Part shown: piece after piece, positions 1-64,000 of the stretch
How positions within the stretch are numbered: the stretch's first letter is position 1
How the letters are laid out: every line of letters begins with the position of its first letter
Position numbers and translations under genes: made by a program
Notes under the pieces: model-generated
What the model was told of the DNA's origin: nothing
What the model saw: the letters and a program-made list of their open reading frames with translations, nothing else
Database searches by the model: none
Assembly: GCA_028712565.1 (NCBI GenBank)
Contig: JAQTPW010000001.1
Location: 2,653 to 66,652, forward strand
Length of the DNA stretch: 64,000 bases
Reading direction: 5' to 3'
From: Minisyncoccota bacterium
GTDB taxonomy: Bacteria; Patescibacteriota; Minisyncoccia; Minisyncoccales; JAQTPW01

Positions 1-2
1 AG

Positions 3-236
3 GCGGAAGATTATGTCCATAGAATCGGCAGGACCGCAAGAGCCGGCAGAGAAGGACACGCGATTTCTTTTGTGACGCCGTCGGAGCAAGGAGAAATTCG
101 CGCGATCGAATGGCTAATCAGAAAAAAATTGCACATATCTACGCTTCCTGAATTTCCAACTATGCAATTTGCAAAGCCGAGGCTAGTTTATTCCAGCGAG
201 AAATACCGGAGGCGGAGGATGGGCGGAAGAAGATAA
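3..236 (+). CDS. DEAD/DEAH-box RNA helicase, C-terminal fragment (5' end outside window)
   Basis: Frame 3 reads ..[27 protein letters not shown].. (helicase motif VI HRIGRTxRAG). Stop TAA at 234-236. Confidence 0.8.
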
Positions 237-244
237 AATAAATT

Positions 245-1219
245 ATGCTTATTGATGATGTAAAAATAAATGTGGCGGCGGGGAGCGGCGGAAAGGGAAC
301 GGTAACATTTAATAGGACTAAAATGAATCGCGGGCCTACGGGCGGCAGCGGAGGAAAGGGCGGCAGTGTTTTTGTTGAAGGAATTTCCGATTTAAGCGCG
401 TTGAATAAATTTCGTTTTAAAAAAGTATTTAATGCAGAAAACGGAGAAGACGGCATGTCTCGGCTTCACGACGGCCGCGACGGAAAGGATTTAATTTTGT
501 CTGTTCCCCTCGGAACCGTGGTGCATAAATTAAATACAGGAGAAGATGTTGAAATAACTAAAATAGGTCAGCGCGAGATTATTGCCCGGGGCGGAAGGGG
601 CGGAAAAGGAAATTATCTTTTTCGGTCATCAACCAATACTACTCCGAAAGAATTTGAAGAAGGAAAAATCGGCGAATCGTTCGATTTGCGTTTGGAATTA
701 AAATTAATTGCGGATGTGGGATTTGTCGGGCTGCCAAATGTCGGCAAATCAAGTTTGCTTAACGAGCTGACAAACGCCAAAAGCAAGGTGGCTAATTACC
801 CTTTTACGACGTTGGAGCCGAACTTGGGGGTTTATTACGAATTGATATTGGCCGATCTTCCCGGACTGATTGAAGGGGCTTCCAAAGGCAAGGGTTTAGG
901 CATTAAATTTTTGCGGCACGTGGAGCGCACAAAAATACTTTTTCATATTATTGCCGCCGATTCAGCAGATCCGGTTTTGGATTATAAAACCGTGAGAGGC
1001 GAATTAGAGGCATACAATAAATTGCTTTTAGAAAAAAAAGAATATATTTTTGTAAGCAAAAGCGATGCGGTTTCGCAAGATGCGGCCGATAAGATAATCG
1101 ATAAACTTGAAAAATTAAATCAAAACGTGATGCTAATTTCCATATATGACTGGGACAGCATTGAGCGCGTCAAAAAAATACTCAACGATTTGATTTCAGA
1201 GAAAAAAGTTGTGGTATAG
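245..1219 (+). CDS. obg: GTPase Obg/CgtA
   Basis: 324 aa. Gly-rich Obg N-domain (GSGGKG..GGSGGKGG), G1 GLPNVGKSS, G3 DLPGLIEGA. Confidence 0.95.
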   Translation: MLIDDVKINVAAGSGGKGTVTFNRTKMNRGPTGGSGGKGGSVFVEGISDLSALNKFRFKKVFNAENGEDGMSRLHDGRDGKDLILSVPLGTVVHKLNTGEDVEITKIGQREIIARGGRGGKGNYLFRSSTNTTPKEFEEGKIGESFDLRLELKLIADVGFVGLPNVGKSSLLNELTNAKSKVANYPFTTLEPNLGVYYELILADLPGLIEGASKGKGLGIKFLRHVERTKILFHIIAADSADPVLDYKTVRGELEAYNKLLLEKKEYIFVSKSDAVSQDAADKIIDKLEKLNQNVMLISIYDWDSIERVKKILNDLISEKKVVV

Positions 1220-1248
1220 CATTTAAATTATAACTTCTAGAGGGATAA

Positions 1249-1303
1249 GTACGTACGCTTGTACGTACGCTTGTACGTACGGGCGTACGTACGGGCGTAC
1301 GTA
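1249..1303. repeat. Tandem 12-bp repeats built on the palindrome GTACGTAC
   Basis: GTACGTACGCTT x2, GTACGTACGGGC x2, plus a partial unit. Related palindromes at 8530-8553 sit in the same position relative to a shared promoter module. Confidence 0.85.
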
Positions 1304-1322
1304 AATGAATTGTCCTGCGAGA

Positions 1323-1363
1323 GGCGGTTTTTGTTTACACTAAACCGGTCGAGGTGGTAGAAT
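1323..1363 (+). promoter_or_regulatory. Conserved T-tail/promoter module (copy 1)
   Basis: GGCGGTTTTTG, then TTTACA (1334-1339), 18 nt, TGG-TAGAAT (1358-1363). ATG lies 7 nt after the -10. Near-identical modules at 3205-3246 and 8576-8618. Confidence 0.5.
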
Positions 1364-1369
1364 GAAAAT

Positions 1370-1507
1370 ATGAAAATATTTATTACGGGGAGTTCGGGAT
1401 ATATCGGCAGGGAATTGGTAAAATTCTTAAATTCAAGATACCAAATTATTGAATATGATTTTGCCAGCGGTCAGGACATTTTGGATTATGAGCAAGAGAT
1501 ATTTTAG
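1370..1507 (+). pseudogene. Remnant of NAD-dependent epimerase/dehydratase (N-terminal 45 codons only)
   Basis: MKIFITGSSGYIGRELV.. carries the Rossmann GxxGxxG start of a family that is normally about 300 aa. The ORF ends at TAG 1505-1507. Confidence 0.6.
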
Positions 1508-1597
1508 GTTATAGTCCTAATTAGTTCCAGATAATATAATGTACTAAAAATACTTCACACTAGGCGGGCCGGTGTGAAATAAAAAAATATTATTTTT

Positions 1598-2038
1598 ATG
1601 AAAATACGCTTTGCCACTTCGCAAGATAAAGAACAAATACTTAAATTAATGGACGAGTTTAACGTTTTGCTTAAATCGCAAGACGTGCCTTCGAAAATCG
1701 GCGGCGCGATGTTTGATGAAATAATTAAGAGTGGTGACAATAAAATATTTGTTGCGGAAGAAAATAATAAATTAATCGGCACGGCTACCCTTTATTTTTT
1801 GCCCAATATTCGGCATGGAGAGAAGATGGGCTATGTTAAAAACTTTTATGTCACGGAACGCATGCGCGACAAAGGTGTGGGGAGGGCGATTTTCGGGGCG
1901 ATAAAAAAATATTGCCTCGAAAATAACGTTAAAGTGATAAAATTGACTTCCAGTAATAAGCTCAAGAACGCTCATAATTTTTACGAAGCAATGGGCGGGA
2001 AATCTACCGAAAGATCTTTCAGATTCGATATCGAGTGA
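1598..2038 (+). CDS. GNAT family N-acetyltransferase
   Basis: 146 aa. Acetyl-CoA motif A region ..RDKGVGRAIFGAIKKYC.. and C-terminal NFYEAMG. Confidence 0.85.
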   Translation: MKIRFATSQDKEQILKLMDEFNVLLKSQDVPSKIGGAMFDEIIKSGDNKIFVAEENNKLIGTATLYFLPNIRHGEKMGYVKNFYVTERMRDKGVGRAIFGAIKKYCLENNVKVIKLTSSNKLKNAHNFYEAMGGKSTERSFRFDIE

Positions 2039-2092
2039 ACGAGGATCCTCTTGTTAAAAGGTAATTAAAATAAAAATTAATTATAAAAAACT

Positions 2093-2451
2093 ATGAAATT
2101 TGATTATATCCTACTTTACGTATCTGATTTGGAAAAAACATCTGATTTTTACGAAAAACTTGGGTTTGAAATCGTAAAATCTACGGCAAAAAAATAGTTG
2201 TTAAATTGGGCGATTTTGAACTTCATTGCTACGATCAGTCAAAAGTATTTTTCAAGCAGGATGTGGACAGAACCAAAGGCGCTGGCGTTTTTATTTATAT
2301 TTCTGTTGAAGACGTAGATGAAAAGTATTCGGAATTAATGAGTAAAGGATTGCAGCCCTCTGGAGAACCGAAAGATTTTGATTGGGGAAATCGAGAGTTT
2401 GCAATTAAAGACCCCGACGGCTATAAGATAATTTTCTATAAGAAAAAGTAA
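2093..2451 (+). pseudogene. VOC/glyoxalase-bleomycin-resistance family gene with a frameshift
   Basis: MKFDYILLYVSDLEKTSDFYEKLGFEIV..TAKK* (stop at 2195-2197) continues in another frame as ..KLGDFELHCYD...KDPDGYKIIFYKK. The break falls in the A7 run at 2188-2194. Confidence 0.7.
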
Positions 2452-2541
2452 TTTTCGGACGGGGAAGCAATAAAATCGCTAGATTTTCTCCAAGATCAGA
2501 ATAAATTGCAGAAAAGAAAATTTTACGTATAATAAAAATAT

Positions 2542-3051
2542 ATGTCAAAGCAAGAAAGTATCCCCTACGAAGAAGTTTTTTTGGCTTTAAACAAAGAAGG
2601 TATAAATTACGCAGTTTGCGGAGGATTGGCAGTGGTTCTATATGGATATGCCAGACTGACCGTAGATCTGGATTTGATCGTCGGTTTAGAGAAAGAAAAT
2701 CTGGAAAAACTTTATAACACCTTAATTAAATTAAACTATAAACCGCAGATTCCAATTAAAAAAGAGGAATTTATCCAAAAAGAAATGCTTGAAAAATTAG
2801 CCGAAGAAAAAAATATGAAAGTGGTTTCTTTTTATAACCCAAAAGAACCCTTCAACGTGATTGATATTGGCGTTAATTTGCCCAACATCTCAAAAATTTT
2901 GGAAAAGAAAAAACAAATTAGGATTAATGGCTTTTCTGTGCCGATAATTTTAATAGACGATTTAATCAAAATGAAAGAGGATTTAGCGCGTCCTCGCGAC
3001 TTAACCGATGTTGAAAACCTTAAAAAAATCAAAAAAGAAAAAAGATATTGA
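2542..3051 (+). CDS. Pol-beta-superfamily nucleotidyltransferase-fold protein
   Basis: 169 aa. CGGLAVVLYGYARLTVDLDLIV fits the hG[GS]-x9-13-DhD NTase motif. No partner gene recognised. Confidence 0.45.
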   Translation: MSKQESIPYEEVFLALNKEGINYAVCGGLAVVLYGYARLTVDLDLIVGLEKENLEKLYNTLIKLNYKPQIPIKKEEFIQKEMLEKLAEEKNMKVVSFYNPKEPFNVIDIGVNLPNISKILEKKKQIRINGFSVPIILIDDLIKMKEDLARPRDLTDVENLKKIKKEKRY

Positions 3052-3185
3052 CGAGCATTTGCTTTATATCCTCAAAAACACAACTCCTTATCAGAGAATG
3101 GTTTGGTTAAAAAAAACTTTAGATTTCTGGAAAACATTAAAAAGAAAAGAGCGGGTTGGCAACTAAAATTTAGAATACGTAAAAA

Positions 3186-3215
3186 CCGCCCTGAGTCACC
3201 CGAAGGGCGGTTTTT
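3186..3215. terminator. Rho-independent terminator hairpin
   Basis: CCGCCC (3186-3191) / GGGCGG (3205-3210), 13-nt loop TGAGTCACCCGAA, then T5. A-run upstream, so it could act on both strands. Confidence 0.7.
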
Positions 3216-3216
3216 G

Positions 3217-3246
3217 TTTACACTAAATTTGCTAAAGTGGTAGTAT
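3217..3246 (+). promoter_or_regulatory. Conserved promoter module (copy 2)
   Basis: TTTACA (3217-3222), 18 nt, TGG-TAGTAT (3241-3246). ATG at 3254, suggesting a leaderless or near-leaderless mRNA. Confidence 0.55.
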
Positions 3247-3253
3247 AAAATAT

Positions 3254-3700
3254 ATGCCAAACGAAAGATTCAAATTAATAGCTTCTGTCTATTTGGTTTT
3301 AATAAGAGATAATAAAATTCTTCTCTCAAGAAGGTATAATACCGGGTATTTTGACGGCAATTATAGTTTTCCCGCGGGGCATATTGATGGAAATGAAACA
3401 TTAAAGCAAGGTTTGGTTAGAGAAGTAAAAGAAGAAATCGGCGTTGATCTGGAATCGAATGATTTGGAGTTAATCCATGTAATGGACAGAAAAATACCAG
3501 ATGACGAAAGATTGGATTTCTTTTTTAGAACAAAGAAATACTTGGGTGAGCCAAAAATTATGGAAACGAACAAGTGTGATGATTTAAGCTGGTTCGAACT
3601 TAATAATTTGCCTCAAAATATAATTCCGTATATAAAACAAGCGATTGATTCTATTTTGAATAATATAATTTACAGCGAAAGAGAAGGTTTGGAGAAATAA
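3254..3700 (+). CDS. NUDIX hydrolase
   Basis: 148 aa. Nudix box GHIDGNETLKQGLVREVKEEIGV. Confidence 0.9.
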   Translation: MPNERFKLIASVYLVLIRDNKILLSRRYNTGYFDGNYSFPAGHIDGNETLKQGLVREVKEEIGVDLESNDLELIHVMDRKIPDDERLDFFFRTKKYLGEPKIMETNKCDDLSWFELNNLPQNIIPYIKQAIDSILNNIIYSEREGLEK

Positions 3701-3701
3701 T

Positions 3702-4124
3702 ATGAAAAAACGGCCGGATGTGACGGTGAAAATGATGCTACGGTATAAAGATGAAGTTTTGATGGTAAAACATAAGGACGGGCATTTCGGTTTTCCCGGC
3801 GGGCACGTGGAGTGGGAAGAATCTTTATTCGGCGCGTTAAAAAGAGAGTTGAGGGAAGAATTGAATTATAATTTAAAGAAAGAGCCCAAATTATTTGATG
3901 TTTGGAATTACATTCCAAAGGAAAATCCCGGCGCAACGCATAAGGGCCACACGGTTTTTCTTAATTATATTTTAAAACTTAATAAAAAGCCGGTTCTTTC
4001 TTCTCCCGAGAAGCTCGGAATTTTTTGGCTGAAAAGAAAAGATATTGTTAAAATGAATATTGTTAGAGATAAACAATTTTTAGATAAAGTTTTCAAAAAG
4101 ATAATGGATAGATATATTAATTAA
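3702..4124 (+). CDS. NUDIX hydrolase
   Basis: 140 aa. Nudix box GGHVEWEESLFGALKRELREELN. Confidence 0.9.
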   Translation: MKKRPDVTVKMMLRYKDEVLMVKHKDGHFGFPGGHVEWEESLFGALKRELREELNYNLKKEPKLFDVWNYIPKENPGATHKGHTVFLNYILKLNKKPVLSSPEKLGIFWLKRKDIVKMNIVRDKQFLDKVFKKIMDRYIN

Positions 4125-4129
4125 AAACG

Positions 4130-4861
4130 ATGGAAAAAATAAACACGAAAAGTTTTATCCTTGCGGTTTATGCAAGGGGTAACGAATCTTCGGAAAAGAT
4201 AGCTTTAGTTTTACCGGGGAAACTCGACACTAAAGATTACCCGCACATGAGAAGCCATGTGGATTTTTTAGCAAACCAAGGCTTTTTTGCGCTGTCGTTC
4301 GATCCGCCGGGAACTTGGGAGAGCCCGGGAGGTATCGAGCTTTATACTATGACTAATTATCTAAAAGCCATAAATGAACTTATTGGATACTTCGGTAATA
4401 AGCCAACGATTCTTTTAGGCCATAGCAGAGGTGGCAGTATGGCGATGCTTGGAGCAATCACAAGCCCTTATGTTACTCATTTTGTTGCGGTAATGTCCAG
4501 AGCCGGAGAACGCATGCCAAATAAACCGATGAAAGCTGGTGATACCAGCATAAGCTACAGAGATATGCCTGGGAGCCCAAATGAAAAGAAAAAGTTTGAG
4601 TTGCCGTTCAGTTATTTCGAAGACTCCGCCCGTTATAATATTCTTGAAGGGCTTAAGAGTTGCACTAAATCAAAATTATTCATAATGGGAACCCGAGATA
4701 TAACCGTAAAACCGGAGGAAGTGAAGGCAGCTTATGAAGCGGCGGCACAGCCTAAGGAGTTCCGAGAAATCGATTCGGATCATGATTACCGCTGGCATTC
4801 AGATTTAATCGATAAAGTAAATCAAATTGTTGGAGATTTTCTTAGTAAGAGGGAGAAATAA
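4130..4861 (+). CDS. Alpha/beta hydrolase
   Basis: 243 aa. Nucleophile elbow GHSRGG, with C-terminal D..H (DSDHDY). Confidence 0.75.
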   Translation: MEKINTKSFILAVYARGNESSEKIALVLPGKLDTKDYPHMRSHVDFLANQGFFALSFDPPGTWESPGGIELYTMTNYLKAINELIGYFGNKPTILLGHSRGGSMAMLGAITSPYVTHFVAVMSRAGERMPNKPMKAGDTSISYRDMPGSPNEKKKFELPFSYFEDSARYNILEGLKSCTKSKLFIMGTRDITVKPEEVKAAYEAAAQPKEFREIDSDHDYRWHSDLIDKVNQIVGDFLSKREK

Positions 4862-4865
4862 AAAC

Positions 4866-5525
4866 ATGAAACAGTGGAATAAGATTTTTAAAAAAGAGGG
4901 AAAGGTTTTTCTTGAACATCAAGAAGATATGCCGAGAATTGCAAAGGTGTTTAAGGAAAAGGGAGTTAAAAAAATTTTGGATTTGGGTTGCGGTTCAGGT
5001 AGGCATACGGTTTATCTGGCACGACTTGGCTTCGATGTTTATGGTATTGATATAGCTTCTGATGGCATGAAATTAGCAAAAGTTTGGCTAAGGAAGGAAA
5101 AACTGAAGGCAAATTCAAAAATTGGGAATATTTATAAAAAACTGCCTTATACGAATAATTTTTTTGACGCCGTGATCTCAACCCAGACAATCCATCATGA
5201 AAAAATTGAGAATATCCGTAAAACCATTAGGGAAGTTGAGAGAATTTTGAGACCAGGTGGCTTGATTTTTGTGAGCGTGCGTAAGAGAAAATTAGGGAAG
5301 AATTGGAAGAGTGGCGTGATAATCGAGAAATACGGCCTTCAAAGGTCCAGATATAAAGTAATCGGTCCCAGAACCTATGTTCCAATAGAAAGAGGCGAAA
5401 AAGGATTGATTCATTATCTTTTTAACAAAGAAATAATAAAAAAAGAATTCAAAAATTTCAGCCCGCGTATCTGGGTTGATCAAGATGGAAGGCATTATTG
5501 TTTTCTAGGAAAATTAAAAAAATAA
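4866..5525 (+). CDS. Class I SAM-dependent methyltransferase
   Basis: Motif I ILDLGCGSGRH. ATG 4866 is preferred over the track start 4827, which overlaps the previous gene. Confidence 0.85.
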   Translation: MKQWNKIFKKEGKVFLEHQEDMPRIAKVFKEKGVKKILDLGCGSGRHTVYLARLGFDVYGIDIASDGMKLAKVWLRKEKLKANSKIGNIYKKLPYTNNFFDAVISTQTIHHEKIENIRKTIREVERILRPGGLIFVSVRKRKLGKNWKSGVIIEKYGLQRSRYKVIGPRTYVPIERGEKGLIHYLFNKEIIKKEFKNFSPRIWVDQDGRHYCFLGKLKK

Positions 5526-5526
5526 T

Positions 5527-6546
5527 ATGAATAATAAAATAATTAGAAGTATTTGTTATTTTGATAAAGAACCGTCAGACGAGACGATCGAAAGATTAGA
5601 TAAAATAGCGGGCATTCTCACGGGGAGGGGATTTGAAATTCAAACGAAAAGAGTTTGTTCGTCATCTGTTGATAAAATAATTGAACTTGACTCAAAATAT
5701 GCCAGTAATAGTTATATTTTCGGCATCGGATCTTTGCAGAAAGACGAAATACGTCGACGATTTAACGATGTGCTCTCCTGCAAGGACACTTCATTCAATC
5801 TGGATTTAACCGGGAGGGAGATTACAATTGACGACGCACAATTACTTTTCGAAATCATCAGAAGGAATTCCAGCAAGACATTTAATTTTACTTACGTATT
5901 TAATAACCGGCCTTCGAGCCCTTTCTTTCCTTCGGGATCATATCAAAAGGACGGATTTTCAATCGGTCTGCAGCCAACGGATTTATCCGAAGATTGCAAT
6001 TCAATTGGAGAATGGCTCGAGAAGATGAAGGAAGTGTGGCTGGAAATTTATAATTTATTCAAAGACGATCCCGAATTTTTAGGCATTGATTCGTCGATAG
6101 CTCCGCTCTTTTCGGGGAAAAGCAGCTTGATTGGTTTTATAAAAAAATTAGGGTTGGATTTCTCGCGCTCGGCGACAACGGATACTTATCTCGCCATAAC
6201 TAAATTTTTAAAAGAAAATAACCCAAAACCGGTTGGTTTGTGCGGATTAATGTTTCCTTGCCTTGAGGATTTCGAGCTGGCCGAAGAATATGAAAAAGGT
6301 AATTTTTCAATAGAACGCAATGTTTTCCTTTCTTTGCATTCGGGTTTGGGCATAGATACATATCCCATTGCTATTGATGAAAAACCGGAAAGGGTATTGG
6401 AAATTTTGAAATTAGTGCAAGGATTATCGGATAAATATAAAAAGCCGCTGTCTGCGCGTTTCGTTTCAGATGGCAAGGCTAAAATTGGCGAAAAAACTGA
6501 TTTCCAAAATCAATATTTAAAAGACATTACAGTTAGATCTCTATAA
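5527..6546 (+). CDS. Hypothetical protein (possibly UPF0210/DUF711-like)
   Basis: 339-aa uninterrupted ORF. Only a weak remembered resemblance (..GLCGLMFPCLEDFELA..). Confidence 0.4.
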   Translation: MNNKIIRSICYFDKEPSDETIERLDKIAGILTGRGFEIQTKRVCSSSVDKIIELDSKYASNSYIFGIGSLQKDEIRRRFNDVLSCKDTSFNLDLTGREITIDDAQLLFEIIRRNSSKTFNFTYVFNNRPSSPFFPSGSYQKDGFSIGLQPTDLSEDCNSIGEWLEKMKEVWLEIYNLFKDDPEFLGIDSSIAPLFSGKSSLIGFIKKLGLDFSRSATTDTYLAITKFLKENNPKPVGLCGLMFPCLEDFELAEEYEKGNFSIERNVFLSLHSGLGIDTYPIAIDEKPERVLEILKLVQGLSDKYKKPLSARFVSDGKAKIGEKTDFQNQYLKDITVRSL

Positions 6547-6550
6547 TAAA

Positions 6551-7204
6551 ATGAAATTATTTTTGACGTCGGCGGGGTTGCCGCCGGAGACAACTGAAGA
6601 ATTTTTAAAACTGCTGGTTAAAAAGCCTGAAGAAACTAAGGTTTGTTTTATTGCCACGGCTTCTCATCCTGAAGAAAATAAATGGTATGTAGAAAAAGAC
6701 AAGGAGAGATTATTAGAATTGGGTTTTAAAATAACCGAACTGGATTTGAAAGAAGAAAATGAGAATTCTTTAACGGATAAATTAAAAGATTTTGATGTAA
6801 TTTTTGTTGAAGGAGGCAATACGTTTTATTTGCTAAAATATGTCAGGGAAAGCGGTTTTGATAAAGCTTTAAAATTATTTTTAGAAAGAGGAGGAATTTA
6901 TCTTGGAGTTAGCGCCGGCACGATTATTACCGGTCCGAATATTGATACGGCTTGGTGGAAATACGGAGAACCTAGTAAAAATAAGGTGGGCATAAGAGAT
7001 TTAACGGGATTAAATTTAGTTCCCTTTTTAACCGCAGTTCATATAAACGAAGCAAATGTCGCGATTATTAGAAGTTACGCTGGCAAGAGTAGTTATAAAG
7101 TTGTTGCTTTGACCGATAATCAGGCAATTTTAGTACAAAACGGAGAATATAAATTAGTCGGAGAGGGAGAGAAGTATGTTTTTAATACAAATGTAAAACT
7201 ATGA
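6551..7204 (+). CDS. Peptidase S51 (dipeptidase E-like)
   Basis: 217 aa. ..VIFVEGGNTFYLL.. and GVSAGTIITGP, the Ser nucleophile context of the S51 family. Confidence 0.75.
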   Translation: MKLFLTSAGLPPETTEEFLKLLVKKPEETKVCFIATASHPEENKWYVEKDKERLLELGFKITELDLKEENENSLTDKLKDFDVIFVEGGNTFYLLKYVRESGFDKALKLFLERGGIYLGVSAGTIITGPNIDTAWWKYGEPSKNKVGIRDLTGLNLVPFLTAVHINEANVAIIRSYAGKSSYKVVALTDNQAILVQNGEYKLVGEGEKYVFNTNVKL

Positions 7205-7809
7205 GTGTTAAAAATAAACAACTGAAAATAATTGGCATATCTGGAAGCCCAAGAGGACGGAATACAAATTATATGTTGCAGACGGTTTTGGATGCTTCGG
7301 GTTGTTATTACGAAATTATTTTGTTGAAGGATAAAAAAATAAAACCCTGCGCCGCTTGCGGCGGATGTTACAAATCGCACAAATGCGTTGTAAATGACGA
7401 TATGCAAGAATTGTATGAAAAATTACCAAAAGCCGATATTATTATTCTGGCCTCACCGACATTCTTCGCAAACGTTACTGGCATAATGAAAAATTTTATT
7501 GATAGGTGTTTGCCTTTATATCTTTCGGAAAAACTAAAAGGCAAAAAGGCAGTTTTGCTTACAGTTGGTAATTTCAGGAAGGATGAAGTGAGATATTTAG
7601 ATAATTTCGATATTGAAAAAGCAATGAAAAATCCTGCCAGTAGAAGGAAATTAGGAGAATCAATCCGAAGATGCTTGAATATAATGAAAATTTTTTGCCA
7701 AAAACATATGAAAATGAAAGTAATCGGAAGCGTTTATGTTATTAATGGAGATCCCGAATCAAAAAAGAAAGAATTAATAAAATTAGGAAGAATAATTGCA
7801 AATAAATAA
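7201..7809 (+). CDS. NAD(P)H-dependent FMN reductase / iron-sulfur flavoprotein-like
   Basis: 202 aa. ISGSPRGRNT.., a Cys cluster CAACGGCYKSHKC, and ..IIILASPTFFANVTG. Confidence 0.75.
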   Translation: MSVKNKQLKIIGISGSPRGRNTNYMLQTVLDASGCYYEIILLKDKKIKPCAACGGCYKSHKCVVNDDMQELYEKLPKADIIILASPTFFANVTGIMKNFIDRCLPLYLSEKLKGKKAVLLTVGNFRKDEVRYLDNFDIEKAMKNPASRRKLGESIRRCLNIMKIFCQKHMKMKVIGSVYVINGDPESKKKELIKLGRIIANK

Positions 7810-7813
7810 AACT

Positions 7814-8455
7814 ATGATAAAAGCAGTAATTTTCGATATGGATGGAGTAATTTCGGATACCCAAAAATTGCATGCTTCCATAGAAGTTGATTTGCTTAAG
7901 AAATATGGAGTATTCGTGACGGCGGAGGAAATAACTAAGAATTACAACGGACTTCCCGATAAGGTTTTCTTTGAAAAAATTTTTAAAGCATATAACGTTC
8001 TCGCAGATATAGATTCCATTCGTAAAGAAAAGTGGGAAAAGATGATGGTTTCTGCTCCCGGCAATATTTTTGCGATTCCGGGCGCGGTAAAAATTATAAA
8101 TGATTTGCGGCTTATGGGTCTAAAACTAGGCGTTGCGTCAAGCTCATCAGCTGAATTTGTTGAATTGGTTCTTTCGGAATTGGAAATAAAAAATAATTTT
8201 GATGCCATTACCTCTACAGCAGAGGTAAAATTTGGAAAACCGAATCCCGATATTTTTTTATTAGCGGCAAAAAAACTTGGCGCAGATCCTAAAGAGTGCG
8301 TGGTAATAGAAGACGCGATTAGCGGAATGACGGCGGCAAAATCCGCCGGAATGATGTGCGTCGGTTTAATCCATGACGATAGAAATTACCCGGCGGACTT
8401 AACAGTCACTACTTTGGAAGATTTAACCGTAGAAAAAATTATAAATTTAAAATAA
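7814..8455 (+). CDS. HAD-superfamily hydrolase (beta-phosphoglucomutase-like)
   Basis: MIKAVIFDMDGVISDT (DxDG motif I), ..GVASSS.. motif II, ..VIEDAISG.. motif IV. ATG 7814 chosen. Confidence 0.85.
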   Translation: MIKAVIFDMDGVISDTQKLHASIEVDLLKKYGVFVTAEEITKNYNGLPDKVFFEKIFKAYNVLADIDSIRKEKWEKMMVSAPGNIFAIPGAVKIINDLRLMGLKLGVASSSSAEFVELVLSELEIKNNFDAITSTAEVKFGKPNPDIFLLAAKKLGADPKECVVIEDAISGMTAAKSAGMMCVGLIHDDRNYPADLTVTTLEDLTVEKIINLK

Positions 8456-8529
8456 TGAAAATATATTTTGCGGCGCATTCGACGACGAAAGATATTTAAA
8501 ATATTTAAATTATCAACTGCTAGCGAAAT

Positions 8530-8553
8530 CCGTACGTACGGATGTACGTACAA
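8530..8553. repeat. Two adjacent GTACGTAC-core palindromes
   Basis: CCGTACGTACGG followed by TGTACGTACA. Same core as 1249-1303 and same placement upstream of the shared promoter module. Confidence 0.8.
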
Positions 8554-8589
8554 AAATCGTCCTTCGGCGCGGCTCAGGGCGGTTTTTTG

Positions 8590-8618
8590 TTTACACTGAA
8601 TATGGTTAGGTGTAAGAT
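8590..8618 (+). promoter_or_regulatory. Conserved promoter module (copy 3)
   Basis: GGCGGTTTTTTG-TTTACA (8590-8595), 17 nt, TAAGAT (8613-8618). It is followed by a 10-codon ORF only, and the HD gene starts at 8690. Confidence 0.45.
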
Positions 8619-8689
8619 AAAATATGTGGGAAAAAATGTTTTGCAAACTGGAATAACGAAAAAATAACTAAACACACAGCAAGAAATTT

Positions 8690-9283
8690 ATGAAAAATAA
8701 AAGAGATATAGAATTTTTATTTGAAATTGGTTCAACCCGCAATTTACAAAGAGGATGGCGGCAACATTTAGGTGTGGATTGCGCCGATGATTTGGAACAC
8801 ACTGTGCGTGTAATATGGCTGGCTTTAATTATCGCCAGAAAGGAAAAAATAAAAAATGAAGAAAAAATTATCAAAATGGCGCTGATCCACGACGTTGAAG
8901 AAACACGCACAAGCGATTTAAGTTATGTGCAAAAAGTTTATGTTAAAGCGGATGGCGAACATGCGGCTAAAGATTTATTTTATGGGACCATACTAAATGA
9001 TTTTTATAAATCGATTTTCAAGGAATATGAAGAAAGGAAATCAATCGAATCAAAAATAGTTAAAGATGCTGATAATTTGGATATCGATTTAGAGCTAAAG
9101 GAATTAGAGGAAAGGGGATCACAAATGCGTAAAAAATGGGCCCCATTTCGTAAAAAAGTAAGATACGAAAAATTATATACAAAGGCAGCTAAAGAAATAT
9201 GGGACGATATCCAAAAAGCAGATGTTTCAAGCTGGCATTTGGCTGCGAATAAGTGGCTTAAAATTAAGAGGGCTGGTAAGTAA
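8690..9283 (+). CDS. HD-domain phosphohydrolase (YfbR-like 5'-nucleotidase family)
   Basis: 197 aa. H..HD signature: ..LEHTVRV.. and ..ALIHDVEETRTSDL... Confidence 0.8.
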   Translation: MKNKRDIEFLFEIGSTRNLQRGWRQHLGVDCADDLEHTVRVIWLALIIARKEKIKNEEKIIKMALIHDVEETRTSDLSYVQKVYVKADGEHAAKDLFYGTILNDFYKSIFKEYEERKSIESKIVKDADNLDIDLELKELEERGSQMRKKWAPFRKKVRYEKLYTKAAKEIWDDIQKADVSSWHLAANKWLKIKRAGK

Positions 9284-9321
9284 TTCTCTAATAGAAGAAA
9301 ATTTATTTAAAATTTAATAAT

Positions 9322-9340
9322 CGCCCGAAGGGCGGTTTTT
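9322..9340 (+). terminator. Rho-independent terminator
   Basis: CGCCC-GAA-GGGCG followed by GTTTTT. Confidence 0.7.
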
Positions 9341-9493
9341 GGTTCAAAACAAGAAAAGATGAAGCGGACAAATATGTAGCGTAAAAGCTAACGTCCAAGA
9401 ATATAAAGCGCGTAAGCCCGTGGAGTTTCATTAATATTGCTGGAATTTTTTCGGCTTTTGGTATAAAATTAAAAGATGTAATTGCAATTTCAA

Positions 9494-10306
9494 ATGGACT
9501 ACGATTTACGAAATATAATAATTGTCAAAAATCTTATTAAGCAATTTAACGGCCAAAAAGCCGTCGATGATATATCTTTTGATGTAAAAAAAGGAGAGAT
9601 TTTTGCATTTTTGGGGCCAAATGGCGCGGGAAAAACCACAACTATCAGGATTCTAATTACACTTTTAGCTCCTACCAGCGGAGAAGCAATTATTGACGGC
9701 AAAAGCGTAATTCATAATCCGGCAGATGTGAGGAGGGTTATAGGTTACGTTCCCCAAATGATTTCTGTTGACGGGACTTTAACAGCATATGAAAATTTAG
9801 CCCTTTTTGCCCGGCTTTATGATATTCCCAGACGGGAAAGAAAAGAACGCATTGAAGAAATTTTGGAATTTTTAAAATTGGGGGAATATGCCAATTCTCT
9901 AGTCAGGAATTTTTCAGGGGGAATGATTAGAAAGCTTGAGGTTGGGCAGGCAATGATCCATCATCCGCATTTATTATTTCTTGACGAGCCAACAACTGGG
10001 TTGGATCCGGTGGCAAAAAGAAATGTTTGGGAGCATTTATTGGAGCTTAGAGATAAATTTGGAACGACAATTTTCTTTTCAACGCATAATATGGAAGAAG
10101 CAAATGAAGTGTCAAACAGGGTTGCAATTATTAATGCCGGAAAAATTTCTGCCATAGGCACAGTTTCCGAATTAAAAGAAAAAACACAAAAAGAAAAAGC
10201 CACTCTTGAAGACGCTTTTATATTTTTTACCGGAAATTCGCTTGTTGAAAAGGGGAATTTTCATGAAATAAAAAGAGAAAGGCAAACATTTAATAGATTG
10301 GGTTAA
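9494..10306 (+). CDS. ABC transporter ATP-binding protein (ABC-2/DrrA-like exporter)
   Basis: Walker A GPNGAGKTT, signature FSGGMIRK, Walker B LLFLDEPTTGLD. ATG 9494 chosen (track start 9482 is TTG). Confidence 0.9.
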   Translation: MDYDLRNIIIVKNLIKQFNGQKAVDDISFDVKKGEIFAFLGPNGAGKTTTIRILITLLAPTSGEAIIDGKSVIHNPADVRRVIGYVPQMISVDGTLTAYENLALFARLYDIPRRERKERIEEILEFLKLGEYANSLVRNFSGGMIRKLEVGQAMIHHPHLLFLDEPTTGLDPVAKRNVWEHLLELRDKFGTTIFFSTHNMEEANEVSNRVAIINAGKISAIGTVSELKEKTQKEKATLEDAFIFFTGNSLVEKGNFHEIKRERQTFNRLG

Positions 10307-10310
10307 TAAT

Positions 10311-11087
10311 ATGATAAAGCTTATTACGCAAACTGTCGTAAAATCTTATGTGATGGCGGAAATGGAAGTAAGAAAACTTCTTCATGATCCAACCGAGCTT
10401 GCCACCAGAGCAATTCAGCCGATTTTGTGGCTGGGAATTTTTGGAGAAGCTATGAGCAAAATTAAGGCAATACCTGCTGGAGAATATACTTATTTGCAAT
10501 TTATTACTCCTGGCATTTTAACCCAGTCAATTACTTTTTTGGCAATCTTTTATGGCTTATCAATAATTTGGGAAAGAGATATGGGGTTGCTTCAAAAGTT
10601 TTTGGTAACTCCGACTCCGAGATTGGCTTTGGTCTGGGGGAAAATGATTTCAGCTGGAATCCGGGGATTGAGCCAGGCAATTATTATTTTTATTTTCGCT
10701 TTTATTTTAAAAATTCCTTTGATTCTCACTCCACTTTCAATTTTGGGGGTAATTTTAATTACAATGCTTGGGGCTTCAGTTTTTTCAGGGTTATCTATGA
10801 TTATTGCCTCTTTGGTTAAAACTCGGGAAAGATTTATGGGAATTGGGCAAGTTTTAACCCTGCCCTTATTCTTTGCGTCAAATGCAATTTACCCGATTGA
10901 TATTATGCCAGTTTGGCTGCAGACAGTGGCTAAAATAAATCCATTAAGTTATATGGTTGAAGGGCTTAGAGCTTTGTTGGTTTCAGGAGATCTTTCCCGC
11001 CTTCCAATTGATATTCTTGTTTTGGTATTTGTTGCGGGAGCCATTTCAACAATCAGCGCGTATATGTATCCAAAAGTGGTGGCATAA
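10311..11087 (+). CDS. ABC-2 type transporter permease
   Basis: 258 aa, about 6 hydrophobic spans. Adjacent to the ATPase with a 4-nt gap. Confidence 0.85.
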   Translation: MIKLITQTVVKSYVMAEMEVRKLLHDPTELATRAIQPILWLGIFGEAMSKIKAIPAGEYTYLQFITPGILTQSITFLAIFYGLSIIWERDMGLLQKFLVTPTPRLALVWGKMISAGIRGLSQAIIIFIFAFILKIPLILTPLSILGVILITMLGASVFSGLSMIIASLVKTRERFMGIGQVLTLPLFFASNAIYPIDIMPVWLQTVAKINPLSYMVEGLRALLVSGDLSRLPIDILVLVFVAGAISTISAYMYPKVVA

Positions 11088-11130
11088 ACTTGTCTTTTAA
11101 AAGACAGGGCTTTTTGTTATAATAGAAAAT

Positions 11131-11661
11131 ATGAAAAAAATAATTATAATTATTATTGCTATATTCGTTTTAGGTTTTGGAGTTTTTGAATTAATAAATT
11201 TTAATAAAATGAAAAATCAAAATCAAAGCGAAAGTAAAAATGAGAATCAGTCGACCTCAACTGAAGAATCAGAAAGCGGCGCAACCACAACAGGAGAAGC
11301 AGAAAATAATCTTGTCGAAAATAAAAATTCTGCAAAAGAAGAATTAAAAATAGAGACATTAAGGCAGGGGACGGGAGCCGAAGCTAAAAATGGCGACAAC
11401 GTCAGGGTAGATTATATTGGTACGCTTGAAGACGGGACAAAATTTGATTCCAGTTATGACAGAGGAATGCCAATTTTGTTTACTTTGGGAAACGGTTCGG
11501 TAATTAAGGGATGGGAAATGGGAATTTTGGGGATGAAAGTCGGGGAGAAAAGGAGATTAACAGTTCCGCCAGATTTAGCTTATGGAGAATCGGGGTATCC
11601 CGGGGTGATTCCTCCAAATGCCACTCTTATTTTTGAAGTGGAATTAATAGGATTTAATTAA
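11131..11661 (+). CDS. FKBP-type peptidyl-prolyl cis-trans isomerase, membrane-anchored
   Basis: N-terminal TM helix. FKBP core ..VRVDYIGTLEDGTKFDSSYDRG..VIKGWEMGILGMKVGEKRRLTVPPDLAYG. Confidence 0.9.
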   Translation: MKKIIIIIIAIFVLGFGVFELINFNKMKNQNQSESKNENQSTSTEESESGATTTGEAENNLVENKNSAKEELKIETLRQGTGAEAKNGDNVRVDYIGTLEDGTKFDSSYDRGMPILFTLGNGSVIKGWEMGILGMKVGEKRRLTVPPDLAYGESGYPGVIPPNATLIFEVELIGFN

Positions 11662-11680
11662 TAAAAACTGCCTTTTCTAA

Positions 11681-11711
11681 ACCGCGCGGTTAGATAACCT
11701 CGCGGTTTTTT
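11681..11711 (+). terminator. Rho-independent terminator
   Basis: ACCGCG (11681-11686) / CGCGGT (11701-11706) followed by a T-run. Confidence 0.65.
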
Positions 11712-11736
11712 GTTAATATGAAATAACTCAAATTAA

Positions 11737-13587
11737 ATGATTGAAAACCAGGATAGAAATACAAAAATTTTTTTGAATCTTAATCTTTTGCTCTGTTTTG
11801 TTTTAATCCAGATTTTGCTTGCCTATTGGTTTAAGATTTTTCCTTTGGAAGACAAAATTTTATTTATAATTTCCTTTGCCGCAACCCTGCCAGTTCTTTT
11901 TAGCGCCATAAACTCTCTGAAAAATAAAAAAATCTCCATTGATTTGTTAGCCAGCATTGCTTTAATAGTTTCCTTGGCAAAAAAAGAATGGCTGCCGGCG
12001 ATTTTTATAAATCTGATGGTAGCTTCCGCAAGGGCTTTTATGGATTACGTAAAAATCAGATCTCATTCTGCGATTGAAAGCTTAAGAAAATTAAAACCTC
12101 AAAATGTAAAAGTGGAAGAAAATGGAAAAATTATAGAAATGCCTTTAGAAGATGTAAAAGTAGGCAATAATATTGTTGTCGAATTGGGAGAATGCGTTCC
12201 GGTTGACGGATTTATCATAAAGGGGCAGGCGACTATTGACCAATCATCTTTGACAGGAGAGTCGGCTCCAGTTTTAAAAAAAGAAGGGGATAATATTTTA
12301 AGTTTTACCACTGTTTTGGCCGGGCATTTGGTAATTCGGGCAGAAAAAGTGGGAAAGGAAACAACTCTCGAAAAAATTATTGATTTAGTTGAGCAGTCGC
12401 AGAGCAACAAAGCCCCGATTTATTCTCTGATAGATAAATTTGCCAAGTGGTATATCTTTATTACTTTAGGAGGAGCTATCTTAATTTATTTAGTTTCAAA
12501 AAATACAGATTTAGTTGTGGGCCTTCTTTTGGTGAGTTGCGCAGATGATATTGCCGTGGCGACTCCCATGGCTTTAATGTCTGCTATTACTCACAGCGCA
12601 AGGCACGGAGCAATAATTAAAGGCGGAGATTATTTGGAGGGTTTGGCAAAACTGAAAACAATTGTTTTTGATAAAACCGGCACATTAACACAAGGAAAAT
12701 TAAAAATTGAAGAAATTGTTCCCCTTGGCAATAAAACTATAGACGAGATTTTAGAGGTGGCCGCTGTCGCTTCTTCCTGTTCCAGCCATCCGATTGCGCA
12801 CGCAATTATCAGCTATGCTCAGGAAAAAAATATTCCTATTGGAGAGCCGGAAAATTTCGAAGAGTATGGCGGAAAGGGCATGTCCGCATATTTTAAAGGA
12901 AAAATAATTCTAATAGGAAAATTGTCATTTTTCCAAGATTTAAAAATTAAAATTAGCCAGTCACAAATTTCCGAGATTAAAAAAAGAATATCAAACAGAT
13001 TTAATGTCAGCTTAGTTGCTTATGGAAACGAATTGGCAGGCTTTATTGATTTGGTTGATACGGTAAAACCACAGGTAAAAGAAACCATAGCAGAATTAAA
13101 AAAATTAGGCATAGAAAAAACTGTAATGTTAACCGGAGATAATGAGAGAGTCGCGCAAAAAGTAGCCGAGGAAACAGGGATTGATGAATTTTATGCAAAT
13201 CTCCTGCCGGGTGATAAACTCGAATATCTGAAAAAATTCTTAAACAAAAAATACAAAGTAGCTATGGTCGGGGATGGAGTAAACGACGCGCCGGGTTTGG
13301 CCCTGTCCGATGTGGGAATTGCAATGGGGGCGATAGGATCAGATGCATCTATAGAAGCGGCTGATATTGCTTTGATGAAAGATGATTTGTCTCAGGTCCC
13401 GGAATTGATTAAGATAGGCCGTTCTACTATGGGAGTGATAAAACAGAATATAATAATATGGGCAATTTTAAATGTTTTAGGTTTTATTTTAGTTTTCAGC
13501 CACGTCCTTAATCCTTCGGGAGCTGCAGCCTATAATTTTATTTGCGACTTCATCCCAATTTTTAATTCTCTTCGGTTATTTAGATAA
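11737..13587 (+). CDS. P1B-type (heavy-metal) P-type ATPase without N-terminal metal-binding domain
   Basis: 616 aa. DKTGTLT, TGDN, GDGVNDAP. The TM motif is VSCADD where CPC/CPx is usual. Confidence 0.85.
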   Translation: MIENQDRNTKIFLNLNLLLCFVLIQILLAYWFKIFPLEDKILFIISFAATLPVLFSAINSLKNKKISIDLLASIALIVSLAKKEWLPAIFINLMVASARAFMDYVKIRSHSAIESLRKLKPQNVKVEENGKIIEMPLEDVKVGNNIVVELGECVPVDGFIIKGQATIDQSSLTGESAPVLKKEGDNILSFTTVLAGHLVIRAEKVGKETTLEKIIDLVEQSQSNKAPIYSLIDKFAKWYIFITLGGAILIYLVSKNTDLVVGLLLVSCADDIAVATPMALMSAITHSARHGAIIKGGDYLEGLAKLKTIVFDKTGTLTQGKLKIEEIVPLGNKTIDEILEVAAVASSCSSHPIAHAIISYAQEKNIPIGEPENFEEYGGKGMSAYFKGKIILIGKLSFFQDLKIKISQSQISEIKKRISNRFNVSLVAYGNELAGFIDLVDTVKPQVKETIAELKKLGIEKTVMLTGDNERVAQKVAEETGIDEFYANLLPGDKLEYLKKFLNKKYKVAMVGDGVNDAPGLALSDVGIAMGAIGSDASIEAADIALMKDDLSQVPELIKIGRSTMGVIKQNIIIWAILNVLGFILVFSHVLNPSGAAAYNFICDFIPIFNSLRLFR

Positions 13588-13655
13588 TAAAAATTCATTT
13601 TAATTTAATCTTTTTAAGATAATATATTCTTGCATTTAAAATTTCTTTATCTTTT

Positions 13656-14057
13656 GTGATAGAAAAAATCCGAAAAACCGAGGAGGAATGGAAAAAAATT
13701 CTTACTCCGAAACAATATCAAATAATGCGCGATCGCGGAACCGAACCTGCCTTTTCTTGCACCTGGGAAAAACAGGAAAATGGTATTTATCATTGCGCTG
13801 CGTGTGATTTGCCGCTTTTCCGGTCGAAAGCAAAATACGAGTCGGGTACTGGCTGGCCAAGTTTTTTCGTGCCGATAAACTCAGAATATATTGATGAATG
13901 CCCGGATAATTCTTCTGCTCTTCAGAGGATAGAAGTTCTTTGCGCAAGATGCGGATCCCATCTCGGCCATGTTTTTGCCGACGGCCCGCCGCCTACCGGA
14001 AAGCGCTACTGCATAAATTCCCTGGCTTTAAATTTTAAGCCAAATGGAAAAGAATAA
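13656..14057 (+). CDS. msrB: Peptide-methionine (R)-S-oxide reductase
   Basis: 133 aa. Zn CxxC pairs (CAACDLPLF, CARCGSHLGHVF) and catalytic ..RYCINS... GTG start. Confidence 0.9.
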   Translation: MIEKIRKTEEEWKKILTPKQYQIMRDRGTEPAFSCTWEKQENGIYHCAACDLPLFRSKAKYESGTGWPSFFVPINSEYIDECPDNSSALQRIEVLCARCGSHLGHVFADGPPPTGKRYCINSLALNFKPNGKE

Positions 14058-14069
14058 TAAAATATAAGA

Positions 14070-14104
14070 ATCCGTCCGGCTCCAGAAAACCGGGCGGATT
14101 TTTT
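14070..14104 (+). terminator. Rho-independent terminator
   Basis: ATCCGTCCGG ... CCGGGCGGAT stem followed by T6. Confidence 0.75.
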
Positions 14105-14140
14105 AATAAGCTGGCATAACATCAATTAGTTCTTGCAAAT

Positions 14141-14231
14141 TTAACACAAAGCCGAAAAGCATTATGTTAAGTTGGCACAAAACTGAAAAGTTTATGTCAA
14201 GAATTGACACAAAGCCGAAAAGCATTATATT
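14141..14231 (+). promoter_or_regulatory. Duplicated promoter upstream of ftsZ
   Basis: 25-bp direct repeat TT(A/G)ACACAAAGCCGAAAAGCATTAT at 14141-14165 and 14204-14228. Proximal copy: TTGACA (14204-14209), 16 nt, TATATT (14226-14231), ATG at 14238. Confidence 0.6.
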
Positions 14232-14237
14232 TAATTA

Positions 14238-15656
14238 ATGGCAAGGAAAAAGAAAAAAAATAAAAAGCGGGTTTTCGAAGGCAAAAAAGATTTGCCAGAA
14301 AGATTGGGTATGCCGGAAGTAAAAAATGAAGAGCCGAAAGTAAAAGCCACAAAAATCAGGGTAGTCGGAATTGGGGGCGGGGGAAGTTCAATTGTTTCAG
14401 AAATTGCTTCCAGAATAACAAAAGCTTCTTTTGTCGCGGCAAATACAGACAGCAAGGCATTGAAGGAGGTCAACAAAAATGTCATCCGTTTTCAATTTGG
14501 AGAAGATTTGACCCGAGGATTAGGAACGGGCATGAATCCGGAAATAGGCGAAACGGCGGCTTTGAACGAAAAAGATAAAATAAAAAATTTATTTGAAGGG
14601 CAGGATCTTTCAATAATAGTTGCTTGTTTGGGAAGCGGAACCGGGTCTGGAGCTGCTCCCATTTTTGCAAAAATTTCAAAAAATCTCGGAAATTTAACTT
14701 ACGGAATTTTCACTCTGCCTTTTGCTTTTGAAGGAGAAAAGAAAATGGCAATTGCCAAAGCTGCTTTGGAAAAAATAAAGCCGAGATTGCATGCGTTATC
14801 CGTAATACCCAATGAAAGGATTTTCCAAATTATCCAAAAAGAAACTCCACTGAGACAGGCCCTATCTGCAATAAATGACAGATTAGCTGCGGCTTTGGAG
14901 GGATTGATTGAAATAATTTACGACGTGGGTTTGATTAATATTGATTTTGCGGATTTCAGGACAATTTTGCAGGGGCAAGGAAGATTGGCATATTTAAATA
15001 CAATTCGAGTCCAGAAAAAAGAAGGAGCTGTCCAGGAAGCAATTGAAAAATTATTAAATTCACCGCTTTATCCTTACAGCATTAAAGGCGCAAAAAGCGT
15101 TTTATATAATATTGCCGGAGAAAAGGGGTTGACTTTGTCTGAAGTCAGCCAGATTTCAAAAACTATTTCTGAACTGGTAAACAAAGAGGCAAAAATTATT
15201 TTTGGGGTGTCGCAAAATCAAAAATTTGCAGGCGTAATCAAAACAACCTTGCTGGCAACTGGCTGCGGAAATAAAATTTTTGCGGGCGGGGGAAAAGAAA
15301 CCAGAAAAAAAACGAAAAAAAATTCGGGGAAAAAATCTGCGTCCGCCAAAACCATTGATTCTGCAGTTTCAGGCAAAAAGTCGCCAGAAAACAAGAAAAA
15401 AACAAATAAGAAGCCCAAAATAAATAAAAGAAGGGCAAAAAGATTCAAAGCCCCAAAAATTAAAATAATCCCTACTCCTGAAAATGAAATAGGAACCGAA
15501 GCAATTTTCACTTCTTTGGAAAATAAAAATGCACAAAAGGTGAGGAAAAACGCCCTCCAATTAAAAAAAGAAGCAGAAGCAGAAGAGGCAATAATGCTGG
15601 CTCGGGAGCAAGCTTGGGAAGTGCCGGCCTTTTTGAGGAGAAAAAAAATTATTTAA
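14238..15656 (+). CDS. ftsZ: Cell division protein FtsZ with long Lys-rich C-terminal linker
   Basis: GIGGGGSS, GLGTGMNPEIG, GSGTGSGAAP tubulin signature. About 120-aa K/S-rich tail, then a conserved C-terminal peptide ..WEVPAFLRRKK. Confidence 0.95.
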   Translation: MARKKKKNKKRVFEGKKDLPERLGMPEVKNEEPKVKATKIRVVGIGGGGSSIVSEIASRITKASFVAANTDSKALKEVNKNVIRFQFGEDLTRGLGTGMNPEIGETAALNEKDKIKNLFEGQDLSIIVACLGSGTGSGAAPIFAKISKNLGNLTYGIFTLPFAFEGEKKMAIAKAALEKIKPRLHALSVIPNERIFQIIQKETPLRQALSAINDRLAAALEGLIEIIYDVGLINIDFADFRTILQGQGRLAYLNTIRVQKKEGAVQEAIEKLLNSPLYPYSIKGAKSVLYNIAGEKGLTLSEVSQISKTISELVNKEAKIIFGVSQNQKFAGVIKTTLLATGCGNKIFAGGGKETRKKTKKNSGKKSASAKTIDSAVSGKKSPENKKKTNKKPKINKRRAKRFKAPKIKIIPTPENEIGTEAIFTSLENKNAQKVRKNALQLKKEAEAEEAIMLAREQAWEVPAFLRRKKII

Positions 15657-15671
15657 CTAGTTTTTTATTCC

Positions 15672-15694
15672 ACTGGCTCAAGGGCCAGTTTTTT
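15672..15694 (+). terminator. Rho-independent terminator of ftsZ
   Basis: ACTGGC-TCAAGG-GCCAGT followed by T6. Confidence 0.8.
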
Positions 15695-15696
15695 GT

Positions 15697-15840
15697 GCGC
15701 TTCGGGAAAGTAAGTTCTGGTACGCGCTTCGCTTGCCCAGCGTGCTCGCTCGCTCAGGTCCTCACCTCGCTCTTCCCTTCGGGAAACCATGCCCGCTCGG
15801 TTCCGGATCGTCCCAAAACTCACTTTCCCTCGCTTTGAAA
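15697..15840. repeat. GC-rich structured repeat, copy 1 (family 'R-eno/ftsZ')
   Basis: Outer arms GGGAAAGTAAGTTCTGG (15704-15720) and CCCAAAACTCACTTTCCC (15812-15829). The core shares a 36-nt identical block CCTCGCTCTTCCCTTCGGGAAACCATGCCCGCTCGG with 20788-20823. Confidence 0.85.
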
Positions 15841-16092
15841 AAGTGAAATGCGAAAGCGTGCCCCGAAAAGGCGGTTTTTGTTTTTGTGAAGGCTTGATTT
15901 TCCTTTCAAGTTTATTAAAATCTAAAATCATAGTAAATTAACAAATAAGGAGGAGTTAATGAGGATTGTAAACATTGAGAAGAATCGTCAAAGCCTCGCT
16001 ATTTTATGATGAGCGAAGACAAACAAATATGTAGACCTGCCTCGCTTATTTTTATTGTAAATTTAAATATGATAATATAGATAAATAAATAT

Positions 16093-16968
16093 ATGGAAAT
16101 TCAAAAAGTCGTAATTCCGGCTGCTGGCTGGGGGACAAGATTTTTGCCCCAAACCAAAGCTCTTCCTAAAGAGATGCTGCCAGTTGTGGACAAGCCCGTT
16201 GTCCAATATGTGGCTGAAGAAGCCGCGGCTTCGGGAATTAAAGATATTGTCTTAATAACCGGCTGGCATAAAAGGGCAATAGAAGACCATTTTGACAGGT
16301 CTTTGGAACTGGAAAAATATCTTCAAGATAGGGGAAAAGAAAAAGAACTGGCTGAAATAAAAAGAATTGCCGACCTTGCCAATTTTATTTATATCCGTCA
16401 AAAAGGCCCAGCTTATGGGAATGCAATTCCAGTGTTGGCGGCCGAGCCCGTAATAGGAAAAGAATATTTTGCGGTTTTATGGGGAGATGAATTTATTTGG
16501 GCAGATCCGCCAAGGTTAGCCCAGATGATTGAAGTTTACAAAAAATATAAAGGGGCGGTAATTTCTGCTGTCCGAATTGATTCAAAAGATAATCTTTCCA
16601 GATACGGCATTGCAGACTTGGAAGATGTCAAAGGAAATGTTTTTAAGATTAAAAAAATTGTTGAAAAGCCGCTTCCCCAAGAAGCTCCATCAAATTTGGC
16701 AACTCACGGAGCCTATATTCTGCCGCCCGAAATTTTTGACATTATCAGGAATTTGAAACCGGGCCGGGGAGGTGAAATTTGGCTGACTGATGCGATAAAC
16801 GCATTAATTTTACAGGGTTTTCCGGTTTTTGCCTGCGAAATAAAAAACGCAAAATATTATGACACCGGAAATAAAATAGAATATTTAAAAACTGTAGTTG
16901 AATTTGCTCTGCGCCATCAGGATTTCGGAAAAGAGTTCAAAAAATATCTTAAAGATTTAAAATTATAA
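16093..16968 (+). CDS. galU: UTP--glucose-1-phosphate uridylyltransferase
   Basis: 291 aa. VIPAAGWGTRFLPQTKALPKEMLPVVDKP. Confidence 0.92.
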   Translation: MEIQKVVIPAAGWGTRFLPQTKALPKEMLPVVDKPVVQYVAEEAAASGIKDIVLITGWHKRAIEDHFDRSLELEKYLQDRGKEKELAEIKRIADLANFIYIRQKGPAYGNAIPVLAAEPVIGKEYFAVLWGDEFIWADPPRLAQMIEVYKKYKGAVISAVRIDSKDNLSRYGIADLEDVKGNVFKIKKIVEKPLPQEAPSNLATHGAYILPPEIFDIIRNLKPGRGGEIWLTDAINALILQGFPVFACEIKNAKYYDTGNKIEYLKTVVEFALRHQDFGKEFKKYLKDLKL

Positions 16969-16988
16969 TTTTTTTAAAAAATTAAAAT

Positions 16989-17855
16989 ATGATTGAAGTT
17001 AAAAAAGATATTTTAAAAAATATATATAAAGAAAGAACGGAAGAAGAGGTAAAAAAATACGACTACGGATTATTAATTGTAATCGGAGGGTCGGATTTTT
17101 ACAGCGGCTCTCCAGCTTTGTCTTCTCTTGCCGCTTTCCGGGCAGGAGCGGATATGGTAAGAATCATTGCCCCAAAAAGAGCAGCTGATATTATTGCTTC
17201 TTTTTCGCCAATTTTGGCAGCTTATCCTTTGGAGGGAAAATGGCTGGAAAAAAATCATTTGGCAACTTTGGTAGGAATGACTGAAGCCGCAAAAGTGTCG
17301 GCCAAGGGGAAGGTTTCGGTTGTAATTGGCGGAGGAATCGGAAGATCAGATGAGACGCAAGATGTCATTTTGGAATATTTGGAACAAATCAACGTTCCTG
17401 TTGTAATTGATGCCGATGCCATTCACGCGATTTCTAAAAAGCCGGAAGTTATCAAAGGCAAAAATTTTTTGATTACTCCCAATACTTATGAATTTTTTGT
17501 TTTAACGAAAAGAGAAATTTATAAATTACCGATTGATGAAAAAATAAAAGCGATTCAGGAAGAGTCTGGAAAAATTGGAGCCACAATTTTGCAAAAAGGA
17601 GGTATTGATATAATTTCAAACGGAAAAGAATTGGCAATATCACAAGGCGGGTCCCCTTATATGACAAAAGGAGGAATGGGGGACACTTTAGCCGGAGTCT
17701 GCGGGGCCCTTCTTGCAAGAGGCGTTAACGTATTTGAGGCGGCCTGCGCCGCGTCCTATATTAATAAAAAAGCCGGAGAAGCGGCTGTAAAAAAACTGAG
17801 AGACGGCGTGACAGCAAAAGATTTAATTGAAAAAATTCCGGAAGTTTTGTACTAA
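16989..17855 (+). CDS. nnrD: ADP/ATP-dependent NAD(P)H-hydrate dehydratase (YjeF C-terminal type)
   Basis: 288 aa. ..GGSDFYSGSPALSSLAAFRAGADMV.. and ..GGMGDTLAGV... Confidence 0.85.
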   Translation: MIEVKKDILKNIYKERTEEEVKKYDYGLLIVIGGSDFYSGSPALSSLAAFRAGADMVRIIAPKRAADIIASFSPILAAYPLEGKWLEKNHLATLVGMTEAAKVSAKGKVSVVIGGGIGRSDETQDVILEYLEQINVPVVIDADAIHAISKKPEVIKGKNFLITPNTYEFFVLTKREIYKLPIDEKIKAIQEESGKIGATILQKGGIDIISNGKELAISQGGSPYMTKGGMGDTLAGVCGALLARGVNVFEAACAASYINKKAGEAAVKKLRDGVTAKDLIEKIPEVLY

Positions 17856-17860
17856 ATTTT

Positions 17861-18784
17861 ATGGAAGACCTATATGATTTAATTATAATTGGCGGGGGGC
17901 CTGCTGGAATTTCAGCAGGCATTTATGCGTCGCGGCAAAATTTGAAAACCTTGCTTCTGTCTAAAAGTTTTGGCGGGCAAATGACAAGAAAAGCCGTGAA
18001 TATTGAAAATTATCCGGGCTTTGAGGAGATTTCGGGCTTTGACCTAATCCAAAAGTTTGAGAGGCAGTTGAGGCGTCAGAAAATTGACATTCGGTTAGAA
18101 GAAGTTACAAAATTAAAAAAAAGCGGAAATAAGTTTTTAGTTTTTGTAAAAAATAAGCAAGAATTTTCCGCAAAAACCGTGATTGTTGCCACGGGCGCAG
18201 ATCCAAGGCCGCTGGAGGCGCCGGGAGAAAAAAAATTTATTGGCCGGGGAGTAAGCTATTGCACGGCCTGCGATGGCCCAATCTTCAAGGATAAAAGCGT
18301 TTCAGTAATCGGCGGCGGAAATTCAGGGTTTGAGGCGGCGATATTTTTGAGCGAATATGCAAAAAAAGTTTATATTTTAGAATGCGGAAAAACGGCCTGC
18401 GCCGATGAAACTATTCAAAAGCAGGCAAAGGCGACGAAAAAAATCGAAGTAATAACCGGTGCGGTTCTAAAAAGAATCCAAGGCCAAGATTTTGTTGATT
18501 CCATCATTTATGAAAATTTAAAAACCAAAGAGCTGGAAAAACTTGATGTCCAAGGGGTTTTTATTGAAATCGGCTCACAGCCGGCAACTTCTTTTTTGGA
18601 GGATTTGGTTGATTTTAACAAAAGGGATGAAATCATAGTTGACCCGAAATCAGGGCAGACAAAAACTCCCGGGCTTTTTTCGGCCGGCGATGTTGACGAT
18701 GTTCCTTACAAGCAAATTGTAATTGCCGCCGGGGAAGGGGCAAAAGCCGCCCTTTCTGCGTATAACTATATCAAAAAATTTTAA
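17861..18784 (+). CDS. trxB: Thioredoxin-disulfide reductase
   Basis: 307 aa. GGGPAG FAD motif, redox CTACDG, GGGNSG NADPH motif. Confidence 0.92.
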   Translation: MEDLYDLIIIGGGPAGISAGIYASRQNLKTLLLSKSFGGQMTRKAVNIENYPGFEEISGFDLIQKFERQLRRQKIDIRLEEVTKLKKSGNKFLVFVKNKQEFSAKTVIVATGADPRPLEAPGEKKFIGRGVSYCTACDGPIFKDKSVSVIGGGNSGFEAAIFLSEYAKKVYILECGKTACADETIQKQAKATKKIEVITGAVLKRIQGQDFVDSIIYENLKTKELEKLDVQGVFIEIGSQPATSFLEDLVDFNKRDEIIVDPKSGQTKTPGLFSAGDVDDVPYKQIVIAAGEGAKAALSAYNYIKKF

Positions 18785-18785
18785 T

Positions 18786-19514
18786 ATGTTTGTATTCAGC
18801 ATTACCGGAGCTTCTTATTTATTTTTGTCTTTAGTATCGCTTCTTTGGATTTTTCGCATTTTCCAATTTTGGAGAAAAGAAAACACAATTGTTTCCCGCC
18901 TTCTTTTGCTGTATCTGATTTTTTTCCAGATTTTTTGCCTTATTACAACTTTAGGAGTGTTTTTTTTCGCAAAAAACAGCGGAGTTTTAAAATTAATAGT
19001 CGTTAACGCCAGTTTCGCCCAAGGATTAATGTCTGCCGTTCTCGGATATTTGATATTCCATTTGAAATTTCCAAAAATTTCTCCTTGGCTCGGATTTTTT
19101 ATTGTCTTTAGCATTGGTTTTGCCGGGGCTGTTTTGAGCTTTTTAAAAATCTCAAATCCTCAGCTTGAAGGCATTTCCGTAAACTGGGACATAGTTCCTA
19201 TTGCTGATATTTTAAGATTTTTGACCATAATGATAAGCATACTTCCGATGGGAATTATTTTAATTCAAGAAGGAAAAGGGGCAAAGGATCCAAAAATAAA
19301 AAACAGGTCTTATGGTTTGGCATTTCTGTTTTTTGCGGGATTGGTTGCAGCCGCAACCGGATTTTTCCTTGAGAAGTATTTGCGGTTTGGGGCAATAAGC
19401 TCTGACATTTCCATTTTCTTTTTAGGCCTTTCCTTATTAATAATATTTTTAATTACCCAAAAAAGGCAGTCCGATATTTATTTAAAGGAAATAAATGGCG
19501 AATTCAAATATTAA
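18786..19514 (+). CDS. Polytopic membrane protein, unknown function
   Basis: About 7 hydrophobic segments. ATG 18786 chosen (track start 18723 overlaps trxB). The 3' end overlaps eno by 20 nt. Confidence 0.6.
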   Translation: MFVFSITGASYLFLSLVSLLWIFRIFQFWRKENTIVSRLLLLYLIFFQIFCLITTLGVFFFAKNSGVLKLIVVNASFAQGLMSAVLGYLIFHLKFPKISPWLGFFIVFSIGFAGAVLSFLKISNPQLEGISVNWDIVPIADILRFLTIMISILPMGIILIQEGKGAKDPKIKNRSYGLAFLFFAGLVAAATGFFLEKYLRFGAISSDISIFFLGLSLLIIFLITQKRQSDIYLKEINGEFKY

Positions 19515-20736
19515 AGTCAAATTTATTTGTGCCCGGGAAATTTTGGATTCAAAAGGCATGCCGACAGTGGAAGCCGAGTTAAAAACAAATTCCGGCAATT
19601 TTTTGGCGTCCGTTCCTTCGGGAATTTCAACTGGAAAATATGAAGCCGCAGAACTAAGGGATTCAGATGGCAAAGGAGTAAAGAAAGCGATTGAAAACAT
19701 AGAAAAAATCATATCTCCTGCGCTGGAAAATGAGGATTTAAACGATCAAAAAAGAATTGATGAAATTTTAATTACTTTGGATGGGACTAAAAATAAATCT
19801 CGTTTGGGAGCCAATGCAATTTTGCCGGTTTCTATTGCAGTTTGCCGCGCGATTGCCTCTTCAAAAGCTATATCGCTTTATCAATATATTTCTGAAATTT
19901 CGGCAGATCCAATTATAAAACTTCCCAAGCCTTCTTTTAATATGATAGAAGGCGGAAAACATGCAAAATCGGGTTTGGCTTTCCAAGAGTTTATGGCAGT
20001 TCCGCAAAGCGAAAGTTTCAAAGAAAATTTGGAGGGAGGGAAAAAAGTATATAAAAAACTTGGAGAGATTTTAAATAATAAATTTCCTAAAGTAGAATTA
20101 AGCGCAGAAGGCGCATTTGCTTCACCAGAAAAGGAAATTTCGAAAGTTTTGGATTTGCTTTCAGAGGCCATAGAAGACGTTGGGAAAAAAGATATGGTAA
20201 AAATTGCAATTGATGCGGCCGCTTCAGAATTCTGCGAGAATGGAAATTATAAAATAGGGGATGAAATTATTTCTGGAAAAGAATTAGTCGAACTCTATAA
20301 GGGTTTGGCAAAAATTTATCCGATTATTTCAGTTGAGGATCCTTTTTTTGAAGAAGATTTTGATAATTTTTCGCAATTAAAAAAAGAAACTAATGATAAG
20401 TTTATAATTTTAGGCGACGATTTAACGGCGACAAATATTGAGAGAATAAAATTGGCAAAAGAAAAAGATGCGTGCTCGGGCTTGATTTTAAAGCCGAATC
20501 AGATTGGTTCAGTTACGGAAGCAATAGACGCGGCAAAACTGGCAAAATCCTTTGGCTGGAAAATTATGGTGGCAAATAGGGCAGGAGAAACAGAAGACAG
20601 TTTTATTGCTGACTTGGCAGTAGGAATTTCTGCAGATTTTATTAAGTCCGGCGCCCCTTTTCCAAAAGAACGAATGGCAAAATATGAAAGATTGGCGGAG
20701 ATAGAGAAAGAGGTAGTGGGCGCTTCGGGAATGTGA
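19495..20736 (+). CDS. eno: Enolase
   Basis: 413 aa. ..REILDSKGMPTVEAEL.., ..SVPSGISTGKYEA.., ..LILKPNQIGSVTE... The last codons (..ASGM*) lie inside the repeat arm 20727-20744. Confidence 0.93.
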   Translation: MANSNIKVKFICAREILDSKGMPTVEAELKTNSGNFLASVPSGISTGKYEAAELRDSDGKGVKKAIENIEKIISPALENEDLNDQKRIDEILITLDGTKNKSRLGANAILPVSIAVCRAIASSKAISLYQYISEISADPIIKLPKPSFNMIEGGKHAKSGLAFQEFMAVPQSESFKENLEGGKKVYKKLGEILNNKFPKVELSAEGAFASPEKEISKVLDLLSEAIEDVGKKDMVKIAIDAAASEFCENGNYKIGDEIISGKELVELYKGLAKIYPIISVEDPFFEEDFDNFSQLKKETNDKFIILGDDLTATNIERIKLAKEKDACSGLILKPNQIGSVTEAIDAAKLAKSFGWKIMVANRAGETEDSFIADLAVGISADFIKSGAPFPKERMAKYERLAEIEKEVVGASGM

Positions 20737-20858
20737 ATTTTGTCACACATTCGCTCGCCCAGCGCGCTCGCTCATTCATGTTCTCGCCTCGCTCTTCCCT
20801 TCGGGAAACCATGCCCGCTCGGCTCCGGATGGAGACAAAATTCACATTCCCTCGCTTA
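20721..20858. repeat. GC-rich structured repeat, copy 2 (family 'R-eno/ftsZ')
   Basis: Perfect 18-bp arms GGGAATGTGAATTTTGTC (20727-20744) / GACAAAATTCACATTCCC (20834-20851) around a core homologous to 15721-15811. Confidence 0.9.
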
Positions 20859-20986
20859 AAAAATATATTTTAAAACCTTATTGCTTCGCTTTTCAAATGT
20901 GACAATTCGCCGGCGAGGTGCTCCATTGAAAAGCTTCACCCTCGCTTGAGTAACGAAAAATTTATTGACTCGCTTTTTAAATTAAT

Positions 20987-21023
20987 CCGTTCCGGATGGA
21001 GACAAAATTCACATTCCCTCGCG
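20987..21023. repeat. Partial third copy (3' arm) of the same repeat
   Basis: TCCGGATGGAGACAAAATTCACATTCCCTCGC (20991-21022) duplicates 20824-20855 exactly. Degenerate CCTCGCT-containing fragments lie between the two. Confidence 0.85.
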
Positions 21024-21063
21024 CTAAACGAAAAATATTTGATATTTAATATTTGATATTAAT

Positions 21064-21663
21064 ATGAAACTAATTTTACTTCGTCATTTTAAATCGCAGT
21101 GGAATTTGGAAAACCGCTTTACCGGCTGGACTGATGTGCCTTTGTGCAAAGAGGGAGTAGAGAGCGCTCCAGACATTTCAAAAAAATTAGCTAATGAAAA
21201 AATTGATGTTGTTTACACCTCTCCTTTAATAAGAAACCGAGAAACTGTTTCTTTGGTATTGGAAAATCTCGGCAAAAAAGATCTGCCGGTCGTAATTGAC
21301 AAAGCCCTAAATGAAAGGAATTACGGAAAGCTTCAGGGATTAAATAAAGACGAAACAAAAAAGAAATTCGGGGAGGAGCAAGTCAGATTGTGGCGAAGAA
21401 GTTGGGACCAGGCGCCGCCAGAGGGGGAGAGCTTAAAAGAGGTGTTTAACCGGGTCGTGCCTTTTTATCGAAAGCATATTGAAAAAGATTTGCGGGCTGG
21501 GAAAAATGTTTTGGTCGTGGCAAGCCATAATTCACTTCGGGCCATAATAAAATATGTTGACAAAATTTCAGATAAGGATATTATTTCTGCGGAGATGGAG
21601 TCAGGCGGAATGATCAAATACGAATTTGATGAAAAGTTGAATTTAAAGGGAAAAACCAATTAA
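21064..21663 (+). CDS. gpmA: 2,3-bisphosphoglycerate-dependent phosphoglycerate mutase (histidine phosphatase family)
   Basis: 199 aa. LILLRHFKSQWNLENRFTGWTDVPL (RH..S.WN motif). Confidence 0.85.
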   Translation: MKLILLRHFKSQWNLENRFTGWTDVPLCKEGVESAPDISKKLANEKIDVVYTSPLIRNRETVSLVLENLGKKDLPVVIDKALNERNYGKLQGLNKDETKKKFGEEQVRLWRRSWDQAPPEGESLKEVFNRVVPFYRKHIEKDLRAGKNVLVVASHNSLRAIIKYVDKISDKDIISAEMESGGMIKYEFDEKLNLKGKTN

Positions 21664-21702
21664 TCATTTGCAAAAAATAACAAATTTAATATACTAAATT
21701 AT

Positions 21703-22713
21703 ATGAATAAAAACTTTTTATTGCCCATTTCTATTGTTGTTGCCGGCTTAATAATTGCCGGAGGAATTTATTATGTAAACCAGGGGAAAGCCGCAAATCA
21801 GAATATGGATCAGGCTGAAACCCAATTTCTATCGCAAAGCGAGGCCGCAGTCCTGGCAATTGATTTTATTAATAAAAGCTTGGCCTCAGAGGGAGTGACA
21901 ACTACCGCCGATTTGCTAGAAGCTACCACTACAGACAGCGTTTACCAGATACGTTTTAAAATTGAAGAAAATGAATATACTGCTTTTGTTTCAAAGGCAG
22001 GAAAGTATCTTTTTCCGACAGCTTACGAATTGGCTAAGAATAACAGCGATACAAATTCTGGCGATTCAAATAATAATCAACAGGGAAATACATGCGAGAC
22101 GCTTTCAAAAGCAGACAGTCCCGTTTTTGACGCTTTTGTTGTAAGCCAGTGCCCTTATGGCCTGCAAATGCAGAGAGTTTTGGCAGAGGTTGTGAAAAAT
22201 ATTCCGTCTTTGGCCCAAAATATAAAAGTAAGATATATCGGCGCTGTCCAAGATAATAAAATAACTTCAATGCACGGCGATGTTGAAGCCCAAGAAAATT
22301 TGCGGCAAATTTGCATCAGGGAAGAGCAGGTAAATAAATACTGGAACTATGTTTCTTGCTATATGCAAGCCGGCAATACCGATGCCTGCCTGACAAGTTC
22401 TGGCGTTGATAAGACAAAGCTTTCTTCTTGCATGACTGATGTTGCAAAGGGATTAAAATATGCCCAGCAAGATTTTAATTTGCAAAATCAGCGGGATGTT
22501 TCCGGTTCCCCGACTTTATTTATAAATGGGAAACAGGTTGCCGAATCCAATTTTGGCGGAAGGACAGCAGATGCTTTGAAAACTATAATTTGCTGCGGAT
22601 TCAACCAAGAACCCAGCTTTTGTTCGCAAACTTTAAATACAAATTCCGCGGGAACAGGATTTTCTAGCACTTATGAAGGTTCTGGCGGTTCTTCCTCCGG
22701 AGGCTGCAATTAA
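21703..22713 (+). CDS. Membrane-anchored thioredoxin-fold (DsbA-like) protein
   Basis: N-terminal TM. ..VVSQCPYGLQ.. where a CxxC is expected, and ..GSPTLFINGKQV.. (cis-Pro loop context). Many extra Cys residues. Confidence 0.5.
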   Translation: MNKNFLLPISIVVAGLIIAGGIYYVNQGKAANQNMDQAETQFLSQSEAAVLAIDFINKSLASEGVTTTADLLEATTTDSVYQIRFKIEENEYTAFVSKAGKYLFPTAYELAKNNSDTNSGDSNNNQQGNTCETLSKADSPVFDAFVVSQCPYGLQMQRVLAEVVKNIPSLAQNIKVRYIGAVQDNKITSMHGDVEAQENLRQICIREEQVNKYWNYVSCYMQAGNTDACLTSSGVDKTKLSSCMTDVAKGLKYAQQDFNLQNQRDVSGSPTLFINGKQVAESNFGGRTADALKTIICCGFNQEPSFCSQTLNTNSAGTGFSSTYEGSGGSSSGGCN

Positions 22714-22716
22714 GAT

Positions 22717-22953
22717 ATGAAGGTAAAAATTTTTGACACTCCAACCTGCCCTTACTGCGAAACTTTAAAAGCATTTCTAAAAGAGAAAGGAGTTGAATTT
22801 GAAGAAGTTAATATTTGCCGAGACGAGAAAACAAAAGATGAATTTATCAAAAAAACCGGGCAAATGACGGTTCCGGTAGTGGAAATAGATGGGAAAATTG
22901 TGGTAGGATTTGATAAAGAGAAAATTTGTAAATTATTGCAAATCAAAGAATAA
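22717..22953 (+). CDS. Glutaredoxin-like protein (NrdH/YruB type)
   Basis: 78 aa. TPTCPYCETLK, ..TVPVVEIDGK... Confidence 0.88.
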   Translation: MKVKIFDTPTCPYCETLKAFLKEKGVEFEEVNICRDEKTKDEFIKKTGQMTVPVVEIDGKIVVGFDKEKICKLLQIKE

Positions 22954-22956
22954 AAT

Positions 22957-23979
22957 ATGACAAAAATTGCAATTTCGGGTTTTGGAAGAATAGGCAGGCC
23001 CGTTTTCAAACAAATTTTGGAAAGCCACAGAGATTTGGACGTGGTTGCAATCAATGATTTAGCTGATGCAAAAACTTTAGCTTATTTATTAAGATACGAT
23101 TCGGTTTACGGGGTTTATGACAAAACTGTAAAATTTGCAAACGATTCTCTTTTGATTGACGGAACTAAGTTTGGAAAACAAGTAAGGACTTTTGCTGAAA
23201 CCCAGCCGGAAAAGTTGCCCTGGAAGGAACTTGGTGTGGATGTTGTTTTGGAATGCACTGGAAACTTTACCGACTATGAAGGAGCTAAAAAACATTTAAC
23301 TGCCGGAGCGAAAGCCGTGATAATTTCCGCTCCCTCAAAGGATCCTGAAAAAATCCCTTCTTTTGTTTTAGGAGTTAACGAAGAAAAATTTGACGCGAAA
23401 AAATATAATATTGTGGATATGGGTTCTTGCACGACAAATTGTTTGGCCCCAGTAGCCAAGGTTTTGAACGATGAATATAAAATCAAAAAAGGATTTATGT
23501 CCACCATTCACAGTTATACAAATGACCAAAGGATTTTGGATCTGCCGCATAAAGACTTAAGAAGGGCAAGGGCCGCGGCTTTAAATATTATTCCAACCAG
23601 TACGGGAGCGGCAAAAGCAATTGGCAAAGTTATTCCGGAATTAAAGGGAAAATTAGATGGTTTGGCTTTTCGCGTTCCAACTCCTTCAGTTTCGGTACTG
23701 GATTTGATTTGCGAAGTGGAAAAGAAAGTTTCTGCAGAAGAGGTAAATTATGAATTTAAAAAAGCATCAATGAAAGAAGGGCTAAAGGGGATTTTAGGAA
23801 TTGAAGACGCGCTTTTGGTCTCTTCAGATTATATTAAAAATTCTTTTTCTGCGGTTGTGGATTCATCTTTGACTATGGCAATAGAAAATTTAGTGAAAGT
23901 TGTCGCTTGGTACGACAATGAATGGGCGTATGCTGCGAGATTAGCTGAATTTGCCGAATATGTTGGCAAAAAAATCTAA
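22957..23979 (+). CDS. gap: Type I glyceraldehyde-3-phosphate dehydrogenase
   Basis: 340 aa. GFGRIGR, active site SCTTNCLAP, ..WYDNEWAY... Confidence 0.95.
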   Translation: MTKIAISGFGRIGRPVFKQILESHRDLDVVAINDLADAKTLAYLLRYDSVYGVYDKTVKFANDSLLIDGTKFGKQVRTFAETQPEKLPWKELGVDVVLECTGNFTDYEGAKKHLTAGAKAVIISAPSKDPEKIPSFVLGVNEEKFDAKKYNIVDMGSCTTNCLAPVAKVLNDEYKIKKGFMSTIHSYTNDQRILDLPHKDLRRARAAALNIIPTSTGAAKAIGKVIPELKGKLDGLAFRVPTPSVSVLDLICEVEKKVSAEEVNYEFKKASMKEGLKGILGIEDALLVSSDYIKNSFSAVVDSSLTMAIENLVKVVAWYDNEWAYAARLAEFAEYVGKKI

Positions 23980-23991
23980 TTAATTTAAAAA

Positions 23992-24026
23992 CCCCGCCCC
24001 TTCGACAAAGCTCAGGGCGGGGTTTT
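23992..24026 (+). terminator. Rho-independent terminator with conserved loop
   Basis: CCCCGCCC / GGGCGGGG stem, loop CTTCGACAAAGCTCA, then T4. Confidence 0.8.
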
Positions 24027-24104
24027 GCTTTCTTTAAATACGATTTTTTGGTAAAATGAGATTAATATAAAACAGATCGTGAATTATAAATTGGTATTAC
24101 CATT

Positions 24105-26042
24105 ATGATCAAAAAAGATAATCTATATTTTCCGCCGGAAAAATTTAAGAAATCTGCCTGGATAAACAAAAAAGGCATTTATCAGGAGGCAGAAAAAGAC
24201 CCAATTAAATTTTGGGAAAAAATTGCAAAAGAGGCTTATTGGAAAAAGCCCTGGAATCTGGCATTTGAGCACAAAGCCCCTTATTTTAAGTGGTTTTTGG
24301 GCGGACAAATTAATCTTGCTGAAAATTGCCTAGATAAAAATCTTGAAAAGAAAAAAGATAAAATTGCCTTAATTTGGGAGCCCGAACCCGTTGAGGAACA
24401 GCCGAGAATTTTTACGTACAAAGAGCTTTTAAAAGAAGTTAATAAGGCCGCCAATGCTTTGAAAAAATTAGGAGTAAAAAAGGGAGATAGGGTGGGAATT
24501 TATTTGCCGATGATTCCGGAAGTAATAATTTCTATGTTGGCTTGCGCAAGAATAGGGGCTGTTCATACTGTTGTGTTTTCTGCTTTTTCTCCCCAAGCCC
24601 TTAAAGTGCGGCTTCAAGATACTGAGGCCAGAATTCTAATTACCGCTGATGGATATTTTAGGCGAGGTCAGATAATTAATCTAAAGTCCAATGCCGACGA
24701 AGCTACAAAAGAAACAAAAGTAGAAAAAGTTGTTGTGGTGAAAAGGACTAAAAACGAAGTTGTTTGGAATCCTGAAATTAATTTTTGGTTTGAGGACTTG
24801 TTAAAGAATGAAAAAGAGGTTTGCGAGCCAGAAGCCATGGATTCGGAAGATCTTTTATTTATACTCTACACTTCAGGTTCTACCGGAAAACCCAAAGGGA
24901 TTCTTCATACCTGCGGCGGATACACAGTCCAGTCAAAATTTACCGGAAAAATAATTTTTGACTTGCACGATAACGATATAATCTGGTGCACGTCCGATGC
25001 TGGCTGGATTACTGGCCACACTTACGCAATTTATTCGCCATTATTAAATGGCGCAACGACTGTTATTTTTGAAGGAGCGCCTGATTGGCCGACTCCTGAA
25101 AGATGGGCGCAGATTATTGAAGAGCACAAAGTCACTATTTTTTATACCGCTCCTACGGCCATTAGAATGTTTGAAAAATATGGGGCTGAAATAATTAAAA
25201 AATATAAATTTTCAACCTTGCGGCTTCTAGGCTCAGTAGGAGAGCCAATTGATGAATCAGCTTGGAATTGGTATTTTGCGGAAGTCGGGAAAGGAAAATG
25301 CCCTTTGGTTGATACTTGGTGGCAAACAGAAACCGGAGGAATATTAATTACTTCTTTGCCGGGAATCGGGCCTTTCAAACCTTCATTTACCGGACTTCCC
25401 TTGCCCGGAGTTAAAATTGATATTCTTGATGATGAAGGGAAATCCTGTCCTGTAAATAAAGAAGGGAATTTAGTTATTCTTCCTCCATTTACTCCCGGAA
25501 TGCTAAGAGGAGTTTACAAAAACCCTGAAAAATATTTAGAGACCTACTGGGCAAAATATGGAACCAATACTTATTTTACCTCTGATGGCGCTTTTCGTGA
25601 TGAAGGCGGTTTGGTCAGAATAGTAGGAAGAGTGGACGATGTATTAAAGGTTGCGGGACACAGAGTTTCTACCGGAGAATTGGAGAACGCGGCGGCTAAG
25701 CATCCTGATATTATTGAAAGCGCGGTAGTCGGGATTCCTGACGAAATAAAAGGAGAAGTTCCTATCATTTTTGCGGTTTCAAGAAAAGAAAAGCCGGAAG
25801 AAGAATTAAAAAAGGGAATAATTGATCAGATCAAAAAAGAAATTGGCCCGATTGCGCTTCCAAAAGAAGTTTATATAGTTGAAGATTTGCCAAAGACTAG
25901 GTCCGGAAAAATAATGAGAAGGATTTTAAAACGGCTTTTCACAGGTGAGGAATTGGGGGATTTGTCTACTTTATCAAATCCGGAAATCGTGGAAAAAATA
26001 AAGGGAAAAATGCAAAACCTTAATGGGAAAAATAAATCTTAA
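24105..26042 (+). CDS. acs: Acetyl-CoA synthetase (AMP-forming)
   Basis: 645 aa. YTSGSTGKPKG, ..WWQTETGG.., C-terminal ..KTRSGKIMRR... Confidence 0.95.
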   Translation: MIKKDNLYFPPEKFKKSAWINKKGIYQEAEKDPIKFWEKIAKEAYWKKPWNLAFEHKAPYFKWFLGGQINLAENCLDKNLEKKKDKIALIWEPEPVEEQPRIFTYKELLKEVNKAANALKKLGVKKGDRVGIYLPMIPEVIISMLACARIGAVHTVVFSAFSPQALKVRLQDTEARILITADGYFRRGQIINLKSNADEATKETKVEKVVVVKRTKNEVVWNPEINFWFEDLLKNEKEVCEPEAMDSEDLLFILYTSGSTGKPKGILHTCGGYTVQSKFTGKIIFDLHDNDIIWCTSDAGWITGHTYAIYSPLLNGATTVIFEGAPDWPTPERWAQIIEEHKVTIFYTAPTAIRMFEKYGAEIIKKYKFSTLRLLGSVGEPIDESAWNWYFAEVGKGKCPLVDTWWQTETGGILITSLPGIGPFKPSFTGLPLPGVKIDILDDEGKSCPVNKEGNLVILPPFTPGMLRGVYKNPEKYLETYWAKYGTNTYFTSDGAFRDEGGLVRIVGRVDDVLKVAGHRVSTGELENAAAKHPDIIESAVVGIPDEIKGEVPIIFAVSRKEKPEEELKKGIIDQIKKEIGPIALPKEVYIVEDLPKTRSGKIMRRILKRLFTGEELGDLSTLSNPEIVEKIKGKMQNLNGKNKS

Positions 26043-26595
26043 AAATTTTATAGAACGGGAAAGAAGGCTGGACCGCATCGTAAGATTTAGCGCCCATAGC
26101 CGGATCCGGGACCAAAGCGTATCCGAGCATTCATTCCATTGCGCAATTTACGCTATGATTTTAGCAGATATGGAAGAAAAAATCTTTGGGAAAAAAGTAG
26201 ATAAAGAAAGAGTCCTAAAATCTGCTCTTTTGCACGACCTGGAGGAATGTTTGACCGGAGACATAATCCACAGTTTCAAATATACTGATAAAAACTTAGC
26301 GGGAGAGATTGAAAAAGTCGGACAAAGATTTCTTCTGGGCTTATTAGATAATTTGCCCCCGAAAATTTCAAAAAATTATTTAGAATTGTGGAAAGATTCG
26401 AGAGATGCAAAAACCATAGAAGGGAAAATCGTTGAAGCTGCGGATAAATTAGAAGGATTGTTTTATACCTTAGATGAATTTTCGATGGGAAATAAAAAAT
26501 TTAAAAATATAATAAAAATATATCTGGAATTATTGGGAAAAATAAATTTAGGGTCGGTAAAATTAATTTTAAAAGAAATTAAAAAAGGCATCTAA
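26023..26595 (+). CDS. HD-domain phosphohydrolase (YfbR-like)
   Basis: 190 aa. ..SVSEHSFH.. and ..LLHDLEECLTGDI... Overlaps acs by 20 nt. Confidence 0.75.
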   Translation: MGKINLKNFIERERRLDRIVRFSAHSRIRDQSVSEHSFHCAIYAMILADMEEKIFGKKVDKERVLKSALLHDLEECLTGDIIHSFKYTDKNLAGEIEKVGQRFLLGLLDNLPPKISKNYLELWKDSRDAKTIEGKIVEAADKLEGLFYTLDEFSMGNKKFKNIIKIYLELLGKINLGSVKLILKEIKKGI

Positions 26596-26596
26596 A

Positions 26597-28978
26597 ATGA
26601 CAAAACAAAAATATATCCTTTGGTTTAACGAAACATCAAGAAAAAATGTCCCCGAGGTGGGAGGAAAAAATGCGTCTTTGGGAGAGATGTATTCTAATTT
26701 AACCGAAAAAGGGATTTCAATTCCTAATGGCTTTGCCACGACAAGCGGCGCTTATTGGTATTTTTTGAAAAAAAATCAATTATTGCCCAAATTAAAACAC
26801 CTTTTTACGAAATTAAATGTAAAAAATATTAAAAATTTGCAGGAAATTGGAAAGGGCGCAAGAGAATTGATATTAAGGGCTGAATTTCCTGATGATTTAA
26901 AAAATGAAATTATCCGAGATTACCGGAAATTAGGCGAGGAATATGGAAAAAATCCAGACGTTGCGGTGAGAAGTTCTGCGACTGCCGAAGACCTTCCTAC
27001 TGCGAGCTTTGCCGGGCTCCATGAAACGTATTTGAATATCAAAGGAGAAAAAGAATTATTATTGGCGGTTAAAAAATGCATCGCCTCCTTATTTAACGAT
27101 CGGGCGATTTTTTACAGAGTAGAAAAGGGATTTGACCATTTTAAAATTGCCTTATCTGTTGGAATTATGAAAATGGTAAGAAGCGATTTGGATTCAGCAG
27201 GCGTTATGTTTACTTTGGATACTGAAACAGGTTTTCGGGGAACCGTTTTAATTAATGGAAGCTGGGGCTTGGGAGAAATGGTGGTGAAAGGAAAAGCCAC
27301 TCCTGATGAATTTTTAGTTTTCAAACCGACGTTAATGGAAGGATTCAGGCCTATTATATTAAAAAATTTAGGCCCCAAAAGAATAAAATTAATTTATGGC
27401 AAAACTGAAACAAAAGAAGTAAATGTCCCCCTGGGAGACCAAAAAAGATTTGTTTTAAACGATGATGAAATTTTGCAGCTGGCAAAATGGGCTGTTTTAA
27501 TCGAAGAGCATTACGGCATGCCCATGGATATTGAATGGGCAAAAGACGGGATAAACAAAAAATTATTTATTGTTCAGGCAAGGCCAGAAACTGTTCATGC
27601 GGCAAATAAAACTCACAGTTATGTCCAATATCTTTTAAAAGAAAAAGGAGAGCTTATTCTGGAAGGCGAGGCAATCGGTTCTAAAATAGCTTCTGGTAAG
27701 GCCCGGGTAATTCCGAATGTTTCGGAAATAAAACAGTTTAATCCCGGTGAAATTTTGGTGACCAGAATTACCGATCCCGATTGGACAAGCATTATGAAAG
27801 AAGCCAAAGCCATAATTACTGAAGAAGGGGGGAGAACCTGCCATGCGGCAATTGTCAGCAGGGAGCTCGGGATTCCCTGCATTGTTGGGGCAGACAGGGC
27901 TACTAAAATTTTAAAAACAGGAAAGGTTTTGACAGTTGATTGTTCTGGAGGCCAAAGAGGGCAAATTTATAACGGCGAATTAAAGTTTGAAATTAAAAAA
28001 ACTGATTTAAAGAGCATTCCCAAAACCAGAACTAAAATTATGATGAATGTAGGCCAGCCGGATATTGCTTTCCAAAATTCATTTTTACCAAATTCCGGAG
28101 TGGGTTTGGCCAGAGAGGAATTTATTATTGCTTCTCAAATTAAGATCCATCCTTTGGCGCTTTATAATTTTAACAAAATTAAAGACGCGAATTTAAAACG
28201 AAAAATTGAAGAATTGACAAACGGCTACTCGGATAAAAAAGATTATTATATTGATAAGCTTGCCGAGGGAGTTGGTAAAATCGGAGCTGCTTTTTATCCA
28301 AATCCAGTAATTGTCAGATTTTCAGATTTTAAATCGAATGAATATGCCGAGCTTTTGGGCGGCGCTTCCTTTGAGCCCAAAGAATCAAATCCTATGCTCG
28401 GTTGGAGAGGAGCATCAAGATATTACGATGAAAATTTCAGGCCGGCTTTTAAAATGGAATGCCAGGCGATTAAAAAAGTACGAGAAGTTTTTGGCCTTAA
28501 AAATGTTTGGACAATGATTCCATTTTGCCGGACTATAAAAGAAGGGAAAACCGTTCTTGGGGAGATGGCAAAAAATGGCTTGGAAAAAGGAAAAGACGGC
28601 CTTAGGGTTATAGTCATGTGCGAAATTCCTTCCAATGTTATTTTGGCTGAAAAATTTTTGGATATTTTTGACGGAATGAGCATTGGCAGTAATGATTTAA
28701 CTCAGTTGGTTTTGGGGCTAGACCGTGATTCCGCTTTGGTTTATAGTGTCGGAGATGAAAGAAACGAAGCCGTAAAAGAAATGGTAAAAAAGGTAATTGA
28801 GATTTGCAAAAAAAGAAGAAAATATGTTGGAATTTGCGGAGAAGCGCCAAGCAATTGGCCGGAATTTGCTGAATTTTTAGTAGAGCAGGGGATTGAATCA
28901 ATGTCTTTAAATCCCGATACAGTGGTTAAAACTACTTTATTAGTAGCTAAAAAAGAATCTGCCCGCGGGCAGAAATAA
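26597..28978 (+). CDS. ppsA: Phosphoenolpyruvate synthase (pyruvate, water dikinase)
   Basis: 793 aa. ATP-grasp N-domain, phospho-His region ..EEGGRTCHAAIVSRELGIP.., PEP-utilising C-domain. Confidence 0.93.
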   Translation: MTKQKYILWFNETSRKNVPEVGGKNASLGEMYSNLTEKGISIPNGFATTSGAYWYFLKKNQLLPKLKHLFTKLNVKNIKNLQEIGKGARELILRAEFPDDLKNEIIRDYRKLGEEYGKNPDVAVRSSATAEDLPTASFAGLHETYLNIKGEKELLLAVKKCIASLFNDRAIFYRVEKGFDHFKIALSVGIMKMVRSDLDSAGVMFTLDTETGFRGTVLINGSWGLGEMVVKGKATPDEFLVFKPTLMEGFRPIILKNLGPKRIKLIYGKTETKEVNVPLGDQKRFVLNDDEILQLAKWAVLIEEHYGMPMDIEWAKDGINKKLFIVQARPETVHAANKTHSYVQYLLKEKGELILEGEAIGSKIASGKARVIPNVSEIKQFNPGEILVTRITDPDWTSIMKEAKAIITEEGGRTCHAAIVSRELGIPCIVGADRATKILKTGKVLTVDCSGGQRGQIYNGELKFEIKKTDLKSIPKTRTKIMMNVGQPDIAFQNSFLPNSGVGLAREEFIIASQIKIHPLALYNFNKIKDANLKRKIEELTNGYSDKKDYYIDKLAEGVGKIGAAFYPNPVIVRFSDFKSNEYAELLGGASFEPKESNPMLGWRGASRYYDENFRPAFKMECQAIKKVREVFGLKNVWTMIPFCRTIKEGKTVLGEMAKNGLEKGKDGLRVIVMCEIPSNVILAEKFLDIFDGMSIGSNDLTQLVLGLDRDSALVYSVGDERNEAVKEMVKKVIEICKKRRKYVGICGEAPSNWPEFAEFLVEQGIESMSLNPDTVVKTTLLVAKKESARGQK

Positions 28979-28979
28979 T

Positions 28980-29960
28980 ATGTTTGATATCATAACTTTC
29001 GGTTCGGCGAGCCAGGATATTTATTTAAAATCAGGAAAATTCATCCCGATTTTAAATAAAAAATTTACGACTGGAAAAGCGGTTTGTTTGGATTTTGGCT
29101 CAAAAAATGAGGTAGATGAAGTTTTCCTGTCTACGGGCGGCGGAGGAACAAATGCAGCTGCGACCTTTGCGCTTCAAGGTTTAAAAACGGCGTACTGCGG
29201 AAAGTTGGGCGCAGATCTCGCCTCCGAAAGCATAATTTCTGAGTTAAAAAAATTTGGAATTTGCACCGACTTTATTTTGAAAGACAAAAATTTCTCCACA
29301 AATATTTCCGTAATTTTAACTGGCTTTGGGAACGAAAGAACTATCTTAGTTTACCGGGGAGCGTCTGACAATCTAGGAAAAAAAGATATTCCTTGGCAAA
29401 AAATAAAAAATGCAAAATGGTTCTATTTTGCGCCCTTTTCCGGGAAATTGGCAGAAAATACCCAAGAATTAATTGATTTTGCAAAGAAAAATGGAATTTT
29501 TATCGCGTTCAATCCCGGCTATGCCCAGTTAAATTTCAAAACAGATCTTTTGAAACGAATTTTGCAGAAAATAGACATTTTGATTTTAAATCAAGAGGAA
29601 GCGGCCCATCTTACAAAAATTCCTTATAAAAAAGAGACAGAAATATTTAAAAAAATTGATAAATTAACAAAAGGAATAGTGATTATGACAAAAGGTGCAG
29701 AAGGCGCAACTGTTTCTGACGGAAAATATATTTATTTTGCAAAACCATTGGATGTAAAAGTTGCTGAAAAAACAGGAGCCGGGGATGCGTTCGGATCAGG
29801 TTTTGTTTCAGGAATTATTGAAAAAAATGATTTAGTTTATGCTATTCAGCTGGCAGTGGCAAATTCCGCAGCCAACATCACAGAAATCGGAGCGAAAACA
29901 GGATTGCTGCGGAGAGGTCAGAAATGGGAGAAGGTTAAAGTTAAAATCAACAAAATTTAA
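28980..29960 (+). CDS. PfkB-family carbohydrate kinase
   Basis: 326 aa. ..TGGGGTNAA.. and C-terminal ..TGAGDAFGSGF... Confidence 0.8.
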   Translation: MFDIITFGSASQDIYLKSGKFIPILNKKFTTGKAVCLDFGSKNEVDEVFLSTGGGGTNAAATFALQGLKTAYCGKLGADLASESIISELKKFGICTDFILKDKNFSTNISVILTGFGNERTILVYRGASDNLGKKDIPWQKIKNAKWFYFAPFSGKLAENTQELIDFAKKNGIFIAFNPGYAQLNFKTDLLKRILQKIDILILNQEEAAHLTKIPYKKETEIFKKIDKLTKGIVIMTKGAEGATVSDGKYIYFAKPLDVKVAEKTGAGDAFGSGFVSGIIEKNDLVYAIQLAVANSAANITEIGAKTGLLRRGQKWEKVKVKINKI

Positions 29961-29971
29961 AATTTAATTTT

Positions 29972-30832
29972 ATGAATTTCCGGGATTACATTATAGAAGC
30001 CCAAAAAGAAAAATGGGCAATCGGGCAGTTTAATATTTCAAATTTGGAAACCTTAAAAGCCATAGTTGCGGCTGCCCAGAAATTAAAAAGCCCAATTATT
30101 ATTGGCACGTCAGAAAATGAAAGCAAGTTTTTGGGCTTGGAGGAAACAGTCGCCTTAATTTCTGCGGTTCGGAAAAAAAGCGGCCTTCCTATCATTTTAA
30201 ATCTTGACCATGGAAAAACTTTAGATTATATTAAAGAGGCGGTATCTTTAGGATATGATGCCGTTCATTTTGACGGTTCAAAGCTTTCTTTGGCTGAAAA
30301 TATAGACATTACAAAAAAAGTTGTTGAATTTGCGTATAGAAAAAAGGTTTTAGTCGAAGGTGAGGTCGGAATTATTTTTGGAAGTTCTGAGCTTCATGAA
30401 GAAAAAATTGAAGTAAAAAAAGAAGATTTAACAGATCCAGAAAAAGCGCTGAAATTTATAAACGAAACTAAAGTTGATACTTTGGCAGTAAATGTTGGCA
30501 CCTTCCACGGGCTAGAGACAACGGGAGAAAAACATGTTAATATTAAAAGGTTAAAAGAGATTAAAAACAAGGTTAAAAACCAATTTCTGGTTTTGCATGG
30601 AGGTTCCGGGATTCCCGAAAAAGACATAAAAGAAGCGGTAAGGGGCGGAATTGTAAAAATCAATATTAACACTGAACTAAGATTGGCTTTTACCGAAGGG
30701 CTGAAAAAGAGTTTTTCTGAAGATTCTAAAGAAAGTGTGCCTTATAAATATATGCCAGAAGTAATTTCTGGAATACAAAAAGTCGTTGAAGAAAAAATAA
30801 AATTATTCGGTTCAAATAATAAAATAAAATGA
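29972..30832 (+). CDS. fba: Class II fructose-bisphosphate aldolase
   Basis: 286 aa. ..NLDHGKT.., ..LVLHGGSG... Confidence 0.88.
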   Translation: MNFRDYIIEAQKEKWAIGQFNISNLETLKAIVAAAQKLKSPIIIGTSENESKFLGLEETVALISAVRKKSGLPIILNLDHGKTLDYIKEAVSLGYDAVHFDGSKLSLAENIDITKKVVEFAYRKKVLVEGEVGIIFGSSELHEEKIEVKKEDLTDPEKALKFINETKVDTLAVNVGTFHGLETTGEKHVNIKRLKEIKNKVKNQFLVLHGGSGIPEKDIKEAVRGGIVKININTELRLAFTEGLKKSFSEDSKESVPYKYMPEVISGIQKVVEEKIKLFGSNNKIK

Positions 30833-31041
30833 AAATTACATTAGAAAGAGAAAAATGCATTGGCTGCGGTTCTTGCGTTTCTGTCTGCGGAAAATTTTTT
30901 GAAATGGCAGATGATGGAAAATCTACAATCAAGGGCGCAAAAACTGGCCAGGGCGGAAATCTTGAATTAGAAACGAATGAGGCCGAATGCGCAAAAGACG
31001 CAGCTGATATTTGCCCGGTTCAAATAATCCATATAAACTAA
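30829..31041 (+). CDS. Small [4Fe-4S]/[3Fe-4S] ferredoxin
   Basis: 70 aa. CIGCGSCVSVCG ... distal CP (..DICPVQ..). Confidence 0.8.
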   Translation: MKITLEREKCIGCGSCVSVCGKFFEMADDGKSTIKGAKTGQGGNLELETNEAECAKDAADICPVQIIHIN

Positions 31042-31057
31042 AAATTTAGAAATATTT

Positions 31058-31747
31058 ATGTTAAGTTTATCCGTAAAAACTAGAGAAATTCTTGGAAAGA
31101 AAACAAAAACCCTCAGGAAAAAAAATATAATTCCCGCTGTTTTGTATGGCCCGGAAGTAAAAAATATTTCTTTGGACATTGATGAAAAGCAATTTGAAAA
31201 AATCTTCAGCGAAGTCGGAGAATCCTCTTTGATAAGCCTTGAATTGGAAGGAAAAACGAAAAAAGATTTTCAGGTTTTAATACATGAGGTCCAAAGAAAC
31301 AATTTGGATGGAAAACTAATCCATGTTGATTTTTATGCCCCGCCATTGTCAGAAGAAATCATCATTAAAGTGCCTCTTACAATCGTAGGCCAATCTCCGG
31401 CGATTAAAGATTTAGGGGGGACTTTGGTAAGAGACATCCATGAAATAGAAATTAAAGGTTTGGTTTCCGATTTGCCAAAAGAAATTAAAGTGGACATATC
31501 TTCTCTTAAAACTTTTGAAGATCATATTTTGATTAAGCATTTGGATCTTCCTTTAAAAATTAAAGTTTTGAAAAATCCGGAAGATATCATAATTTCAGTA
31601 GCTCCGCCGGAAAAGGTGGAAGAAGAATTAGCAAAGCCGGCAGAAGAAAAAATAGAAGAGGTGGAAAAAGTAGAAAAGCCCAAAAAGGCAGAAGCGGCAG
31701 AAGCCGAGGAAGAAACTGCAAAAACCGAGGTACAAAAATCAAAATAA
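31058..31747 (+). CDS. rplY: 50S ribosomal protein L25/Ctc
   Basis: 229 aa. ..RKKNIIPAVLYG.., with an acidic/Lys-rich C-terminal extension. Confidence 0.88.
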   Translation: MLSLSVKTREILGKKTKTLRKKNIIPAVLYGPEVKNISLDIDEKQFEKIFSEVGESSLISLELEGKTKKDFQVLIHEVQRNNLDGKLIHVDFYAPPLSEEIIIKVPLTIVGQSPAIKDLGGTLVRDIHEIEIKGLVSDLPKEIKVDISSLKTFEDHILIKHLDLPLKIKVLKNPEDIIISVAPPEKVEEELAKPAEEKIEEVEKVEKPKKAEAAEAEEETAKTEVQKSK

Positions 31748-31749
31748 TA

Positions 31750-33123
31750 ATGAAGCGTTTTTGCTTTTCAAAAATTCTCTTATCTTTTTTTGTATGTTTG
31801 GCGTTGTTTGCGCCTAATTTGGGATTTTTGGTTTTGGCCGATTCCGATCCGGCTTCCGAAAGAACCGCCCTTGAGTTAGAACTGAAGGAGCTGGAAAATC
31901 AAATTGCAAATTATGAAAAAGACATATCCAAAACCCAAGCCCAAAAAAATACTCTTAAAAATCAAATTTCTCTTTTGAAAAAAAAGATTGATAAGTTGAA
32001 TCTTCAGATCCAGCAGGGAAACATAATGATAAAGGATTTGAATATTCAAATTTCTGACACTGAAACGTCTATTATTAAGACTTCAAAAAAGATTGACGAT
32101 TCCAAAGAAAAATTAACAAGTATTTTAAGGATAATTTACGAAGAAGATCAAAAATCCGGCCTTGAGGTTCTTTTGTCTGGCAAAGAAATTTCTGATTTTT
32201 TTGACAATCTTATGGCTTTGGAGGTTTTAAACTCAAAAAACCAGGATCTTTTGAAGGAAATAAAGAATTTAAAATCAGATTTGGAGAGCCAAAAAACTTC
32301 GTTAGACAGCGAAAAATCAGATTTGGAAAATGTTGTAAAAATACAGACATTGCAGAAAAAGGAAAATGAAAGCAATAAAATAACTCAGGAAAGCCTGTTG
32401 AAATTAACAGAAGCTGAATACCAAAAGAGTTTGCAGCAGAAAGCCGAAGCCGAAAAAAAAGCGGCTGAAATAAGAAGCAGAATTTTCCAATTAATTGGCG
32501 TTTCAAAAGCTCCGACTTTCGGCGAGGCTTATGAGATTGCAAAATATGTTTCTGGAATTACTGGGATCCGTCCCGCATTTTTGCTGGCAATATTAACTCA
32601 AGAATCAAATATTGGGCAGAATGTGGGCCAGTGTTATCTAAAGGACCCCAAAACTGGCAGCGGAATTTATATAAAAACTGGTGCAACTGCTCCAAACACA
32701 ATGAGCCCGAAAGAGGTCCCTTATTTTTTGGAAATTATAAATAACTTAAATAAATCTAAAGGACTGTCTCGCGACGCTTACCAAACTCCGGTTTCCTGCT
32801 GCATGTATTCCAACGGAAAGCCCTACGGTTGGGGAGGAGCAATGGGGCCTAGCCAATTTATTCCTTCTACGTGGTCAAAATATGGGCAAAAAGTAACAGA
32901 AATCACTGGCAAGGCTTCTGATCCTTGGAATATCAGCGACGCTTTTTTGGCAACCGGCCTGTATCTTAGGGATTTGGGAGGGGCTCAAAAAGAATTTAAT
33001 GCCGCAATGCATTATTTTTCCGGGGCAACTTGGGCGAAATGGGAAGAATTTTATGGGAGATCGGCTGTCCAAATTGCAAATCAATACGAGGCAGATATTA
33101 AAGATCTTGAAGGGGCTAAGTAA
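31750..33123 (+). CDS. Secreted coiled-coil protein with C-terminal lytic-transglycosylase-like (SLT_2/MltB-type) domain
   Basis: Signal/TM at the N-terminus, about 230-aa heptad-rich region, then ..LAILTQESNIG.. and ..GAMGPSQFIPSTW... Confidence 0.65.
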   Translation: MKRFCFSKILLSFFVCLALFAPNLGFLVLADSDPASERTALELELKELENQIANYEKDISKTQAQKNTLKNQISLLKKKIDKLNLQIQQGNIMIKDLNIQISDTETSIIKTSKKIDDSKEKLTSILRIIYEEDQKSGLEVLLSGKEISDFFDNLMALEVLNSKNQDLLKEIKNLKSDLESQKTSLDSEKSDLENVVKIQTLQKKENESNKITQESLLKLTEAEYQKSLQQKAEAEKKAAEIRSRIFQLIGVSKAPTFGEAYEIAKYVSGITGIRPAFLLAILTQESNIGQNVGQCYLKDPKTGSGIYIKTGATAPNTMSPKEVPYFLEIINNLNKSKGLSRDAYQTPVSCCMYSNGKPYGWGGAMGPSQFIPSTWSKYGQKVTEITGKASDPWNISDAFLATGLYLRDLGGAQKEFNAAMHYFSGATWAKWEEFYGRSAVQIANQYEADIKDLEGAK

Positions 33124-34197
33124 TCAGGTATTTAAATTTTTTTCCAAACTTTCTATAATTTGGTCTAATTTTCCGTCCATAATCGCCTCTAGATTATGGA
33201 AGCTTTTTTTGATGCGGTGGTCAGTCAATCTGTCTTGGGGAAAATTATAGGTTCTAATTTTTTCTGCTCTTTTTGCCTGTCCAATCTGGGTTTTTCTTTT
33301 TCCGGAAATCTTTTCATTTTCTGAAGTAATTTGCTGCTCCAGTAATTTTGCTTCCAAAATAGAAAGCGCATTGTTTTTATTTTGGAATTGGTCTCTTTCA
33401 GTTTGAGAAGTCACAACCAAGCCGGTCGGCAAATGGGTTATTCTTACTGCTGTATGCCTTTTATTTACATACTGGCCGCCCGGACCAGAAGAGCAATAAA
33501 AATCAATTTTTATTTCATCTGGCTTTATTTTAATTTCCGCTTTTTTAGGTTTGGGTAAAACCGCAACTGACGCGGTTGAAGTGTGGATTCTGCCGCTTTT
33601 TTCGGTTTCAGGTATCCTTTGAACCCTGTGCACTCCTCCCTCATACTGCATTTTTTCAAAAACATTTCCGCTTAATTCAAAAATTATTTCTTTAAATCCT
33701 CCTATTCCAGCGGGGCTGGAATCCAAGTTTTTTAGCCGCCATCCTTTATTTTGCGCATATCGCGAATACATTCTGTACAAATCTCCCACAAACAGGGCAG
33801 CTTCGTCGCCGCCTGTCCCGGCCCTGATTTCAATAATTGCAGACATCCCTTCGCTTTTTTGGGCATTGGCAGACAAAGCTTCTTCAGGGTCTTCATTTCC
33901 ATTTAATAAACTATCCAGATTCTTAATTAATGATTTTTCCTTTTCCTGAAGTTGAAGAATTTCTCCTTCCGCCAAGGATACGAGTTCCGGATCTTCGCCG
34001 CCTGAAATTATTAATTTATTTTCTTCAATTTTATTTTTTGTTTCGCTTATCTCCTTTTCTGTTTCAAATATTTTTTCCAAAAAATTTTTCCTTTTCAAAA
34101 GTTCCTGAAATTTTTCCCAATCTGAAAGCAACTCAGGGTTGCTGAGTTGCGCTAAAATATCTTCGTGTTCCTTTCTTAGAGTTTCGATGTTATTCAT
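33124..34197 (-). CDS. prfA: Peptide chain release factor 1
   Basis: 357 aa. GGQ (SGPGGQYVNK) and an RF1-type PxT tripeptide (RIPETEKSGRIHTS). Its stop codon abuts the stop of the convergent gene with 0-nt spacer. Confidence 0.93.
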   Translation of the reverse strand: MNNIETLRKEHEDILAQLSNPELLSDWEKFQELLKRKNFLEKIFETEKEISETKNKIEENKLIISGGEDPELVSLAEGEILQLQEKEKSLIKNLDSLLNGNEDPEEALSANAQKSEGMSAIIEIRAGTGGDEAALFVGDLYRMYSRYAQNKGWRLKNLDSSPAGIGGFKEIIFELSGNVFEKMQYEGGVHRVQRIPETEKSGRIHTSTASVAVLPKPKKAEIKIKPDEIKIDFYCSSGPGGQYVNKRHTAVRITHLPTGLVVTSQTERDQFQNKNNALSILEAKLLEQQITSENEKISGKRKTQIGQAKRAEKIRTYNFPQDRLTDHRIKKSFHNLEAIMDGKLDQIIESLEKNLNT

Positions 34198-34275
34198 GCG
34201 AATAGATATACTAATTTGATGCTAATCATGCGAATTTGCATTATTTGAATAAAATTCGCATTTGAATTCGCATGC
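34198..34275. repeat. Inverted CATGCGAAT / ATTCGCATG repeats in the prfA-rpmE spacer
   Basis: CATGCGAAT x2 (34196-34204, 34228-34236), then ATTCGCAT x2 (34255-34262, 34267-34275). The first copy contains the prfA start codon. Confidence 0.75.
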
Positions 34276-34500
34276 TTACTTCTTCTTTTTCAGCTCTTCT
34301 TTCTTTGCCATTCTTTTCCTGAATTTTTCAACTCTTCCCATGGTGTCCACCATTTTTTCCTTGCCCGTATAAAAAGGATGGCATTTCGAACAAATTTCAA
34401 CTTCAAGATATTCTTTAGTAGAACCTACAGTAAAAGTGTTTCCGCACGCGCAGCGGACCTGCGCATTTGGATAATATTTTGGATGGATTTTTTCTTTCAT
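34276..34500 (-). CDS. rpmE: 50S ribosomal protein L31
   Basis: 74 aa. MKEKIHPKY.., Zn motif C..C...C..CHPFYTGK. Confidence 0.93.
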
Positions 34501-34595
34501 ATATGTTAATATAACAAATTGATTTTAAAAATCAAGAGATTTTCCGCAGATCTTGATTTAAAATCAGGGAATGATATACTAATTATTGATTTATT

Positions 34596-35321
34596 ATGGC
34601 AATTAATAACGAAAAAATTAAAGAAGAAGATTTAAAGTTAGACATTGAAGAAATGGCGAAAGCCGGCCTGCATTTTGGGCATCGTGTTTCTAATACAAAT
34701 CCCAAGATGAAACCTTATATTTTTGGCGTAAGGAATTCAATGCATATTTTGGATCTTGAAAAAACCTCAGAGAAATTAAAAGAAGCCGTAAAATTTATCC
34801 AGAAATTAATTTCCGAGGGGAAAGTTTTATTAGTAGTCGGCACAAAAATTCAAATTAATTCTTTAGTTAAGGATTTTGCAAAAGAATGCGACCTTCCTTA
34901 TGTTTCAGAGAGATGGTTAGGAGGAACTTTTACTAATTTTGAAACTATTTCAAAAAGGATCGCCTTTTTTAAAGATTTGGAAAGAAAAAAGCAGACGGGA
35001 GAGCTGGAAAAATACACAAAAAAAGAAAGATCTCAATTTGATCAAAAGCTTAAAGATTTTGAAAATAAATTTGGCGGTATTAAAGATTTGGGCCGCTTGC
35101 CTGATGCGATTTTAATTTTAGATATGAAAAAAGATGAAATAGCGGTTAGAGAGGCAAAAAATGTCGGAATAAAAATAATCGGGATAACCCATACCAATGT
35201 TGATCCGACTTTGGCGGATTTTCCGATTCCCGCAAACGACGACGCTATTTCTTCAGTAAAATATATTTTGGACAAAATAAAAGAGGCAATACAGAAGGTA
35301 CGACCAAATCCTAAATCCTAA
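34596..35321 (+). CDS. rpsB: 30S ribosomal protein S2
   Basis: 241 aa. ..AGLHFGHRVSNTNPKMKPYIFG... Confidence 0.95.
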   Translation: MAINNEKIKEEDLKLDIEEMAKAGLHFGHRVSNTNPKMKPYIFGVRNSMHILDLEKTSEKLKEAVKFIQKLISEGKVLLVVGTKIQINSLVKDFAKECDLPYVSERWLGGTFTNFETISKRIAFFKDLERKKQTGELEKYTKKERSQFDQKLKDFENKFGGIKDLGRLPDAILILDMKKDEIAVREAKNVGIKIIGITHTNVDPTLADFPIPANDDAISSVKYILDKIKEAIQKVRPNPKS

Positions 35322-35422
35322 TTTCTAAATTCTAAACAAATTCAAAACAGTTTTTTATTTCGGTCACTATAATTTTTTTATTGTTTAGGATTTCGTGCTT
35401 ATAATTTAGAATTTATAATTCT

Positions 35423-35869
35423 ATGGCAAATATTGAGCAAATCAAAAAACTTAGAGAAGAAACGGGATTGTCCGTTATAGAATGCCAAAAAGCTTTAAAA
35501 GAAGCTGACGGGGATTCCGAAGCCGCAAAAGAAATTTTAAAAAAATGGGGAAAAGATTTTGCCCAGACCCGAACCGATAGGGCAGTTAAACAAGGCATAG
35601 TTGACGCTTATGTTCATTGCGGAAGCAAGATAGGAGTAATGATTGAGCTTCGGTGTGAGTCAGATTTTGTCGCAAAGTCAGATGATTTTAAAAATTTAGC
35701 CCATGAATTGTGCTTACAAATTGCAGCTATATCTCCGGATGATATGCCATTGTTGGACCAGCCCTGGATTCGCGATCAAGCAAAAACTATAAAAGACCTG
35801 ATATCTGAATATATTGCAAAATTAGGCGAGAATATTACCCTAGAAAAGTTTGTAAGATATGCGATGTAA
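35423..35869 (+). CDS. tsf: Elongation factor Ts (short form)
   Basis: 148 aa. UBA-like N-terminus IKKLREETGLSVIECQKALKEADGD. Follows rpsB as usual. Confidence 0.9.
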   Translation: MANIEQIKKLREETGLSVIECQKALKEADGDSEAAKEILKKWGKDFAQTRTDRAVKQGIVDAYVHCGSKIGVMIELRCESDFVAKSDDFKNLAHELCLQIAAISPDDMPLLDQPWIRDQAKTIKDLISEYIAKLGENITLEKFVRYAM

Positions 35870-35886
35870 TAGAATCTCAAATAATT

Positions 35887-36255
35887 ATGAGTCTTGAAAC
35901 ATTTAGTTTGGCAATATTAATTTCTAGCTTTTTAGGATTATTATTTTTTGTATTTAGGAAAATCCCTTCTCTAATTAAATTACCAGAGGCATCTTTGGAA
36001 GTTTCTGGAGGAAATTTTTTTTCGAAAGTAAAAGATAAGATTAAAAATAAGACAGGGTTTAAATCCTTTTCTCCCAATATAATTTTGCAGAAAATAATTT
36101 CTCAAATCAGGATTCTCAGCTTAAAAACCGACAGCAAAACCTTTAGTTGGCTAAAGAAAATGAGAGAAAAAGATCAGGAAAATAAACTGACCGACGATAA
36201 TTATTGGGAGGAATTAAAGGACCCAACGGAAGATTCTAAAGACTTAAAAAAATAG
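35887..36255 (+). CDS. Hypothetical small membrane protein
   Basis: 122 aa, one N-terminal hydrophobic helix, no recognisable motif. Confidence 0.45.
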   Translation: MSLETFSLAILISSFLGLLFFVFRKIPSLIKLPEASLEVSGGNFFSKVKDKIKNKTGFKSFSPNIILQKIISQIRILSLKTDSKTFSWLKKMREKDQENKLTDDNYWEELKDPTEDSKDLKK

Positions 36256-36274
36256 AGCGAAATATTTTTAAGCT

Positions 36275-36345
36275 GCCTCCTTAGCTTAGTGGCAAAGCAG
36301 TAGTTTTGTAAACTACTGACGCGGGTTCGATTCCTGCAGGAGGCT
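36275..36345 (+). tRNA. tRNA-Thr (anticodon UGU)
   Basis: Manual cloverleaf: acceptor GCCTCCT/AGGAGGC, D stem GCTT/AAGC, anticodon stem GTAGT/ACTAC with loop TT-TGT-AA, T arm GCGGG-TTCGATT-CCTGC. No encoded CCA. Confidence 0.85.
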
Positions 36346-36398
36346 TTTTCTGTTGTTCGCGAGCTCGATTCTTTTAATCGGCTTCTCATTGTAGAAAA

Positions 36399-36893
36399 TT
36401 GTTTCTGCGAGAACGATGGAAAAAACAAAAATTTTGCTCCAATAAATGTGCGATGAAAGTAATTGGTGGGAAACCAACTTCTCCCAAGGCCGCGAGGGGG
36501 AAAGCGGGCATTAGGCAAGACATCAATGGGAAAATTTATTTTTACAGTCGTTGGGAAGCAAACGTCGCTCGTTTATATAATTATTTAGGGATTAAGTGGT
36601 TATATCAGCCTAAAACCTTCGATTTGGGTTCACAAAGCTATACCCCCGATTTTTATCTGCCAAAAGAAAAAGCTTATATTGAGGTTAAGAATTTTCTTTG
36701 GAAATATTCAAAAATAAGAGATGAAAAATTTAGAAAAATTTACCCCGATATTAAATTAAAATTGATTTTAAAAGCTGAATATTCAAAGCTTGAAAACAAA
36801 TATTCAAAACTCATAAGGAATTGGGAGTATAGGAATAGCCCTTTTCCTTGTAGAACGAATGTTTGCAAACTCCGAAGGGGTAAGGTAGAATAA
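36399..36893 (+). CDS. PD-(D/E)XK nuclease (T7 endonuclease I / TnsA-N-like), possibly 5'-truncated
   Basis: ..SRWEANVARL..YTPDFYLPKEKAYIEVK.. has the E..PD..(E)xK layout. The N-terminus keeps only half of an FCS-type zinc ribbon (KFCSNKC) and has no ATG (TTG start). Sits directly 3' of tRNA-Thr. Confidence 0.55.
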   Translation: MFLRERWKKQKFCSNKCAMKVIGGKPTSPKAARGKAGIRQDINGKIYFYSRWEANVARLYNYLGIKWLYQPKTFDLGSQSYTPDFYLPKEKAYIEVKNFLWKYSKIRDEKFRKIYPDIKLKLILKAEYSKLENKYSKLIRNWEYRNSPFPCRTNVCKLRRGKVE

Positions 36894-36897
36894 CGCT

Positions 36898-37314
36898 ATG
36901 AAAATAATGATTTGCGGTTCCATGCATTTTGCTAGGGAAATGCTGGATGTGCAGAAAAAATTAGAAGCAAACGGGCATACCGTTTTTATCCCCTTAGATA
37001 CTCAAGATTGTTTAAAGAATCCCGATTTAAATATGGATATGGAATATTGCATTAATACTAACGTCCAGGAGGAAAGTTTTAATAATATTCCCAAAAGTGA
37101 TGCGGTTTTGGTTTTAAATTACCAAAGAAATGGAATCCCTGGTTATATAGGAGGAGCTACCTTAATGGAGATAGGAATTGCGCAGCATTTGAAGAAAAAG
37201 ATTTTCCTCCTAAATCCGCCGCCAAAAGTTAAAGATTTGAGATATTCCATAGAAATTCAATTAGCAAAGCCGATAATTTTAAACGGTAATTTAAATTTAA
37301 TAAATGAGATATGA
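36898..37314 (+). CDS. Nucleoside 2-deoxyribosyltransferase/DNPH1-like protein (paralog 1)
   Basis: 138 aa. MKIMICGSM.. and ..GYIGGATLMEIGIAQHLKKKIFLL... Confidence 0.6.
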   Translation: MKIMICGSMHFAREMLDVQKKLEANGHTVFIPLDTQDCLKNPDLNMDMEYCINTNVQEESFNNIPKSDAVLVLNYQRNGIPGYIGGATLMEIGIAQHLKKKIFLLNPPPKVKDLRYSIEIQLAKPIILNGNLNLINEI

Positions 37315-37736
37315 AAATTACACTTTGCGGGAGCGTAAAATTTGCCAAAAATATAGTTGAAATTTATCGCCAACTTGAAAAGTTAGGGCACACGCCTATG
37401 ATGCATGAAAAAATGTTTGGGATAGCTGATGGTACAGCCAAAGAAATAATTGATGGTATTGCCAAAGACCACGCAAAGTTAAAAAGGCAGGAAGGATTTA
37501 TCAAGTGGTGGTATAACTGCATTAAAAGTGGTGATGCAATTTTGGTTTGTAATTTTGATAAAAACGGAATCAAAAATTATATTGGCGGGAATACTTTAAT
37601 GGAAATCGGGTTTGCGCACGTAAATGATAAAAAAGTATTTTTATTAAATCCTATACCCAAAGATGTTTCTTATACGGCTGAAATAGAAGCGATGACTGAT
37701 GTTATTCTAAATGGAGACCTAAGCAAGATAAAATGA
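37311..37736 (+). CDS. Nucleoside 2-deoxyribosyltransferase/DNPH1-like protein (paralog 2)
   Basis: 141 aa. MKITLCGSV.. and ..NYIGGNTLMEIGFAHVNDKKVFLL... ATGA overlap with neighbours on both sides. Confidence 0.6.
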   Translation: MKITLCGSVKFAKNIVEIYRQLEKLGHTPMMHEKMFGIADGTAKEIIDGIAKDHAKLKRQEGFIKWWYNCIKSGDAILVCNFDKNGIKNYIGGNTLMEIGFAHVNDKKVFLLNPIPKDVSYTAEIEAMTDVILNGDLSKIK

Positions 37737-38314
37737 AAATAATTTTAGCAACAACATCGCCTTACCGAAAAGAAGCATTTGCTTTTTTGGGAATTCCGTT
37801 TGAAGCAGAAGGAAGCAAGGTTGACGAATCGCAAGTTAAAAGGAGAAATCCGGAAGATCTGGTGAAACAACTTTCAAAATTAAAAGCCGAAGCGGTGGCG
37901 AAAAATTACGCCGACGCAGTTGTCATTGGTCTGGATTCAGTGGGTTTTTTTGAAGGTAAAATTTTGGAAAAACCGAAATCGAAAGAAAAAGGATTTGAAA
38001 GATTAAAATCTCTATCAGGCAATAATTTTCAATTTTATACAGGAATTTATATGATTAATACGGCCGAAAATAGGTTTGTCGAAAATGTTGTGAAAACAGA
38101 TGCCTTTTTGAGAAATATTTCTGATGATGAAATTAATAAATACCTTTCCGAAGATCAGAATTATAACACTTACGCGCTTGGATTTGATCCTCTCTGCCAT
38201 TCCAGCTCGTCATTTATTCAAAAAATAGAAGGGAGTTACAATAATCTTTTGAGGGGCATTCCTTTGGAAGTTGTTCCTGAAATGTTGAGAGAGGCTGGCA
38301 ATAATAATTTCTAA
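37733..38314 (+). CDS. maf: Maf-like nucleoside-triphosphate pyrophosphatase
   Basis: 193 aa. IILATTSPYRKEAFAFLGIPFE.., ..DSVGFFEGKILEKP... Confidence 0.85.
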   Translation: MKIILATTSPYRKEAFAFLGIPFEAEGSKVDESQVKRRNPEDLVKQLSKLKAEAVAKNYADAVVIGLDSVGFFEGKILEKPKSKEKGFERLKSLSGNNFQFYTGIYMINTAENRFVENVVKTDAFLRNISDDEINKYLSEDQNYNTYALGFDPLCHSSSSFIQKIEGSYNNLLRGIPLEVVPEMLREAGNNNF

Positions 38315-38315
38315 T

Positions 38316-38663
38316 ATGATTTTTATTTATACTACGTGTAAAAATAAAAAAGAGGCGGAAAAAATCGGCTTGCATTTGGTTAAAAAACAACTGGTGGCGT
38401 GCGTGAATATTTTTCCCCTGATAAAATCTATTTTCAGTTGGCAGGGCAAAATTGAAAAAAAGAGCGAGTCGGTCTTAATTATCAAAACAAAAAAGGAAAA
38501 TTTTGCTAAAATTGAAAAAGACATTAAAAAAATAAGCGGTTTTACGACACCTTGTATCTTGGAAATTCCGATCGCGAGGGGAAACAAAGATTATTTAAAA
38601 TGGATAGAAAAAGAAGTTAAATGGAACGGGGTATTGACAACGGTTTTAAAAAAAGTAAAATAG
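38316..38663 (+). CDS. cutA: Divalent-cation tolerance protein CutA
   Basis: 115 aa. ..LVACVNIFPLIKSIFSWQGKIEKKSE... Confidence 0.85.
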   Translation: MIFIYTTCKNKKEAEKIGLHLVKKQLVACVNIFPLIKSIFSWQGKIEKKSESVLIIKTKKENFAKIEKDIKKISGFTTPCILEIPIARGNKDYLKWIEKEVKWNGVLTTVLKKVK

Positions 38664-38795
38664 AAAACGTAGAGAGATTTAATTAATAATATGGCAAAGA
38701 AAAAAGGAAAAAAAGGAGGCTGTTCTTGCTAAAGGATAGATAGTAAAATAAATTGGAGATTATAAATCAGGAAATCTCGTCCTGGTTTTTATTTG

Positions 38796-38908
38796 TCGCT
38801 TCTCGCTATTGTTCAGTAAAATATAATCCGAATATCATTCGAATCGCATCCGAATGCTTCGAATATTAATTAGGAGATTCGGATTATAGATCAATAGCGA
38901 GCAGCGAT
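38796..38908. repeat. Palindromic repeat E1 (TCCGAAT-rich), homologous to an insertion in 23S
   Basis: Arms TCGCTTCTCGCTATTG (38796-38811) / CAATAGCGAGCAGCGA (38893-38908). The interior (ATAATCCGAATATCAT.., ATCCGAATGCT.., AGATTCGGATT) matches 46333-46479. Confidence 0.85.
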
Positions 38909-38930
38909 GGGAAAGAACATTGTAAAATAA

Positions 38931-39056
38931 CCCCGTTAGAAATTTGCTTGTGGCTGATAAGATATACTAAATATTATTCTTTATTTAGTTTCAGTCTTGC
39001 TGGAAAAGATTGCTATCTTTTCCAGCCGGGAAAACATAGGCAAATTTCTAACGGGG
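38931..39056. repeat. Inverted-repeat element T1 (CCCCGTTAGAA family)
   Basis: Perfect 17-bp arms CCCCGTTAGAAATTTGC (38931-38947) / GCAAATTTCTAACGGGG (39040-39056). Inner 11-bp hairpin CTGGAAAAGAT/ATCTTTTCCAG. Confidence 0.9.
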
Positions 39057-39111
39057 TAAATAGCCATCATACTTAAGTTCCACTAAGTATCGGGTGGTCG
39101 TTAATTAGTTT

Positions 39112-39126
39112 TTTAGAGTTGTCCCG
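39112..39126 (+). other. 5' strand of the pre-16S processing stem
   Basis: TTTAGAGTTGTCCCG is the exact reverse complement of CGGGACAACTCTAAA at 41738-41752 (15 bp). This is an RNase III-type stem bracketing the 16S. Confidence 0.75.
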
Positions 39127-39159
39127 AATGTTCCGACATTGGTCGGAACGCGCGGATTG

Positions 39160-39250
39160 ACGCTGATACGAGTCGCTTCGGCGACTGTCGCTGATTAACG
39201 CTGATATTTTTCAGCGTAAATCTGCGTAGATATCTGCGTAAAATCTGCGT
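39160..39250. repeat. Short repeats ACGCTGATA x2 followed by inverted ATC(A/T)GCGTA units in the 16S leader
   Basis: ACGCTGATA at 39160-39168 and 39198-39206. TCAGCGTAA at 39211-39219. TCTGCGT(A) at 39221, 39233 and 39244. The same unit recurs in frame in a CDS at 59381-59418. Confidence 0.8.
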
Positions 39251-40620
39251 TTTTTTTGAGGATTTGATCCTGGTCCAGGATGAACGCTGGCGGCGTGGAT
39301 AAGGCATGCAAGTCGTGCGGCCTGAGTCGCAAGACGAAGGCAGCGGCAAACGGGTTAATAACACGTAGATTACCAACCCCAATCACGGGCATAATCCGCC
39401 GAAAGGCGGACTAATTCCCGATGGTCCGCGCGGGCGTAAGCTTTGCGCGGTAAAGACGTAAGTCGGAATGGGATGGGTCTGCGGCCCATCAGCTAGTTGG
39501 TGAGGTAAAGGCCCACCAAGGCGATGACGGGTAGGGGGGATGAGAGTCTATTCCCCAACAAGGACACTGCGACACGGGTCCTACTCCTACGGGAGGCAGC
39601 AGTCGAGGATATTCGGCAATGGGCGAAAGCCTGACCGAGCGACGCCGCGTGAACGAAGAAGGACTTCGGTCTGTAAAATTCTTTTCTAGGGGATGAACCC
39701 GCAAGGGTGACAGTACCCTAGGAATAAGGGGGTGCAAATTCTGTGCCAGCAGCCGCGGTAAGACAGAACCCCCAAGCGTTATCCGGATTTATTGGGCGTA
39801 AAGGGTCCGTAGGTGTCCCATCGCATCTTTTGTTAAACTTTCAAGGCTCAACCTTGGAAATGCGAAAGACATGGATGGGATTGAGGGCATTAAGGGCTGA
39901 TGGAACGGTCGGTGTAGGGGTGAAATCCGTTGATATCGATCGGAACACCAAAAGCGAAAGCATTCAGCTAGGGTGACCCTGACACTGAGGGACGAAAGCG
40001 TGGGGAGCAAAAAGGATTAGATACCCTTGTAGTCCACGCTGTAAACAATGAACACTAGCTATCTGAAGTGTCGACCCTTCGGGTGGCGAAGCCAACGCAT
40101 TAAGTGTTCCGCCTGGGAAGTACGATGGCAACATTAAAACTCAAAGGAATAGACGGGGACTCACACAAGCGGTGGATCATGTGGCTCAATTCGACAACAA
40201 ACGAGGAACCTTACCAGGACTTGAAAAGCTAGTGAAATCCGCCAGAAACGGCGGACTACCCACAAGGACACTAGCCCAGGTGCTGCATGGTTGTCGTCAG
40301 CTCGTACTCTGAAGCGTACGCTTAAGTGCGATAACGAGCGCAACCCTTATTGTTTGTTTTATTTGTCAAACGAAACCGCCCGCGATAAGCGGGAGGAAGG
40401 TAAGGATGACGCCAAATCAGCACGGCCCTTTGATGTCCTGGGCTGCACACATGATACAATGGGGCTGACAATGGGTTGCCAAGCCGTAAGGCGGAGCTAA
40501 TCCCATCAAACGGTCCCTCAATTCGGATTGAGGTCTGCAACTTGACCTCATGAAGCCGGAATCGCTAGTAATCGCCAATCAGCTATGTGGCGATGAATAT
40601 GTTCCTGAGTCTTGTACTCA

Positions 40621-41480
40621 CAATAAAAGCGCTCGGCAGTTTATTTTTCTATGCGGTTAAAATCCGCGCCTCTAGCCGTCCTAGAGAGTAGCCAAAGGAT
40701 AGTTTGTTACCGCGAGGTAATAAGCGAAGGATTCGGCGGCAAAAGACAGCCCGAACAAAAAAAGGCAAACCGACCCATCAATGAGCGGTGAGGATGGGGA
40801 AGGTCAAAGTAAAGCCTGTTTGGGATGCCCGGAAGAGAAAATTAAATAACCCGAGGAGATCTGACGTTGTTGCCATGAAAATTGCATGGTATAATGAACT
40901 TACGCAGCGTCAGAAGTCAGCTGAATCATAGTAACCTGAGTCCTAAATTTATAAAAGGACAAAGGAGAAGGATTCACTCTAGTAATTATGCTTAATCCTA
41001 ATTATATCGTAGGTTTAGTTGATGGAGAGGGAAGCTTTACGGTGTACGTAAGGCAACCTAATTCTGCCAAGAAAGTAAAACGAAGAGCGAGAGCGGAACC
41101 AAGATTTTATCTGAAACTTATAGAGAAAGATAAAGATATTCTCTATATGATCAAAAGATTCTTTTCTTGCGGAAGCGTTTATTTCCAGAAAGATAATCGT
41201 ATAAACCATCAAAATTGTTATCGATACGAAGTGGCAAACAGAAAAGATTTGGAAGAAATTATTATTCCTTTTTTCAAACGGCATCAACTGAAATTATTGT
41301 CGAAGAAAAAAGATTTCCGGATTTTCTGTGAATTAATGAGAAGAATTAAAAAAGGAGAACATCATACGAAATTAGGATTACGGCATTTATATCTTATAAA
41401 ACAAGGTATGCATTAGAGCTCGTCGCATGCGGGAAATCTGCAGGTGCGATGGGAACATCAACTCTAAGTTCGTAGAGGAT
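40621..41480 (+). mobile_element. Intron (probably group I) in 16S at the site equivalent to E. coli ~1395-1400
   Basis: Conserved ..CTTGTACTCAC stops at about 40621 and ..CTCGCCCGTCACGCC resumes at about 41482. The junction is ambiguous over a repeated ACTC (+/-6 nt). The insert carries a LAGLIDADG ORF. Confidence 0.8.
40988..41416 (+). CDS. LAGLIDADG homing endonuclease (single-motif, I-CreI-like)
   Basis: 142 aa. ..NYIVGLVDGEGSF.. motif, basic DNA-binding saddle. Located inside the 16S intron. Confidence 0.88.
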   Translation: MLNPNYIVGLVDGEGSFTVYVRQPNSAKKVKRRARAEPRFYLKLIEKDKDILYMIKRFFSCGSVYFQKDNRINHQNCYRYEVANRKDLEEIIIPFFKRHQLKLLSKKKDFRIFCELMRRIKKGEHHTKLGLRHLYLIKQGMH

Positions 41481-41804
41481 ACTCGCCCGTCACGCCAAGC
41501 GAGCTGGGAATAGCCAAAGTTCTCCGCAAGGAGACCTAAGCTGGGCTCAGTGAGAGGGGCGAAGTCGTAACAAGGCACGCGTAGGGGAACCTGCACGTGG
41601 ATAAATTATTTTTTTCTAGTATTTCTTAATGAGATACTAGAGTCGACTAAAGTTGAAGGGCGAAAATTTTCTCTTTAACTTTAAGGTGTTAATCTCTAAC
41701 CTAAAATAAAGATTCCTTGGTCTCGCGGAACGAGACCCGGGACAACTCTAAAGGACTAAATCGTGGAAACTAGTAACTGGTTTACTAGTAACTAGTAACA
41801 AACT

Positions 41805-41824
41805 TCGGGCATTGCCCGATTTTT
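41805..41824 (+). terminator. Terminator-like hairpin after the 16S trailer
   Basis: TCGGG-CATTG-CCCGA followed by T5. Lies just past the processing stem. Confidence 0.55.
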
Positions 41825-41860
41825 GGTTTGATAGAAGTTCGGGTTTGGCGATATACCCGT

Positions 41861-41896
41861 ATATTATTAACATAGCTATCGCTTGGTTAGTAATAT
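41861..41896 (+). promoter_or_regulatory. Conserved hairpin/promoter-like motif, copy A (ATAGCTATCGC family)
   Basis: ATATTATTAAC-ATAGCTATCGCTTG-GTTAGTAATAT. Can also be read as TTAACA, 18 nt, TAATAT. Confidence 0.55.
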
Positions 41897-41902
41897 TCTG
41901 TA

Positions 41903-41999
41903 TTAGTTGGTAATTTTAATGTTTTGGTTTGGCGATTCGAAAGTAAGGTCCTAGCCAGTCCAAGGAGAGATTTCCAATTATTTCTCCTTTTTCTTTTTA
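41903..41999 (+). ncRNA. Candidate small RNA (about 95 nt) between motif A and a terminator
   Basis: Lies downstream of the -10-like TAATAT (41891-41896). Ends in a 9-bp hairpin AAGGAGAGA/TTTCTCCTT (41962-41989) followed by TTTTCTTTTT. No family recognised. Confidence 0.25.
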
Positions 42000-42091
42000 A
42001 TAATTTTTTAATCTTAAAATTATAAGCTATAAGTGGGTTCTATCTTTGCCCAGAGTCCGATTTTTATAACACTAAATCTCCTCCCTTTATC

Positions 42092-42124
42092 GGGGCGGGC
42101 GGCAAATCGCGCGCCGCCCGCCCC
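42092..42124. other. Extreme GC hairpin
   Basis: GGGGCGGGCGGC-AAATCGCGC-GCCGCCCGCCCC, a perfect 12-bp G/C stem in otherwise AT-rich DNA. Confidence 0.85.
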
Positions 42125-42236
42125 CAAAAGCCCTTTAAAAATTTATATGGTGGAGAAAAATTCGCAGTTCGGCCGTATACGATCAAAGAGCAGGTCTGTC
42201 CGAAAGAACCATTACCTAATAAGGATAAATAGTTCC

Positions 42237-42287
42237 GCTATAGCTCAGCGAATCCGCGGAAACTCTAGTTAACCGCGGCTCCACCGA
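42237..42287 (+). pseudogene. tRNA-Ala-like relic (internally deleted)
   Basis: GCTATAGCTCAGC ... CCGCGGCTCCACC resembles the 5' (GGGGCTATAGCTCAGC) and 3' (..GCTCCACCA) ends of bacterial tRNA-Ala. The middle is replaced by a CCGCGG-N13-CCGCGG hairpin. Confidence 0.35.
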
Positions 42288-42300
42288 CCCGAAAATCGTA

Positions 42301-42335
42301 AGCCAGATGAATCAATCTTCGATTCCTGGCTTTTG
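42301..42335 (+). terminator. Rho-independent terminator
   Basis: AGCCAG..GAATC..GATTC..CTGGCT followed by TTTTGTGTTTTT. Confidence 0.6.
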
Positions 42336-42400
42336 TGTTTTTAGAGATAAATTATCGCAAAAATTTTTCCATTTTTTTTGCTACAATATCTGTAGCACCA

Positions 42401-42437
42401 TATATTATTAATATAGCTATCGCCTAGATAATAATAT
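42401..42437 (+). promoter_or_regulatory. Conserved hairpin/promoter-like motif, copy B
   Basis: TATATTATTAAT-ATAGCTATCGCCTAG-ATAATAATAT. Confidence 0.55.
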
Positions 42438-42614
42438 TTGATATTTACTGATTAAAATTAGTGATGTTTTATTGTAGCTTGTTTTTTTAATTATTTTTTG
42501 TTAAAATCTTAAATTGAAAGTTAAATTTTCTATATGCCCCGCAGTAGAATTTTGAACCCTACGGAGGCGTATAAAATTTTTTCTAAATTTTAATTCAAAA
42601 TTCACTGACAGGGT

Positions 42615-43082
42615 ATGCAAATACCGGCAAAAATTTTAAAATTCTTGGATTCGAAAAAGATAAAATATGTTGTAATAAATCATAGGACAGTTTATACTGC
42701 TTATGATAAAGCCACGACGTTGAAGGTGAAACCGAATGTGATTGGAAAGACACTGGTTTTGAAAATAGATTCCAACTTAATTATGGTTTTGGTGCCGGGA
42801 AATAAAAATTTGGATTTGTCAAAAATAAAAAAAGCAGTTGGTGTCCAAAAAATTAATATAGTTTCTGAAACGATTATAAAAAATAAATTCAAGGGAATAA
42901 AAATCGGCGCGATTCCGCCAGCGGCGGAAATTTGGAAATTACGGATATTTATTGATAATAATTTGATGAAAGAAAAAAATATTTTTGTAAATTCGGGAAT
43001 TTACGAAGCATCATTCAAATTATCGCCAAAAGTTTTCGAAAAGTTGGGAGCGGTCGTGGGAAATTTTGGCAAACCCCGTTAG
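42615..43082 (+). CDS. YbaK/ProX-type aminoacyl-tRNA trans-editing (deacylase) domain protein
   Basis: 155 aa. ..VIGKTLVLKID..LIMVLVPGNKNLDLSKIKK.. layout of the YbaK family. The stop codon TAG lies inside the arm of repeat T2 (CCCCGTTAG). Confidence 0.65.
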   Translation: MQIPAKILKFLDSKKIKYVVINHRTVYTAYDKATTLKVKPNVIGKTLVLKIDSNLIMVLVPGNKNLDLSKIKKAVGVQKINIVSETIIKNKFKGIKIGAIPPAAEIWKLRIFIDNNLMKEKNIFVNSGIYEASFKLSPKVFEKLGAVVGNFGKPR

Positions 43083-43185
43083 AAGTTTTGCTAAGATCTG
43101 TGGTAGATTTATAATTTTAAAGATCAAATCGGCTCCGCCTTAAGTAAGATTTTATAAAAAATCTTTAGCGGAACTTCTAACGGGG
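43074..43185. repeat. Inverted-repeat element T2 (CCCCGTTAGAA family)
   Basis: Arms CCCCGTTAGAAGTT (43074-43087) / AACTTCTAACGGGG (43172-43185). Inner hairpin AAGATTTT-ATAA-AAAATCTT. Confidence 0.88.
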
Positions 43186-43305
43186 CAAAGCTAAAAAATA
43201 AAATTTGGGCGGAACGTAAAATCGCTTTGCGATTAACGTTCCAGCCCCGTGAATTTTCAAGATCAAATTTTAAGGGCGATTAGCTCAGCTGGTTAGAGCG
43301 CGTCA

Positions 43306-43456
43306 ATGCTTAATTGATTTTCATAAGCGAGAAAACGGGGGCGTGTAGCTCAGTTGGTTAGAGCACGTCACTGATAATGACGGGGTCAGAGGTTCGAGTC
43401 CTCTCATGCCCACTCTCGCTTATGAAAATCAATTATCCGACGAGCGTAGTGAGGAG
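43306..43456 (+). other. Intervening sequence: 22-bp perfect helix capped by a whole tRNA gene
   Basis: TAATTGATTTTCATAAGCGAGA (43311-43332) is the exact reverse complement of 43414-43435. tRNA-Ile (43339-43412) sits between the two arms. Confidence 0.85.
43339..43412 (+). tRNA. tRNA-Ile (anticodon GAU)
   Basis: Acceptor GGGCGTG/CATGCCC, D stem GCTC/GAGC, anticodon stem CGTCA/TGACG with loop CT-GAT-AA, T arm AGAGG-TTCGAGT-CCTCT, discriminator A. No CCA. Confidence 0.9.
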
Positions 43457-43503
43457 ATCATAATGACGAGGTCAATGGTTCGAGTCCATTATCGCCCACA
43501 AAG

Positions 43504-43575
43504 GGGCCTGTAGTTCAGTGGTAGAACACCCGGTTTGCATCCGGGAGATCGGGAGTCCAAATCTCCCCGGGTCCA
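43504..43575 (+). tRNA. tRNA-Ala (anticodon UGC)
   Basis: Acceptor GGGCCTG/CGGGTCC with G3:U70, D stem GTTC/GAAC, anticodon stem CCCGG/CCGGG with loop TT-TGC-AT, T arm GGGAG-TCCAAAT-CTCCC (unusual C55). Confidence 0.8.
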
Positions 43576-43613
43576 CCGAGTCAAACTCGGTTTGACCGAG
43601 TCAAACTCGGTTT
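43576..43613 (+). terminator. Two tandem identical terminator hairpins
   Basis: CCGAGT-CAA-ACTCGG-TTT repeated at 43576-43593 and 43596-43613. Confidence 0.7.
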
Positions 43614-43701
43614 ACGAGTTTGCGAGGTAGGCAAGTCAGACTTGCCACAATATTTTATAGCAATACCATTTGCAACGTTAGACGTTGCATAAAAAAGAAA
43701 A

Positions 43702-43731
43702 TTTTTCATATTTATTTTTATACAAAAAATC
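43702..43731. repeat. Left copy of a ~26-30-bp direct repeat bracketing the two orphan genes
   Basis: TTTTTCATA..TTTTATACAAAAAATC. The 16-mer TTTTATACAAAAAATC (43716-43731) is identical to 44841-44856. Both copies are followed by a hairpin plus T-run. Confidence 0.75.
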
Positions 43732-43878
43732 ATCCTTCGACACGGCTCAAGATGTTTTTTTATTCTTGACAAACTAAGCTCTGTACGGGGGAATAAAATC
43801 TGATATGATTTTACTAACGAGTTAAGCTCGTTAAAATAAAAAAATTGGGAGATAAATTTTTTATCTCGGGAGGAAAAA

Positions 43879-44364
43879 ATGAATGAGTTGGCTAATGTAA
43901 CTGACGCAAGAATTAACCAGATTGCTTTAGGTACCATGGGTATTTTTTTGAGGGAACATCCCGTTCCGGAAGATGAAAATAAGTACAAGATGTTTGTGGG
44001 CATATACCAGATGTGTGAGGGTATGTGTAAGGAATGGGAAATGGCAGAGATTAAGGTGACCCCCAGCGAACTTCTTGAAGTTTTCTCGTATGTAGTAGGT
44101 GGCGGAAGCGAGGTAATTTCCGACAGGATGGGACAGATCGCAAACGCCTTCATGAGTATTAAATTGCGAGAAAAGAATCGAGGGGAAGTTGAGGGCGTCA
44201 AACATGTAATTGTCAAATATGTCTGCCCAAAGCCTGAAATGACAAGGATAAATGCCTTGCCTGAAGAACTTTTCGCGGCATATATGCGGATCCGTGTAAA
44301 AATTCTTCGGCACGAGAAGAATCAACCACTTTCCGTCGGGAGCTCCAATAGGAGCGAGAGTTAA
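43879..44364 (+). CDS. Hypothetical protein (orphan), strong SD
   Basis: 161 aa. GGGAGG lies 7 nt upstream of the ATG. By eye, local GC is higher than in the flanks, and long antisense ORFs are probably a by-product of this. No motif recognised. Confidence 0.55.
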   Translation: MNELANVTDARINQIALGTMGIFLREHPVPEDENKYKMFVGIYQMCEGMCKEWEMAEIKVTPSELLEVFSYVVGGGSEVISDRMGQIANAFMSIKLREKNRGEVEGVKHVIVKYVCPKPEMTRINALPEELFAAYMRIRVKILRHEKNQPLSVGSSNRSES

Positions 44365-44570
44365 AAAAAAGATTTAATTTCAAAAAGTCTTAGAAAAAAG
44401 TCCTTAGGGTTCAAAAACTCTTTGGACTTTTTCATTTGTGAAAAATTTGTTTACTTAAGCTTAAAAAAATACGCTCTATACAGGGCAAAGAGAATTTGCT
44501 ATATTGTATTAACGAGCTAAAAGAGCTTATTTTATAAAGGTCGCGGTAATTAAAAAATTTTTATATTCAT

Positions 44571-44825
44571 ATGGCAAAAGCTAATTCAGCATTTATGAAG
44601 CCAATGAAAGTCAGCGAAGATTTATCAGCTGTCGTCGGCAAAGGCCCCCTTCCAAGATCCGAAGTTGTTAAGAAACTTTGGGCATACATTAAGAAGAACG
44701 GCCTTCAGGATGCAAAGAATAAACGCAATATTAACGCTGATGCTAATTTGAAAAAAGTTTTCGGCGGAAAAGGGACAGTTAATATGTTTGAGATGACAAA
44801 GCTTGTTTCAAAGCATCTTTCATAA
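44571..44825 (+). CDS. SWIB/MDM2 domain protein
   Basis: 84 aa. ..LSAVVGKGPLPRSEVVKKLWAYIKKNGLQD..NINADANLKKVFG.. is the typical SWIB core. Confidence 0.85.
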   Translation: MAKANSAFMKPMKVSEDLSAVVGKGPLPRSEVVKKLWAYIKKNGLQDAKNKRNINADANLKKVFGGKGTVNMFEMTKLVSKHLS

Positions 44826-44830
44826 GCCAG

Positions 44831-44876
44831 TTTTTCATTATTTTATACAAAAAATCCGTTGTAAGGCGGATTTTTT
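44831..44876. repeat. Right copy of the direct repeat, plus terminator hairpin
   Basis: TTTTTCATTATTTTATACAAAAAATC, then CCG-TTGTAAG-CGG within AATCCG..CGGATT, then T6. Confidence 0.75.
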
Positions 44877-44996
44877 GTTGGAGAAAGATAAGTTTTCCAC
44901 AGCCGGGCTTTTATGTTTTTGCATACACTGTATAATAGACTAATGACAAAAAAGGTCGAATAAATTGTTATAATAAAACCTTAAATTTAATAAACT

Positions 44997-45689
44997 ATGT
45001 TTTTTCAAAATTTAGGAATATCAATTAGCGACGCTCTGATAAATATCTGGAATAGATTTATAAATTTTGCTCCAAATATCATAGTGGCAATAATTATTTT
45101 TGTTATTGGCTGGTTTATTGCGCTTTTTGTTGGAAAATTAATTGCTGAAATCCTAAAGAGATTGAAATTCAATGAGATTTTTGAGAAAGGAAATTGGGAT
45201 GAGGCACTGGCAAAAGCTGATATTAAAGTAGATGTATCTGAGTTTATTGGAGCTATTTTCAAATGGGTTTTAGTGATTGTTTTTCTTCAGCTTTCAGTTG
45301 GTCTTTTGGGTTGGATGCAATTTACCTTGCTTTTGGATAAAATTATAAATTATCTTCCGCATGTAATAGTTGCGGCTTTGATTTTTGTTGTTACAGTTGT
45401 GGTTGTTGATATTGTTGAAAAGTTAGTCAGGGTTACCGTAGAAAGAATGAAAGTGGGCTATGGCCAGACAGTTAGCGCGGTTGTCAGGTGGGCGATTTGG
45501 ACTTTTGCAATTCTGATGATTTTACGGGAATTGATTATTGTGCCTGCATTTATTGACACGATATTTAACGCAATGATTTATGGGACAGTGGCATTTTTGG
45601 TGATATCTTTTGGGCTTTCATTTGGCTTGGGCGGGAAGGAGGCTGCGGCAAAAATGATTGAAGAATTAAAGAGCAAAATTGCAAGATAG
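44997..45689 (+). CDS. Membrane protein with conserved-TM-helix repeats (mechanosensitive-channel-related family)
   Basis: 230 aa, 4-5 TM segments, with repeated ..II.F.IGW..A..VGK.. type helices. Confidence 0.5.
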   Translation: MFFQNLGISISDALINIWNRFINFAPNIIVAIIIFVIGWFIALFVGKLIAEILKRLKFNEIFEKGNWDEALAKADIKVDVSEFIGAIFKWVLVIVFLQLSVGLLGWMQFTLLLDKIINYLPHVIVAALIFVVTVVVVDIVEKLVRVTVERMKVGYGQTVSAVVRWAIWTFAILMILRELIIVPAFIDTIFNAMIYGTVAFLVISFGLSFGLGGKEAAAKMIEELKSKIAR

Positions 45690-45713
45690 GTTTCTTTATT
45701 AATGTGCATAACC

Positions 45714-45740
45714 AATGCCGCCCTCTTCGGGGGCGGCATT
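45714..45740 (+). terminator. Strong hairpin (no clear T-run)
   Basis: AATGCCGCCC-TCTTCGG-GGGCGGCATT, 10-bp perfect stem. Confidence 0.5.
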
Positions 45741-45753
45741 GTATATTGCGGGC

Positions 45754-45781
45754 TTGACACGCACTTTTGTTTTGCTAATAT
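45754..45781 (+). promoter_or_regulatory. Sigma70-like promoter upstream of 23S
   Basis: TTGACA (45754-45759), 16 nt including TGC, then TAATAT (45776-45781). Confidence 0.55.
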
Positions 45782-46332
45782 ATTAGCAGGATTATATATG
45801 AATATAAAAACAAAAACTATAAACAAAGAGAGCGGCTAATTTGCTGTTTTTCGCGCGTGATTGAAGCCGCTTCTCCAAAGCGGTTTTTGTTTTTTCAGTA
45901 GAGCAACTTCGACAAAAGTTTTTAAAGAAAACTTTTAAATCTTAAAAAGAGTCGAAGATGTCTTGCTGGATTTTTCCGAACGGTAAGAACTTTAAAAATT
46001 TATCAGTAAATATTAGGGTCTACAATTAATTAAATTATTTAAAACGATTATTAATTGCTAGCCAAGATGGTAAATTAAGGGCGTATGGTGGATGCCTTGG
46101 GAGATTGAGGCGATGAAGGACGCGGCGTGACTGCGATAAGCCTCGGGTAGGTGTCTAGCAACCTCTAATCCGGGGATTTCCGAATGGGGAAACCCAATTC
46201 CATTTTATGGAATTGCCCTGAGAGCAATCGAAGGGCGCATACCCGCTGAAGCGAAACATCCCAGTAAGCGGAGGAAAAGAAAAAAACTTTTTATTTCCTG
46301 AGTAGCGGCGAGCGAAAAGGAAACAGTCCAAA

Positions 46333-46479
46333 CTTATTACTCCTCACTATTGTTCGGAGCAAAATAATCCGAATATCATCCGAATCTTATCCGAATGCTA
46401 CGAATTTAATTTGCAGATTCGGATTTCATTCGTAGATTCGTATTATTTTTAGCGACGAGCAGCAGCGAGGAGTAATGAG
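46333..46479 (+). repeat. Insertion E2 in 23S domain I, homologous to intergenic repeat E1
   Basis: 24-bp imperfect stem CTTATTACTCCTCACTATTGTTCG / CGACGAGCAGCAGCGAGGAGTAATGAG. The interior aligns with 38805-38890. Confidence 0.85.
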
Positions 46480-46731
46480 GGTTGCAAGGAAATGTCGTCG
46501 GGAGCACCCCTCACGTTGAATTAAATTAATGTGAGGGGTTAACCCGAGGGAGAATATTTAGATAAAGTTTTGCTAGTTAAATGCCCCTGGAACGGGCAAC
46601 CATAGAAGGTAATAGTCCTGTAAACGAAAACAACTTTATGCTCCTTGATGTTTTTCTTAAGTACCACGGGAAAAGAAAGTCCTGTGGGAAACAGGCCCAA
46701 CTATAAGGGCCAAGACTAAATACTCAATCTC

Positions 46732-46770
<39 letters not shown>

Positions 46771-46828
46771 CAGGGAGGTGATCCCGGTGAAATAGAAACT
46801 GAAACCATATGCTCACAAAAAGTTCGAG

Positions 46829-46979
46829 CCCCGTTACAATTTTGCTCCTGACATGGCGAGCGAAGCGCGAGTGGCGAATAGCCACATCCTTTTATGGGCG
46901 CAGCGCTTCGCCCAGCAAGGGTGCACCTATTCGGTGCGCGCGCTGCGCAAAATAATTCAGAGGCAAAATTGTAACGGGG
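46829..46979 (+). repeat. Intervening sequence T3 replacing the tip of 23S helix 25 (CCCCGTTA family arms)
   Basis: Perfect 17-bp arms CCCCGTTACAATTTTGC / GCAAAATTGTAACGGGG around a GC-rich core. Flanked by ..GTTCGAG and TGAGAGCGTAC.., which correspond to E. coli ..GTGGGAGC[H25]GTGACTGCGTACC. Confidence 0.85.
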
Positions 46980-49125
46980 TGAGAGCGTACTTTTTGGAGA
47001 ACGAGCCAACGAGTTTCTTCACGCTTTTTGTCTAAGCCCCTATGGGGCGGAGGCGTAGTGAAAGCAAGCGTTAATAGCGCAAAAAAATAAAGCGTGGGGA
47101 AGACCCGAAGCCAAGCGAGCTTGCCATGATCAGGGCGAACTCTGGAGAAATCTGGAGGGAGGCCCGAACCTATGAGCCGTGCAATACTCTGGGACGAATT
47201 GTGGCAAGAAGAGAAAACCTAAACGAGCTTGGTAATAGCTGGTTCTCCCCGAAACAGCTTTGGGGCTAATGGCAGGTAAAAACTTTTGGAGGTAGAGCAC
47301 TAAATGGATAACCGTGGACTTCGTCCAGGTAATCCAATTAAACTCCGAATACCAGAAGTCTATTTCCTGCTAGCAAGACCGTGGGGGCTAAGCTTCACGG
47401 TCAAAAGGGAAGCAGCCCAGATCTTCATCTAAGGTCCCTAAACTGAGCTAAGTGTTATTAAGGAAGTGGAGTTCCTTTGATAGTTAGGAGGTTTGCTTAG
47501 AAGCAGTAACCCTTTAAAAAGTGCGTAACAGCTTACTAACTAAGGAATTCTGCGCTAAAGATTTAGGGGCTAAGCTCAGTACCGAAGATAAGAATGAACA
47601 TGCAATTTATTGCGTGTTCGTGGTAGGGGAGCGTCCTGCTCGCAGCGAAGATAAATCGTAAGATTTGTTGGAGTGAGCAGGAGTGAAAATGTTGGCATGA
47701 GTAACCGCAATGCAGGTGAAATCCCTGCACACCGAAAACCTAAAGTTTCCTTGGCAACGACAATCGGCCAAGGGTTAGGCGGTCCTTAGCTGAACCCGAA
47801 AGGGGCAAGTGATGGACAGCCGGTTAATATTCCGGCCCTCTGGCCTATTTTTTAGGAAGTGACGAAATTTAGTAACTCGGGCTAATTATGGATTTTAGTT
47901 TTTGCCTTAAGATTTTTCAAAAGGCAAGAAAATGTTCCCCCTCGGGGGGATAAATCCGAGCGAGCAAGTTTCCCAGAAAAACTTCCAAGAGTTAAATAGG
48001 CCGGATCCGTACCAAAACCGACACAGGTAGGTTGGTGTGAATACACTAAGGTGAACGGGCGAAGCCTCGTTAAGGAACTCGGCAAAAAAGTGTTCGTACG
48101 TTCGCAATAAGAACTTCCCGAACCCGCAAGGGTGAGGGACGCAGCGAAAGTTTTCCAGGCGACTGTTTATCAAAAACACAGGTCCCTGCTCAACTCGCAA
48201 GAGGATGTATAGGGGCTGAAGTCTGACCAGCGCTGGAATGTTAAAGGTGAGGGTTGCTTCCGCAAGGGAGTAGCTCATTGCACTAAGCTTCCAGTCAGCG
48301 TCCGCCGTAACTATAACGGTGTTAAAGTAGCGTATCCCCTTGTCAGGTAAGTTCTGACCCGCATGAAAGACTTCACGACTTGGAAACTGTCTCAACGAGG
48401 AGCTCGGTGAAAACACAATACCGGTAAAGATGCCGGTTACCTGCGGCTAGACGGAAAGACCCCGGGAGCTTTACTGTAACTAGATATTGAATTTTGGTTT
48501 TGGATGCGTAGCGTAGAGGTGAGGATTTGAGGCCGCGATCTCGGTTGCGGCTGATCCGACAATGAAACAGCCTTCTTTCGAAACCACAGTTCTAACCCCC
48601 ATTAAATTGGGGAGACAGTGTCTGGCGGTCAGTTTAAGTGGGGCACTTGCCTCCTAAAATGTAATGGAGGCGTTTAAAGGTCGGCTAACTCCGGATGGAA
48701 ATCGGAGTGGTCGTGCAAAGGCATAAGCCGGCTTTACTGCAAGAACTATATTTCGCGCAGTTGGGAAACCAGAACTTAGTGAACCGACGGATTCTCATAG
48801 AAAATCCGAAGATCATCAACCAAAAGTTACCCCGGGGATAACAGGCTAGTAGGACCCGCGAGTCCATATCAACGGTCCTGTTCGGCACCTCGATGTCGGC
48901 TCTCCGCATCCTGGAGGTGAAGTCGCTTCCAAGGGTCTGACTGTTCGCCAGTTAAAGCGGAACGTGAGCTGGGTTCAGTACGTCGTAAGACAGTACGGTC
49001 CCTATCTACCGTAGGCGTTGAATCTTGAGGGGACTTGGGAATAGTACGAGAGGACTTTCCTGAACTGACCTCTGGTGTACCAGCTGTTCTGCCAAGAGCA
49101 TTGCTGGGTAGCTATGTCGGGAACT

Positions 49126-49156
<31 letters not shown>

Positions 49157-49373
49157 AAACCCCAAGATTAGGATTCATAGATTCCAGAGAGACCATCTGG
49201 TCGATAGACTGCCGGTGTAAGCTCCGTAAGGGGTTAAGCCAAGCAGCACTAATAAATCATTACACAAATCTTGACTAGCAATTAATGATCATTGGAAAAT
49301 AATTTAACTAATATTTTAAACCTTAGCGAAAGGCGGCGCGTCAAACGTGCCAGGCCTCGTGAGAGGGCGCTGA

Positions 49374-49487
49374 GGTGGCGGTTATACTGGCATTGTCCCA
49401 CCTGTTCCCATTCCGAACACAGAAGTGAAATATGCCAAGGCCGATGATAGTATCCTTTTGGATGCGAAAGTAGGAAGCTGCCACCTT
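49374..49487 (+). rRNA. rrf: 5S rRNA
   Basis: GGTGGCGGTTATAC...CCCACCTGTTCCCATTCCGAACACAGAAGTGAAA...GTAGGAAGCTGCCACC. The terminal helix closes correctly. Confidence 0.9.
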
Positions 49488-49561
49488 AGCGCCTTTTTGG
49501 TTACAAAATTTCGAGCACATAATAGGGCTTTTATTTTTTTTTCTTTGATATTAATATATAA

Positions 49562-50356
49562 ATGATGAAGCGTTTTTCTAAAATAAAATTAGGCGCAATT
49601 GGCATTTTGTTAATCGCGTTTTTTGTTTTAGTGAATCTGCCAGGTTTTTCCAAAGGAATCCGAAATTTTTTCTATTCGTTTTCTTCCCCAATCCAGAGAA
49701 TGCTATTGGGAGCAGGGGATAATATGTCAAATTTTTTTGCCGGAATTTTTAGCTACGGAAATTTAAAAAAAGAAAATGATAATTTTAAAGTTCAAATTCT
49801 TGAGAAATCTGCCGAAATCTCCGGCCTTCAAGAATTAAAAAAAGAGAACGAGGCTTTAAAAGCGGGTTTGGTCCAGAATCTTCAAAAAGATTTTAAATTA
49901 ATTTTTGCTAATATTGTCAGCAAGGGAATTGGAGATTTTATTCTGATTAATAAGGGTTTAAATGACGGGGTAAAAAAAGACATGCCTGTAATTACGGAAC
50001 AGAAATTTTTACTAGGTAAAATTTACGAAGTTTATAAAAATTATTCGAAAGTATTGCTAATTACGAATAAAGACAGCTCCTTTGATGCTGAAATTTTATC
50101 AGCTGAGGCAACAGGAGTTTTAAAAGGCAAGGGAAATTTTAACGCAGTTTTGGATTCGGTCCCCCAGGAAGCGGAAATAAAAACCGGGGATTTGGTTTTT
50201 ACAACTTCTTTGGGCGACGTTTTCCCCGAAGGCCTTTTAGTAGGCGAAATAAAATCCCTTAATAAAAACGATGTCAGTTCTTTTCAGCAAGCTGAAATAA
50301 AACCGGCATTTGATAAGGCGTTGAAAAGCAGCGTTTTTATAATTTCTAACTTTTGA
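49562..50356 (+). CDS. mreC: Rod shape-determining protein MreC
   Basis: 264 aa. N-terminal TM, coiled coil, ..GDLVFTTSLGDVFPEGLLVGEI... Confidence 0.88.
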   Translation: MMKRFSKIKLGAIGILLIAFFVLVNLPGFSKGIRNFFYSFSSPIQRMLLGAGDNMSNFFAGIFSYGNLKKENDNFKVQILEKSAEISGLQELKKENEALKAGLVQNLQKDFKLIFANIVSKGIGDFILINKGLNDGVKKDMPVITEQKFLLGKIYEVYKNYSKVLLITNKDSSFDAEILSAEATGVLKGKGNFNAVLDSVPQEAEIKTGDLVFTTSLGDVFPEGLLVGEIKSLNKNDVSSFQQAEIKPAFDKALKSSVFIISNF

Positions 50357-50667
50357 TGCTGAAAAATATTTTAATTCTAATTTTTGGCTTATACATTTTA
50401 GTTTTGTTTCAAACAAGCCTTTTTGCTGATTTTCGCGCTTTTGGATTCCCCCCAAATTTTATTTTGGTTTTTGTAATTTTGTTTAATTTCTTTGAAAGTC
50501 CCGCGAAGAAATTTGGCTTAATTTCTGCAATTTTCGGCGGCTTTTTTTTGGATGTTTTTTCTGCCAGCTTCTTTGGATTTCACATTTTATTTCTATTGGT
50601 CTGCGCAGTTTTTATTAAATTTATAGTTAGGAGATATGTTAGAATTCCAGGTATCCAAAAATATTAA
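50353..50667 (+). CDS. mreD: Rod shape-determining protein MreD-like small membrane protein
   Basis: 104 aa, 3-4 TM segments. Assignment rests on its position between mreC and pbp2. Confidence 0.6.
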   Translation: MMLKNILILIFGLYILVLFQTSLFADFRAFGFPPNFILVFVILFNFFESPAKKFGLISAIFGGFFLDVFSASFFGFHILFLLVCAVFIKFIVRRYVRIPGIQKY

Positions 50668-52609
50668 AAAAAGAAGAATTTCATTTGCCTACCAAAACGA
50701 TATCGAGCCGCACGAGGCGCTTTTGGATAAATTAGCCCAAAGAAAAGAAGAAGAATTTGGCCTTACGGGGAAAAAATTTGAAGTTCCCCTTTCAAAAAAG
50801 GTTTTGATTGGTTTTTTGATTGGGTCTCTTTCTTTATTTTTATTTTTATTTTTGAAAACTGCCCAGCTTCAGATATTAGAAGGAAAAAAGTATTCAATGC
50901 TTTCTCAAAAAAATAAATTCATAAATTCCCAGATTCAGGCAGAAAGAGGCGTAATTTATGATAAAAATTTAAATCAATTGGTTTTTAACGTTCCGGCATT
51001 CGACCTAATTTTCAATAAAGCGAATTTTCCAGAAGATGGGGCAGAAAAAAACCGAATAATTGCGGAAGTTTCTCAAATAATCGGGGAGAGCATTGAAAAC
51101 GTGGAGGAAAAAATAGAAAATAACGAGAATCCGGTTTTGGAAAATATCCCGCATCAGGTTTTAATTGTTTTGGAAACAAAAATGGATGATCTTTTAGGAT
51201 TTGAAATTCGCAAAGACTGGGTTAGGGAGTATAAAGATAGTGAAAATTTTTCTCATTTGTTGGGGTATTTGGGAAAAATAACAGCCGCTGAATTAAAAGA
51301 TTCTAACTATACGGTTTTTGATTGGGTGGGAAGGGCAGGTATTGAAAAAAAGTATGAGGACTTTTTAAAGAAAGATCCTGGAGAATTGCAGATTGAAAGA
51401 GATGCTTTGGGGAATGAAATTTCTCGAGAAATTATTTCTCAGCCAGAATCCGGGAAAAGTTTAGTCCTTTGGGTGGATTCTGGTTTGCAAAATAAGATAA
51501 CCGAAGCGCTAAAGACAATTTTGAGGGAAAAAGGATTAAAAAATGCAGCAGCTGTTGCTTTGGATCCAAAAACTGGAGGGATTTTATCTATGGTTTCTTT
51601 GCCAAGTTATGATAATAATCTTTTTAACAAAGGTTCCAACGCCGATGAGCTTTTAAGCCTTCTTTCTAACCCCAATGAGCCGCTTTATAATTTAGCAATA
51701 GGTGGGCAATTCCCAAGCGGGTCAACTATCAAACCGTTGATTGCTTCGGCTGCTCTGCAGGAAAAAATTATATCTCCTAATAAAAAAATAAATGATAGCA
51801 AAGGAAATATTGAAATTCCCAATCCGTGGGATCCTGATTCGCCGACTATAAAGGGCGACTGGACAATTCATGGCTTGACTGATATGCGAAAAGCACTTGC
51901 CGAATCATGCAACGTTTATTTTTATACAATAGGCGGAGGCTATGGCGACCAAAATGGGTTGGGGATCACCAAAATTAAAAAATACCTTGAGCTGTTCGGT
52001 TGGGGAAAGAAAACTAATATAGATTTGCCGGGAGAAGTAGATGGATTCTTGCCTACGCCGGAATGGAAAAAAACAAAAACCGGAAATGACTGGCTTTTAG
52101 GAGATACTTATAATGTTTCTATTGGTCAGGGAGATGTTTTGGTAACTCCGCTTCAGATGGCGGCGAGCTTTCTTCCAATAGTAAATGGGGGCAAGCTTTT
52201 GGAGCCGCAGGTTGTTCAAAAAATAGTTGATTCTAAAAAAAATACGATTGAAAGTTTTGGAACGAAAATTATCAGAGAAAATTTCATAGATCCGGAAAAT
52301 TTAGAAATTGTTAGAGAAGGAATGCGGCAAGGCGTAACCGGGGAAAACAGCCCGCACGCGTCGTCCGTAACATTAAATACCTTGCCCGTAGCTGCCGCCG
52401 CAAAAACCGGAACTGCCGAAACGGGAAAAGTGATAAACGGCGAAAGAATTTATAACCACTGGATTACAGTTTTTGCGCCGTACGACGACCCGCAAATTGT
52501 ATTAACTATAGTTTTTAAAGATGTAAAAGGACTCGGCGGGACTACCTTGCCTGCGGCAAAAGAAATTTTGCAGTGGTATTTTACCGAAGGCGGAGGCGCT
52601 TCGAAATAG
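50636..52609 (+). CDS. mrdA: Penicillin-binding protein 2 (transpeptidase)
   Basis: 657 aa. SxxK (PSGSTIKP), SxN-like region, KTGTAE. Confidence 0.9.
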   Translation: MLEFQVSKNIKKRRISFAYQNDIEPHEALLDKLAQRKEEEFGLTGKKFEVPLSKKVLIGFLIGSLSLFLFLFLKTAQLQILEGKKYSMLSQKNKFINSQIQAERGVIYDKNLNQLVFNVPAFDLIFNKANFPEDGAEKNRIIAEVSQIIGESIENVEEKIENNENPVLENIPHQVLIVLETKMDDLLGFEIRKDWVREYKDSENFSHLLGYLGKITAAELKDSNYTVFDWVGRAGIEKKYEDFLKKDPGELQIERDALGNEISREIISQPESGKSLVLWVDSGLQNKITEALKTILREKGLKNAAAVALDPKTGGILSMVSLPSYDNNLFNKGSNADELLSLLSNPNEPLYNLAIGGQFPSGSTIKPLIASAALQEKIISPNKKINDSKGNIEIPNPWDPDSPTIKGDWTIHGLTDMRKALAESCNVYFYTIGGGYGDQNGLGITKIKKYLELFGWGKKTNIDLPGEVDGFLPTPEWKKTKTGNDWLLGDTYNVSIGQGDVLVTPLQMAASFLPIVNGGKLLEPQVVQKIVDSKKNTIESFGTKIIRENFIDPENLEIVREGMRQGVTGENSPHASSVTLNTLPVAAAAKTGTAETGKVINGERIYNHWITVFAPYDDPQIVLTIVFKDVKGLGGTTLPAAKEILQWYFTEGGGASK

Positions 52610-52675
52610 ATTTAAAGTAGACGTATTCCCCCTTAATTTTTATTAGATCGAATATAATAATATTTTGTAAAATGC

Positions 52676-52715
52676 GTATATTACTAACATAGCTATCGCC
52701 AAGATAGTAATATAT
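52676..52715 (+). promoter_or_regulatory. Conserved hairpin/promoter-like motif, copy C
   Basis: GTATATTACTAAC-ATAGCTATCGCCAAGA-TAGTAATATAT. Abuts or overlaps ATG 52714 of the PaaX-like gene. Confidence 0.6.
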
Positions 52716-53304
52716 GATATACGAAAGTATGAGTAAATATAAATATTATTTTAGAAAACCAAGATCGGAAATTATAAAAGATTTTTTAAACACGCTACTA
52801 GTTGCGGGCACCATTACGATTGCCGCTTCTTCTCCTTATTTTATTGTTAATTTATTAAAAGCCAATAAAAGTTTTAGGCGGTATCCAAAGCCGAGGATTG
52901 CCGATACTTTCGCGCGTTTGAAAAGGGAAGGATTAGTAGAAACCGTACGGCGTAATGGACAAATTTATATAAAACTTACTGATAAGGGAGAAAAGAAAGC
53001 CGGTTTTTACCAAATTAATAGTTTGAAAATAAAAAAACCGAAAAAATGGGATGATAAATGGAGAATTGTTATTTTTGATATTTCTGAGCTAAAAAGAAGC
53101 CACCGGGAAGCTTTTCGAGGAAAATTAAAGGAATTAGGATTTAAATCTCTTCAAAAAAGCGTTTGGGTGCATCCTTTCCAATGTAAAGATGAGATAGCGC
53201 TCCTGCGTGATTTTTTCGGTTTGGAAAAAAATGATATTCGCATAATAGTTGCCGAAGAAATCGAAAATAGCGCCGATTTAAAGAAATATTTTCTTCTTAA
53301 TTAA
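52714..53304 (+). CDS. PaaX-like regulator: TM segment + winged helix + PaaX/Cas2-fold domain (paralog 1)
   Basis: 196 aa. ..FARLKREGLVETVRRNGQIYIKLTDKG.. (wHTH) and ..WDDKWRIVIFDISELKRSHREAFRGKLKELGFKSLQKSVWVHP... The start may be ATG 52729. Confidence 0.65.
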   Translation: MIYESMSKYKYYFRKPRSEIIKDFLNTLLVAGTITIAASSPYFIVNLLKANKSFRRYPKPRIADTFARLKREGLVETVRRNGQIYIKLTDKGEKKAGFYQINSLKIKKPKKWDDKWRIVIFDISELKRSHREAFRGKLKELGFKSLQKSVWVHPFQCKDEIALLRDFFGLEKNDIRIIVAEEIENSADLKKYFLLN

Positions 53305-53335
53305 CACATACGGTTAATTAACTACAAAATAACAA

Positions 53336-53375
53336 AATATTGTTAACATAGCTATCGCCTTGTTAATAATATATT
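53336..53375 (+). promoter_or_regulatory. Conserved hairpin/promoter-like motif, copy D
   Basis: AAATATTGTTAAC-ATAGCTATCGCC-TTGTTAATAATATATT. Confidence 0.55.
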
Positions 53376-53416
53376 GTTTTGTTGTTTGTTAATACTAGAT
53401 ATTGGATATATTGAAT

Positions 53417-53449
53417 AAAAAGTCCCGAGCGGTTAATTCCGTCGGGACT
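53417..53449 (-). terminator. Terminator of the minus-strand orphan gene
   Basis: AGTCCCGA (53421-53428) / TCGGGACT (53442-53449). An A-run on the + strand gives a T-run on the - strand. Confidence 0.7.
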
Positions 53450-53453
53450 TTAA

Positions 53454-53804
53454 TTAAAGGAGGCGAGGTAATATTATTTCTCGGCAACAATCAACGTTAA
53501 AGTCAAAAATTGGTGCTATTTTTGGTTGGCGAGCAATCCACTCCCAAGATTTTCTATTCCAGTATTTCAAGGCCATAAGCGCCAGTTCAGAAGATACACT
53601 GTAAACTAATTTGGGGCCATAGTTTTCTTCTGGATTTATTTCTGAATCAAGATTTATTGCTGGACCAACGACTATTTGTTTTGGTCCTTCAGCTTGAAAA
53701 ATTATTCCAATCCATCCTTTGCGTATTTCCTCAGGGATGCCGGGCCCTTCTGGAGTTTTAACTATCGCTATTAACTTCTTATTTGTCATTTTTCCTTCCT
53801 CCAA
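53454..53804 (-). CDS. Hypothetical protein (orphan), strong SD
   Basis: 116 aa. On its own strand GGAGGAAGGAAAA precedes the ATG. It is a lone minus-strand gene in a + strand array. Confidence 0.55.
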   Translation of the reverse strand: MEEGKMTNKKLIAIVKTPEGPGIPEEIRKGWIGIIFQAEGPKQIVVGPAINLDSEINPEENYGPKLVYSVSSELALMALKYWNRKSWEWIARQPKIAPIFDFNVDCCREIILPRLL

Positions 53805-53953
53805 AATTTATTAAAAGTGCCAAAATTCCGAGATTTTCTCGGTATTTTGATATTAAAATAATAAAATTAAAAGTCAAATTTTCCACTGTTTTTAACTTGT
53901 CTAAGCCAAAAATTTAAAGTAGAATAAAATATCGACTATTTGTGTTAGAAACT

Positions 53954-55417
53954 ATGGCGAATATTGACGAAATAAGAAAAATAAGAATACAAAAGTTAGA
54001 AGCTATAAAGAAAGCCGGGATTTTGGCGTATCCGGAAATAACGAAAAGAACCCACGAAATAGCCAGTGCCCTTAAGGATTTTTCAGCTTTGAATAAAAGT
54101 AAAAAGGAAATAATTTTGTCCGGCAGGATAAAGTCCTTAAGAATTCATGGAGGAGCCACTTTTTTGAATATGGAAGACGGGACCGGAACAATTCAGGCTT
54201 TTTTCAATAAAAATCGGATAGGGGAAAACGGCTACGATTTTTTTACTGAAAATTTTGACATTGGAGATTTCGTTGAAATCAGAGGAATTTTATTTGAGAC
54301 AAAAACCGGAGAAAAAACCTTAGAAGCCGCAGATTTTAAAATGCTGGCAAAGTCACTCCTGCCCCTTCCTGAAAAATGGCACGGCATCCAAGACGTCGAG
54401 GAGAGATTCAGGAAGAGATATTTGGATTTGATTTTTAACAAAGATGTAAAAGAAAAGTTCATTCTTCGTGCCAGGATAATAAAAGAAATCAGAAATTTTT
54501 TTGAAAATGAAGGTTTTATCGAGGTTGAAACTCCGATTTTGCAACCCATATACGGGGGGGCGACCGCCCGGCCATTTAAAACCCATTTGAACGCACTGGA
54601 CGCCGATTTGTATTTAAGGATTTCACCCGAGCTTTATTTAAAAAGGCTTTTAATTGGAGGATTTGAAAAAGTTTTTGAAATTGGGAAATGTTTCCGAAAC
54701 GAGGGTTTAGACCGGCAGCACAATCCTGATTTTACGGAATTGGAATTTTACTGGGCTTATACCGATTATAAAAATTTGATGAATTTCACCGAAAAATTTT
54801 TCTCAACTTTGCTCAAAAATTTGTTCGGAAGCCAGAAAATAAACTATGAAGGCAGAGAAATAGATTTTAAAATTCCCTGGCAGAGGATAGAATACAATGT
54901 CTTATTCAAAAAATATGCCGATATAAATCTGGAGGAAATAAACACTGAAGCATTGAGGAAAAAAGCAAAAGAAATTTTGGGTTCCTCCCCGAAAGGCGAG
55001 AAAGCGGAAATTGCCGACGAGATTTATAAAAAGCTCTGCCGGCCCAAGATAATAGAACCCACCTTTTTGATTCATCATCCGAAGGGTTCGGCTCCTTTGG
55101 CAAAGGAAATTGAAGGAGATCCTTCCGAACTGGCGAGATTCCAGTTGGTTGCCGCGGGCGGTATGGAGCTGGTTAATGCTTTTTCAGAGCTTAACGATCC
55201 AATAGAGCAGAGAGCTAGGTTCAAAGAGCAGGAAAAAATATTAAAAGAAGGTTTTGAAGAGGCGCAGAGAATGGATGAAGATTTTATTGAGGCTTTGGAG
55301 TACGGCATGCCGCCGGCAGCCGGATTTGGCATGGGAATCGACAGATTGGTGGCTTTATTAACCGATTCGCATAGTTTGAGAGAAGTTATATTGTTTCCGA
55401 CAATGAGGAAAAAATAA
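53954..55417 (+). CDS. lysS: Lysine--tRNA ligase (class II)
   Basis: Class II motifs: ..FIEVETPILQPIYGGA.. (motif 2 region) and ..GFGMGIDRLVALL.. (motif 3). ATG 53954 chosen. Confidence 0.93.
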   Translation: MANIDEIRKIRIQKLEAIKKAGILAYPEITKRTHEIASALKDFSALNKSKKEIILSGRIKSLRIHGGATFLNMEDGTGTIQAFFNKNRIGENGYDFFTENFDIGDFVEIRGILFETKTGEKTLEAADFKMLAKSLLPLPEKWHGIQDVEERFRKRYLDLIFNKDVKEKFILRARIIKEIRNFFENEGFIEVETPILQPIYGGATARPFKTHLNALDADLYLRISPELYLKRLLIGGFEKVFEIGKCFRNEGLDRQHNPDFTELEFYWAYTDYKNLMNFTEKFFSTLLKNLFGSQKINYEGREIDFKIPWQRIEYNVLFKKYADINLEEINTEALRKKAKEILGSSPKGEKAEIADEIYKKLCRPKIIEPTFLIHHPKGSAPLAKEIEGDPSELARFQLVAAGGMELVNAFSELNDPIEQRARFKEQEKILKEGFEEAQRMDEDFIEALEYGMPPAAGFGMGIDRLVALLTDSHSLREVILFPTMRKK

Positions 55418-55442
55418 TATTTAGAATTTAGAAATTAGCAAT

Positions 55443-56711
55443 ATGTTAGATATAAAATACATAAGAGAAAATCTGCAAGTTGTAAAAGAAGGCGCAAAAA
55501 ATAAAGGCGTTGATATTGACATTGGCCGGCTTTTGGAAGTGGACAAAAAAAGACGCGAAGTTCTTCAGGCATTAGAAGATATGCGGGCCCAAAAAAACAA
55601 GGCGTCGAAAGAAATTCCTCAAATGAAAGATGAAAAAGAAAGGGGAAAAATAATTTTAAAAATGCGGGAATTAGATATAAACAGCGACAGGTTAAATCAG
55701 GAATTAAAATCATCTGAAGAGGAATTTAATAGTTTGATGGCAAAAATTCCCAATATCCCTTTGGAAGGCGTGCCCGTGGGAAAAGATGATAGCGAAAATG
55801 TTGTTTTAAAAGAAGTGGGGGAAAGGACAAAATTCGATTTTACCCCCAAAAATTATTTAGATATTGCCGAAAAATTAGACATAATTGATGTTGACCGGGC
55901 TGCGAAAATTTCAGGAACCAGATTTGGATTTTTAAAAGGAGAGGCGGCTTTATTGGAAGTTGCTTTAATTAATCTCGTTTTTGAAAATTTGATCAAAGAG
56001 GGATTTATTCCAATTATTCCTCCTGTTATGCTAAAACCGGAAATGGCGTGGGGCATGGGGTATTTGGAGCAAACGAACAGCGAAGAGGCATATCATTTAG
56101 AAGCAGATAATTTATATTTGACTGCAACCGCTGAACAATCATTGGGAACCATGCATTCGGGGGAAATTTTTGACGAAAAAGATTTGCCAAGAAGATATTT
56201 GGGATTTTCCACTTGTTTCAGGAGAGAAGCAGGAGCTTATGGAAAAGATACAAAAGGAATCTTTAGAGTCCATCAGTTTGATAAAATTGAGATGTTCAGT
56301 TATTGCAAGCCGGAACATTCTCTAAACGAGCACGAATTTCTTTTGGAAAGAGAAGAAAAACTAATGCAGGCCTTGGAAATTCCGTATCACGTTTTAAAAA
56401 TTTGTACTGGAGATCTTGGGACTCCGGCTGCGGCAAAATATGATATAGAAGCTTGGATTCCCAGCGAAAACCGCTACCGAGAGACCCATTCAACTTCAAA
56501 TTGCACCGATTTTCAAGCCAGAAGATTAAATATTCGCTATAAAGATAAGACGGGAAAATTAAACTTTGTTCATACTTTAAACGGTACAGCTTTTGCCATC
56601 GGCAGAATTTTAATTTCTATTATTGAGAATTACCAGCAAAAAGATGGGAGTATAAAAATACCAAAAGCTCTTCAACAATATTTTAATCTTAAAATGATTA
56701 AAAATAAGTAG
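55443..56711 (+). CDS. serS: Serine--tRNA ligase
   Basis: 422 aa. N-terminal coiled-coil arm, ..FRREAGAYGKDTKGIFRVHQF.., ..LNGTAFAIGRILISIIEN... Confidence 0.93.
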   Translation: MLDIKYIRENLQVVKEGAKNKGVDIDIGRLLEVDKKRREVLQALEDMRAQKNKASKEIPQMKDEKERGKIILKMRELDINSDRLNQELKSSEEEFNSLMAKIPNIPLEGVPVGKDDSENVVLKEVGERTKFDFTPKNYLDIAEKLDIIDVDRAAKISGTRFGFLKGEAALLEVALINLVFENLIKEGFIPIIPPVMLKPEMAWGMGYLEQTNSEEAYHLEADNLYLTATAEQSLGTMHSGEIFDEKDLPRRYLGFSTCFRREAGAYGKDTKGIFRVHQFDKIEMFSYCKPEHSLNEHEFLLEREEKLMQALEIPYHVLKICTGDLGTPAAAKYDIEAWIPSENRYRETHSTSNCTDFQARRLNIRYKDKTGKLNFVHTLNGTAFAIGRILISIIENYQQKDGSIKIPKALQQYFNLKMIKNK

Positions 56712-56713
56712 AG

Positions 56714-57550
56714 ATGGAGGAAAAGAAAATTTCTGTTAATAGCTTAACTATTAACTACAAAATTACAGAAGAGGAAGATCCTCTTTTAAGTTTTGCCGGG
56801 ATTAAATTCTATCCTGAAAAGGTCCCCATAAAGGGAACGATTTTGATATTGCATGGGTGGGGCGGATCTTCTGATTCTTGGATTGAAGTTCAAAAAAATT
56901 TAATAAAAAACGGATATAAAACCATAGTTCCTGATTTGCCGGGATTTGGAAAGTCAGTGACTCCGCTCAAAGCCTGGGGAATTGATGATTATACAGATTT
57001 TGTTTCAAAATTTGCCGAAAAAATAAATTTGACAGGACCTTTCTTTTTGCTCGGCCATTCTTTTGGCGGAAGAATAGCAATAAGATTTGTCTTAAAACAT
57101 CCCGAAAAAATAAAAGGATTAATTTTGTGCGATTCAGCCGGAATAAAACCCAAAATGGGGATAAAAACAATGTTGATTTACTGGACAGCCAAGCTGGGAA
57201 ACGCATTGTTGACGCCAAAACACTTTTCAAGATTTCGGGATTCTGCGCGCAATTTTTTCTACGCAGTTATCCGCCACCGGGATTATGAAAAGGCGGACGG
57301 AGTGATGAAAGAAACGATTATAAAAGTTTTAAATGAAGATTTATTTGCTGATCTCTCCAAAATTAAAACAAAAACACTTTTGGTCTGGGGAAAAAATGAC
57401 AAAATGGTGCCTGTAAAGTATGCCAATGTATTCAAAATAAATATTGAAAACTCCGAATTGGAAATTTTACCAAAAATTGGCCATAGTCCGCACTTGGAAG
57501 TTCCAGATAAATTATCTGAAATTCTTCTCAAATTTTTAAATAAATTTTAA
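56714..57550 (+). CDS. Alpha/beta hydrolase
   Basis: 278 aa. HGWGGS, nucleophile elbow GHSFGG, C-terminal ..IGHSPHLE... Confidence 0.8.
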   Translation: MEEKKISVNSLTINYKITEEEDPLLSFAGIKFYPEKVPIKGTILILHGWGGSSDSWIEVQKNLIKNGYKTIVPDLPGFGKSVTPLKAWGIDDYTDFVSKFAEKINLTGPFFLLGHSFGGRIAIRFVLKHPEKIKGLILCDSAGIKPKMGIKTMLIYWTAKLGNALLTPKHFSRFRDSARNFFYAVIRHRDYEKADGVMKETIIKVLNEDLFADLSKIKTKTLLVWGKNDKMVPVKYANVFKINIENSELEILPKIGHSPHLEVPDKLSEILLKFLNKF

Positions 57551-57553
57551 AAA

Positions 57554-58948
57554 ATGCCCGTTTTTTTAAATATAATTGGACTTCTGCTATTTATAAAGCT
57601 GTTTCTTTTCTGGCTGTGGCTTTGGCAATTGAAAGAATATCATATTGGGCGTTTTCTAGCCCATTTTGAAACTCAGGCAATAACTAAAATTATTTCCAGC
57701 TTTTGGAGGATAAAACTTCCTAAATTTACCGGAAAAACTGCCGTAATTTTTATTTCTGAAATCATTGCTGCAACAGCGCTCTCCCTATATTTTAAATTCG
57801 CAATTCTATTTTTAATTTTATTTGCTCCGGTTTTTTCCTCGGCAATTGTTCTGCTTTTTCAAATTCCAACAGTTTTTTTGAGAAACCGGATTATTAAAAA
57901 AGCCAAGATAAAAATTAGGCAATTCCCAAATCTTTTGGTAATAGGCATTACGGGAAGTTATGGCAAAACTTCAACAAAAGAATTTTTGTATTCGATTTTA
58001 TCGGAAAAATTCAAAAATAAGGTTTTAAAGACGAAAGAACACCAGAATTCGGAAATTGGGATTTCCCAGTGCATTTTAGCGGATTTGGAACAAGAGCATG
58101 AAATTTTTATAGTTGAAATGGGAGCTTATAACAGAGGGGGAATAAAAATGCTTTGCGATATTGTAAGGCCAAAAATAGGCATTTTAACTGGAATTAATGA
58201 GCAGCATATGTCGACATTCGGATCATTAGAAAATATAATTAAAGGAAAGTATGAGTTAATTGAATCATTGCCCGCAGACGGAGTTGCATTTTTCAATGCG
58301 AAAAATAAATATTGTTTAGAACTTTATAATGAAACTCTTCGACGGCTCCCAGTGAAAGCGATTTTGTACGGACAAAATGCTACTTTTTTTGGCGAGGAGA
58401 ATATTTTAGGAGCAATGGCAGCCGCAAAAGAATTAGGAATGGCTGACGCTGAAATTAAAGCCGCGGTCGATAGAATTGAAAACAAGATGCCGGGAATTAA
58501 AATTAAAGAGGGGATTGGCGGCTTAAAAATTATAGATGCTACTTATTCGGCAAACCCGGATGGAGTAATTGCTAATTTGGAATATTTAAAAAATAATTTT
58601 TCCGGGAAAAAGATTATTGTTATGCCATGCTTAATAGAACTTGGTAAGGCGTCAAAAGAAGTTCACACAAGAATCGGTAAAAAAATCGGAGAGGTCTGTG
58701 ATTTAGCAATAATTACAACAAAAGATTATTTTAAAGAAATTAAAGAAGCCGCCTTCGCTTCCGCCATCGCTGAAGCTATGGCGGGCAAAGAAGCTACGGC
58801 GAGCCAAAGGAAGCCAGAAATTCTGTTTCTCGAAAATCCGAAAGAAATTTTTGCGAAAATAATGGGCGTTGTGAAAGAGGGAGATGCAGTTCTTTTGGAA
58901 AGCAGAGTGCCTAAAGAGGTGGTTGAACAGTTAACAGGAAGCAGTTAA
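57554..58948 (+). CDS. murF: UDP-MurNAc-tripeptide--D-Ala-D-Ala ligase with N-terminal membrane extension
   Basis: 464 aa. About 110-aa hydrophobic N-terminus, Mur ligase P-loop ITGSYGKTSTKEF. Contains a GC-rich in-frame insert near the C-terminus. Confidence 0.85.
   Translation: MPVFLNIIGLLLFIKLFLFWLWLWQLKEYHIGRFLAHFETQAITKIISSFWRIKLPKFTGKTAVIFISEIIAATALSLYFKFAILFLILFAPVFSSAIVLLFQIPTVFLRNRIIKKAKIKIRQFPNLLVIGITGSYGKTSTKEFLYSILSEKFKNKVLKTKEHQNSEIGISQCILADLEQEHEIFIVEMGAYNRGGIKMLCDIVRPKIGILTGINEQHMSTFGSLENIIKGKYELIESLPADGVAFFNAKNKYCLELYNETLRRLPVKAILYGQNATFFGEENILGAMAAAKELGMADAEIKAAVDRIENKMPGIKIKEGIGGLKIIDATYSANPDGVIANLEYLKNNFSGKKIIVMPCLIELGKASKEVHTRIGKKIGEVCDLAIITTKDYFKEIKEAAFASAIAEAMAGKEATASQRKPEILFLENPKEIFAKIMGVVKEGDAVLLESRVPKEVVEQLTGSS
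58747..58815 (+). repeat. GC-rich repeat inserted in frame in murF
   Basis: GCCGCCTTCGC..GAAGCT..GCTACGGCGAGCCAAAGG encodes AAFASAIAEAMAGKEATASQRK. It shares blocks with the 42-bp unit at 59622-59742. Confidence 0.75.
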
Positions 58949-58960
58949 CAATTAACAAAA

Positions 58961-58991
58961 AAATGCCGTCGTCAGAAGACGGACGGCATTT
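58961..58991. terminator. Bidirectional terminator between murF and the minus-strand orphan
   Basis: AAATGCCGTCGTC-AGAA-GACGGACGGCATTT (13 bp, one bulge), with an A-run before and a T-run after. Confidence 0.8.
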
Positions 58992-59012
58992 ACGACGAAG
59001 TGCTTAAACGTA

Positions 59013-59228
59013 TTATTTCTTCTCTATGACTTTAACTCGGAACCAAAATGTTTCGTATGGGTTTCTCCAACCGGTCGGAATCATAATACATGCGCAGCCG
59101 TATTGTTTTAGACTTTCAAATAGCTGCTCCATCGATTCCGGGATTTTCGATAGATCCATACCCGTAATGTCTGGCGTCAAAGACATTGTTAAGCTTCCGT
59201 CTTTTTCTGCTACTATTTTCGCATTCAT
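59013..59228 (-). CDS. Hypothetical small protein (orphan), strong SD
   Basis: 71 aa. On its own strand AAGGAGGTATGAA precedes the ATG. Lone minus-strand gene. Confidence 0.55.
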   Translation of the reverse strand: MNAKIVAEKDGSLTMSLTPDITGMDLSKIPESMEQLFESLKQYGCACIMIPTGWRNPYETFWFRVKVIEKK

Positions 59229-59266
59229 TTCATACCTCCTTACAGAAAAATAATATTACATAAATA

Positions 59267-60739
59267 ATGTTTTGTCAATATTTAAACCCAAAACCAATAT
59301 CGATTTCTTTGTCTCCTAATACTGAAAAGGATGATATCCTATTGGCTTTTAAGTTGCTTTGGAAACCTTGGCGATGGAAATTCAGCGTAAATCAGCGTAA
59401 CAATCAGCGTCAATCAGCTTCTACGATTTTAGAAGAGGAATTTAAAAAATATTTGGGAGTAAAATATGCCATATCATTTAACAGCGGGAGGTCGGCGTTG
59501 ATGGCAATATTGGCTGCTCTTTTCGGAGAGCAGGCATCCTCCGAAGCCTTGGCGAAGGAGGATGAGGAGGTTCTTTTACAAGCCTTCACTTGTAACGCAG
59601 TTCCAAATCCGGTTATTTGGTCCCGCCTTCGCGAGGCCGAAGCTCGCTACGGCGAGGCAAAGGCCCGCCTTCGCGAGGCCGAAGCTCGCTACGGCGAGGC
59701 AAAGGCCCGCCTTCGCGATGACGCTTCGGCGAGGCAAGCAGGCTTGAAACCTATTTATGTAGATTGCAACGAAAATACATTTAACATTGATCCAGAAGAT
59801 TTAAGGCGTAAGATTACGTCAAACAGCCGCGCCGTAATAGTCCAGCACACTTTCGGTTTGCCCGCAGAAATGGATGAAATTATAAAAATTTGTCAGGCAC
59901 ATAATTTAATATTAATTGAAGATTGCGCGCATTCTTTAGGTGCTACCTATAAAGGAAAAAAGATCGGAACCTTCGGCAGAGTTTCATTTTTCAGTTTTTC
60001 CAGAGATAAAGTAATTTCTTCAGTTTACGGCGGAATGGTAGTTACTTCTGATGATGAACTTGCAAAAAAAATTAAGGAATACCAGGAAAGAATCGGTTAT
60101 CCTTCATATTTTTGGATTCTTCAGCAATTATTGCACCCTGTATTAATGAATTGGCTTATTTTGCCAACATATAAATATTTTGGAAAATATTTATTGATTT
60201 TATTCCAATGGCTTCACATTTTTTCAAAAGCCGTCCATTGGAAGGAAAAGAGGGGGCAAAAACCCTGTTATTTTCCAAAGCGTTTACCAGATGCCTTGGC
60301 AATTTTGGCTCAAAACCAATTTCGGAAATTGGAAAAATTCAACCGGCATCGCCGGGAAATCGCCGAATTTTATAATCGCGAATTAGCCGATACCAGCTAC
60401 CAGCTACCAGTTACCAGCGACGGCGACATTTTCCTTCGTTATGCAATAAAACATCCGAACGCTCATCAAATTATTCAGAAGGCATGGAGTCATAATCTAT
60501 TGGTTGGGGATTGGTATACAACGCCGATTGCTCCGCATGATACTAAATTAGAAAAAATGCAATATACTTTAGGGAGTTGCCCAAATGCGGAAAAATTGGC
60601 AAAAATTACATTAAATTTGCCGACTCATATTAATATTTCGGTGAAAGATGCCCAAAAAATCGTAGACTTTTTAAAAAAAATAAGTAAAAACAATAAAGAC
60701 CATAATACGATTTCCACGGCCGTAGAAAAAGTATTATAA
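59267..60739 (+). CDS. DegT/DnrJ/EryC1/StrS-family PLP aminotransferase carrying several in-frame repeat insertions
   Basis: 490 aa, against my recollection that this family is usually about 370-400 aa. ..ISFNSGRSALMAIL.., ..LIEDCAHSLGATYKGKKIG.., ..FFSFSRDKVIS.. (PLP Lys context). Confidence 0.85.
   Translation: MFCQYLNPKPISISLSPNTEKDDILLAFKLLWKPWRWKFSVNQRNNQRQSASTILEEEFKKYLGVKYAISFNSGRSALMAILAALFGEQASSEALAKEDEEVLLQAFTCNAVPNPVIWSRLREAEARYGEAKARLREAEARYGEAKARLRDDASARQAGLKPIYVDCNENTFNIDPEDLRRKITSNSRAVIVQHTFGLPAEMDEIIKICQAHNLILIEDCAHSLGATYKGKKIGTFGRVSFFSFSRDKVISSVYGGMVVTSDDELAKKIKEYQERIGYPSYFWILQQLLHPVLMNWLILPTYKYFGKYLLILFQWLHIFSKAVHWKEKRGQKPCYFPKRLPDALAILAQNQFRKLEKFNRHRREIAEFYNRELADTSYQLPVTSDGDIFLRYAIKHPNAHQIIQKAWSHNLLVGDWYTTPIAPHDTKLEKMQYTLGSCPNAEKLAKITLNLPTHINISVKDAQKIVDFLKKISKNNKDHNTISTAVEKVL
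59381..59418 (+). repeat. In-frame short tandem repeat (A)ATCAGCGTAA
   Basis: TTCAGCGTAAATCAGCGTAACAATCAGCGTCAATCAGC encodes FSVNQRNNQRQS. Same unit as in the 16S leader (39211-39250). Confidence 0.8.
59525..59570 (+). repeat. In-frame GC-rich palindromic insert
   Basis: CCTCCGAAGCCTTGGCGAAGGAGG folds as CCTCC/GGAGG plus GCC/GGC. Encodes ..ASSEALAKEDE.. between conserved AILAAL and EVLLQAFTC. Confidence 0.65.
59622..59742 (+). repeat. In-frame 42-bp GC-rich tandem repeat (2 full units plus a diverged third)
   Basis: CCCGCCTTCGCGAGGCCGAAGCTCGCTACGGCGAGGCAAAGG at 59622-59663 and 59664-59705, with a diverged copy to about 59742. Encodes RLREAEARYGEAKA x2. Confidence 0.9.
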
Positions 60740-60740
60740 T
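60705..60740. repeat. Left copy of 33-bp direct repeat (3' end of the DegT-family gene)
   Basis: TACGATTTCCACGGCCGTAGAAAAAGTATTATA (60708-60740) versus 61281-61313, one mismatch. Contains the palindrome ACGGCCGT. Confidence 0.9.
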
Positions 60741-60749
60741 TAAATAAAT

Positions 60750-61280
60750 ATGAAATTTCCAGTTACCGATAGATTTTTATGGGATTTATATGATTTTCTT
60801 GAAAAGGCAGGTGATATTTATGATGTTTTTTTGGCACGACCCTGGAAAGAAGTTTGGTCTCCGGAACTTCACAAATTTAGATATGAATGGAAGAAAAAGA
60901 AGGATCGAAAATTATTCAGTCGGCTTGTTTATTATTTAAAAAAGAAAGGGTATATAAAGACTAAAAATTTAGAGGAAAAAGAAGCTGTTTTGTTAACAAG
61001 GAAAGGAGCCGATAAGATTTTGAAATTGAAACTTAAAGAAAGTAATAAAAAGAAAAGACCAGACGGAAAGTGGCAAATGGTAATTTTTGATATCCCCGAA
61101 AGAAAGCGTTTTTTAAGAGATTTACTTAGAGAAAATCTTTATCTTTTAGGCTATCAACTGTTGCAACAAAGTATTTGGGTTTGTCCATATGATGTTTCAT
61201 ATAAAACAGAAATAATTCTCAATAAATATTCCCTTGATCAATACGTAAAAACATTTTTAATTAAAGAAATAGAAGTATAG
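60750..61280 (+). CDS. PaaX-like regulator with wHTH + PaaX/Cas2-fold domain (paralog 2)
   Basis: 176 aa. ..LVYYLKKKGYIKTKNLEEKEAVLLTRKG.. and ..PDGKWQMVIFDIPERKRFLRDLLRENLYLLGYQLLQQSIWVCP... Confidence 0.65.
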   Translation: MKFPVTDRFLWDLYDFLEKAGDIYDVFLARPWKEVWSPELHKFRYEWKKKKDRKLFSRLVYYLKKKGYIKTKNLEEKEAVLLTRKGADKILKLKLKESNKKKRPDGKWQMVIFDIPERKRFLRDLLRENLYLLGYQLLQQSIWVCPYDVSYKTEIILNKYSLDQYVKTFLIKEIEV

Positions 61281-61313
61281 TACGATTTCCACGGCCGTAG
61301 AAAATGTATTATA
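61281..61313. repeat. Right copy of the 33-bp direct repeat
   Basis: TACGATTTCCACGGCCGTAGAAAATGTATTATA, starting immediately after the stop of the PaaX-like gene. Confidence 0.9.
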
Positions 61314-61361
61314 TGATTTGTTTAAATTTTTCTTCGTAAGCATTTTATTTGTAAGTATTTT

Positions 61362-62021
61362 ATGTGTATGAATACTTTATTGAATAGTTTGTGGATAGTG
61401 CTTAGTTATCTTCTCGGCGCAATTCCTTTTGGGTTTTTAATTTCGAAATATTCAAAAAATATAGATATCCGTAAAGTTGGTAGAAAGCAAATAGGAGCCA
61501 GTAATGTTTATCATACGGTTGGGCATTTAGAGGGCGCGCTGACTGGAGTTTTAGATGTTGCAAAGGGTTGGATTGTAGTTTTTTTGGCGCAGAAATTCCA
61601 TTTCCCAATTTCGATTCAGCTATTTTCAGGTTTGGTTGCAATCATCGGCCATAACTGGCCAATTTATCTCAATTTTTTCGGGGGAAGGGGAGTGGCGACA
61701 ACTCTGGGAGCGACCTTAGCTTTAAATCCAATTATATTTTTTTATTCGGCGATTCCACTCGCTGTAATCGGTATTATTTGGGATGGGGCACCCGCCACTA
61801 TACTTTTTTTGGTTGCATATTTTATTCTTGCAGATTATAAGCATGAACCAAAAATTTTTTCTGTTTTTATAATTTTCGTCTTTGTAATTATTTTATTGAA
61901 AAGAATTTCTATAATAAAAGAAGATTTGTTGCAAAAAAAATTGAGTTTTAGCCTGGTTTTAAATCGGCTTATATTTGACCGCGCCGAAGGAATAAAAAAT
62001 TTTCGATGGACAAAAAAGTAA
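61362..62021 (+). CDS. plsY: Glycerol-3-phosphate acyltransferase PlsY
   Basis: 219 aa. ..YLLGAIPFGFLISK..DIRKVGRKQIGASNVYHTVG... The start may be ATG 61368. Confidence 0.85.
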   Translation: MCMNTLLNSLWIVLSYLLGAIPFGFLISKYSKNIDIRKVGRKQIGASNVYHTVGHLEGALTGVLDVAKGWIVVFLAQKFHFPISIQLFSGLVAIIGHNWPIYLNFFGGRGVATTLGATLALNPIIFFYSAIPLAVIGIIWDGAPATILFLVAYFILADYKHEPKIFSVFIIFVFVIILLKRISIIKEDLLQKKLSFSLVLNRLIFDRAEGIKNFRWTKK

Positions 62022-62024
62022 ATT

Positions 62025-63095
62025 ATGGATTTATCAATTTCAGAAATATCAGATAAAAATACTTGGGAGGAATTTTTGGCAGGTATTAAAGAAAAAACTT
62101 TTCTGCAGTCTTGGAATTGGGGAGAATTTCAGAAAAAAATGGGAAACTCCACCCAAGGTGGGTCCGCCTCGGGCGGAAAAATTTGGAGATTAGGGATATA
62201 CGAAGAAAGAAATTTAATTGCAGCTATTTTAGTTTCTAAGGTGGTCGCAAAGAGAGGAATTTTTCTGTTACTACAGCATGGGCCAAATGTAAAAAATGAA
62301 AGATCAAATATCAAAAATCAAATAATGGCTGTTTTATTGGGGAAATTAAAAGAAATTGGCAAAGAAGAAAAAGTTGATTTTATACGGATTGCACCATTGT
62401 TTGATGATTCAAAAGAAAATCTAAAAATATTTCAAGATTTGGGATTTCATAAATCTCCAATGCATGCCAATGCCTATGAGGCGACGTGGAAATTAGATAT
62501 TTCCGTCTCCGCGGAAGAAATTTTGAAAAACATGCGGAAAACCACTAGGTATTTGATAAGGCAGGCAGAGAAAAATCCGGAAATTAGCATTGAAACCAGT
62601 ATAAATTTTCGTGATTTAAATCTTTATTTTGATTTAAATCGTCAGGTTGCCAAGCGGCAAAATTTTACGCCGTTTTCTGAAGAATATATAAAAAATGAAT
62701 TTAATTCATTCATAAATGACAATGAGGTATTGTTACTATTTGGGAAATATAAAAATGAGCTAGCCGCTGCAGCTATGGTAATTTTTTGGCAGGGGATTGG
62801 CTTTTACCATCAAGCGGCATCTCTTTCAAAATTTGCAAAACTTTCTATTCCTTATCTGTTGCAATGGGAAGCAATAAAAGAAGCAAAAAAAAGAGGATGT
62901 ATTTTATATGATTTTTGGGGGTTCACTGATCCTGAAAAATACCCTAAACATCCCTGGGCAGGGCCCACTTTATTTAAAATGGGATTTGGAGGTTTTGCAA
63001 AAGAACATATAAAAACCCAGGATTTCCCGCTTTCAAAAAAATACTGTTTAATTTATATTTTTGAGCAGATTCGAAAAATAAAAAGAGGATTTTAG
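62025..63095 (+). CDS. FemAB-family peptidoglycan interpeptide-bridge aminoacyltransferase
   Basis: 356 aa. ..FLQSWNWGEFQKKMG.., ..RYLIRQAEKN.., ..GFYHQAAS... Carries a small GC-rich insert. Confidence 0.8.
   Translation: MDLSISEISDKNTWEEFLAGIKEKTFLQSWNWGEFQKKMGNSTQGGSASGGKIWRLGIYEERNLIAAILVSKVVAKRGIFLLLQHGPNVKNERSNIKNQIMAVLLGKLKEIGKEEKVDFIRIAPLFDDSKENLKIFQDLGFHKSPMHANAYEATWKLDISVSAEEILKNMRKTTRYLIRQAEKNPEISIETSINFRDLNLYFDLNRQVAKRQNFTPFSEEYIKNEFNSFINDNEVLLLFGKYKNELAAAAMVIFWQGIGFYHQAASLSKFAKLSIPYLLQWEAIKEAKKRGCILYDFWGFTDPEKYPKHPWAGPTLFKMGFGGFAKEHIKTQDFPLSKKYCLIYIFEQIRKIKRGF
62148..62177 (+). repeat. In-frame GC-rich double-hairpin insert in the femAB-like gene
   Basis: CCACC-CAA-GGTGG and TCCGCC-TCG-GGCGGA. 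Encodes ..STQGGSASGG.. between the conserved ..EFQKKMG and KIWRLGIY... Confidence 0.65.
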
Positions 63096-63101
63096 TATTT
63101 T

Positions 63102-63959
63102 ATGAAAAGAAATTTCCGGAAACCGTACCGAATTAAAAAGAAAAAATCAATATTGAAAAGCCGTTTTTTTTGGCTTCCAGTTTTAATTTTTACTACAGTT
63201 GGAGGGATCTGCTATTTCATTTTTTTCTCATCGTTTTTCCAGATAAAAGAAGTTAAGATTTCCGGCAATCAAAAAATCGCAACTAATAAATTAGAAAGCT
63301 TGGTTCAAAGCCAGCTTACAAAAAAAATCGCCCTTTTCCCCACGAAAAGCATATTTTTGGCGAATTTAGGAAAAATACAAAAAATGGGTCAGGATAATTT
63401 TCCGCAAATTGCAAAAATCAGCTTCAAAAAAGATTTCCCAGATATTATATTAGTAAACGTTGAAGAGAGGAATCCGGTTGCGGTTTTGACCCATACCCTG
63501 AATTCTTCTTCGACCGCTCTATTCGCAACAACAAGTGCGGAAGTTTTAGAGGAAAATTTTTTTATTGATAAAGAAGGGATAGTTTTTGAAAAAGTTCTGG
63601 ATCCAGATTCTAATTTGCTAAAAATAGAAAACCAGATTTTGCCAAACAAACTGCGATTAGGGGAAAGTGTAATAGAGGAGCCGTTAGTCGCAAAAATTTT
63701 AAATATCGAATCAAAATTGAAAAACGAATTGGAAATCAAAATTGATACGGTTACGATAGTTTCGAGGAAAAGATTAAATGTGAAAGCTGCCGAGGGCTGG
63801 GAAGTTTATTTTAATCCAGAAGGCGATATGGATTGGCAAATTACCGAATTAACGGCGGTTTTGGAAAATAAAATTCCTCCTGAAAAAAGGAAGAATCTTG
63901 GATATATTGATTTAAGGTTTGAAAAAATTTATATTTTCCCTGAAAATTACAACAAATAA
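63102..63959 (+). CDS. ftsQ: Cell division protein FtsQ/DivIB
   Basis: 285 aa. Basic N-terminus, one TM, POTRA start ..FQIKEVKISGNQKIATNKLESLV... Confidence 0.8.
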   Translation: MKRNFRKPYRIKKKKSILKSRFFWLPVLIFTTVGGICYFIFFSSFFQIKEVKISGNQKIATNKLESLVQSQLTKKIALFPTKSIFLANLGKIQKMGQDNFPQIAKISFKKDFPDIILVNVEERNPVAVLTHTLNSSSTALFATTSAEVLEENFFIDKEGIVFEKVLDPDSNLLKIENQILPNKLRLGESVIEEPLVAKILNIESKLKNELEIKIDTVTIVSRKRLNVKAAEGWEVYFNPEGDMDWQITELTAVLENKIPPEKRKNLGYIDLRFEKIYIFPENYNK

Positions 63960-64000
63960 CTTACTCAATTTTATACACGAAAATTGAATACCCGATTTTT

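Follow-up and report, generated by a model that had tools for sequence, protein, structure and literature searches.

Probable structured insertion elements in the intercistronic junctions of one gene cluster of CPR bacteria

Introduction

ERIC (IRU) elements are imperfect enterobacterial palindromes of about 127 bp that occupy transcribed intergenic and operon sites genome-wide, vary between strains and lie in both orientations, with a sequence that is conserved up to and including the ends. Rickettsia palindromic elements (RPE) and the GC clusters and double-hairpin elements of fungal mitochondria are small, palindromic and selfish; they reside in reduced or AT-rich genomes, either between genes or in frame within tolerant parts of proteins, and to our knowledge neither a conserved three-way junction nor confinement to a single operon has been reported for RPE elements or mitochondrial GC clusters. 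Mycobacterial interspersed repetitive units (MIRU) consist of peptide-coding direct tandem repeats and are not palindromic folded elements; the peptides are short. Genomes of CPR bacteria (Patescibacteria) are tiny and streamlined and are commonly regarded as containing few repeats and little mobile DNA. REPs are simple hairpins of 20–40 nt tagged with GTAG or CGTC (PMC3733652). TIGR arrays consist of tandem units of about 36 nt, with alternating 8–12-nt repeats and 9-nt spacers, beside a tas gene encoding a Nop domain (PMC12045711). Here, we report a GC-rich, non-coding element of roughly 135–185 nt that is present twice in a 64-kb stretch of a Minisyncoccota contig (JAQTPW010000001.1; the whole stretch is hereafter the window) and recurs in related CPR bacteria. 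We consider it likely that the copies belong to an undescribed family of structured non-coding insertion elements of Pacebacteria-like CPR, functionally akin to the MITE, ERIC and RPE palindromic repeats; literature on CPR RNA motifs, MITEs, REPs and palindromic elements yielded no description of the element.

Two copies in the window

The two full copies have a GC content of about 55–60% in a window of about 37% (Table 1). Over 15697–15840 and 20720–20860 (each around 140 nt) they are 88–91% identical, and they contain a 36-nt block that occurs exactly twice, at 15765–15800 and 20787–20822 (none expected from 100 shuffles), bearing out the original prediction of two real copies with a common core and an identical block. 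The arm pairing that it gave for each copy was reproduced on recomputation; the two exceptions among the 17 positions of copy 1 are A·C mismatches. Where at least two co-varying positions had been claimed for the closing stem, there are three, each altered on both sides between copy 1 and copy 2 (AU/UA, GC/AU and GC/UA). Pfam confirms the enolase and FtsZ identities, and the enolase ORF ends at 20736, inside the 5′ arm of copy 2, which thus carries the last codons and stop of eno as proposed. Both copies fold better than their shuffles (z = −2.5 for copy 1 and −5.1 for copy 2).

Table 1 Element copies, fragments and neighbouring features in the window
Feature	Coordinates	Strand	Remarks
Terminator-like hairpin and T-run after ftsZ	15672–15689	+	Upstream of copy 1; context, outside the element
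Copy 1, full element	15698–15837	+	Between ftsZ (with its terminator) and galU; R1 E = 7e-29
Copy 1, P1 5′ arm GGGAAAGTAAGTTCTGG	15704–15720	+	15/17 paired with 15813–15829
Copy 1, conserved P2 loop CCAGCG	15737–15742	+	Aligns with CCAGCGA of 17 family members
Copy 1, conserved P3 bulge ACCATGC	15786–15792	+	Within the 36-nt block common with copy 2
Copy 1, P1 3′ arm	15813–15829	+	Followed by conserved 3′ terminus TCGCTT, 15830–15835
Two further CCTCGCT 3′-end-like fragments	15994–16000, 16040–16046	+	Downstream of copy 1
Copy 2, full element	20721–20859	+	Overlaps the end of eno, directly 3′ of it; R1 E = 3e-29
Copy 2, P1 5′ arm	20727–20744	+	18/18 paired with 20834–20851; holds eno stop TGA, 20734–20736
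Copy 2, P1 3′ arm	20834–20851	+	Followed by 3′ terminus TCGCTT, 20852–20857
3′-end fragment 1 (CCTTATTGCTTCGCTT)	20876–20892	+	Resembles 3′ end of L069-type copies (CTTATTGCCTCGCTT)
3′-end fragment 2 (GCGAGGTGCTCC...CACCCTCGCTT)	20913–20947	+	Homologous to outer 3′ remnant of L069/L070
3′-end fragment 3 (TTATTGACTCGCTT)	20962–20975	+	
3′-end fragment 4	20986–21022	+	35/37 duplicate of copy 2 3′ junction and 3′ arm; exact from 20991; ends TCGCG

The surroundings of the copies hold further remnants. The degenerate fragments previously noted after copy 2 are present, but their nature proved to be a series of 3′-end fragments, each ending in TCGCT (TCGCG in fragment 4), and the extra duplicate of the 3′ arm that had been reported there is the last of them. 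The motif CCTCGCT has ten sites in the window, compared with a whole-window expectation of 4.2; seven of the ten coincide with or follow the two copies, each on the plus strand. Copy 1 does lie downstream of ftsZ, as had been stated, but the terminator-like hairpin of ftsZ itself intervenes, and copy 1 sits beyond it, 256 nt ahead of the next gene. A single promoter-like site on the minus strand (20896 to 20867) faces copy 2.

The copies are non-coding: reading frames are unconserved between the two, an indel shifts the frame, and a protein-database search with a minus-strand ORF across copy 1 matched only itself, the spurious ORF PHF44_00125 of the same metagenome-assembled genome. A Logan unitig ends exactly k−1 bases inside the 36-nt shared block, as is expected of a repeat. 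We infer that the pair in the window arose by recent duplication within the genome and represents a somewhat degenerate subtype.

A family of related elements

To describe the family, we searched the window and, from metagenomes, 80 loci of related CPR bacteria centred on enolase. A covariance model with an incorrect P2 pairing, which came from RNAalifold on six sequences (R1), gave 14 matches at E < 1e-3 and missed half of the family, and a model built on eight well-formed members (R2) gave 31 matches at the same threshold, representing 22 distinct sequences; every match is on the plus strand, co-oriented with its flanking genes. The sampling is biased in that every locus is centred on eno. 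R2 contains copies from relatives only, and it recovers copy 1 at E = 4e-13 and copy 2 at E = 1.5e-11.

Searches of general collections gave no relatives. With Rfam 15, nothing overlapped either copy when the whole window was scanned at gathering thresholds, and there was no relevant match at E ≤ 10 for either copy or at E ≤ 1 for seven loci with well-formed members; SRP RNA, 6S RNA, RNase P RNA and known ribozymes were rejected on this ground. The element was unmatched by blastn against plasmids and phages, and sensitive blastn of a well-formed member found no match in 5,426 E. coli genomes, which speaks against membership of ERIC/IRU. In IMG/VR, the 15 sequences picked up by a gapped pattern were chance matches, and the model confirmed none of them. 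Exact 20-mers of the shared block had two chance matches in GTDB genomes (a spirochaete and Novosphingobium) and none in JGI metagenomes, such exact-word searches being fruitless because the element evolves too fast.

The element folds as a three-way junction comprising a closing stem (P1) and two hairpins (P2 and P3). P1 is a near-perfect stem of 17–24 bp with variable sequence, whereas the termini are constant throughout the family (5′ TCGCTCGG(G/C)AA ... TT(C/G)CCTCGCTT 3′); the arms differ almost wholly between genomes, with about 8–10 nt conserved at each end. Because these conserved termini lie outside P1, an origin of P1 by insertion into the loop of a pre-existing hairpin was rejected. 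Junction nucleotides are conserved family-wide, and the loops CCAGCGA and ACCRUGC are conserved only in the main subtype; in subtype B, long AT-rich loops take their place. The P2 and P3 stems are wholly different between members, yet 9–11 of 11 positions are paired, almost perfectly as Watson–Crick pairs, and P1 read on the plus strand contains 9 G·U against 464 Watson–Crick positions. Among the 23 pairs of the model, 21 change on both sides; 88% of paired cells are filled by pairs, compared with 61% in shuffles, and the covariation score is 0.54, compared with 0.15 in shuffles (reached by 0 of 500) and 0.07–0.14 in slid controls. The original prediction had held that arm mismatches accumulating without compensation, or random orientation relative to genes, would speak against it; what we find is strong covariation of the stems and a single orientation in 31 of 31 copies. 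A smaller relative of the element, 48 nt long and bearing the same terminal motif, lies in frame within ftsZ linkers and within the gpm gene of locus L008.

Placement, alleles and spread

The host cluster is conserved and co-directional (ftsZ–galU–nnrD–trxB–...–eno–pgm–dsbA–grx–gapdh), and every match lies in or beside its ftsZ-to-gapdh span, though the cluster accounts for less than half of the DNA sampled. Six different junctions are occupied, most commonly the one that directly follows the conserved end of eno. At the eno–pgm and grx–gapdh junctions the genes abut or overlap in most relatives, whereas element-bearing loci have gaps of 134–236 nt that correspond to the element. In relatives, the upstream stop codon falls at or inside the 5′ arm of P1 and the next start codon usually follows within 15 nt of the 3′ terminus; the C terminus of enolase is sometimes rewritten by the element, and the sequence beyond the termini is unconserved, often being the first codons of the next gene. 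The downstream genes include gapdh (five loci), galU and two unrelated types of phosphoglycerate mutase (His_Phos_1 and metalloenzyme), and other copies precede genes for membrane proteins, nnrD, trxB and dsbA-like genes.

Comparison of closely related alleles reveals that the elements insert, turn over and decay in the intercistronic junctions of this one cluster. At grx–gapdh, with flanks about 93–95% identical, the junction is filled in L007, empty in L009 and marked by a 37-nt scar in L006. Locus L036 has a full element and L046 a 103-nt deletion, with flanks about 99% identical and both contigs from one metagenome. In L069 and L070 one copy is nested in an older element, and trails of 5′ or 3′ fragments are found in L019, L041, L056 and the window. 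Presence/absence polymorphism at orthologous sites, several copies and a lack of coding capacity, the general marks of a small non-coding insertion element, are all seen here. Whatever the slot, nearly every copy has TCGCT at each end, but empty sites lack it, and no other duplication is evident; since TCGCT thus belongs to the element, no target-site duplication is demonstrable.

The elements also move between genomes as well as within the cluster. Those of L019 and L032 are about 96% identical, although the eno genes of these loci are only 63% identical in nucleotides and 29% at four-fold sites, and the high similarity stops at the element ends. Identity of about 96% between hosts whose enolases are 57% identical as proteins argues for transfer rather than constraint. 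The window copies are closest to L049, although the eno genes of L049 and the window share only 51% identity.

Interpretation

We favour the view that these sequences are mobile, non-coding DNA, and a small selfish DNA element fits the evidence better than a purpose-built RNA regulator. An enzyme encoded elsewhere would probably recognise the termini and the folded junction on a single strand, and the conservation of structure and loops while stem sequences vary would follow from such recognition. The element would be tolerated because it is non-coding; P1 would rejoin the upstream stop and the downstream start in the operon transcript, so that polycistronic expression, and possibly translational coupling, survives. 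A REP- or MITE-like repeat was one of two alternatives in the original prediction, and it agrees well with the filled, empty, scarred and deleted alleles, the nesting and fragments, the similarity of elements far above that of their hosts and the near-pure Watson–Crick stems. Several observations weigh against the insertion-element interpretation. No autonomous parent with the same ends and a transposase, and no transposase, recombinase or reverse transcriptase of any kind, was found adjoining any copy or among the 30 annotated ORFs of the window; no target-site duplication is demonstrable and full copies number only two in 64 kb; conserved junctions and loops with stem covariation are the classic signature of a functional RNA too; and all loci are eno-centred. 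A generic MITE should, moreover, scatter, so the restriction to one cluster could mean an operon-tied function; the ftsZ–eno–gapdh cluster may have in the element a structured nucleic acid that genuinely serves its expression and nothing else.

The other alternative in the original prediction placed a 3′-UTR stabiliser or terminator-insulator downstream of highly expressed genes. As stated it is unsupported, in that copy 1 lies past the ftsZ terminator, no U-tract follows the stem, the copies of relatives are intercistronic with the next start close by and the strand signals, weak as they are, favour the strand antisense to the genes. An intrinsic terminator is also rejected: the scan flags the ftsZ hairpin and neither element, and what comes after P1 is UCGCUU and, in relatives, the start codon of the following gene. 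An effect on the operon mRNA is conceivable, since transcription of the operon must include the element. One such possibility, which we regard as unlikely, is a selected cis-acting RNA module on the plus strand that acts in segmental mRNA stability or processing (as a REP/ERIC-like stabiliser or RNase III-type site) or in translational coupling of eno–pgm and grx–gapdh, and that spreads because it is useful. The invariant gene orientation, the filling of the whole intercistronic gap from the stop codon to just short of the next start, the confinement to one cluster rich in glycolytic genes, the strong covariation with conserved junctions and loops, and conservation exceeding that of eno four-fold sites are all consistent with it. 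Set against these are the many relatives that lack the element and keep overlapping stop and start codons (most of them), the strain-level deletion allele, the near absence of G·U pairs on the plus strand, the conserved termini, which would be U·C/C·U mismatches there, the position of copy 1 after a terminator and the in-frame mini-element with the same motif inside coding regions. A metabolite-sensing riboswitch or protein-binding leader that controls gapdh, pgm and galU is very improbable: downstream sugar-metabolism genes (gapdh, mutases and galU) and a conserved three-way junction near start codons would suit it, but the near-perfect 17–24-bp P1 is far too stable to switch, no alternative expression platform is present, other copies precede genes for membrane proteins, nnrD, trxB and dsbA-like genes, the ‘aptamer’ loops are lost in subtype B, presence and absence alternate among close relatives, and Rfam is unmatched. 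A CsrA site in GCGGAUG was rejected, as half of the members carry GCGAAA instead.

The strand complementary to the mRNA may be the functional molecule, either as a cis-antisense small RNA or as a single-stranded DNA intermediate (operon cDNA or a transposition intermediate), with tandem G·A pairs and GAA or GAAA loops; we hold this to be rather improbable. The minus strand is predicted to fold more stably in 20 of the 22 distinct members. On it the termini form 5′-CGAG-3′/3′-GAGC-5′ tandem G·A pairs, with an outer closure of −2.7 kcal/mol compared with −0.6 kcal/mol on the plus strand; the same CGAG/CGAG motif accounts for the ‘mismatched’ P2 and P3 of the window copies, and the apical loops of P3 read C-GAA-G or C-GAAA-G. 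Transition mismatches in the plus-strand reading comprise 20 A·C against 9 G·U, and the promoter-like site facing copy 2 points the same way. The wobble asymmetry is, however, not significant (all mismatches, 20 versus 9, p = 0.06; isolated ones, 14 versus 8, p = 0.29), the lower energy of the G-rich strand is partly an effect of composition, and with DNA energy parameters the strands do not differ. There is also no conserved antisense promoter or terminator, the flanks beyond the termini being unconserved, and the annotated ORFs included no gene for a reverse transcriptase or Y1 transposase. Joining this strand to mobility gives a further reading, which we consider doubtful: a site-specific mobile element that works by a new mechanism and is active as the folded single strand complementary to the operon mRNA (cDNA or other single-stranded DNA), its perfect but freely variable stems regenerated by arm-on-arm templating, homing to the junctions of one housekeeping operon and crossing between co-occurring CPR species.

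On the interpretation that we favour, a folded, horizontally moving element has landed repeatedly in a core operon, each time at one of the same few stop/start junctions. If confirmed, it would represent an unrecognised layer of CPR genome dynamics and a natural marker of gene flow among co-occurring species. The combination of RNA-like conservation, near-pure Watson–Crick stems and location in one cluster makes it a tractable case for asking how structure-recognising mobilisation enzymes, or operon RNA modules, operate in bacteria for which culture in isolation is not yet possible. In practice, the element breaks short-read assemblies and generates spurious ORF calls such as PHF44_00125.

Comparison with known systems

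Several described systems resemble the element in part and were rejected as its identity. It is not a TIGR array, as the units here are single and 140 nt long and no Nop-domain gene lies near the copies, nor a template or variable repeat of a DGR, as the differences between copies are not A-specific. Integron attC sites also conserve structure with free sequence, lie at the 3′ ends of genes and fold on one specific strand; the element lacks the R″/R′ core sites (RYYYAAC/GTTRRRY), its neighbours are syntenic housekeeping genes and no integrase is adjacent. Retron msr–msd regions similarly have a closing inverted repeat around internal hairpins and a structure signal on the cDNA strand, but no reverse transcriptase gene was found next to the copies described here.

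Likeness to the REP/BIME–RAYT (IS200/IS605-type) systems extends to structure over stem sequence, a short terminal motif, strict orientation, clustering and nesting. These systems differ from the element in that it has no GTAG/CGTC tag, no RAYT or TnpA was seen among the annotated ORFs and its weak strand signals are opposite to those expected of insertion into the lagging-strand template; a 135–185-nt three-way junction with TCGCTCGG / CCTCGCTT ends is not a REP. Similar to the Correia/NEMIS elements of Neisseria and other MITEs, the element is non-autonomous and of 100–160-bp scale, has terminal inverted repeats and would be co-transcribed to give long hairpins in mRNA. MITE terminal repeats, however, are conserved and flanked by duplications such as TA, and MITEs form hundreds of scattered copies, whereas here the arms are variable, no duplication is demonstrable and there are two copies per 64 kb; with arms almost wholly different between genomes, a classical DDE-derived MITE was rejected.

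MIRU elements share with the present family the intercistronic gaps of operons, the gene orientation and ends that overlap the stop and start codons of neighbours. The in-frame insertion known for RPE elements has its counterpart in the 48-nt mini-element of ftsZ and gpm, and, like mitochondrial GC clusters, the copies form GC-rich islands in AT-rich DNA, though in different hosts and with different sequences. ERIC elements resemble them in size, in a long hairpin formed from the two ends, in intra-operon sites, in presence/absence variation and in co-transcription; in contrast to ERIC, the family described here conserves its ends (about 8–10 nt) and junctions while its stems vary, and it keeps to one orientation and one cluster.

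Two copies in the window and a wider family

The two copies of the element, after ftsZ (copy 1) and after eno (copy 2), have a G+C content of 55–60% in a window of ~37% G+C. Their likeness, first noticed from the sequence alone, amounts to 88–91% aligned identity, and the 36-nt block that they were said to share occurs exactly twice, where no exact match is expected. The arms proposed to close each core pair at 15/17 (copy 1) and 18/18 (copy 2) positions. Three stem positions are altered on both sides between the copies (at least two had been claimed), and the enolase stop codon indeed falls inside the 5′ arm of copy 2. Each copy has a better fold than its shuffled counterparts (z = −2.5 for copy 1 and −5.1 for copy 2). 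With the family model described below, filters off, these are the only full copies in the 64 kb; four 3′-end fragments, each with a terminal TCGCT or TCGCG, lie downstream of copy 2, and two more trail copy 1. A Logan unitig (SRR22315508) with an identical ftsZ stops exactly 30 nt inside the shared block, as expected because a k = 31 assembly graph breaks at a repeat. A strong Shine–Dalgarno-like AAGGAGG lies 6 nt upstream of the ATG of a 16-codon ORF, MRIVNIEKNRQSLAIL (window 15940–16010), which spans one CCTCGCT fragment 3′ of copy 1; in most genes examined no Shine–Dalgarno sequence is obvious.

Because exact-word scans found no relatives of the element, we fetched 80 metagenome loci of related CPR bacteria (L005, L019 and so on) around enolase homologues of 46–67% identity. 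Diverged copies were found in four loci by blastn; a first covariance model (R1) gave 14 matches, and a second (R2), built from eight well-formed members with the window copies left out, gave 31 (22 distinct sequences) at E < 1e-3 and recognized both window copies (E = 4e-13 and 1.5e-11).

Positions of the element copies, their neighbours, the rRNA operon and the mini-element sites
Feature	Sequence	Position	Setting
FtsZ gene	window	14238–15656	flanks copy 1
Terminator-like hairpin of ftsZ itself	window	15672–15689	precedes copy 1
Copy 1	window	15697–15840	after ftsZ
Enolase gene	window	19495–20736	flanks copy 2
Copy 2	window	20720–20860	after eno
16S	window	39252–40651	rRNA operon
LAGLIDADG endonuclease ORF	window	40988–41416	within rRNA operon, after 16S
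tRNA-editing-domain ORF	window	42615–43082	within rRNA operon
tRNA-Ile, tRNA-Ala	window	43339–43577	within rRNA operon
Mechanosensitive-channel ORF	window	44997–45689	within rRNA operon
23S	window	46065–49273	~280 nt longer than model; then 5S
Mini-element	L005	1–60	
Mini-element	L006	1975–2065, 2285–2325	
Mini-element	L007	2440–2490	
Mini-element	L008	2330–2385	
Mini-element	L009	2235–2285, 2480–2580	

A covarying three-way junction

The element represents a real, undescribed family with a covarying three-way junction. Its conserved termini (5′ TCGCTCGG(G/C)AA ... TT(C/G)CCTCGCTT 3′) bound a closing stem, P1, of 17–24 bp, whose sequence is unrelated from genome to genome. P2 is a hairpin of 10–14 bp with the loop CCAGCGA and stems that include GCGAC/GUCGC, CCCGAU/AUCGGG and AAUUUUC/GAAAAUU, among others. 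A conserved run ending in UYCUCG joins P2 to P3, which has a UYC/GRA base followed by a variable stem of 7–10 bp (for example, GGCAAAUU/AAUUUGCC, GGCCUAUUG/CAAUAGGCC or GUCCCGCC/GGCGGGAC), an optional apical hairpin and a 3′-side bulge, ACCRUGC; the 3′ junction is YGCGRA. Subtype B (L006-13198, L029, L042 and L056) keeps the termini, P1 and junctions, with CCAGCGA and ACCRUGC replaced by long AT-rich loops. Another subtype, somewhat degenerate, comprises the window copies and L049; its P2 and P3 hold 2 × 2 pyrimidine mismatches made of a recurrent CTCGCT motif. In the model alignment, 88% of cells pair (61% in shuffles) and 21/23 pairs change on both sides. Covariation scores 0.54, compared with 0.15 in shuffles (0/500 reach 0.54) and 0.07–0.14 when partners are slid.

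Confinement to one gene cluster

The gene order ftsZ-galU-nnrD-trxB-...-eno-pgm-dsbA-like-grx-gapdh is kept in relatives, in most of which eno/pgm and grx/gapdh overlap or abut (for example, ATGGCTAA). Element-bearing junctions have gaps of 134–236 nt that are essentially all element. The upstream ORF often extends into the 5′ arm, so that enolase acquires new C-terminal residues, and the 3′ terminus usually lies ≤15 nt from the next start codon. Occupied junctions are eno/next gene (~13 distinct cases, the next gene encoding a His_Phos_1 mutase, a metalloenzyme-type mutase or a membrane protein), grx/gapdh (5 cases), gpm/dsbA-like (L006), galU/nnrD (L029), nnrD/trxB (L056 group) and ftsZ/galU (window copy 1). 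Every match lies in or beside the ftsZ–gapdh cluster, with ~447 kb of loci and 54 kb of window sampled outside it; three matches scored ‘outside’ belong to the same neighbourhood, just past detectable markers. Rather than being randomly oriented, all matches run in the direction of the flanking genes. The element's orientation is strict, and only intercistronic junctions of this single conserved cluster hold it. At the grx/gapdh junction of L017 (9659–9805) lies another GC-rich insertion, 144 nt long and distinct from the element: it contains several short hairpins and CCTTCGCTT/CCCTTCGG motifs and gives no match to the family model.

Insertion, decay and probable exchange

Insertion/deletion polymorphism, nesting and decay are all present in the family. 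Three close relatives with grx/gapdh flanks ~93–95% identical carry a full element (L007), a 7-nt empty site (L009) and a 37-nt scar joining a 5′ end to a 3′ end (L006). L036 and L046, from one metagenome and with flanks ~99% identical, are distinguished by a deletion of 103 nt, after which no more than the element’s first 33 nt remain. In L069/L070, a complete copy is nested between the paired arms of a gutted older copy, and 5′ fragments lie upstream of a full copy in L019, L041 and L056.

Similarity between elements is decoupled from that between hosts. The elements of L019 and L032, from the same metagenome and with different downstream genes, are ~96% identical, against 63% for eno DNA and 29% at four-fold sites, and the high similarity ends at the element boundaries. 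Between L006 and L007 the element is 95% identical, against 57% at four-fold sites. The closest relative of the window copies, L049, has an enolase only 51% identical to that of the window. Such patterns indicate horizontal movement. P1 and P2 are common to L009 and L005/6/7, and their P3 stems are entirely different, all perfectly paired, which points to modular exchange.

A related mini-element of ~48 nt consists of a hairpin, GAAGAGGA-TAAA-TCCTCTTC, followed by CCCTTCGCT|TCGCTCGGGTA, and contains a 3′-end-to-5′-end junction of the main element’s terminal motif. In-frame insertions of it occupy the C-terminal linker of FtsZ, where L006 has a tandem duplication, and gpm of L008/L010; the gpm insertion adds 16 residues (VKEDKSSFPPFAVARV in L008). 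In the window, a DegT/DnrJ aminotransferase ORF (59267–60739), whose Pfam match falls in three separate stretches, contains in frame a GC-rich 42-nt tandem repeat, CCCGCCTTCGCGAGGCCGAAGCTCGCTACGGCGAGGCAAAGG (59622–59705); this may be a further palindromic insertion of the GC-rich, in-frame type.

Other repeats in the window

The rRNA operon (39252–49486) is interrupted by protein genes; between its tRNA-Ile and tRNA-Ala lies an 80%-identical copy of the tRNA-Ile 3′ half (43460–43499). A 48-nt AT-rich palindromic repeat, TATATTATTAACATAGCTATCGC..., occurs in four intergenic copies (41857–41904, 42398–42445, 52674–52721 and 53333–53380), in both orientations, near the rRNA operon and the PBP2 gene. 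Blocks of short CCGAAT/TTCGAAT or ATTCGTA repeats lie upstream of 16S and near the 23S 5′ end (38799–38871 and 46340–46412), and precede gpm, nnrD and gapdh genes in relatives (L019 ~11390–11470; L029 ~7245–7290 and 13190–13247); a promoter- or operator-like role for these repeats is possible. A terminator-like block, GGGCGGTTTTTGTTTACAC, follows three genes (1318–1367, 3201–3250 and 8574–8623) and is itself followed by conserved GTGGTAGAAT-like sequence; together they may form a shared terminator-plus-promoter module. A 37-nt repeat (60702–60738 and 61277–61313; 95% identical) flanks a 176-aa ORF (60750–61280) on both sides.

Nature of the element

Comparison with Rfam families gave no match, and no similarity was found to phages, plasmids, E. 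coli genomes or IMG/VR. The terminator originally considered does not survive, the element not being an intrinsic terminator. A riboswitch is rejected on three grounds: P1 is overlong and pairs too perfectly, some members lack the loops, and the element is not present in every relative. We also reject a protein-coding element; a protein-database search with the ORF that spans copy 1 matched only PHF44_00125, annotated as hypothetical and encoded on a 174-kb contig of the Candidatus Pacebacteria MAG from which the window derives. Membership tests rejected attC, REP/RAYT and TIGR array, and the 30 annotated window ORFs include no transposase or reverse transcriptase.

Co-orientation of every copy with its own operon means that + strand (gene-strand) RNA is necessarily made. 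Several observations nevertheless lean to the other strand. The minus strand has the more stable fold in 20/22 members, and C exceeds G on the + strand in 21/22. The conserved termini form U·C/C·U mismatches on the + strand and a tandem G·A motif (CGAG/GAGC) on the minus strand, with closing energies of −0.6 and −2.7 kcal/mol, respectively; the same motif accounts for the P2 and P3 ‘mismatches’ of the window copies, and on that strand the apical loops of P3 are C-GAA-G or C-GAAA-G. No conserved antisense promoter was found. Mismatches on the + strand are A·C in 20 cases versus G·U in 9 (p = 0.06; 14 versus 8 when isolated), and P1 has 464 Watson–Crick positions versus 29 transition mismatches. 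Such near-pure Watson–Crick stems are unusual for RNA evolving through compensatory change, and a DNA palindrome or templated single strand fits them better.

We infer that the element is a non-autonomous selfish element mobilized in trans by an enzyme that would read the termini and the folded junction. It may be tolerated because P1 would bring the neighbouring stop and start codons back side by side in the transcript. We rate the family as one of the MITE/ERIC/RPE kind.

Follow-up and report, generated by a model that had tools for sequence, protein, structure and literature searches.

According to the current view, the sequences that intervene in bacterial tRNA genes are ribozymes of group I (rarely group II), and splicing of tRNA by proteins belongs to archaea and eukaryotes; we know of no protein-dependent tRNA splicing, and of no EndA endonuclease, in bacteria. 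A tRNA that is severed in its anticodon loop does not decode, and the multimeric tRNA precursors known to us are tandem, not nested. In the window (the whole 64,000-nucleotide stretch of DNA that was analysed here), an intact tRNA-Ile(GAU) is nested in the anticodon loop of a second tRNA gene at 43274-43498. We found no description of tRNA-in-tRNA nesting in the literature.

The general features of this nest can be compared to several described systems. It shares its phylum and its target, the anticodon loop from 33/34 to 35/36, with the group I introns of Patescibacteria tRNA genes, which are often inherited vertically and whose interrupted host genes are missed by standard tRNA finders (Nakagawa et al. 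2026; PMC13011429). In contrast to these introns, the window insert has neither a ribozyme core (no RF00028) nor the U.G and terminal-G signature, and its body is a complete tRNA, the non-tRNA part being 77 nt. The archaeal bulge-helix-bulge (BHB) introns include a case where a functional small RNA lies inside a tRNA intervening sequence, i.e. the box C/D sRNA in the pre-tRNA-Trp intron, and in the split tRNAs of Nanoarchaeum a long helix beside the anticodon stem joins the halves (PMC4090602, PMC3978253). Here, however, the host is bacterial, no bulge-helix-bulge is found in the window, the embedded RNA is itself a tRNA, and EndA and RtcB were not found among the 30 window ORFs scanned. The Nanoarchaeum halves are encoded at separate loci with their own promoters, whereas in the window 151 nt of the same strand separate the two outer halves, with a single promoter-like site before them and a single terminator-like site behind. 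The intervening sequences that RNase III excises from 23S rRNA are removed without ligation, the rRNA working in pieces, and insertions are also described in CPR rRNA (PMC11270868). Like these, the nest lies in an rRNA region and replaces the loop of a structured RNA with an extended helix, of 22/22 bp where an RNase III-type element has a near-perfect duplex of about 20 bp or more; unlike them, the nest has a gene on its helix. Similar, too, are the homing-endonuclease cassettes and the integrative elements that insert into tRNA genes, where the carried sequence restores or replaces the tRNA function, but the window insert is only 151 nt long and has no ORF, integrase or attachment-site repeats. 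It also leaves the interrupted gene complete; the halves of this gene are complementary, and relatives conserve them. Finally, the nest would have in common with multimeric tRNA precursors several tRNAs per transcript and release by RNase P and RNase Z, except that in the nest freeing one tRNA necessarily severs the other.

Table 1. Features of the nested tRNA locus and its surroundings, in window coordinates
Feature	Coordinates	Strand	Basis or remark
Sigma-70-like promoter candidate, TTGCTA-16-TATAAT	43088..43115	+	10/12 consensus match only; putative function
Outer tRNA 5' half: acceptor 5' strand, D-arm, anticodon-stem 5' strand (positions 1-31)	43274..43305	+	
ATGCT: outer-loop A32 U33 (G34), then first intron bases	43306..43310	+	Sequence
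Left arm of 22-bp helix P1	43311..43332	+	22/22 Watson-Crick; unique in window
AAACGG, single-stranded 5' leader of inner tRNA	43333..43338	+	
Inner tRNA-Ile(GAU), complete, canonical, no encoded CCA	43339..43412	+	ARAGORN; Rfam RF00005, 72.9 bits
Right arm of 22-bp helix P1	43414..43435	+	One base (C43413) past the inner discriminator; exact reverse complement of left arm
Intron tail: TCCGACG bulge, AGCGT (P0 partner), small hairpin, apparent decayed tandem copy	43436..43459	+	Folds; tandem-copy test
Outer tRNA 3' half	43460..43498	+	ATAA (35-38) in the GAU join; exon start 43459 for CAU
tRNA-Ala(UGC)	43504..43577	+	5 nt downstream of outer tRNA; ARAGORN, Rfam
Terminator-like hairpin, then T-rich run	43630..43646	+	Consensus scan only

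The coordinates and sequences that the original prediction gave for the nest were all found to be correct when rechecked against the window. When 43274-43305 and 43457-43498 are joined in silico, ARAGORN reports a 74-nt tRNA(cat) in which all stems are paired; its intron mode does not detect the outer gene. The 5' half pairs perfectly with 43464-43498, and after the loop the 3' half continues with the anticodon-stem 3' strand (43464-43468), the variable loop, the T-arm, the acceptor 3' strand and the discriminator A. The insert amounts to 5+22+6+74+1+22+21 = 151 nt, and 44 of its 77 non-tRNA nucleotides are in the P1 duplex. The P1 arms contain no G-U pairs. Allowing up to 3 mismatches, the 64-kb window has no further copy of the arm, and 100 shuffles gave 0 matches. 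As had been proposed, the outer and the inner genes are paralogues: they are identical at 28 of their first 32 nucleotides and have the same anticodon stem. Over the full length 12 of 74 positions differ, among them four fully compensated stem-pair differences and no uncompensated stem change. The 225-nt nest RNA folds at -87.3 kcal/mol (z = -6.0 vs shuffles). In minimum-free-energy folds ATGCT can pair with AGCGT at 43443-43447 (helix P0), and the tail forms a hairpin at 43449-43461 (GUGA-GGAGA-UCAU) with its 3' strand spanning the pseudo-positions 33-36. Apart from the tRNAs, no known ribozyme or RNA family was found at the locus. An RNase P 'external guide', i.e. the arm followed by UCC, was rejected, as a cut at the predicted place would keep ATGCT attached to the 5' half, and the resulting loop makes no sense. 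The nest lies downstream of a 16S gene. The promoter candidate is directly 3' of a ybaK-like gene, about 160 nt upstream of the outer tRNA, and homologues of the ybaK-like gene are not syntenic with tRNAs. The tRNA-Ala(UGC) probably belongs to the same transcript as the outer tRNA, and the terminator-like hairpin would end a nested-Ile plus Ala transcription unit.

The outer loop can be closed by two legitimate joins, each of which removes 151 nt: after U33 (5' junction after 43307; 5' AT plus 3' CATAA) the anticodon is CAU, and after G34 (5' junction after 43308; 5' ATG plus 3' ATAA, i.e. ATGATAA) it is GAU. The predicted junction sequences of the ligated outer tRNA are GCGTCAATGATAATGACG or GCGTCAATCATAATGACG, with GCGTCAATG meeting ATAATGACG in the GAU junction and GCGTCAAT meeting CATAATGACG in the CAU junction. 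The outer gene had been taken for tRNA-Ile2(CAU) of the lysidine type, and several observations now weaken this assignment. The tail segment 43444-43459 (GCGTAGTGAGGAGATC) matches 43458-43473 (TCATAATGACGAGGTC) at 11 of 16 positions (p ~0.005 in the tandem-copy test) and appears to be a decayed tandem copy of the 3' exon start, with the C of CAT as its last base. When the homologous outer genes are rebuilt they give GAU, without ambiguity in L098 and L102 and by the same join in L071. A metagenome scan with the 5' half plus AT gave 1 match (L123, a tandem, partly decayed and un-nested Ile(GAU) pair), and this sole relative with the outer D-arm, anticodon stem and AT reads ATGATAA, while a scan with the CAU 3' exon gave 0 matches. 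Since the comparative evidence favours GAU, the outer gene is probably a second tRNA-Ile(GAU) rather than an Ile2(CAU).

The same nesting was sought in relatives, and many other genomes of the ultra-small Patescibacteria have it. We define the class by a complete, co-oriented inner tRNA that sits on a helix formed by its own flanks, and by a paralogous tRNA gene that hosts it in its anticodon arm and has two halves which together fold into a full cloverleaf. Of the 120 loci listed in the genome scan, at least 14 are nests whose outer cloverleaf is intact, all in Patescibacteria metagenome-assembled genomes; the layout is common to the window and L011, L022, L061, L065, L066, L068, L071, L073, L076, L079, L096, L098, L102 and L111. 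Viral contigs contained no relevant nests. Four nests are of the Ile(GAU) type (the window, L071, L098 and L102), and the first three lie downstream of a 16S gene; for L102 we infer this context, the upstream match being a group I intron only. In a MAFFT alignment of the intron arms of the window, L071 and L098, nothing beyond 'TGCT' and 'ACGA(R)G' is shared, and homology of these arms was rejected.

The Ile(UAU) family has seven members and is syntenic in at least four genomes (L066, L068, L073 and L111), where the flanking DNA is just 65-73% identical. Identity at these loci is 66-100% in the outer exons, 75-95% in the inner tRNA and 59-74% in the intron arms; between L011 and L096 the outer gene is 97-100% identical, the inner genes 87% and the arms about 64%. 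The flanking helix, for which a check of covariation had been suggested, keeps its pairing in this family: P1 has a different sequence in 7/7 members, and it is always complementary and at the same position. The closing pair of the Ile(UAU) tail hairpin covaries as well, from C-G to G-C. In 11 outer Ile genes 99.6% of the stem cells pair, 15 of the 21 pairs have changes on both sides, and U8, the D-loop, the T-loop and A73 are invariant. Note that the window, L071 and the Ile(UAU) family have a common layout at both junctions. On the 5' side N32 U33 N34 and 2 nt precede P1 (ATG-CT-P1 in the window, CTG-CT-P1 in L071, CTT-AT-P1 in the seven Ile(UAU) nests), and on the 3' side a tail hairpin, whose 3' strand lies over the pseudo-positions 33-36, is followed by N37 N38 and the anticodon stem (GUGA/UCAU + AA, AUAC/GUAU + AG and AUAUS/S'AUAU + AC, respectively). 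The locus, in a Candidatus Pacebacteria (Patescibacteria) genome, is a genuine nested tRNA-Ile pair in which 151 nt interrupt an intact outer gene at 33/34 or 34/35, its architecture recurs, and the outer halves and the flanking helix are under selection. Nests of this class are widespread in Patescibacteria and vertically conserved in at least one family.

From these comparisons we propose, with a probability of roughly 40%, that the insert is a tRNA-bearing intervening sequence: RNase P and RNase Z would free the inner tRNA, and an endonuclease and a ligase would rejoin the outer halves. The promoter and terminator scans suggest a single transcript that would comprise the outer 5' half, the arm, the inner tRNA, the second arm, the tail, the outer 3' half and the tRNA-Ala. 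According to the established specificity of the two enzymes, RNase P would cut at 43339 and RNase Z after A43412 and set the inner tRNA free; the earlier idea that this would leave two clamped halves is reasonable, and P1 is a likely RNase III substrate. The acceptor stem, the anticodon stem and P0 would then keep the halves together; a putative protein endonuclease would cut these halves at defined sites, and a putative ligase would join them again into a second mature tRNA-Ile, with GAU more likely than CAU (about 65:35). For the recutting and rejoining the argument comes from comparative evidence. The decayed copy in the tail provides a kind of clock: 5 of its 16 positions have changed, which indicates that neutral drift has occurred at the window locus, yet the 67 exon bases retain a perfect cloverleaf.

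Rejoining of the outer genes would mean that bacteria possess an unrecognised pathway of RNA cutting and ligation in which a tRNA is the structural core of the intron. We even speculate, as something possible though less probable than not, that this is a third kind of tRNA splicing in Patescibacteria, neither group I self-splicing nor BHB/EndA, in which a helix-borne tRNA defines the intron, and RNase P and RNase Z act with a dedicated endonuclease-ligase pair to give two mature tRNAs per locus. CPR rRNA genes have insertions that are not introns and lack an explanation, and the same machinery might process these as well. Should the outer genes not be rejoined, the nests represent a new strategy of selfish DNA, in which an insertion breaks an essential gene but brings a spare copy, and this leads naturally to Russian-doll nests. 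In either case tRNA finders report the inner gene only, so the tRNA counts and the inferred anticodon repertoires of Patescibacteria may be incomplete.

There are a few points against rejoining that need to be discussed. No candidate endonuclease or ligase was found: rtcB, rnc, tilS and EndA are absent among the 30 window ORFs scanned, and all of these ORFs are ordinary housekeeping genes. The inner and the outer anticodons are nearly always the same, so a spliced outer tRNA would be redundant. Unusual loop bases are commoner in the outer than in the inner genes, examples being A32 (the window and L011) and a G38 that faces C32 in L071. The outer gene is almost identical to the inner one in L068, L071 and L073, where gene conversion could therefore mimic purifying selection. 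With 22/22 pairs and not one G-U, the helix gives the impression of a young one, or of one whose maintenance acts on the DNA. Self-nested, "Russian-doll" loci also exist (L116 and L102), and these suggest mobile DNA that brings a spare tRNA, not splicing.

The main alternative is a small DNA cassette, i.e. the arms and the tRNA-Ile, of which a copy entered a paralogous tRNA-Ile gene at its anticodon loop, e.g. through homology-directed repair set off by an endonuclease (homing). Its own tRNA would replace the broken gene, and the unused outer halves would look intact owing to recency or to gene conversion from the inner copy. We regard this as possible but somewhat less probable than rejoining. 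The cargo and the target are nearly always the same isoacceptor, as this alternative would have it, repeated homing into the own cargo would produce the nests of L116 and L102, and small GIY-YIG nuclease ORFs occur in tRNA-plus-ORF cassettes between partial tRNA copies (L062, L094, L095 and L103). There are also families with conserved termini (TCC...GGA; TTCACCC...GGGGCARG) in different tRNA contexts; here the outer genes either miss bases of the loop or have mismatches in the acceptor stem (L027, L040, L091 and L101). The outer gene of the 'TTCACCC...GGGGCARG' family lacks two loop bases, that of the Val(GAC) family lacks nt 36-40, and neither can yield a cognate tRNA; the families in which the outer genes miss loop bases, the Russian-doll nests among them, look like mobile cassettes. 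The window itself offers perfect 22/22 arms without G-U pairs, a possible duplication of 'AT' at the junctions and the unusual A32 of the outer loop. On the other hand, its arms have no second copy in 64 kb and are subterminal and asymmetric (the left junction is 3-5 nt away, the right 21-24 nt), and across the nests there is no consistent target-site duplication, the junction repeats being 0-6 nt. A simple transposon is disfavoured, as neither a target duplication of fixed length nor a terminal repeat at the true ends was seen, and the window has only one copy. The Ile(UAU) nests are syntenic at 65-73% flank identity with outer genes about as conserved as the inner ones, and gene conversion cannot account for this, given that the acceptor stems of their outer and inner genes are not the same. 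The original prediction had considered a very recent insertion that inactivated the gene; this description fits some of the other families, but it is disfavoured in the window, where the tail copy has drifted and the outer cloverleaf is perfect, without stem damage. It is also conceivable, although unlikely, that the outer halves are kept as an RNA structure that is never ligated and never decodes, and serves either to prevent mispairing with the near-identical inner halves or as RNase P and RNase Z handles that free the module from a long precursor. Every outer gene shows either conservation or compensation in its acceptor, D, T and anticodon stems and at the elbow nucleotides. The anticodon-loop bases are the least canonical (A32, G38), and Val families without loop bases still have perfect acceptor and T stems (L057, L081, L101 and L116). 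Compensated pairs often distinguish the outer acceptor stem from the inner one (3 in L061, 2+2 in the window, 4 in L096), as would be expected if cross-pairing were selected against. However, the inner tRNA has its own RNase P and RNase Z sites, which leaves a second handle without obvious benefit, and avoidance of mispairing does not explain the invariant T-loop, D-loop, U8, U33, R37 and A73. Moreover, the Ile families retain all seven loop bases, which can be rejoined into a canonical loop, and in L066 position 38 changes in parallel in the outer and inner genes.

A classical intron is in our opinion very improbable, be it a group I ribozyme that has degenerated or a BHB intron of the archaeal type, with an EndA-like enzyme for the cutting and RtcB for the sealing. 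Such a reading could appeal to the group I introns that Patescibacteria tRNA genes carry at 33/34 and 35/36 (PMC13011429), but RF00028 gave no match at the gathering score, nor at E<=10 on 43200-43620, and neither group I nor any other Rfam ribozyme matched at E<=10 in the window or in L073. This agrees with the original view that the insert is not a group I intron: beyond the inner tRNA there are 77 nt, where a ribozyme takes about 200 nt or more, and a join after U33 makes the intron end in U, whereas the join that gives a terminal intron G makes the 5' exon end in A31. A BHB, which could not be drawn originally either, was absent from the window for all junctions (a=0-5) in both orientations, the scan giving at most 3/4 central pairs and never both flanking helices. 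L071 is the exception, since there a perfect helix, a 3-nt bulge, a 4-bp helix, a 3-nt bulge and a helix can be drawn at 33/34 (4/4, 3/3 and 3/3). This motif competes with a much stronger 11-bp helix and is possibly due to chance, being one match in about 72 tests where ~0.07 would be expected. An assembly artefact, in which repeated tRNA k-mers give a chimeric or duplicated join, is the least probable explanation and can hardly be entertained, even though the source is a metagenome-assembled genome and a stretch of N lies in the nest of L102. Logan contigs assembled independently from the same sample (SRR22315508) agree exactly with the window, but they end at 43299 and begin again at 43619, to either side of the tRNA cluster, and do not span the nest itself. 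A misjoin, however, would not create perfect cloverleaf halves around an insert with perfect 22-bp arms, and the 12 differences in 74 positions mean that the outer and inner genes are not collapsed copies. Finally, the same architecture is present in many independent assemblies, with synteny and covariation.

The sequence between 43274 and 43498 is exactly as it had been described in the original prediction. The arms on either side of the inner gene (43311-43332 and 43414-43435) are 22-nt reverse complements without a mismatch, and the two outer halves (43274-43305 and 43457-43498), when joined in silico, give a 74-nt sequence in which ARAGORN sees a flawless cloverleaf. At the locus itself ARAGORN and Rfam report just the inner tRNA-Ile(GAU) (43339-43412, 72.9 bits) and the tRNA-Ala(UGC) that follows. 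The folding energy of the complete 225 nt is -87.3 kcal/mol (z = -6). Outer and inner genes agree at 28 of 32 positions in the 5' half and at 80% of the last 40 nt; four stem pairs differ between them, each with compensation, and no stem carries an uncompensated change. The helix formed by the arms (P1) is perfect and has no G-U pairs, so that it looks either young or kept up at the DNA level. No further arm copies were found in the 64-kb window or in shuffled sequences.

We scanned 185,579 species genomes for paired tRNA D-arms too close for tandem genes, and ran a nested-tRNA finder on the resulting loci (at least 120). Intact nests recur, among the loci listed in Patescibacteria MAGs only; tRNA genes nested in tRNA genes are a real and recurrent phenomenon in this group. 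A full-text literature search found no description of such nesting in bacteria. The nearest works are two surveys. [quoted passage not shown] The other covers insertions in the rRNA genes of CPR bacteria (PMC11270868) and nowhere mentions tRNA.

Features of the window and of the compared loci (L-numbers; loci or contigs of other genomes or metagenomes)
Feature	Location	Remark
16S rRNA gene	39252-40620 and 41484 to ~41602	split by 863-nt insertion
16S insertion	40621-41483	863 nt, near E. coli position 1400; carries LAGLIDADG ORF
Single-domain LAGLIDADG ORF	40988-41416	inside 16S insertion
YbaK-like/aminoacyl-tRNA-editing gene	42615-43082	between 16S and tRNAs
Promoter-like site	43088-43115	before tRNA cluster
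Nested Ile pair, then tRNA-Ala	43274-43498, 43504-43577	downstream of ybaK-like gene
20-nt tandem direct repeats	43568-43607	begin within tRNA-Ala 3' end
Terminator-like hairpin	43630-43646	after tRNA cluster
ORF of no assigned function	43879-44364	between tRNA-Ala and 23S
Mechanosensitive-channel-like gene	44997-45689	between tRNA-Ala and 23S
23S rRNA	46065-49273	followed by 5S
Example 23S insertion	46342-46472	~131 nt, imperfect 32-nt inverted repeat
Ile(UAU)-in-Ile(UAU) nests	L011, L061, L066, L068, L073, L096, L111	n=7
Ile(GAU)-in-Ile(GAU) nests	L071, L098, L102	
Met inner gene in Thr- or Lys-type outer gene	L022	
Val nests	L065, L076, L079, L057, L081, L116, L101	
Multi-layer nests	L116 ~6430-6790; L102 (minus) ~2368-2790	
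GIY-YIG cassettes	L094 ~7027-7490; L062; L095; L103	
GC-rich hairpins	L091 (minus) ~2944-3230; L030 ~3500-3600; L001 ~6560-6620; L057 2100-2150	
Large serine recombinase gene	L071 2232-3824 (minus)	adjoins nearby tRNA-Ala
Decayed tRNA-Ile(GAU)-like copy	L123 744-1020 (minus)	~130 nt upstream of intact tRNA-Ile(GAU)

The Ile nests follow one layout in the window, in L071 and in the Ile(UAU) family. The anticodon stem is followed by N32 U33 N34 and two bases and then by P1, which is 22 bp long in the window and 5-11 bp in the others; where it is short, the stretch up to the inner tRNA consists of an internal loop rich in GA and a second helix. Past the return strand of P1 lies the tail of the insert with a small hairpin (GUGA/UCAU in the window, AUAC/GUAU in L071, AUAUS/S'AUAU in the UAU family). 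The 3' strand of this hairpin spans pseudo-positions 33-36, and exactly two bases (N37 N38) separate it from the 3' strand of the anticodon stem. In the UAU family the tail bases can also pair with the 5' anticodon copy, giving two mutually exclusive helices. The UAU arms have purine-rich internal-loop motifs conserved on both strands, RAGYGAR(UA) on the left and YGAGCGAA or UUGAACGA on the right, which are reminiscent of tandem G.A, loop E or kink-turn motifs; a protein may bind there.

The original prediction labelled the outer gene a probable Ile2(CAU), which now appears doubtful. Two joins are possible, each removing 151 nt: "AT" with "CATAA" restores CAU, and "ATG" with "ATAA" gives AUGAUAA, i.e. 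GAU. In the tail the beginning of the 3' exon recurs as a decayed tandem copy (43444-43459, GCGTAGTGAGGAGATC, against 43458-43473, TCATAATGACGAGGTC; 11/16, p ~0.005), so that the "C" of CAT appears to be the final base of a degenerate variable-loop copy. The closest outer genes elsewhere restore GAU, unambiguously in L098 and L102 (CTGA with TAA) and in L071 at the same join as in the window (CTG with ATAG). Only one metagenome sequence shares the D-arm, the anticodon stem and the "AT", and it goes on as ATGATAA; a metagenome search for the CAU form of the outer exon gave no match. These observations favour GAU as the likelier anticodon; in support of the less likely CAU, the alternative joins (UAU in L071, CAU in the window) both give decoders of AUA.

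Several observations suggest that the outer halves are maintained. Across 11 outer Ile genes stem positions are paired in 99.6% of cases, with changes on both sides in 15 of 21 pairs, and no variation is seen at U8 and A73 or in the D-loop and T-loop. The UAU nest occupies syntenic loci in L066, L068, L073 and L111, where flanking DNA is only 65-73% identical; there identity in the outer exons (66-100%) is similar to that in the inner tRNA (75-95%) and exceeds that in the arms (59-74%). Concerted evolution does occur, as the outer gene is almost the same as the inner one in L068, L071 and L073. Gene conversion fails to explain L011 and L096, because their outer acceptor stem is unlike either inner one and the outer genes are more alike (97-100%) than the inner ones (87%; arms ~64%). 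The sequence of P1 is wholly different in all seven UAU members, yet the pairing is always kept, and covariation is seen in the base pair that closes the tail hairpin. The window has an internal clock in its tail copy, 31% of which has changed; over that time the cloverleaf formed by the 67 exon bases has stayed perfect. Judged by these patterns, the outer genes of Ile nests, the window included, behave as if tRNA-type selection still acted on them. Processing and rejoining of the RNA would be the simplest reading, and we tentatively put the probability of a tRNA-bearing intron with religated outer halves at about 40%. Going by known enzyme specificities, RNase P and RNase Z would free the inner tRNA and RNase III would cut the 22-bp duplex; a putative endonuclease and a putative ligase would rejoin the halves.

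Other observations speak against religation. In the Val(GAC) family (L057, L081, L116, L040) the outer gene retains 1-35 and 41-76 without 36-40; the "TTCACCC...GGGGCARG" family has an invariable 13-nt internal loop, and its outer loop is two bases too short for a cognate anticodon loop; and certain outer genes (L027, L040, L091, L030, L001) are visibly decayed or hold GC-rich hairpins. Multi-layer "Russian-doll" nests have at least three identical layers of 5' half plus linker, one complete tRNA (Val(GAC) in L116, Ile(GAU) in L102, where the layer number is uncertain because of a run of N) and matching 3' layers. Cassettes with a full tRNA and an 81-94-aa GIY-YIG nuclease ORF lie between overlapping partial tRNA copies whose anticodon arm is altered (8-nt loop ATGGAAAT/ATGGACAT) or loopless; they occur in CPR genomes and, outside CPR, in Acidobacteriota and Phycisphaerae. 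All this fits a homing-like process at the DNA level in which the insert brings a spare of the gene it breaks. Nests probably arose when a tRNA with paired flanks was inserted into the anticodon loop of a paralogue by a duplicative, homology-guided process, and many such insertions leave a dead outer gene. A self-compensating insertion whose outer gene goes unused is a possible, if rather unlikely, account of the Ile nests too. Unusual outer-loop bases occur among them (A32 in the window and L011, G38 in L071). A structural scaffold without a decoding role we consider unlikely. A classical intron (group I or BHB) is very improbable, in line with the original prediction: the insert matches no known ribozyme in the window or L073, even at E<=10, and no BHB intron was found in the window at any junction in either orientation. 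An assembly artefact is hardly credible. Independent Logan contigs (SRR22315508) are identical to the window over 41875-43299 (L121), 43619-44807 (L132) and 44796-46101 (L131); they break inside the outer D-arm and restart past the tRNA cluster, which may reflect strain heterogeneity or k-mers common to other tRNA genes. The religated intron heads the list, and the original interpretation stands in part.

Two further candidates were rejected, an RNase P external-guide substrate by its geometry, which gives a nonsense loop, and an ordinary transposon by the absence of other arm copies in the window and by junction analysis across nests.

The GC-rich hairpins, CC(C/T)GCCC...GGGCGG, lie in the T-arm or the anticodon arm of tRNA copies that are partial or outer ones; they may represent a mini-insertion family of tRNA genes in Patescibacteria. 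At the place of the nest L057 has a 14-nt hairpin and lacks the inner tRNA. Nearest to the window among the loci listed is L071 (Berkelbacteria), whose outer 5' half reads GGGCGTATAGCTCAGCTGGTTAGAGCGCGTCA followed by CTGCT, against GCGTCA followed by ATGCT. Its nest (~577-590 and 757-775) allows a perfect BHB-like motif to be drawn at 33/34 (helix, 3-nt bulge, 4-bp helix, 3-nt bulge, helix), which would give tRNA-Ile(UAU) and competes with an 11-bp helix. The decayed copy in L123 has the loop ATGATAA and an 8-bp hairpin in place of the T-arm; the intact gene next to it has an acceptor stem lengthened by a 9-bp inverted repeat of the flanks.

The window (~37% G+C, a bacterial chromosome) comes from a Candidatus Pacebacteria MAG, as indicated by a 100% protein match, and its nest lies within a dispersed rRNA region, an "operon" interrupted by protein genes. 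A 16S gene is likewise upstream in L071 and L098; upstream of L102 there is a group I intron match only. The 863-nt 16S insertion has no Rfam group I match at E<=0.01. The 16S end at 40651 given by Rfam is an alignment artefact, and the true 3' end (...GGAACCTGCACGTGGATAAATTA) is without the usual CCUCC anti-Shine-Dalgarno sequence. The 23S gene is 3209 nt long against a 2925-position model, with several insertions resembling RNase III-type intervening sequences. The cluster of two or three tRNAs is bracketed by promoter-like and terminator-like sites, and just before the latter the tandem repeats (CGGGTCCACCGAGTCAAACT / CGGTTTGACCGAGTCAAACT) fold into successive hairpins.

Follow-up and report, generated by a model that had tools for sequence, protein, structure and literature searches.

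Bacterial 23S rRNAs with inserted hairpins were first recognized decades ago. In the ultra-small CPR bacteria, insertions are found in more than 80% of 23S genes, and the short ones with neither intron nor ORF are unexplained (PMC11270868). The DNA analyzed here, a stretch of 64,000 nucleotides that we call the window, holds a 23S gene with such a hairpin insertion, and a preliminary description proposed that the same element is also present in intergenic DNA upstream of the 16S gene. Where did this insert come from, by what route did it reach an rRNA helix, and what becomes of its RNA?

The helix-15 hairpin and its sister copy in the 16S leader

Alignment to the Rfam model LSU_rRNA_bacteria (RF02541), which the preliminary description had suggested as a check, places the 23S gene at 46065–49273 and assigns the excess of 46333–46479 to the apex of a small hairpin (model positions ~274–295), with 131 nt in place of the 6 in the model. 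The excess begins directly 3' of GAGCGAAAAGGAAACAGUCCAAAC, on the hairpin between H14 and H16 (the helix-15 / ES5 site), and the inserted hairpin proper comprises 133 nt (46340–46472). It follows GUCCAAAC, the counterpart of E. coli GCCCAGAGCC at 266–275, which has been mapped to H14/H16 and ES5 (PMC2441807). The location is that of an ES5 / helix-15 expansion segment and, being between H14 and H16, is not one of the classical sites of intervening sequences (IVSs), which are helices 9, 25, and 45. No Rfam intron family matched at the gathering threshold. A separate long hairpin is present in the same 23S gene at helix 25 (46829–46979).

The 147-nt segment had been described as closed by a 24-bp imperfect stem with two mismatches and three G-U pairs, and our folding agrees: the closing stem consists of 13 + 2 + 7 pairs with two A·C mismatches and three G-U pairs, making 24 positions and 22 bp. 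The segment folds at −59.7 to −61.5 kcal/mol, compared with −31.9 ± 3.4 kcal/mol for shuffled sequences (z −8.8), and the whole insert forms a nearly continuous helix of ~57 bp.

The interior of the insert was said to align with a repeat, E1, upstream of the 16S gene, and this alignment stands well clear of chance. Comparison of 46333–46479 with 38796–38908 gives 73 ungapped nt at 81% identity, with a local alignment score of 104 against 18.2 ± 2.9 (maximum 34) for 2000 dinucleotide shuffles (z = 29), and no other off-diagonal match in the window, on either strand, is as good. Both copies are built, as claimed, from TCCGAAT / ATTCGGA units; the TCCGAAT units are spaced at 11 nt, and the pattern TCCGAATNNNNTYCGAATNNNNTCCGAAT matches only the two copies in the window, where none is expected. 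Both are wrapped in the same outer stem, and they differ at 19% of positions and by indels. That the likeness is an artefact, either of mis-assembled repeat copies or of slippage growth in place that came to resemble E1, is scarcely credible. The Logan contigs of run SRR22315508 reproduce 37574–39280, including E1, at 100% identity and break at the start of the 23S gene (46100), so that an independent assembly covers E1 and not the 23S copy, and the insert is internally repetitive; against this, the 19% of differing positions and the indels do not fit collapsed or swapped reads, the native helix strands on either side of the insert are perfectly complementary and the site is known to accept insertions, chance is excluded by the shuffling result, and the same phenomenon recurs in a relative (L185, below).

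E1 has its own arms, described as 16 bp and found here as 15 pairs and one mismatch, and folds at −46.9 kcal/mol (z −6.2). Its distance from the 16S gene, given as about 450 bp, is accurate (~345–450 nt upstream), but its assignment to non-rRNA DNA needs qualification, as E1 is functionally inside the predicted 16S leader transcript, which has the following features.

38634–38661, + strand: predicted 16S-operon promoter upstream of E1, TTGACA-16-TAAAAT, with 11/12 consensus matches.
38768–38790, + strand: terminator-like hairpin and T-run directly 5' of E1, kept in relatives.
38796–38907, + strand: E1, the sister copy in the 16S leader, with outer arms at 38796–38816 and 38890–38907, the cassette 5' arm (see next section) at 38817–38853, and an ORF remnant (ATG CTT CGA ATA ...) with a truncated 3' arm at 38854–38889.
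38915–38927, + strand: boxA-like antitermination box (GAACATTGTAAAA), 7 nt 3' of E1, a conserved motif in relatives.

We take GAACATTGTAAAA to be a boxA from its resemblance to rrn boxA consensus sequences. The motifs GAACTTTGAAAA / GTTCTTTGAAAA occur upstream of both the 16S and the 23S genes in most of the related loci examined, and the order promoter, tiny ORF, hairpin, and boxA is shared by the 16S leaders of relatives. The leaders of L166, L170, and L171 are otherwise collinear with that of the window but have neither E1 nor any other hairpin at that point, and the L152 leader has unrelated hairpins at the E1 position. We considered whether E1 could be a conserved component of a boxB-boxA antitermination system and rejected this, since relatives with the same leader have no such hairpin. 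A search with Rfam 15 at E values up to 10 gave no credible family, whether for E1 with the sequence around it or for an intergenic copy in L104. A LAGLIDADG insertion interrupts the 16S gene of the window near position 1400; together with the low GC content, the names of the relatives, and their derivation from groundwater-type metagenomes, it marks the window as CPR/Patescibacteria-like.

Nuclease cassettes and gene-less hairpins

The interior of both window copies leads to a compact genetic unit containing one gene for a 129-aa PD-(D/E)xK nuclease of the GxxExxY / PDDEXK_3 family. At locus L098, a PDDEXK_3 ORF (PF13366, E 2e-24; TIGR04256, E 8e-23) lies exactly between inverted arms of ~40 nt made of (A)TCCGAAT / ATTCGGA(T) units at an 11-nt period. 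The start codon and codons 2–4 lie within the last 5' unit, which encodes the consensus N terminus of the family (MxRIN), and the 3' arm stops a few bases short of the start codon of the next host gene. The four further loci examined (L201, L205, L206, and L208) agree with L098 in both arms: in each, the ATG falls in the last unit of the 5' arm, and the ATG of the next gene comes after the 3' arm. At all five gene-bearing loci the 3' arm takes in the region of the stop codon. The assignment to the PD-(D/E)xK enzymes is given by Pfam, NCBIfam, and the predicted fold: the AlphaFold model (pLDDT 89) finds its best PDB matches in Cas4 SSO0001, lambda exonuclease, and Hjc resolvases, while a PDB search with the nuclease sequence gave no match. 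Homologues at 60–85% identity have source names belonging to several CPR groups, including Nealsonbacteria, Pacebacteria, Portnoybacteria, and Parcubacteria, and the intact cassette is common and widespread in CPR/Patescibacteria; a search for GxxExxY relatives in viral contigs found none. Read against this unit, the 23S insert resolves into the following parts.

46333–46339, + strand: native 5' strand of the helix-15-position hairpin (CUUAUUA), aligned to the model hairpin stem in RF02541.
46340–46360, + strand: left arm of the outer stem (CTCCTCACTATTGTTCGGAGC), homologous to the E1 left arm and to arms in L190, L185, L148, L173, L157, and L145.
46361–46394, + strand: 5' terminal arm of the GxxExxY cassette, three ATCCGAAT units at an 11-nt period, matching in register the sequence upstream of intact GxxExxY genes.
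46395–46409, + strand: remnant of the nuclease ORF, ATG CTA CGA ATT TAA (MLRI and stop); intact cassettes begin ATG-CCG/CTG-CGA-ATA (MPRI / MLRI) within the last arm unit.
46410–46450, + strand: last ORF codons and 3' terminal arm (TTTGCAG ATTCGGA..ATTCGTAGATTCGTATTAT), aligning with intact cassettes over their stop codon and the arm that follows it.
46451–46472, + strand: right arm of the outer stem (AGCGACGAGCAGCAGCGAGGAG), pairing with 46340–46360 and matching the right arms of L190, L185, and L148.
46473–46479, + strand: native 3' strand of the helix-15-position hairpin (UAAUGAG), placed by the Rfam alignment.

In the relative L188, CTTAATAT-loop-ATATTAAG stands at the place of the native helix-15 hairpin. 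Both arms of the window insert match the corresponding cassette flanks in the right order (z 9–14): the 5' arm of the 23S insert is identical to L208 at 30/35 positions (z 13.9) and to L098 at 36/46 (z 11.2), and its 3' part to L201 at 39/49 (z 11.9) and to L098 at 40/49 (z 13.2). The window copies keep ATG CTA/CTT CGA AT (MLRI), as in L205, together with the last codons, and are thus internal-deletion derivatives. Like miniature inverted-repeat transposable elements (MITEs), they have terminal arms in common with gene-bearing parents, here those of L098, L201, L205, L206, and L208.

A further property of MITEs, the presence of several copies at unrelated loci of one genome, is seen both in the 64-kb window, with two, and in the MAG CAYIJR01, in which a genome scan with blastn and nhmmer found homologues of ~95–105 nt on at least nine contigs. 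Additional copies are present in JACZRI01, JBDRNK01 (two), and MFRX01, so that the search for further copies advised in the preliminary description places members of the family between protein-coding genes of at least four further CPR genomes and in the rRNA leaders of relatives; the proposal that one hairpin element occupies both an rRNA helix and sites outside mature rRNA is upheld. The scan pattern TCCGAAT(N4)x3 gave >117 matches, mostly unrelated 11-nt tandem arrays in many phyla, and only the CPR matches are homologous beyond the units; the invariance of the left-arm units among these matches is in part an ascertainment effect of the pattern. In CAYIJR01 and JACZRI01, the six copies with both neighbors resolved all occupy the entire gap between co-directional genes (among them rpmI|rplT, rplP|rpmC, holB|frr, x|rpsU, and pgk|recJ), and at least one copy (L010) is antisense to its neighboring genes. 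An identical deletion junction (CGAATTAAAAACGYCGTATTCGGAGC) is shared by five CAYIJR01 loci, so that at least five copies are gene-less in the same way.

The same observations bear on the opposite order of events, in which the hairpin family is primary, for example as a regulatory or processing hairpin, the GxxExxY genes are later passengers in its loop, and the window copies never bore a gene. It draws support from the excess of gene-less over gene-bearing copies in CAYIJR01 (~9 to 1), from the outer-stem hairpins of L185, L148, and L173, which have periodic cores and no ATG remnant, and from the fixed distance of intergenic copies to downstream start codons, for which they supply an AGGA Shine-Dalgarno-like motif. 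We consider it unlikely, since the encoding of MxRIN by the last arm unit and the location of the stop region in the 3' arm at five of five gene-bearing loci make the arms and the ORF one unit, and the retention by gene-less copies of the start codon, codons 2–4, and last codons is explained by deletion and not by insertion into a loop.

Another reading makes the resemblance functional: the hairpin would be bound by a protein, either ribosomal or involved in assembly, that sees both the 23S expansion and the hairpins of leaders and mRNAs, a form of autoregulatory mimicry. Several intergenic copies do precede genes for translation (rplT, rpmC, rpsU, and frr), copies in rRNA leaders adjoin boxA, and a unit period of 11 nt corresponds to one turn of A-form RNA. 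However, among the 23S genes compared the element is in this lineage only, while the mRNA copies come from other genomes, and there are also copies ahead of recJ, an MscS-like gene, pilus genes, and def; the ORF-remnant anatomy is also left unaccounted for, and we regard this explanation as very improbable. Structure prediction is neutral here: RNAalifold on 13 family members predicted only 10 pairs and gave no covariation of use, since with repeated units the sequences can be aligned in more than one register. Sense folding is favored for the rRNA-associated composites (window 23S and L190) and is mixed for intergenic copies, and with no consistent sense/antisense bias, selection at the RNA level and at the DNA level are inseparable by folding energy.

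The insert at 46340–46472 is therefore best read, with a probability that we put at roughly three in four from comparison of sequences, as a non-autonomous, MITE-like derivative of a selfish GxxExxY cassette in the apical loop of the 23S helix-15 / ES5 hairpin. Several points count against such a mobile-derivative origin. No convincing target-site duplication or defined insertion target was found around the copies, and none that is consistent at the outer-stem boundaries; TA flanks many core copies and could belong to the repeat itself. In the 64-kb window the element occurs only twice and a GxxExxY gene is lacking, L098 being the one match when the nuclease was compared by tblastn with the window and every locus retrieved; a Pfam scan confined to 30 ORFs of the window detected neither a transposase nor an RNase III gene. 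The outer stem, finally, falls outside this explanation.

Relatives, the outer stem, and the route of copying

The preliminary description held that a lineage-wide conserved expansion with no copies outside the ribosome would speak against a mobile element, and the relatives present a different picture. Among 45 related 23S genes, with helix-15 lengths taken by anchored extraction, 36 have a helix of 45 nt or less at this site and nine (seven distinct sequences) have other long hairpins; none of the 45 has this insert, and intergenic copies exist elsewhere. Filled and empty sites are thus both found, in 23S (the 36 short helices) and in the 16S leader (L166, L170, and L171, which lack E1), and 23S leaders such as those of L152 and L151 are without the hairpin that is present in those of L190 and L185. 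Insert content turns over completely between relatives at 80–87% flank identity, as in L168 compared with L164/L166, which differ in the entire helix and are nearly identical around it.

The outer stem (20–24 bp), traced by blastn-short matches to its arms, has a distribution of its own, recurring in other 23S helices and in the rRNA leaders of relatives; at helix 15 and in leaders it is found both by itself and around other cores. In L190 the same composite of outer stem and core stands 5' of boxA. In L185 the outer stem, enclosing a different core, is found 5' of boxA in the 23S leader and again inside 23S at another hairpin; these two copies differ by one base in ~60, and the intragenic copy runs into the contig end. 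On the sequence of the two copies, this pair is an independent replicate of the leader and 23S duplication.

These observations suggest the following course for the MITE-like derivative. Near-complete loss of the ORF would have left the two cassette arms, which would snap together as a hairpin, and the gene-less form would then have multiplied itself. In this lineage the remnant would have become nested in the second, conserved outer stem, giving a composite that is present twice, both times in a predicted rRNA primary transcript, just 5' of boxA as E1 and in 23S helix 15. One composite copy would have given rise to the other, either by transposition or by gene conversion between pre-existing outer-stem hairpins; we infer both the direction and the mechanism of this step, and likewise that the GxxExxY nuclease drives the mobility of the cassette. 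The outer stem may be a separate element, and it may be this stem, instead of the nuclease cassette, that mediated the last copying step.

Fate of the insert RNA and comparison with known systems

Given the same origin, two fates can be envisaged for the RNA. Analogy with classical 23S IVSs makes it likely, by no means certain, that the insert would be cut out by RNase III, leaving a fragmented 23S. With its 22-bp closing stem, the ~57-bp helix has the classic form of an RNase III substrate, and the full turnover between L168 and L164/L166 fits a dispensable, excised spacer better than a retained helix. CPR 23S genes commonly contain short insertions that have no ORF and are not introns; these are uncharacterised and suspected to be RNase III IVSs (PMC11270868). 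The CPR rRNA insertions studied to date were reportedly missing from transcripts (Brown et al. 2015, cited in PMC11270868). Alternatively, the hairpin might be retained in mature 23S as an expansion segment, with helix 15 extended by ~57 bp at the solvent surface, an outcome we hold as quite conceivable. E. coli ribosomes accept insertions at 23S positions 261–275, exactly this site, which coincides with eukaryotic ES5 (PMC2441807). Retention is also favored by the better folding of the 23S copy in sense than in antisense (−59.7 vs −54.4 kcal/mol) and its G-U pairs, as expected under selection for RNA structure, and by the many relatives with long hairpins at the helix-15 site. Mycobacterial ribosomes reportedly keep an enlarged H15, which we count in the same direction.

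The closest known systems are the 23S IVSs, including those in helix 25/45 of Salmonella, Yersinia, and Campylobacter and the ORF-bearing IVSs of Leptospira and Coxiella (S23p / 23S_rRNA_IVP). As in these, the extra sequence here is a hairpin that replaces the tip of a surface helix, has a long closing stem, and is sporadic among relatives; some IVSs have a small ORF in the loop and some have none, and horizontal spread has been proposed (PMC11270868, PMC4990558), in which the family described here is alike. The insert differs from them in its position at helix 15 / ES5 and not helix 9, 25, or 45, in its associated gene, which is GxxExxY / PDDEXK_3 and not a four-helix-bundle IVS protein, and in having clear homologues outside rRNA, in the leader and between protein genes; RNase III excision is only putative here.

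The Correia elements of Neisseria (CREE/NEMIS) and the enterobacterial ERIC sequences are palindromes of ~100–150 nt near genes that are co-transcribed, form hairpins that are RNase III substrates, and can alter the expression of neighbors. TA target duplications accompany Correia elements, for which a parental gene is not known, whereas the present family has no recognisable duplication, a parental nuclease cassette, and copies inside rRNA. Rickettsia palindromic elements (RPEs) and the small dispersed repeats of cyanobacteria survive in essential or structural RNA genes at tolerant surface positions; the insert belongs to a different sequence family and host clade, and we know of no RPE or cyanobacterial insertion at an rRNA helix tip that is paired with a leader copy. 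The cassette also resembles the homing endonucleases of CPR rRNA introns and the free-standing homing endonuclease genes (HEGs) of phages in being a small selfish nuclease gene with ORF-containing and ORF-less versions; it lies precisely between host genes, as do the free-standing phage HEGs, and the window itself has a LAGLIDADG insertion in 16S. It is distinguished by having no intron, by its PD-(D/E)xK enzyme, a putative nuclease, by its long periodic inverted arms, and by a gene-less form that multiplies in the manner of MITEs. Finally, ES5L and the engineered insertions at E. coli 23S 261–275 occupy the same place in the secondary structure, and tolerance of extra RNA there is experimental (PMC2441807); theirs is retained RNA of unrelated sequence, whereas here the origin would be a mobile element and retention is putative.

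Extending the argument beyond this locus, we tentatively suggest that GxxExxY (PDDEXK_3) may be the nuclease of a new class of selfish cassette, with inverted arms of periodic units, that inserts between host genes, and that its gene-less hairpins, alone or in an outer stem, could be a major source of the uncharacterised short insertions and IVSs in CPR rRNAs and leaders; in at least two lineages, donor and recipient (leader and 23S) would still be recognizable as a pair. GxxExxY proteins have so far been of unknown function, and a selfish mobile nuclease is proposed as their first functional context. The present case ties one rRNA insert by sequence to a sister copy in a leader, to dispersed intergenic hairpins, and to a parental nuclease cassette, and it makes the origin of rRNA IVSs and expansion segments a testable question in a CPR clade; the wider suggestion, if true, would provide a concrete origin for these features in bacteria. 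The use of a site that is tolerated in E. coli and occupied by ES5 in eukaryotes supports the view that tolerance fixes where expansions occur and that mobile DNA is able to fill such sites.

Two related hairpins within the rRNA transcripts

GC is about 37% in the window and almost all genes share one strand, with protein genes scattered through the rRNA region; the 16S-23S interval codes for a YbaK-like editing domain, a SWIB protein, and a protein with MscS-type TM helices.

Features of the window rRNA region
38634-38661, predicted promoter upstream of E1, near-consensus TTGACA-16-TAAAAT
38691-38732, tiny conserved ORF, MAKKKGKKGGCSC*, between the 16S promoter and the terminator-like hairpin; also at related loci L166, L170/L171, and L152
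38768-38790, terminator-like hairpin upstream of E1
38796-38908, E1, sister copy of the 23S insert
39252, start of 16S
43339-43577, tRNA-Ile and tRNA-Ala
46065-49273, 23S (Rfam alignment)
46340-46472, 23S insert
49374-49486, 5S

Alignment to the Rfam model gives 131 nt in the 23S against 6 in the model, and the extra sequence falls at the apex of the small hairpin flanked by the H14 strand (GUCCAAAC) and H16 (GGGUUG). Judged by helix order, this is the position of helix 15, which is absent in E. coli. Insertions at 23S 261-275 (GCCCAGAGCC, H13/H14/H16) are tolerated by E. coli and were mapped to eukaryotic ES5 by Yokoyama and Suzuki (PMC2441807), so the insert occupies a proven tolerant surface site. 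The 147-nt segment that contains it (46333-46479) is closed by an imperfect stem, as the preliminary description had it, with 22 pairs, 3 of them G-U, and 2 A.C mismatches, and its predicted fold is a single long hairpin (-59.7 to -61.5 kcal/mol, z -8.8). The proposed homology with E1 (-46.9 kcal/mol, z -6.2) also held up, at 81% identity across 73 ungapped nt and a local alignment score of 104 versus 18 +/- 3 in 2000 dinucleotide shuffles; no third copy was found within the 64-kb window. The E1 region is reproduced exactly by Logan contigs from run SRR22315508, which break at conserved rRNA gene starts, so that of the two copies E1 alone is supported by an independent assembly.

E1 had been assigned to non-rRNA DNA, and both copies are real, but E1 lies inside the transcribed 16S leader. 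It is preceded, in order, by the promoter, tiny ORF, and terminator-like hairpin, and 7 bases downstream stands GAACATTGTAAAA. This is the form taken here by a box (GAACTTTGAAAA / GTTCTTTGAAAA) that most related loci examined keep ahead of the 16S as well as the 23S, and which, going by boxA consensus sequences, we take to be rrn boxA. Related loci L166, L170, and L171 have the identical promoter-ORF-hairpin-boxA order with nothing in E1's place, so E1 is a lineage-specific insertion, and both window copies belong, on sequence grounds, to rRNA primary transcripts.

The leaders have further structure. A second periodic-unit hairpin (39159-39257; ACGCTGAT / ATCTGCGT units, an internal UUCG hairpin, and a T-run at its end) abuts the 16S 5' end, and its units are similar to the core of the element at locus L185. 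A long inverted repeat (AACCCCGTTAGAAATTTGC ... GCAAATTTCTAACGGGGT, 38929-38947 / 39040-39057), 3' of boxA in the 16S leader, looks like another dispersed hairpin family, and related CCCGTTAGAAA hairpins adjoin promoters in L121 and L182. The 23S leader (45800-46064) has a promoter, a 13-14-codon ORF ending ..SG* whose stop codon falls within GAAGCGGTTAA, CCGCTTC ... GAAGCGG with a T-run, and then boxA, an arrangement common to most of about 45 relatives; this three-strand, attenuator-like layout could couple rRNA transcription to leader-peptide translation.

Two more hairpin expansions in the window 23S, neither related to the E1 family, are about 150 nt at helix 25, a classical IVS site (46829-46979; 63-nt arms, 71% complementary), and a hairpin tip of increased size in the region of H18 (46498-46547). 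An 80% copy of the tRNA-Ile 3' half lies between tRNA-Ile and tRNA-Ala (43460-43499), with no ARAGORN tRNA call. About 900 nt (40652-41560) are inserted in the 16S just before the 1400 region, with the Rfam hit ending at 40651 and the 1492 site at 41562; its ORF (40988-41416) is a single-domain LAGLIDADG_1 endonuclease, and no Rfam intron model matches it at the gathering threshold. In CPR bacteria this site, near 16S position 1400, is a typical one for insertions (PMC11270868).

A parental GxxExxY nuclease cassette and its dispersed derivatives

At locus L098, in MAG CAYIJR01, a PDDEXK_3 / GxxExxY ORF of 129 aa (PF13366, E 2e-24; TIGR04256, E 8e-23) stands between the two arms. Its homologues with 60-85% identity come from sources named for several CPR groups, including Nealsonbacteria, Pacebacteria, Portnoybacteria, and Parcubacteria. 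The gene sits tight between co-oriented host genes in 4/4 further contexts (L201, L205, L206, and L208). Their 5' arm, ATAATCCGAAT..ACGAAT..ATCCGA-ATG-CCG-CGA-ATA, ends with the start codon and codons 2-4 within its last unit, so that the conserved family N-terminus, MxRIN, is arm-encoded; after the stop codon the 3' arm reads ATTCGGA..ATTCGGATTATATTT, followed by the next gene's ATG. The 23S insert is in register with the cassette flanks (z 9-14), its 5' arm matching L208 at 30/35 positions with identical spacers and its 3' arm matching L098 at 40/49, the last codons (TTAATTCGTAG / TTAATTTGCAG) included. ORF remnants persist in the 23S insert (ATG CTA CGA ATT TAA) and in E1 (ATG CTT CGA ATA). 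The in-register arms and retained start and end codons thus identify the hairpins as internal-deletion derivatives of the cassette, and one deletion junction common to five CAYIJR01 loci indicates that the gene-less form itself spread.

An AlphaFold model of the nuclease has a PD-(D/E)xK fold (pLDDT 89), with Cas4, lambda exonuclease, and Hjc resolvases as the closest solved structures; sequence relatives in the PDB and viral relatives were not found, and the 64-kb window has no copy of the gene. In the searchable literature there is no account of the GxxExxY family acting as a mobile cassette or occurring within rRNA.

Species-representative genomes were scanned for a three-unit pattern, whose matches were mostly unrelated 11-nt tandem arrays, and homologues were picked by blastn and nhmmer. 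Further copies of about 95-105 nt do exist in other CPR genomes.

Homologues of the element in CPR genomes
CAYIJR01 (MAG labelled Saccharibacteria), homologues on at least 9 contigs
JACZRI01 (Patescibacteria), homologue
JBDRNK01 (Uhrbacteria), 2 copies
MFRX01 (Moranbacteria), homologue

All 6/6 CAYIJR01/JACZRI01 copies with both flanking genes resolved fill the whole gap between co-directional genes (rpmI|rplT, rplP|rpmC, holB|frr, x|rpsU, and pgk|recJ), with the upstream gene's stop codon at the left end and ...TTAGGATTATATTT before the next ATG. Strand bias in folding, sense versus antisense, is mixed among intergenic copies, no target duplication was found at the copies, and no Rfam family matches the element.

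In the Bacteroidales MAG JAWOCF01 (L002, L005, L046, L053, L071, L078, and L097) there are at least 9 near-perfect palindromes, each arm made of four to six 11-nt GTCCGAATTNN units and GGTCATGACC in the middle, with the same unit and period as the CPR arms though the phylum is unrelated, and tandem TCCGAAT+4 arrays occur in many other phyla. Within the window, PaaX_M (Cas2-like domain) genes 52714-53304 and 60750-61280 each lie between direct palindromic-repeat copies of 37-48 nt (52674-53380 and 60702-61313), and a small ORF (42033-42272, in 41857-42445) is likewise bracketed; the layout looks cassette-like. ORF 59267-60739 contains a 21-nt tandem array (59622-59705) of alternating CCCGCCTTCGCGAGGCCGAAG / CTCGCTACGGCGAGGCAAAGG.

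The outer stem and polymorphism at helix 15

The element is, by sequence comparison, a composite of a core, the cassette-arm pair of TCCGAAT / ATTCGGA units with an 11-nt period, and a second, outer stem around it, with arms CTCCTCACT..CGTTCGGAGC and GCGACGAGC.G.AGCGAGGAG and a wobble-related version, GCTTCGCTATTGCTCAG. The outer stem appears to be a separable module: it surrounds periodic cores of other kinds in L173, at helix 15, and in L157, in the H18 region, is empty at helix 15 (L197) and at a small hairpin near model positions 225-236 (L145), and lies upstream of a protein-gene promoter in L148. In L185 it is in the 23S leader, and the composite also occurs inside that locus's own 23S with 1 base different in about 60. 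We read L185 as an independent repeat of the leader-and-23S pairing, in which the intragenic copy runs into the contig end.

The MscS-TM-like protein encoded just upstream of 23S was used as query and gave 80 metagenome loci, among which its synteny with 23S is conserved. A lineage-wide 23S expansion is not what these relatives have: the helix-15 hairpin is at most 45 nt in 36/45 related 23S 5' domains (for example CTTAATAT-TTAT-ATATTAAG in L188), other long hairpins occur in 9/45 loci (7 distinct sequences), and the window's insert is in none of the 45. L168 differs from L164 and L166 by replacement of the entire helix 15, although the rest of the sequence is nearly identical. Relatives also have the core elsewhere: six loci (L137, L139, L140, L131, L155, and L120) have it in the MscS-like gene's 5' UTR, and L190 has it, within window-type outer arms, immediately 5' of boxA in the 23S leader. 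A helix-15 insert in L152 (5711-5870), below the nhmmer threshold, interleaves (N)CGAAT / ATTCG units with UUCG-loop hairpins and could be one more remnant of this cassette family, in a more decayed state.

Spread, RNA fate, and meaning

One window copy probably seeded the other, through transposition or through gene conversion involving a pair of outer-stem hairpins, a type that relatives have at helix 15 and in leaders; mobility would be supplied by the nuclease or by whatever moves the outer stem, and the ribosome would tolerate insertions solely where they fall in the apical loops of peripheral helices. The insert RNA would form a helix of about 57 bp, coaxial with helix 15. With a probability of roughly 0.6, it is excised by RNase III, a fate favored by the long closing stem, by the rapid turnover of insert content, and by the reported absence of CPR rRNA insertions from transcripts (Brown et al. 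2015, as cited in PMC11270868). Retention as an ES5-like expansion is a somewhat less probable fate, structurally plausible given the E. coli tolerance at the ES5 site (PMC2441807).

In its behavior the insert resembles both a classical 23S intervening sequence and transcribed MITEs, Correia elements for example, but differs in its site, clear extra-ribosomal homologues, parental GxxExxY nuclease cassette, and nested outer stem. Short insertions that lack an ORF and are not introns are numerous in CPR 23S genes and are recorded as uncharacterised (PMC11270868), and this case supplies an origin for one class of them.
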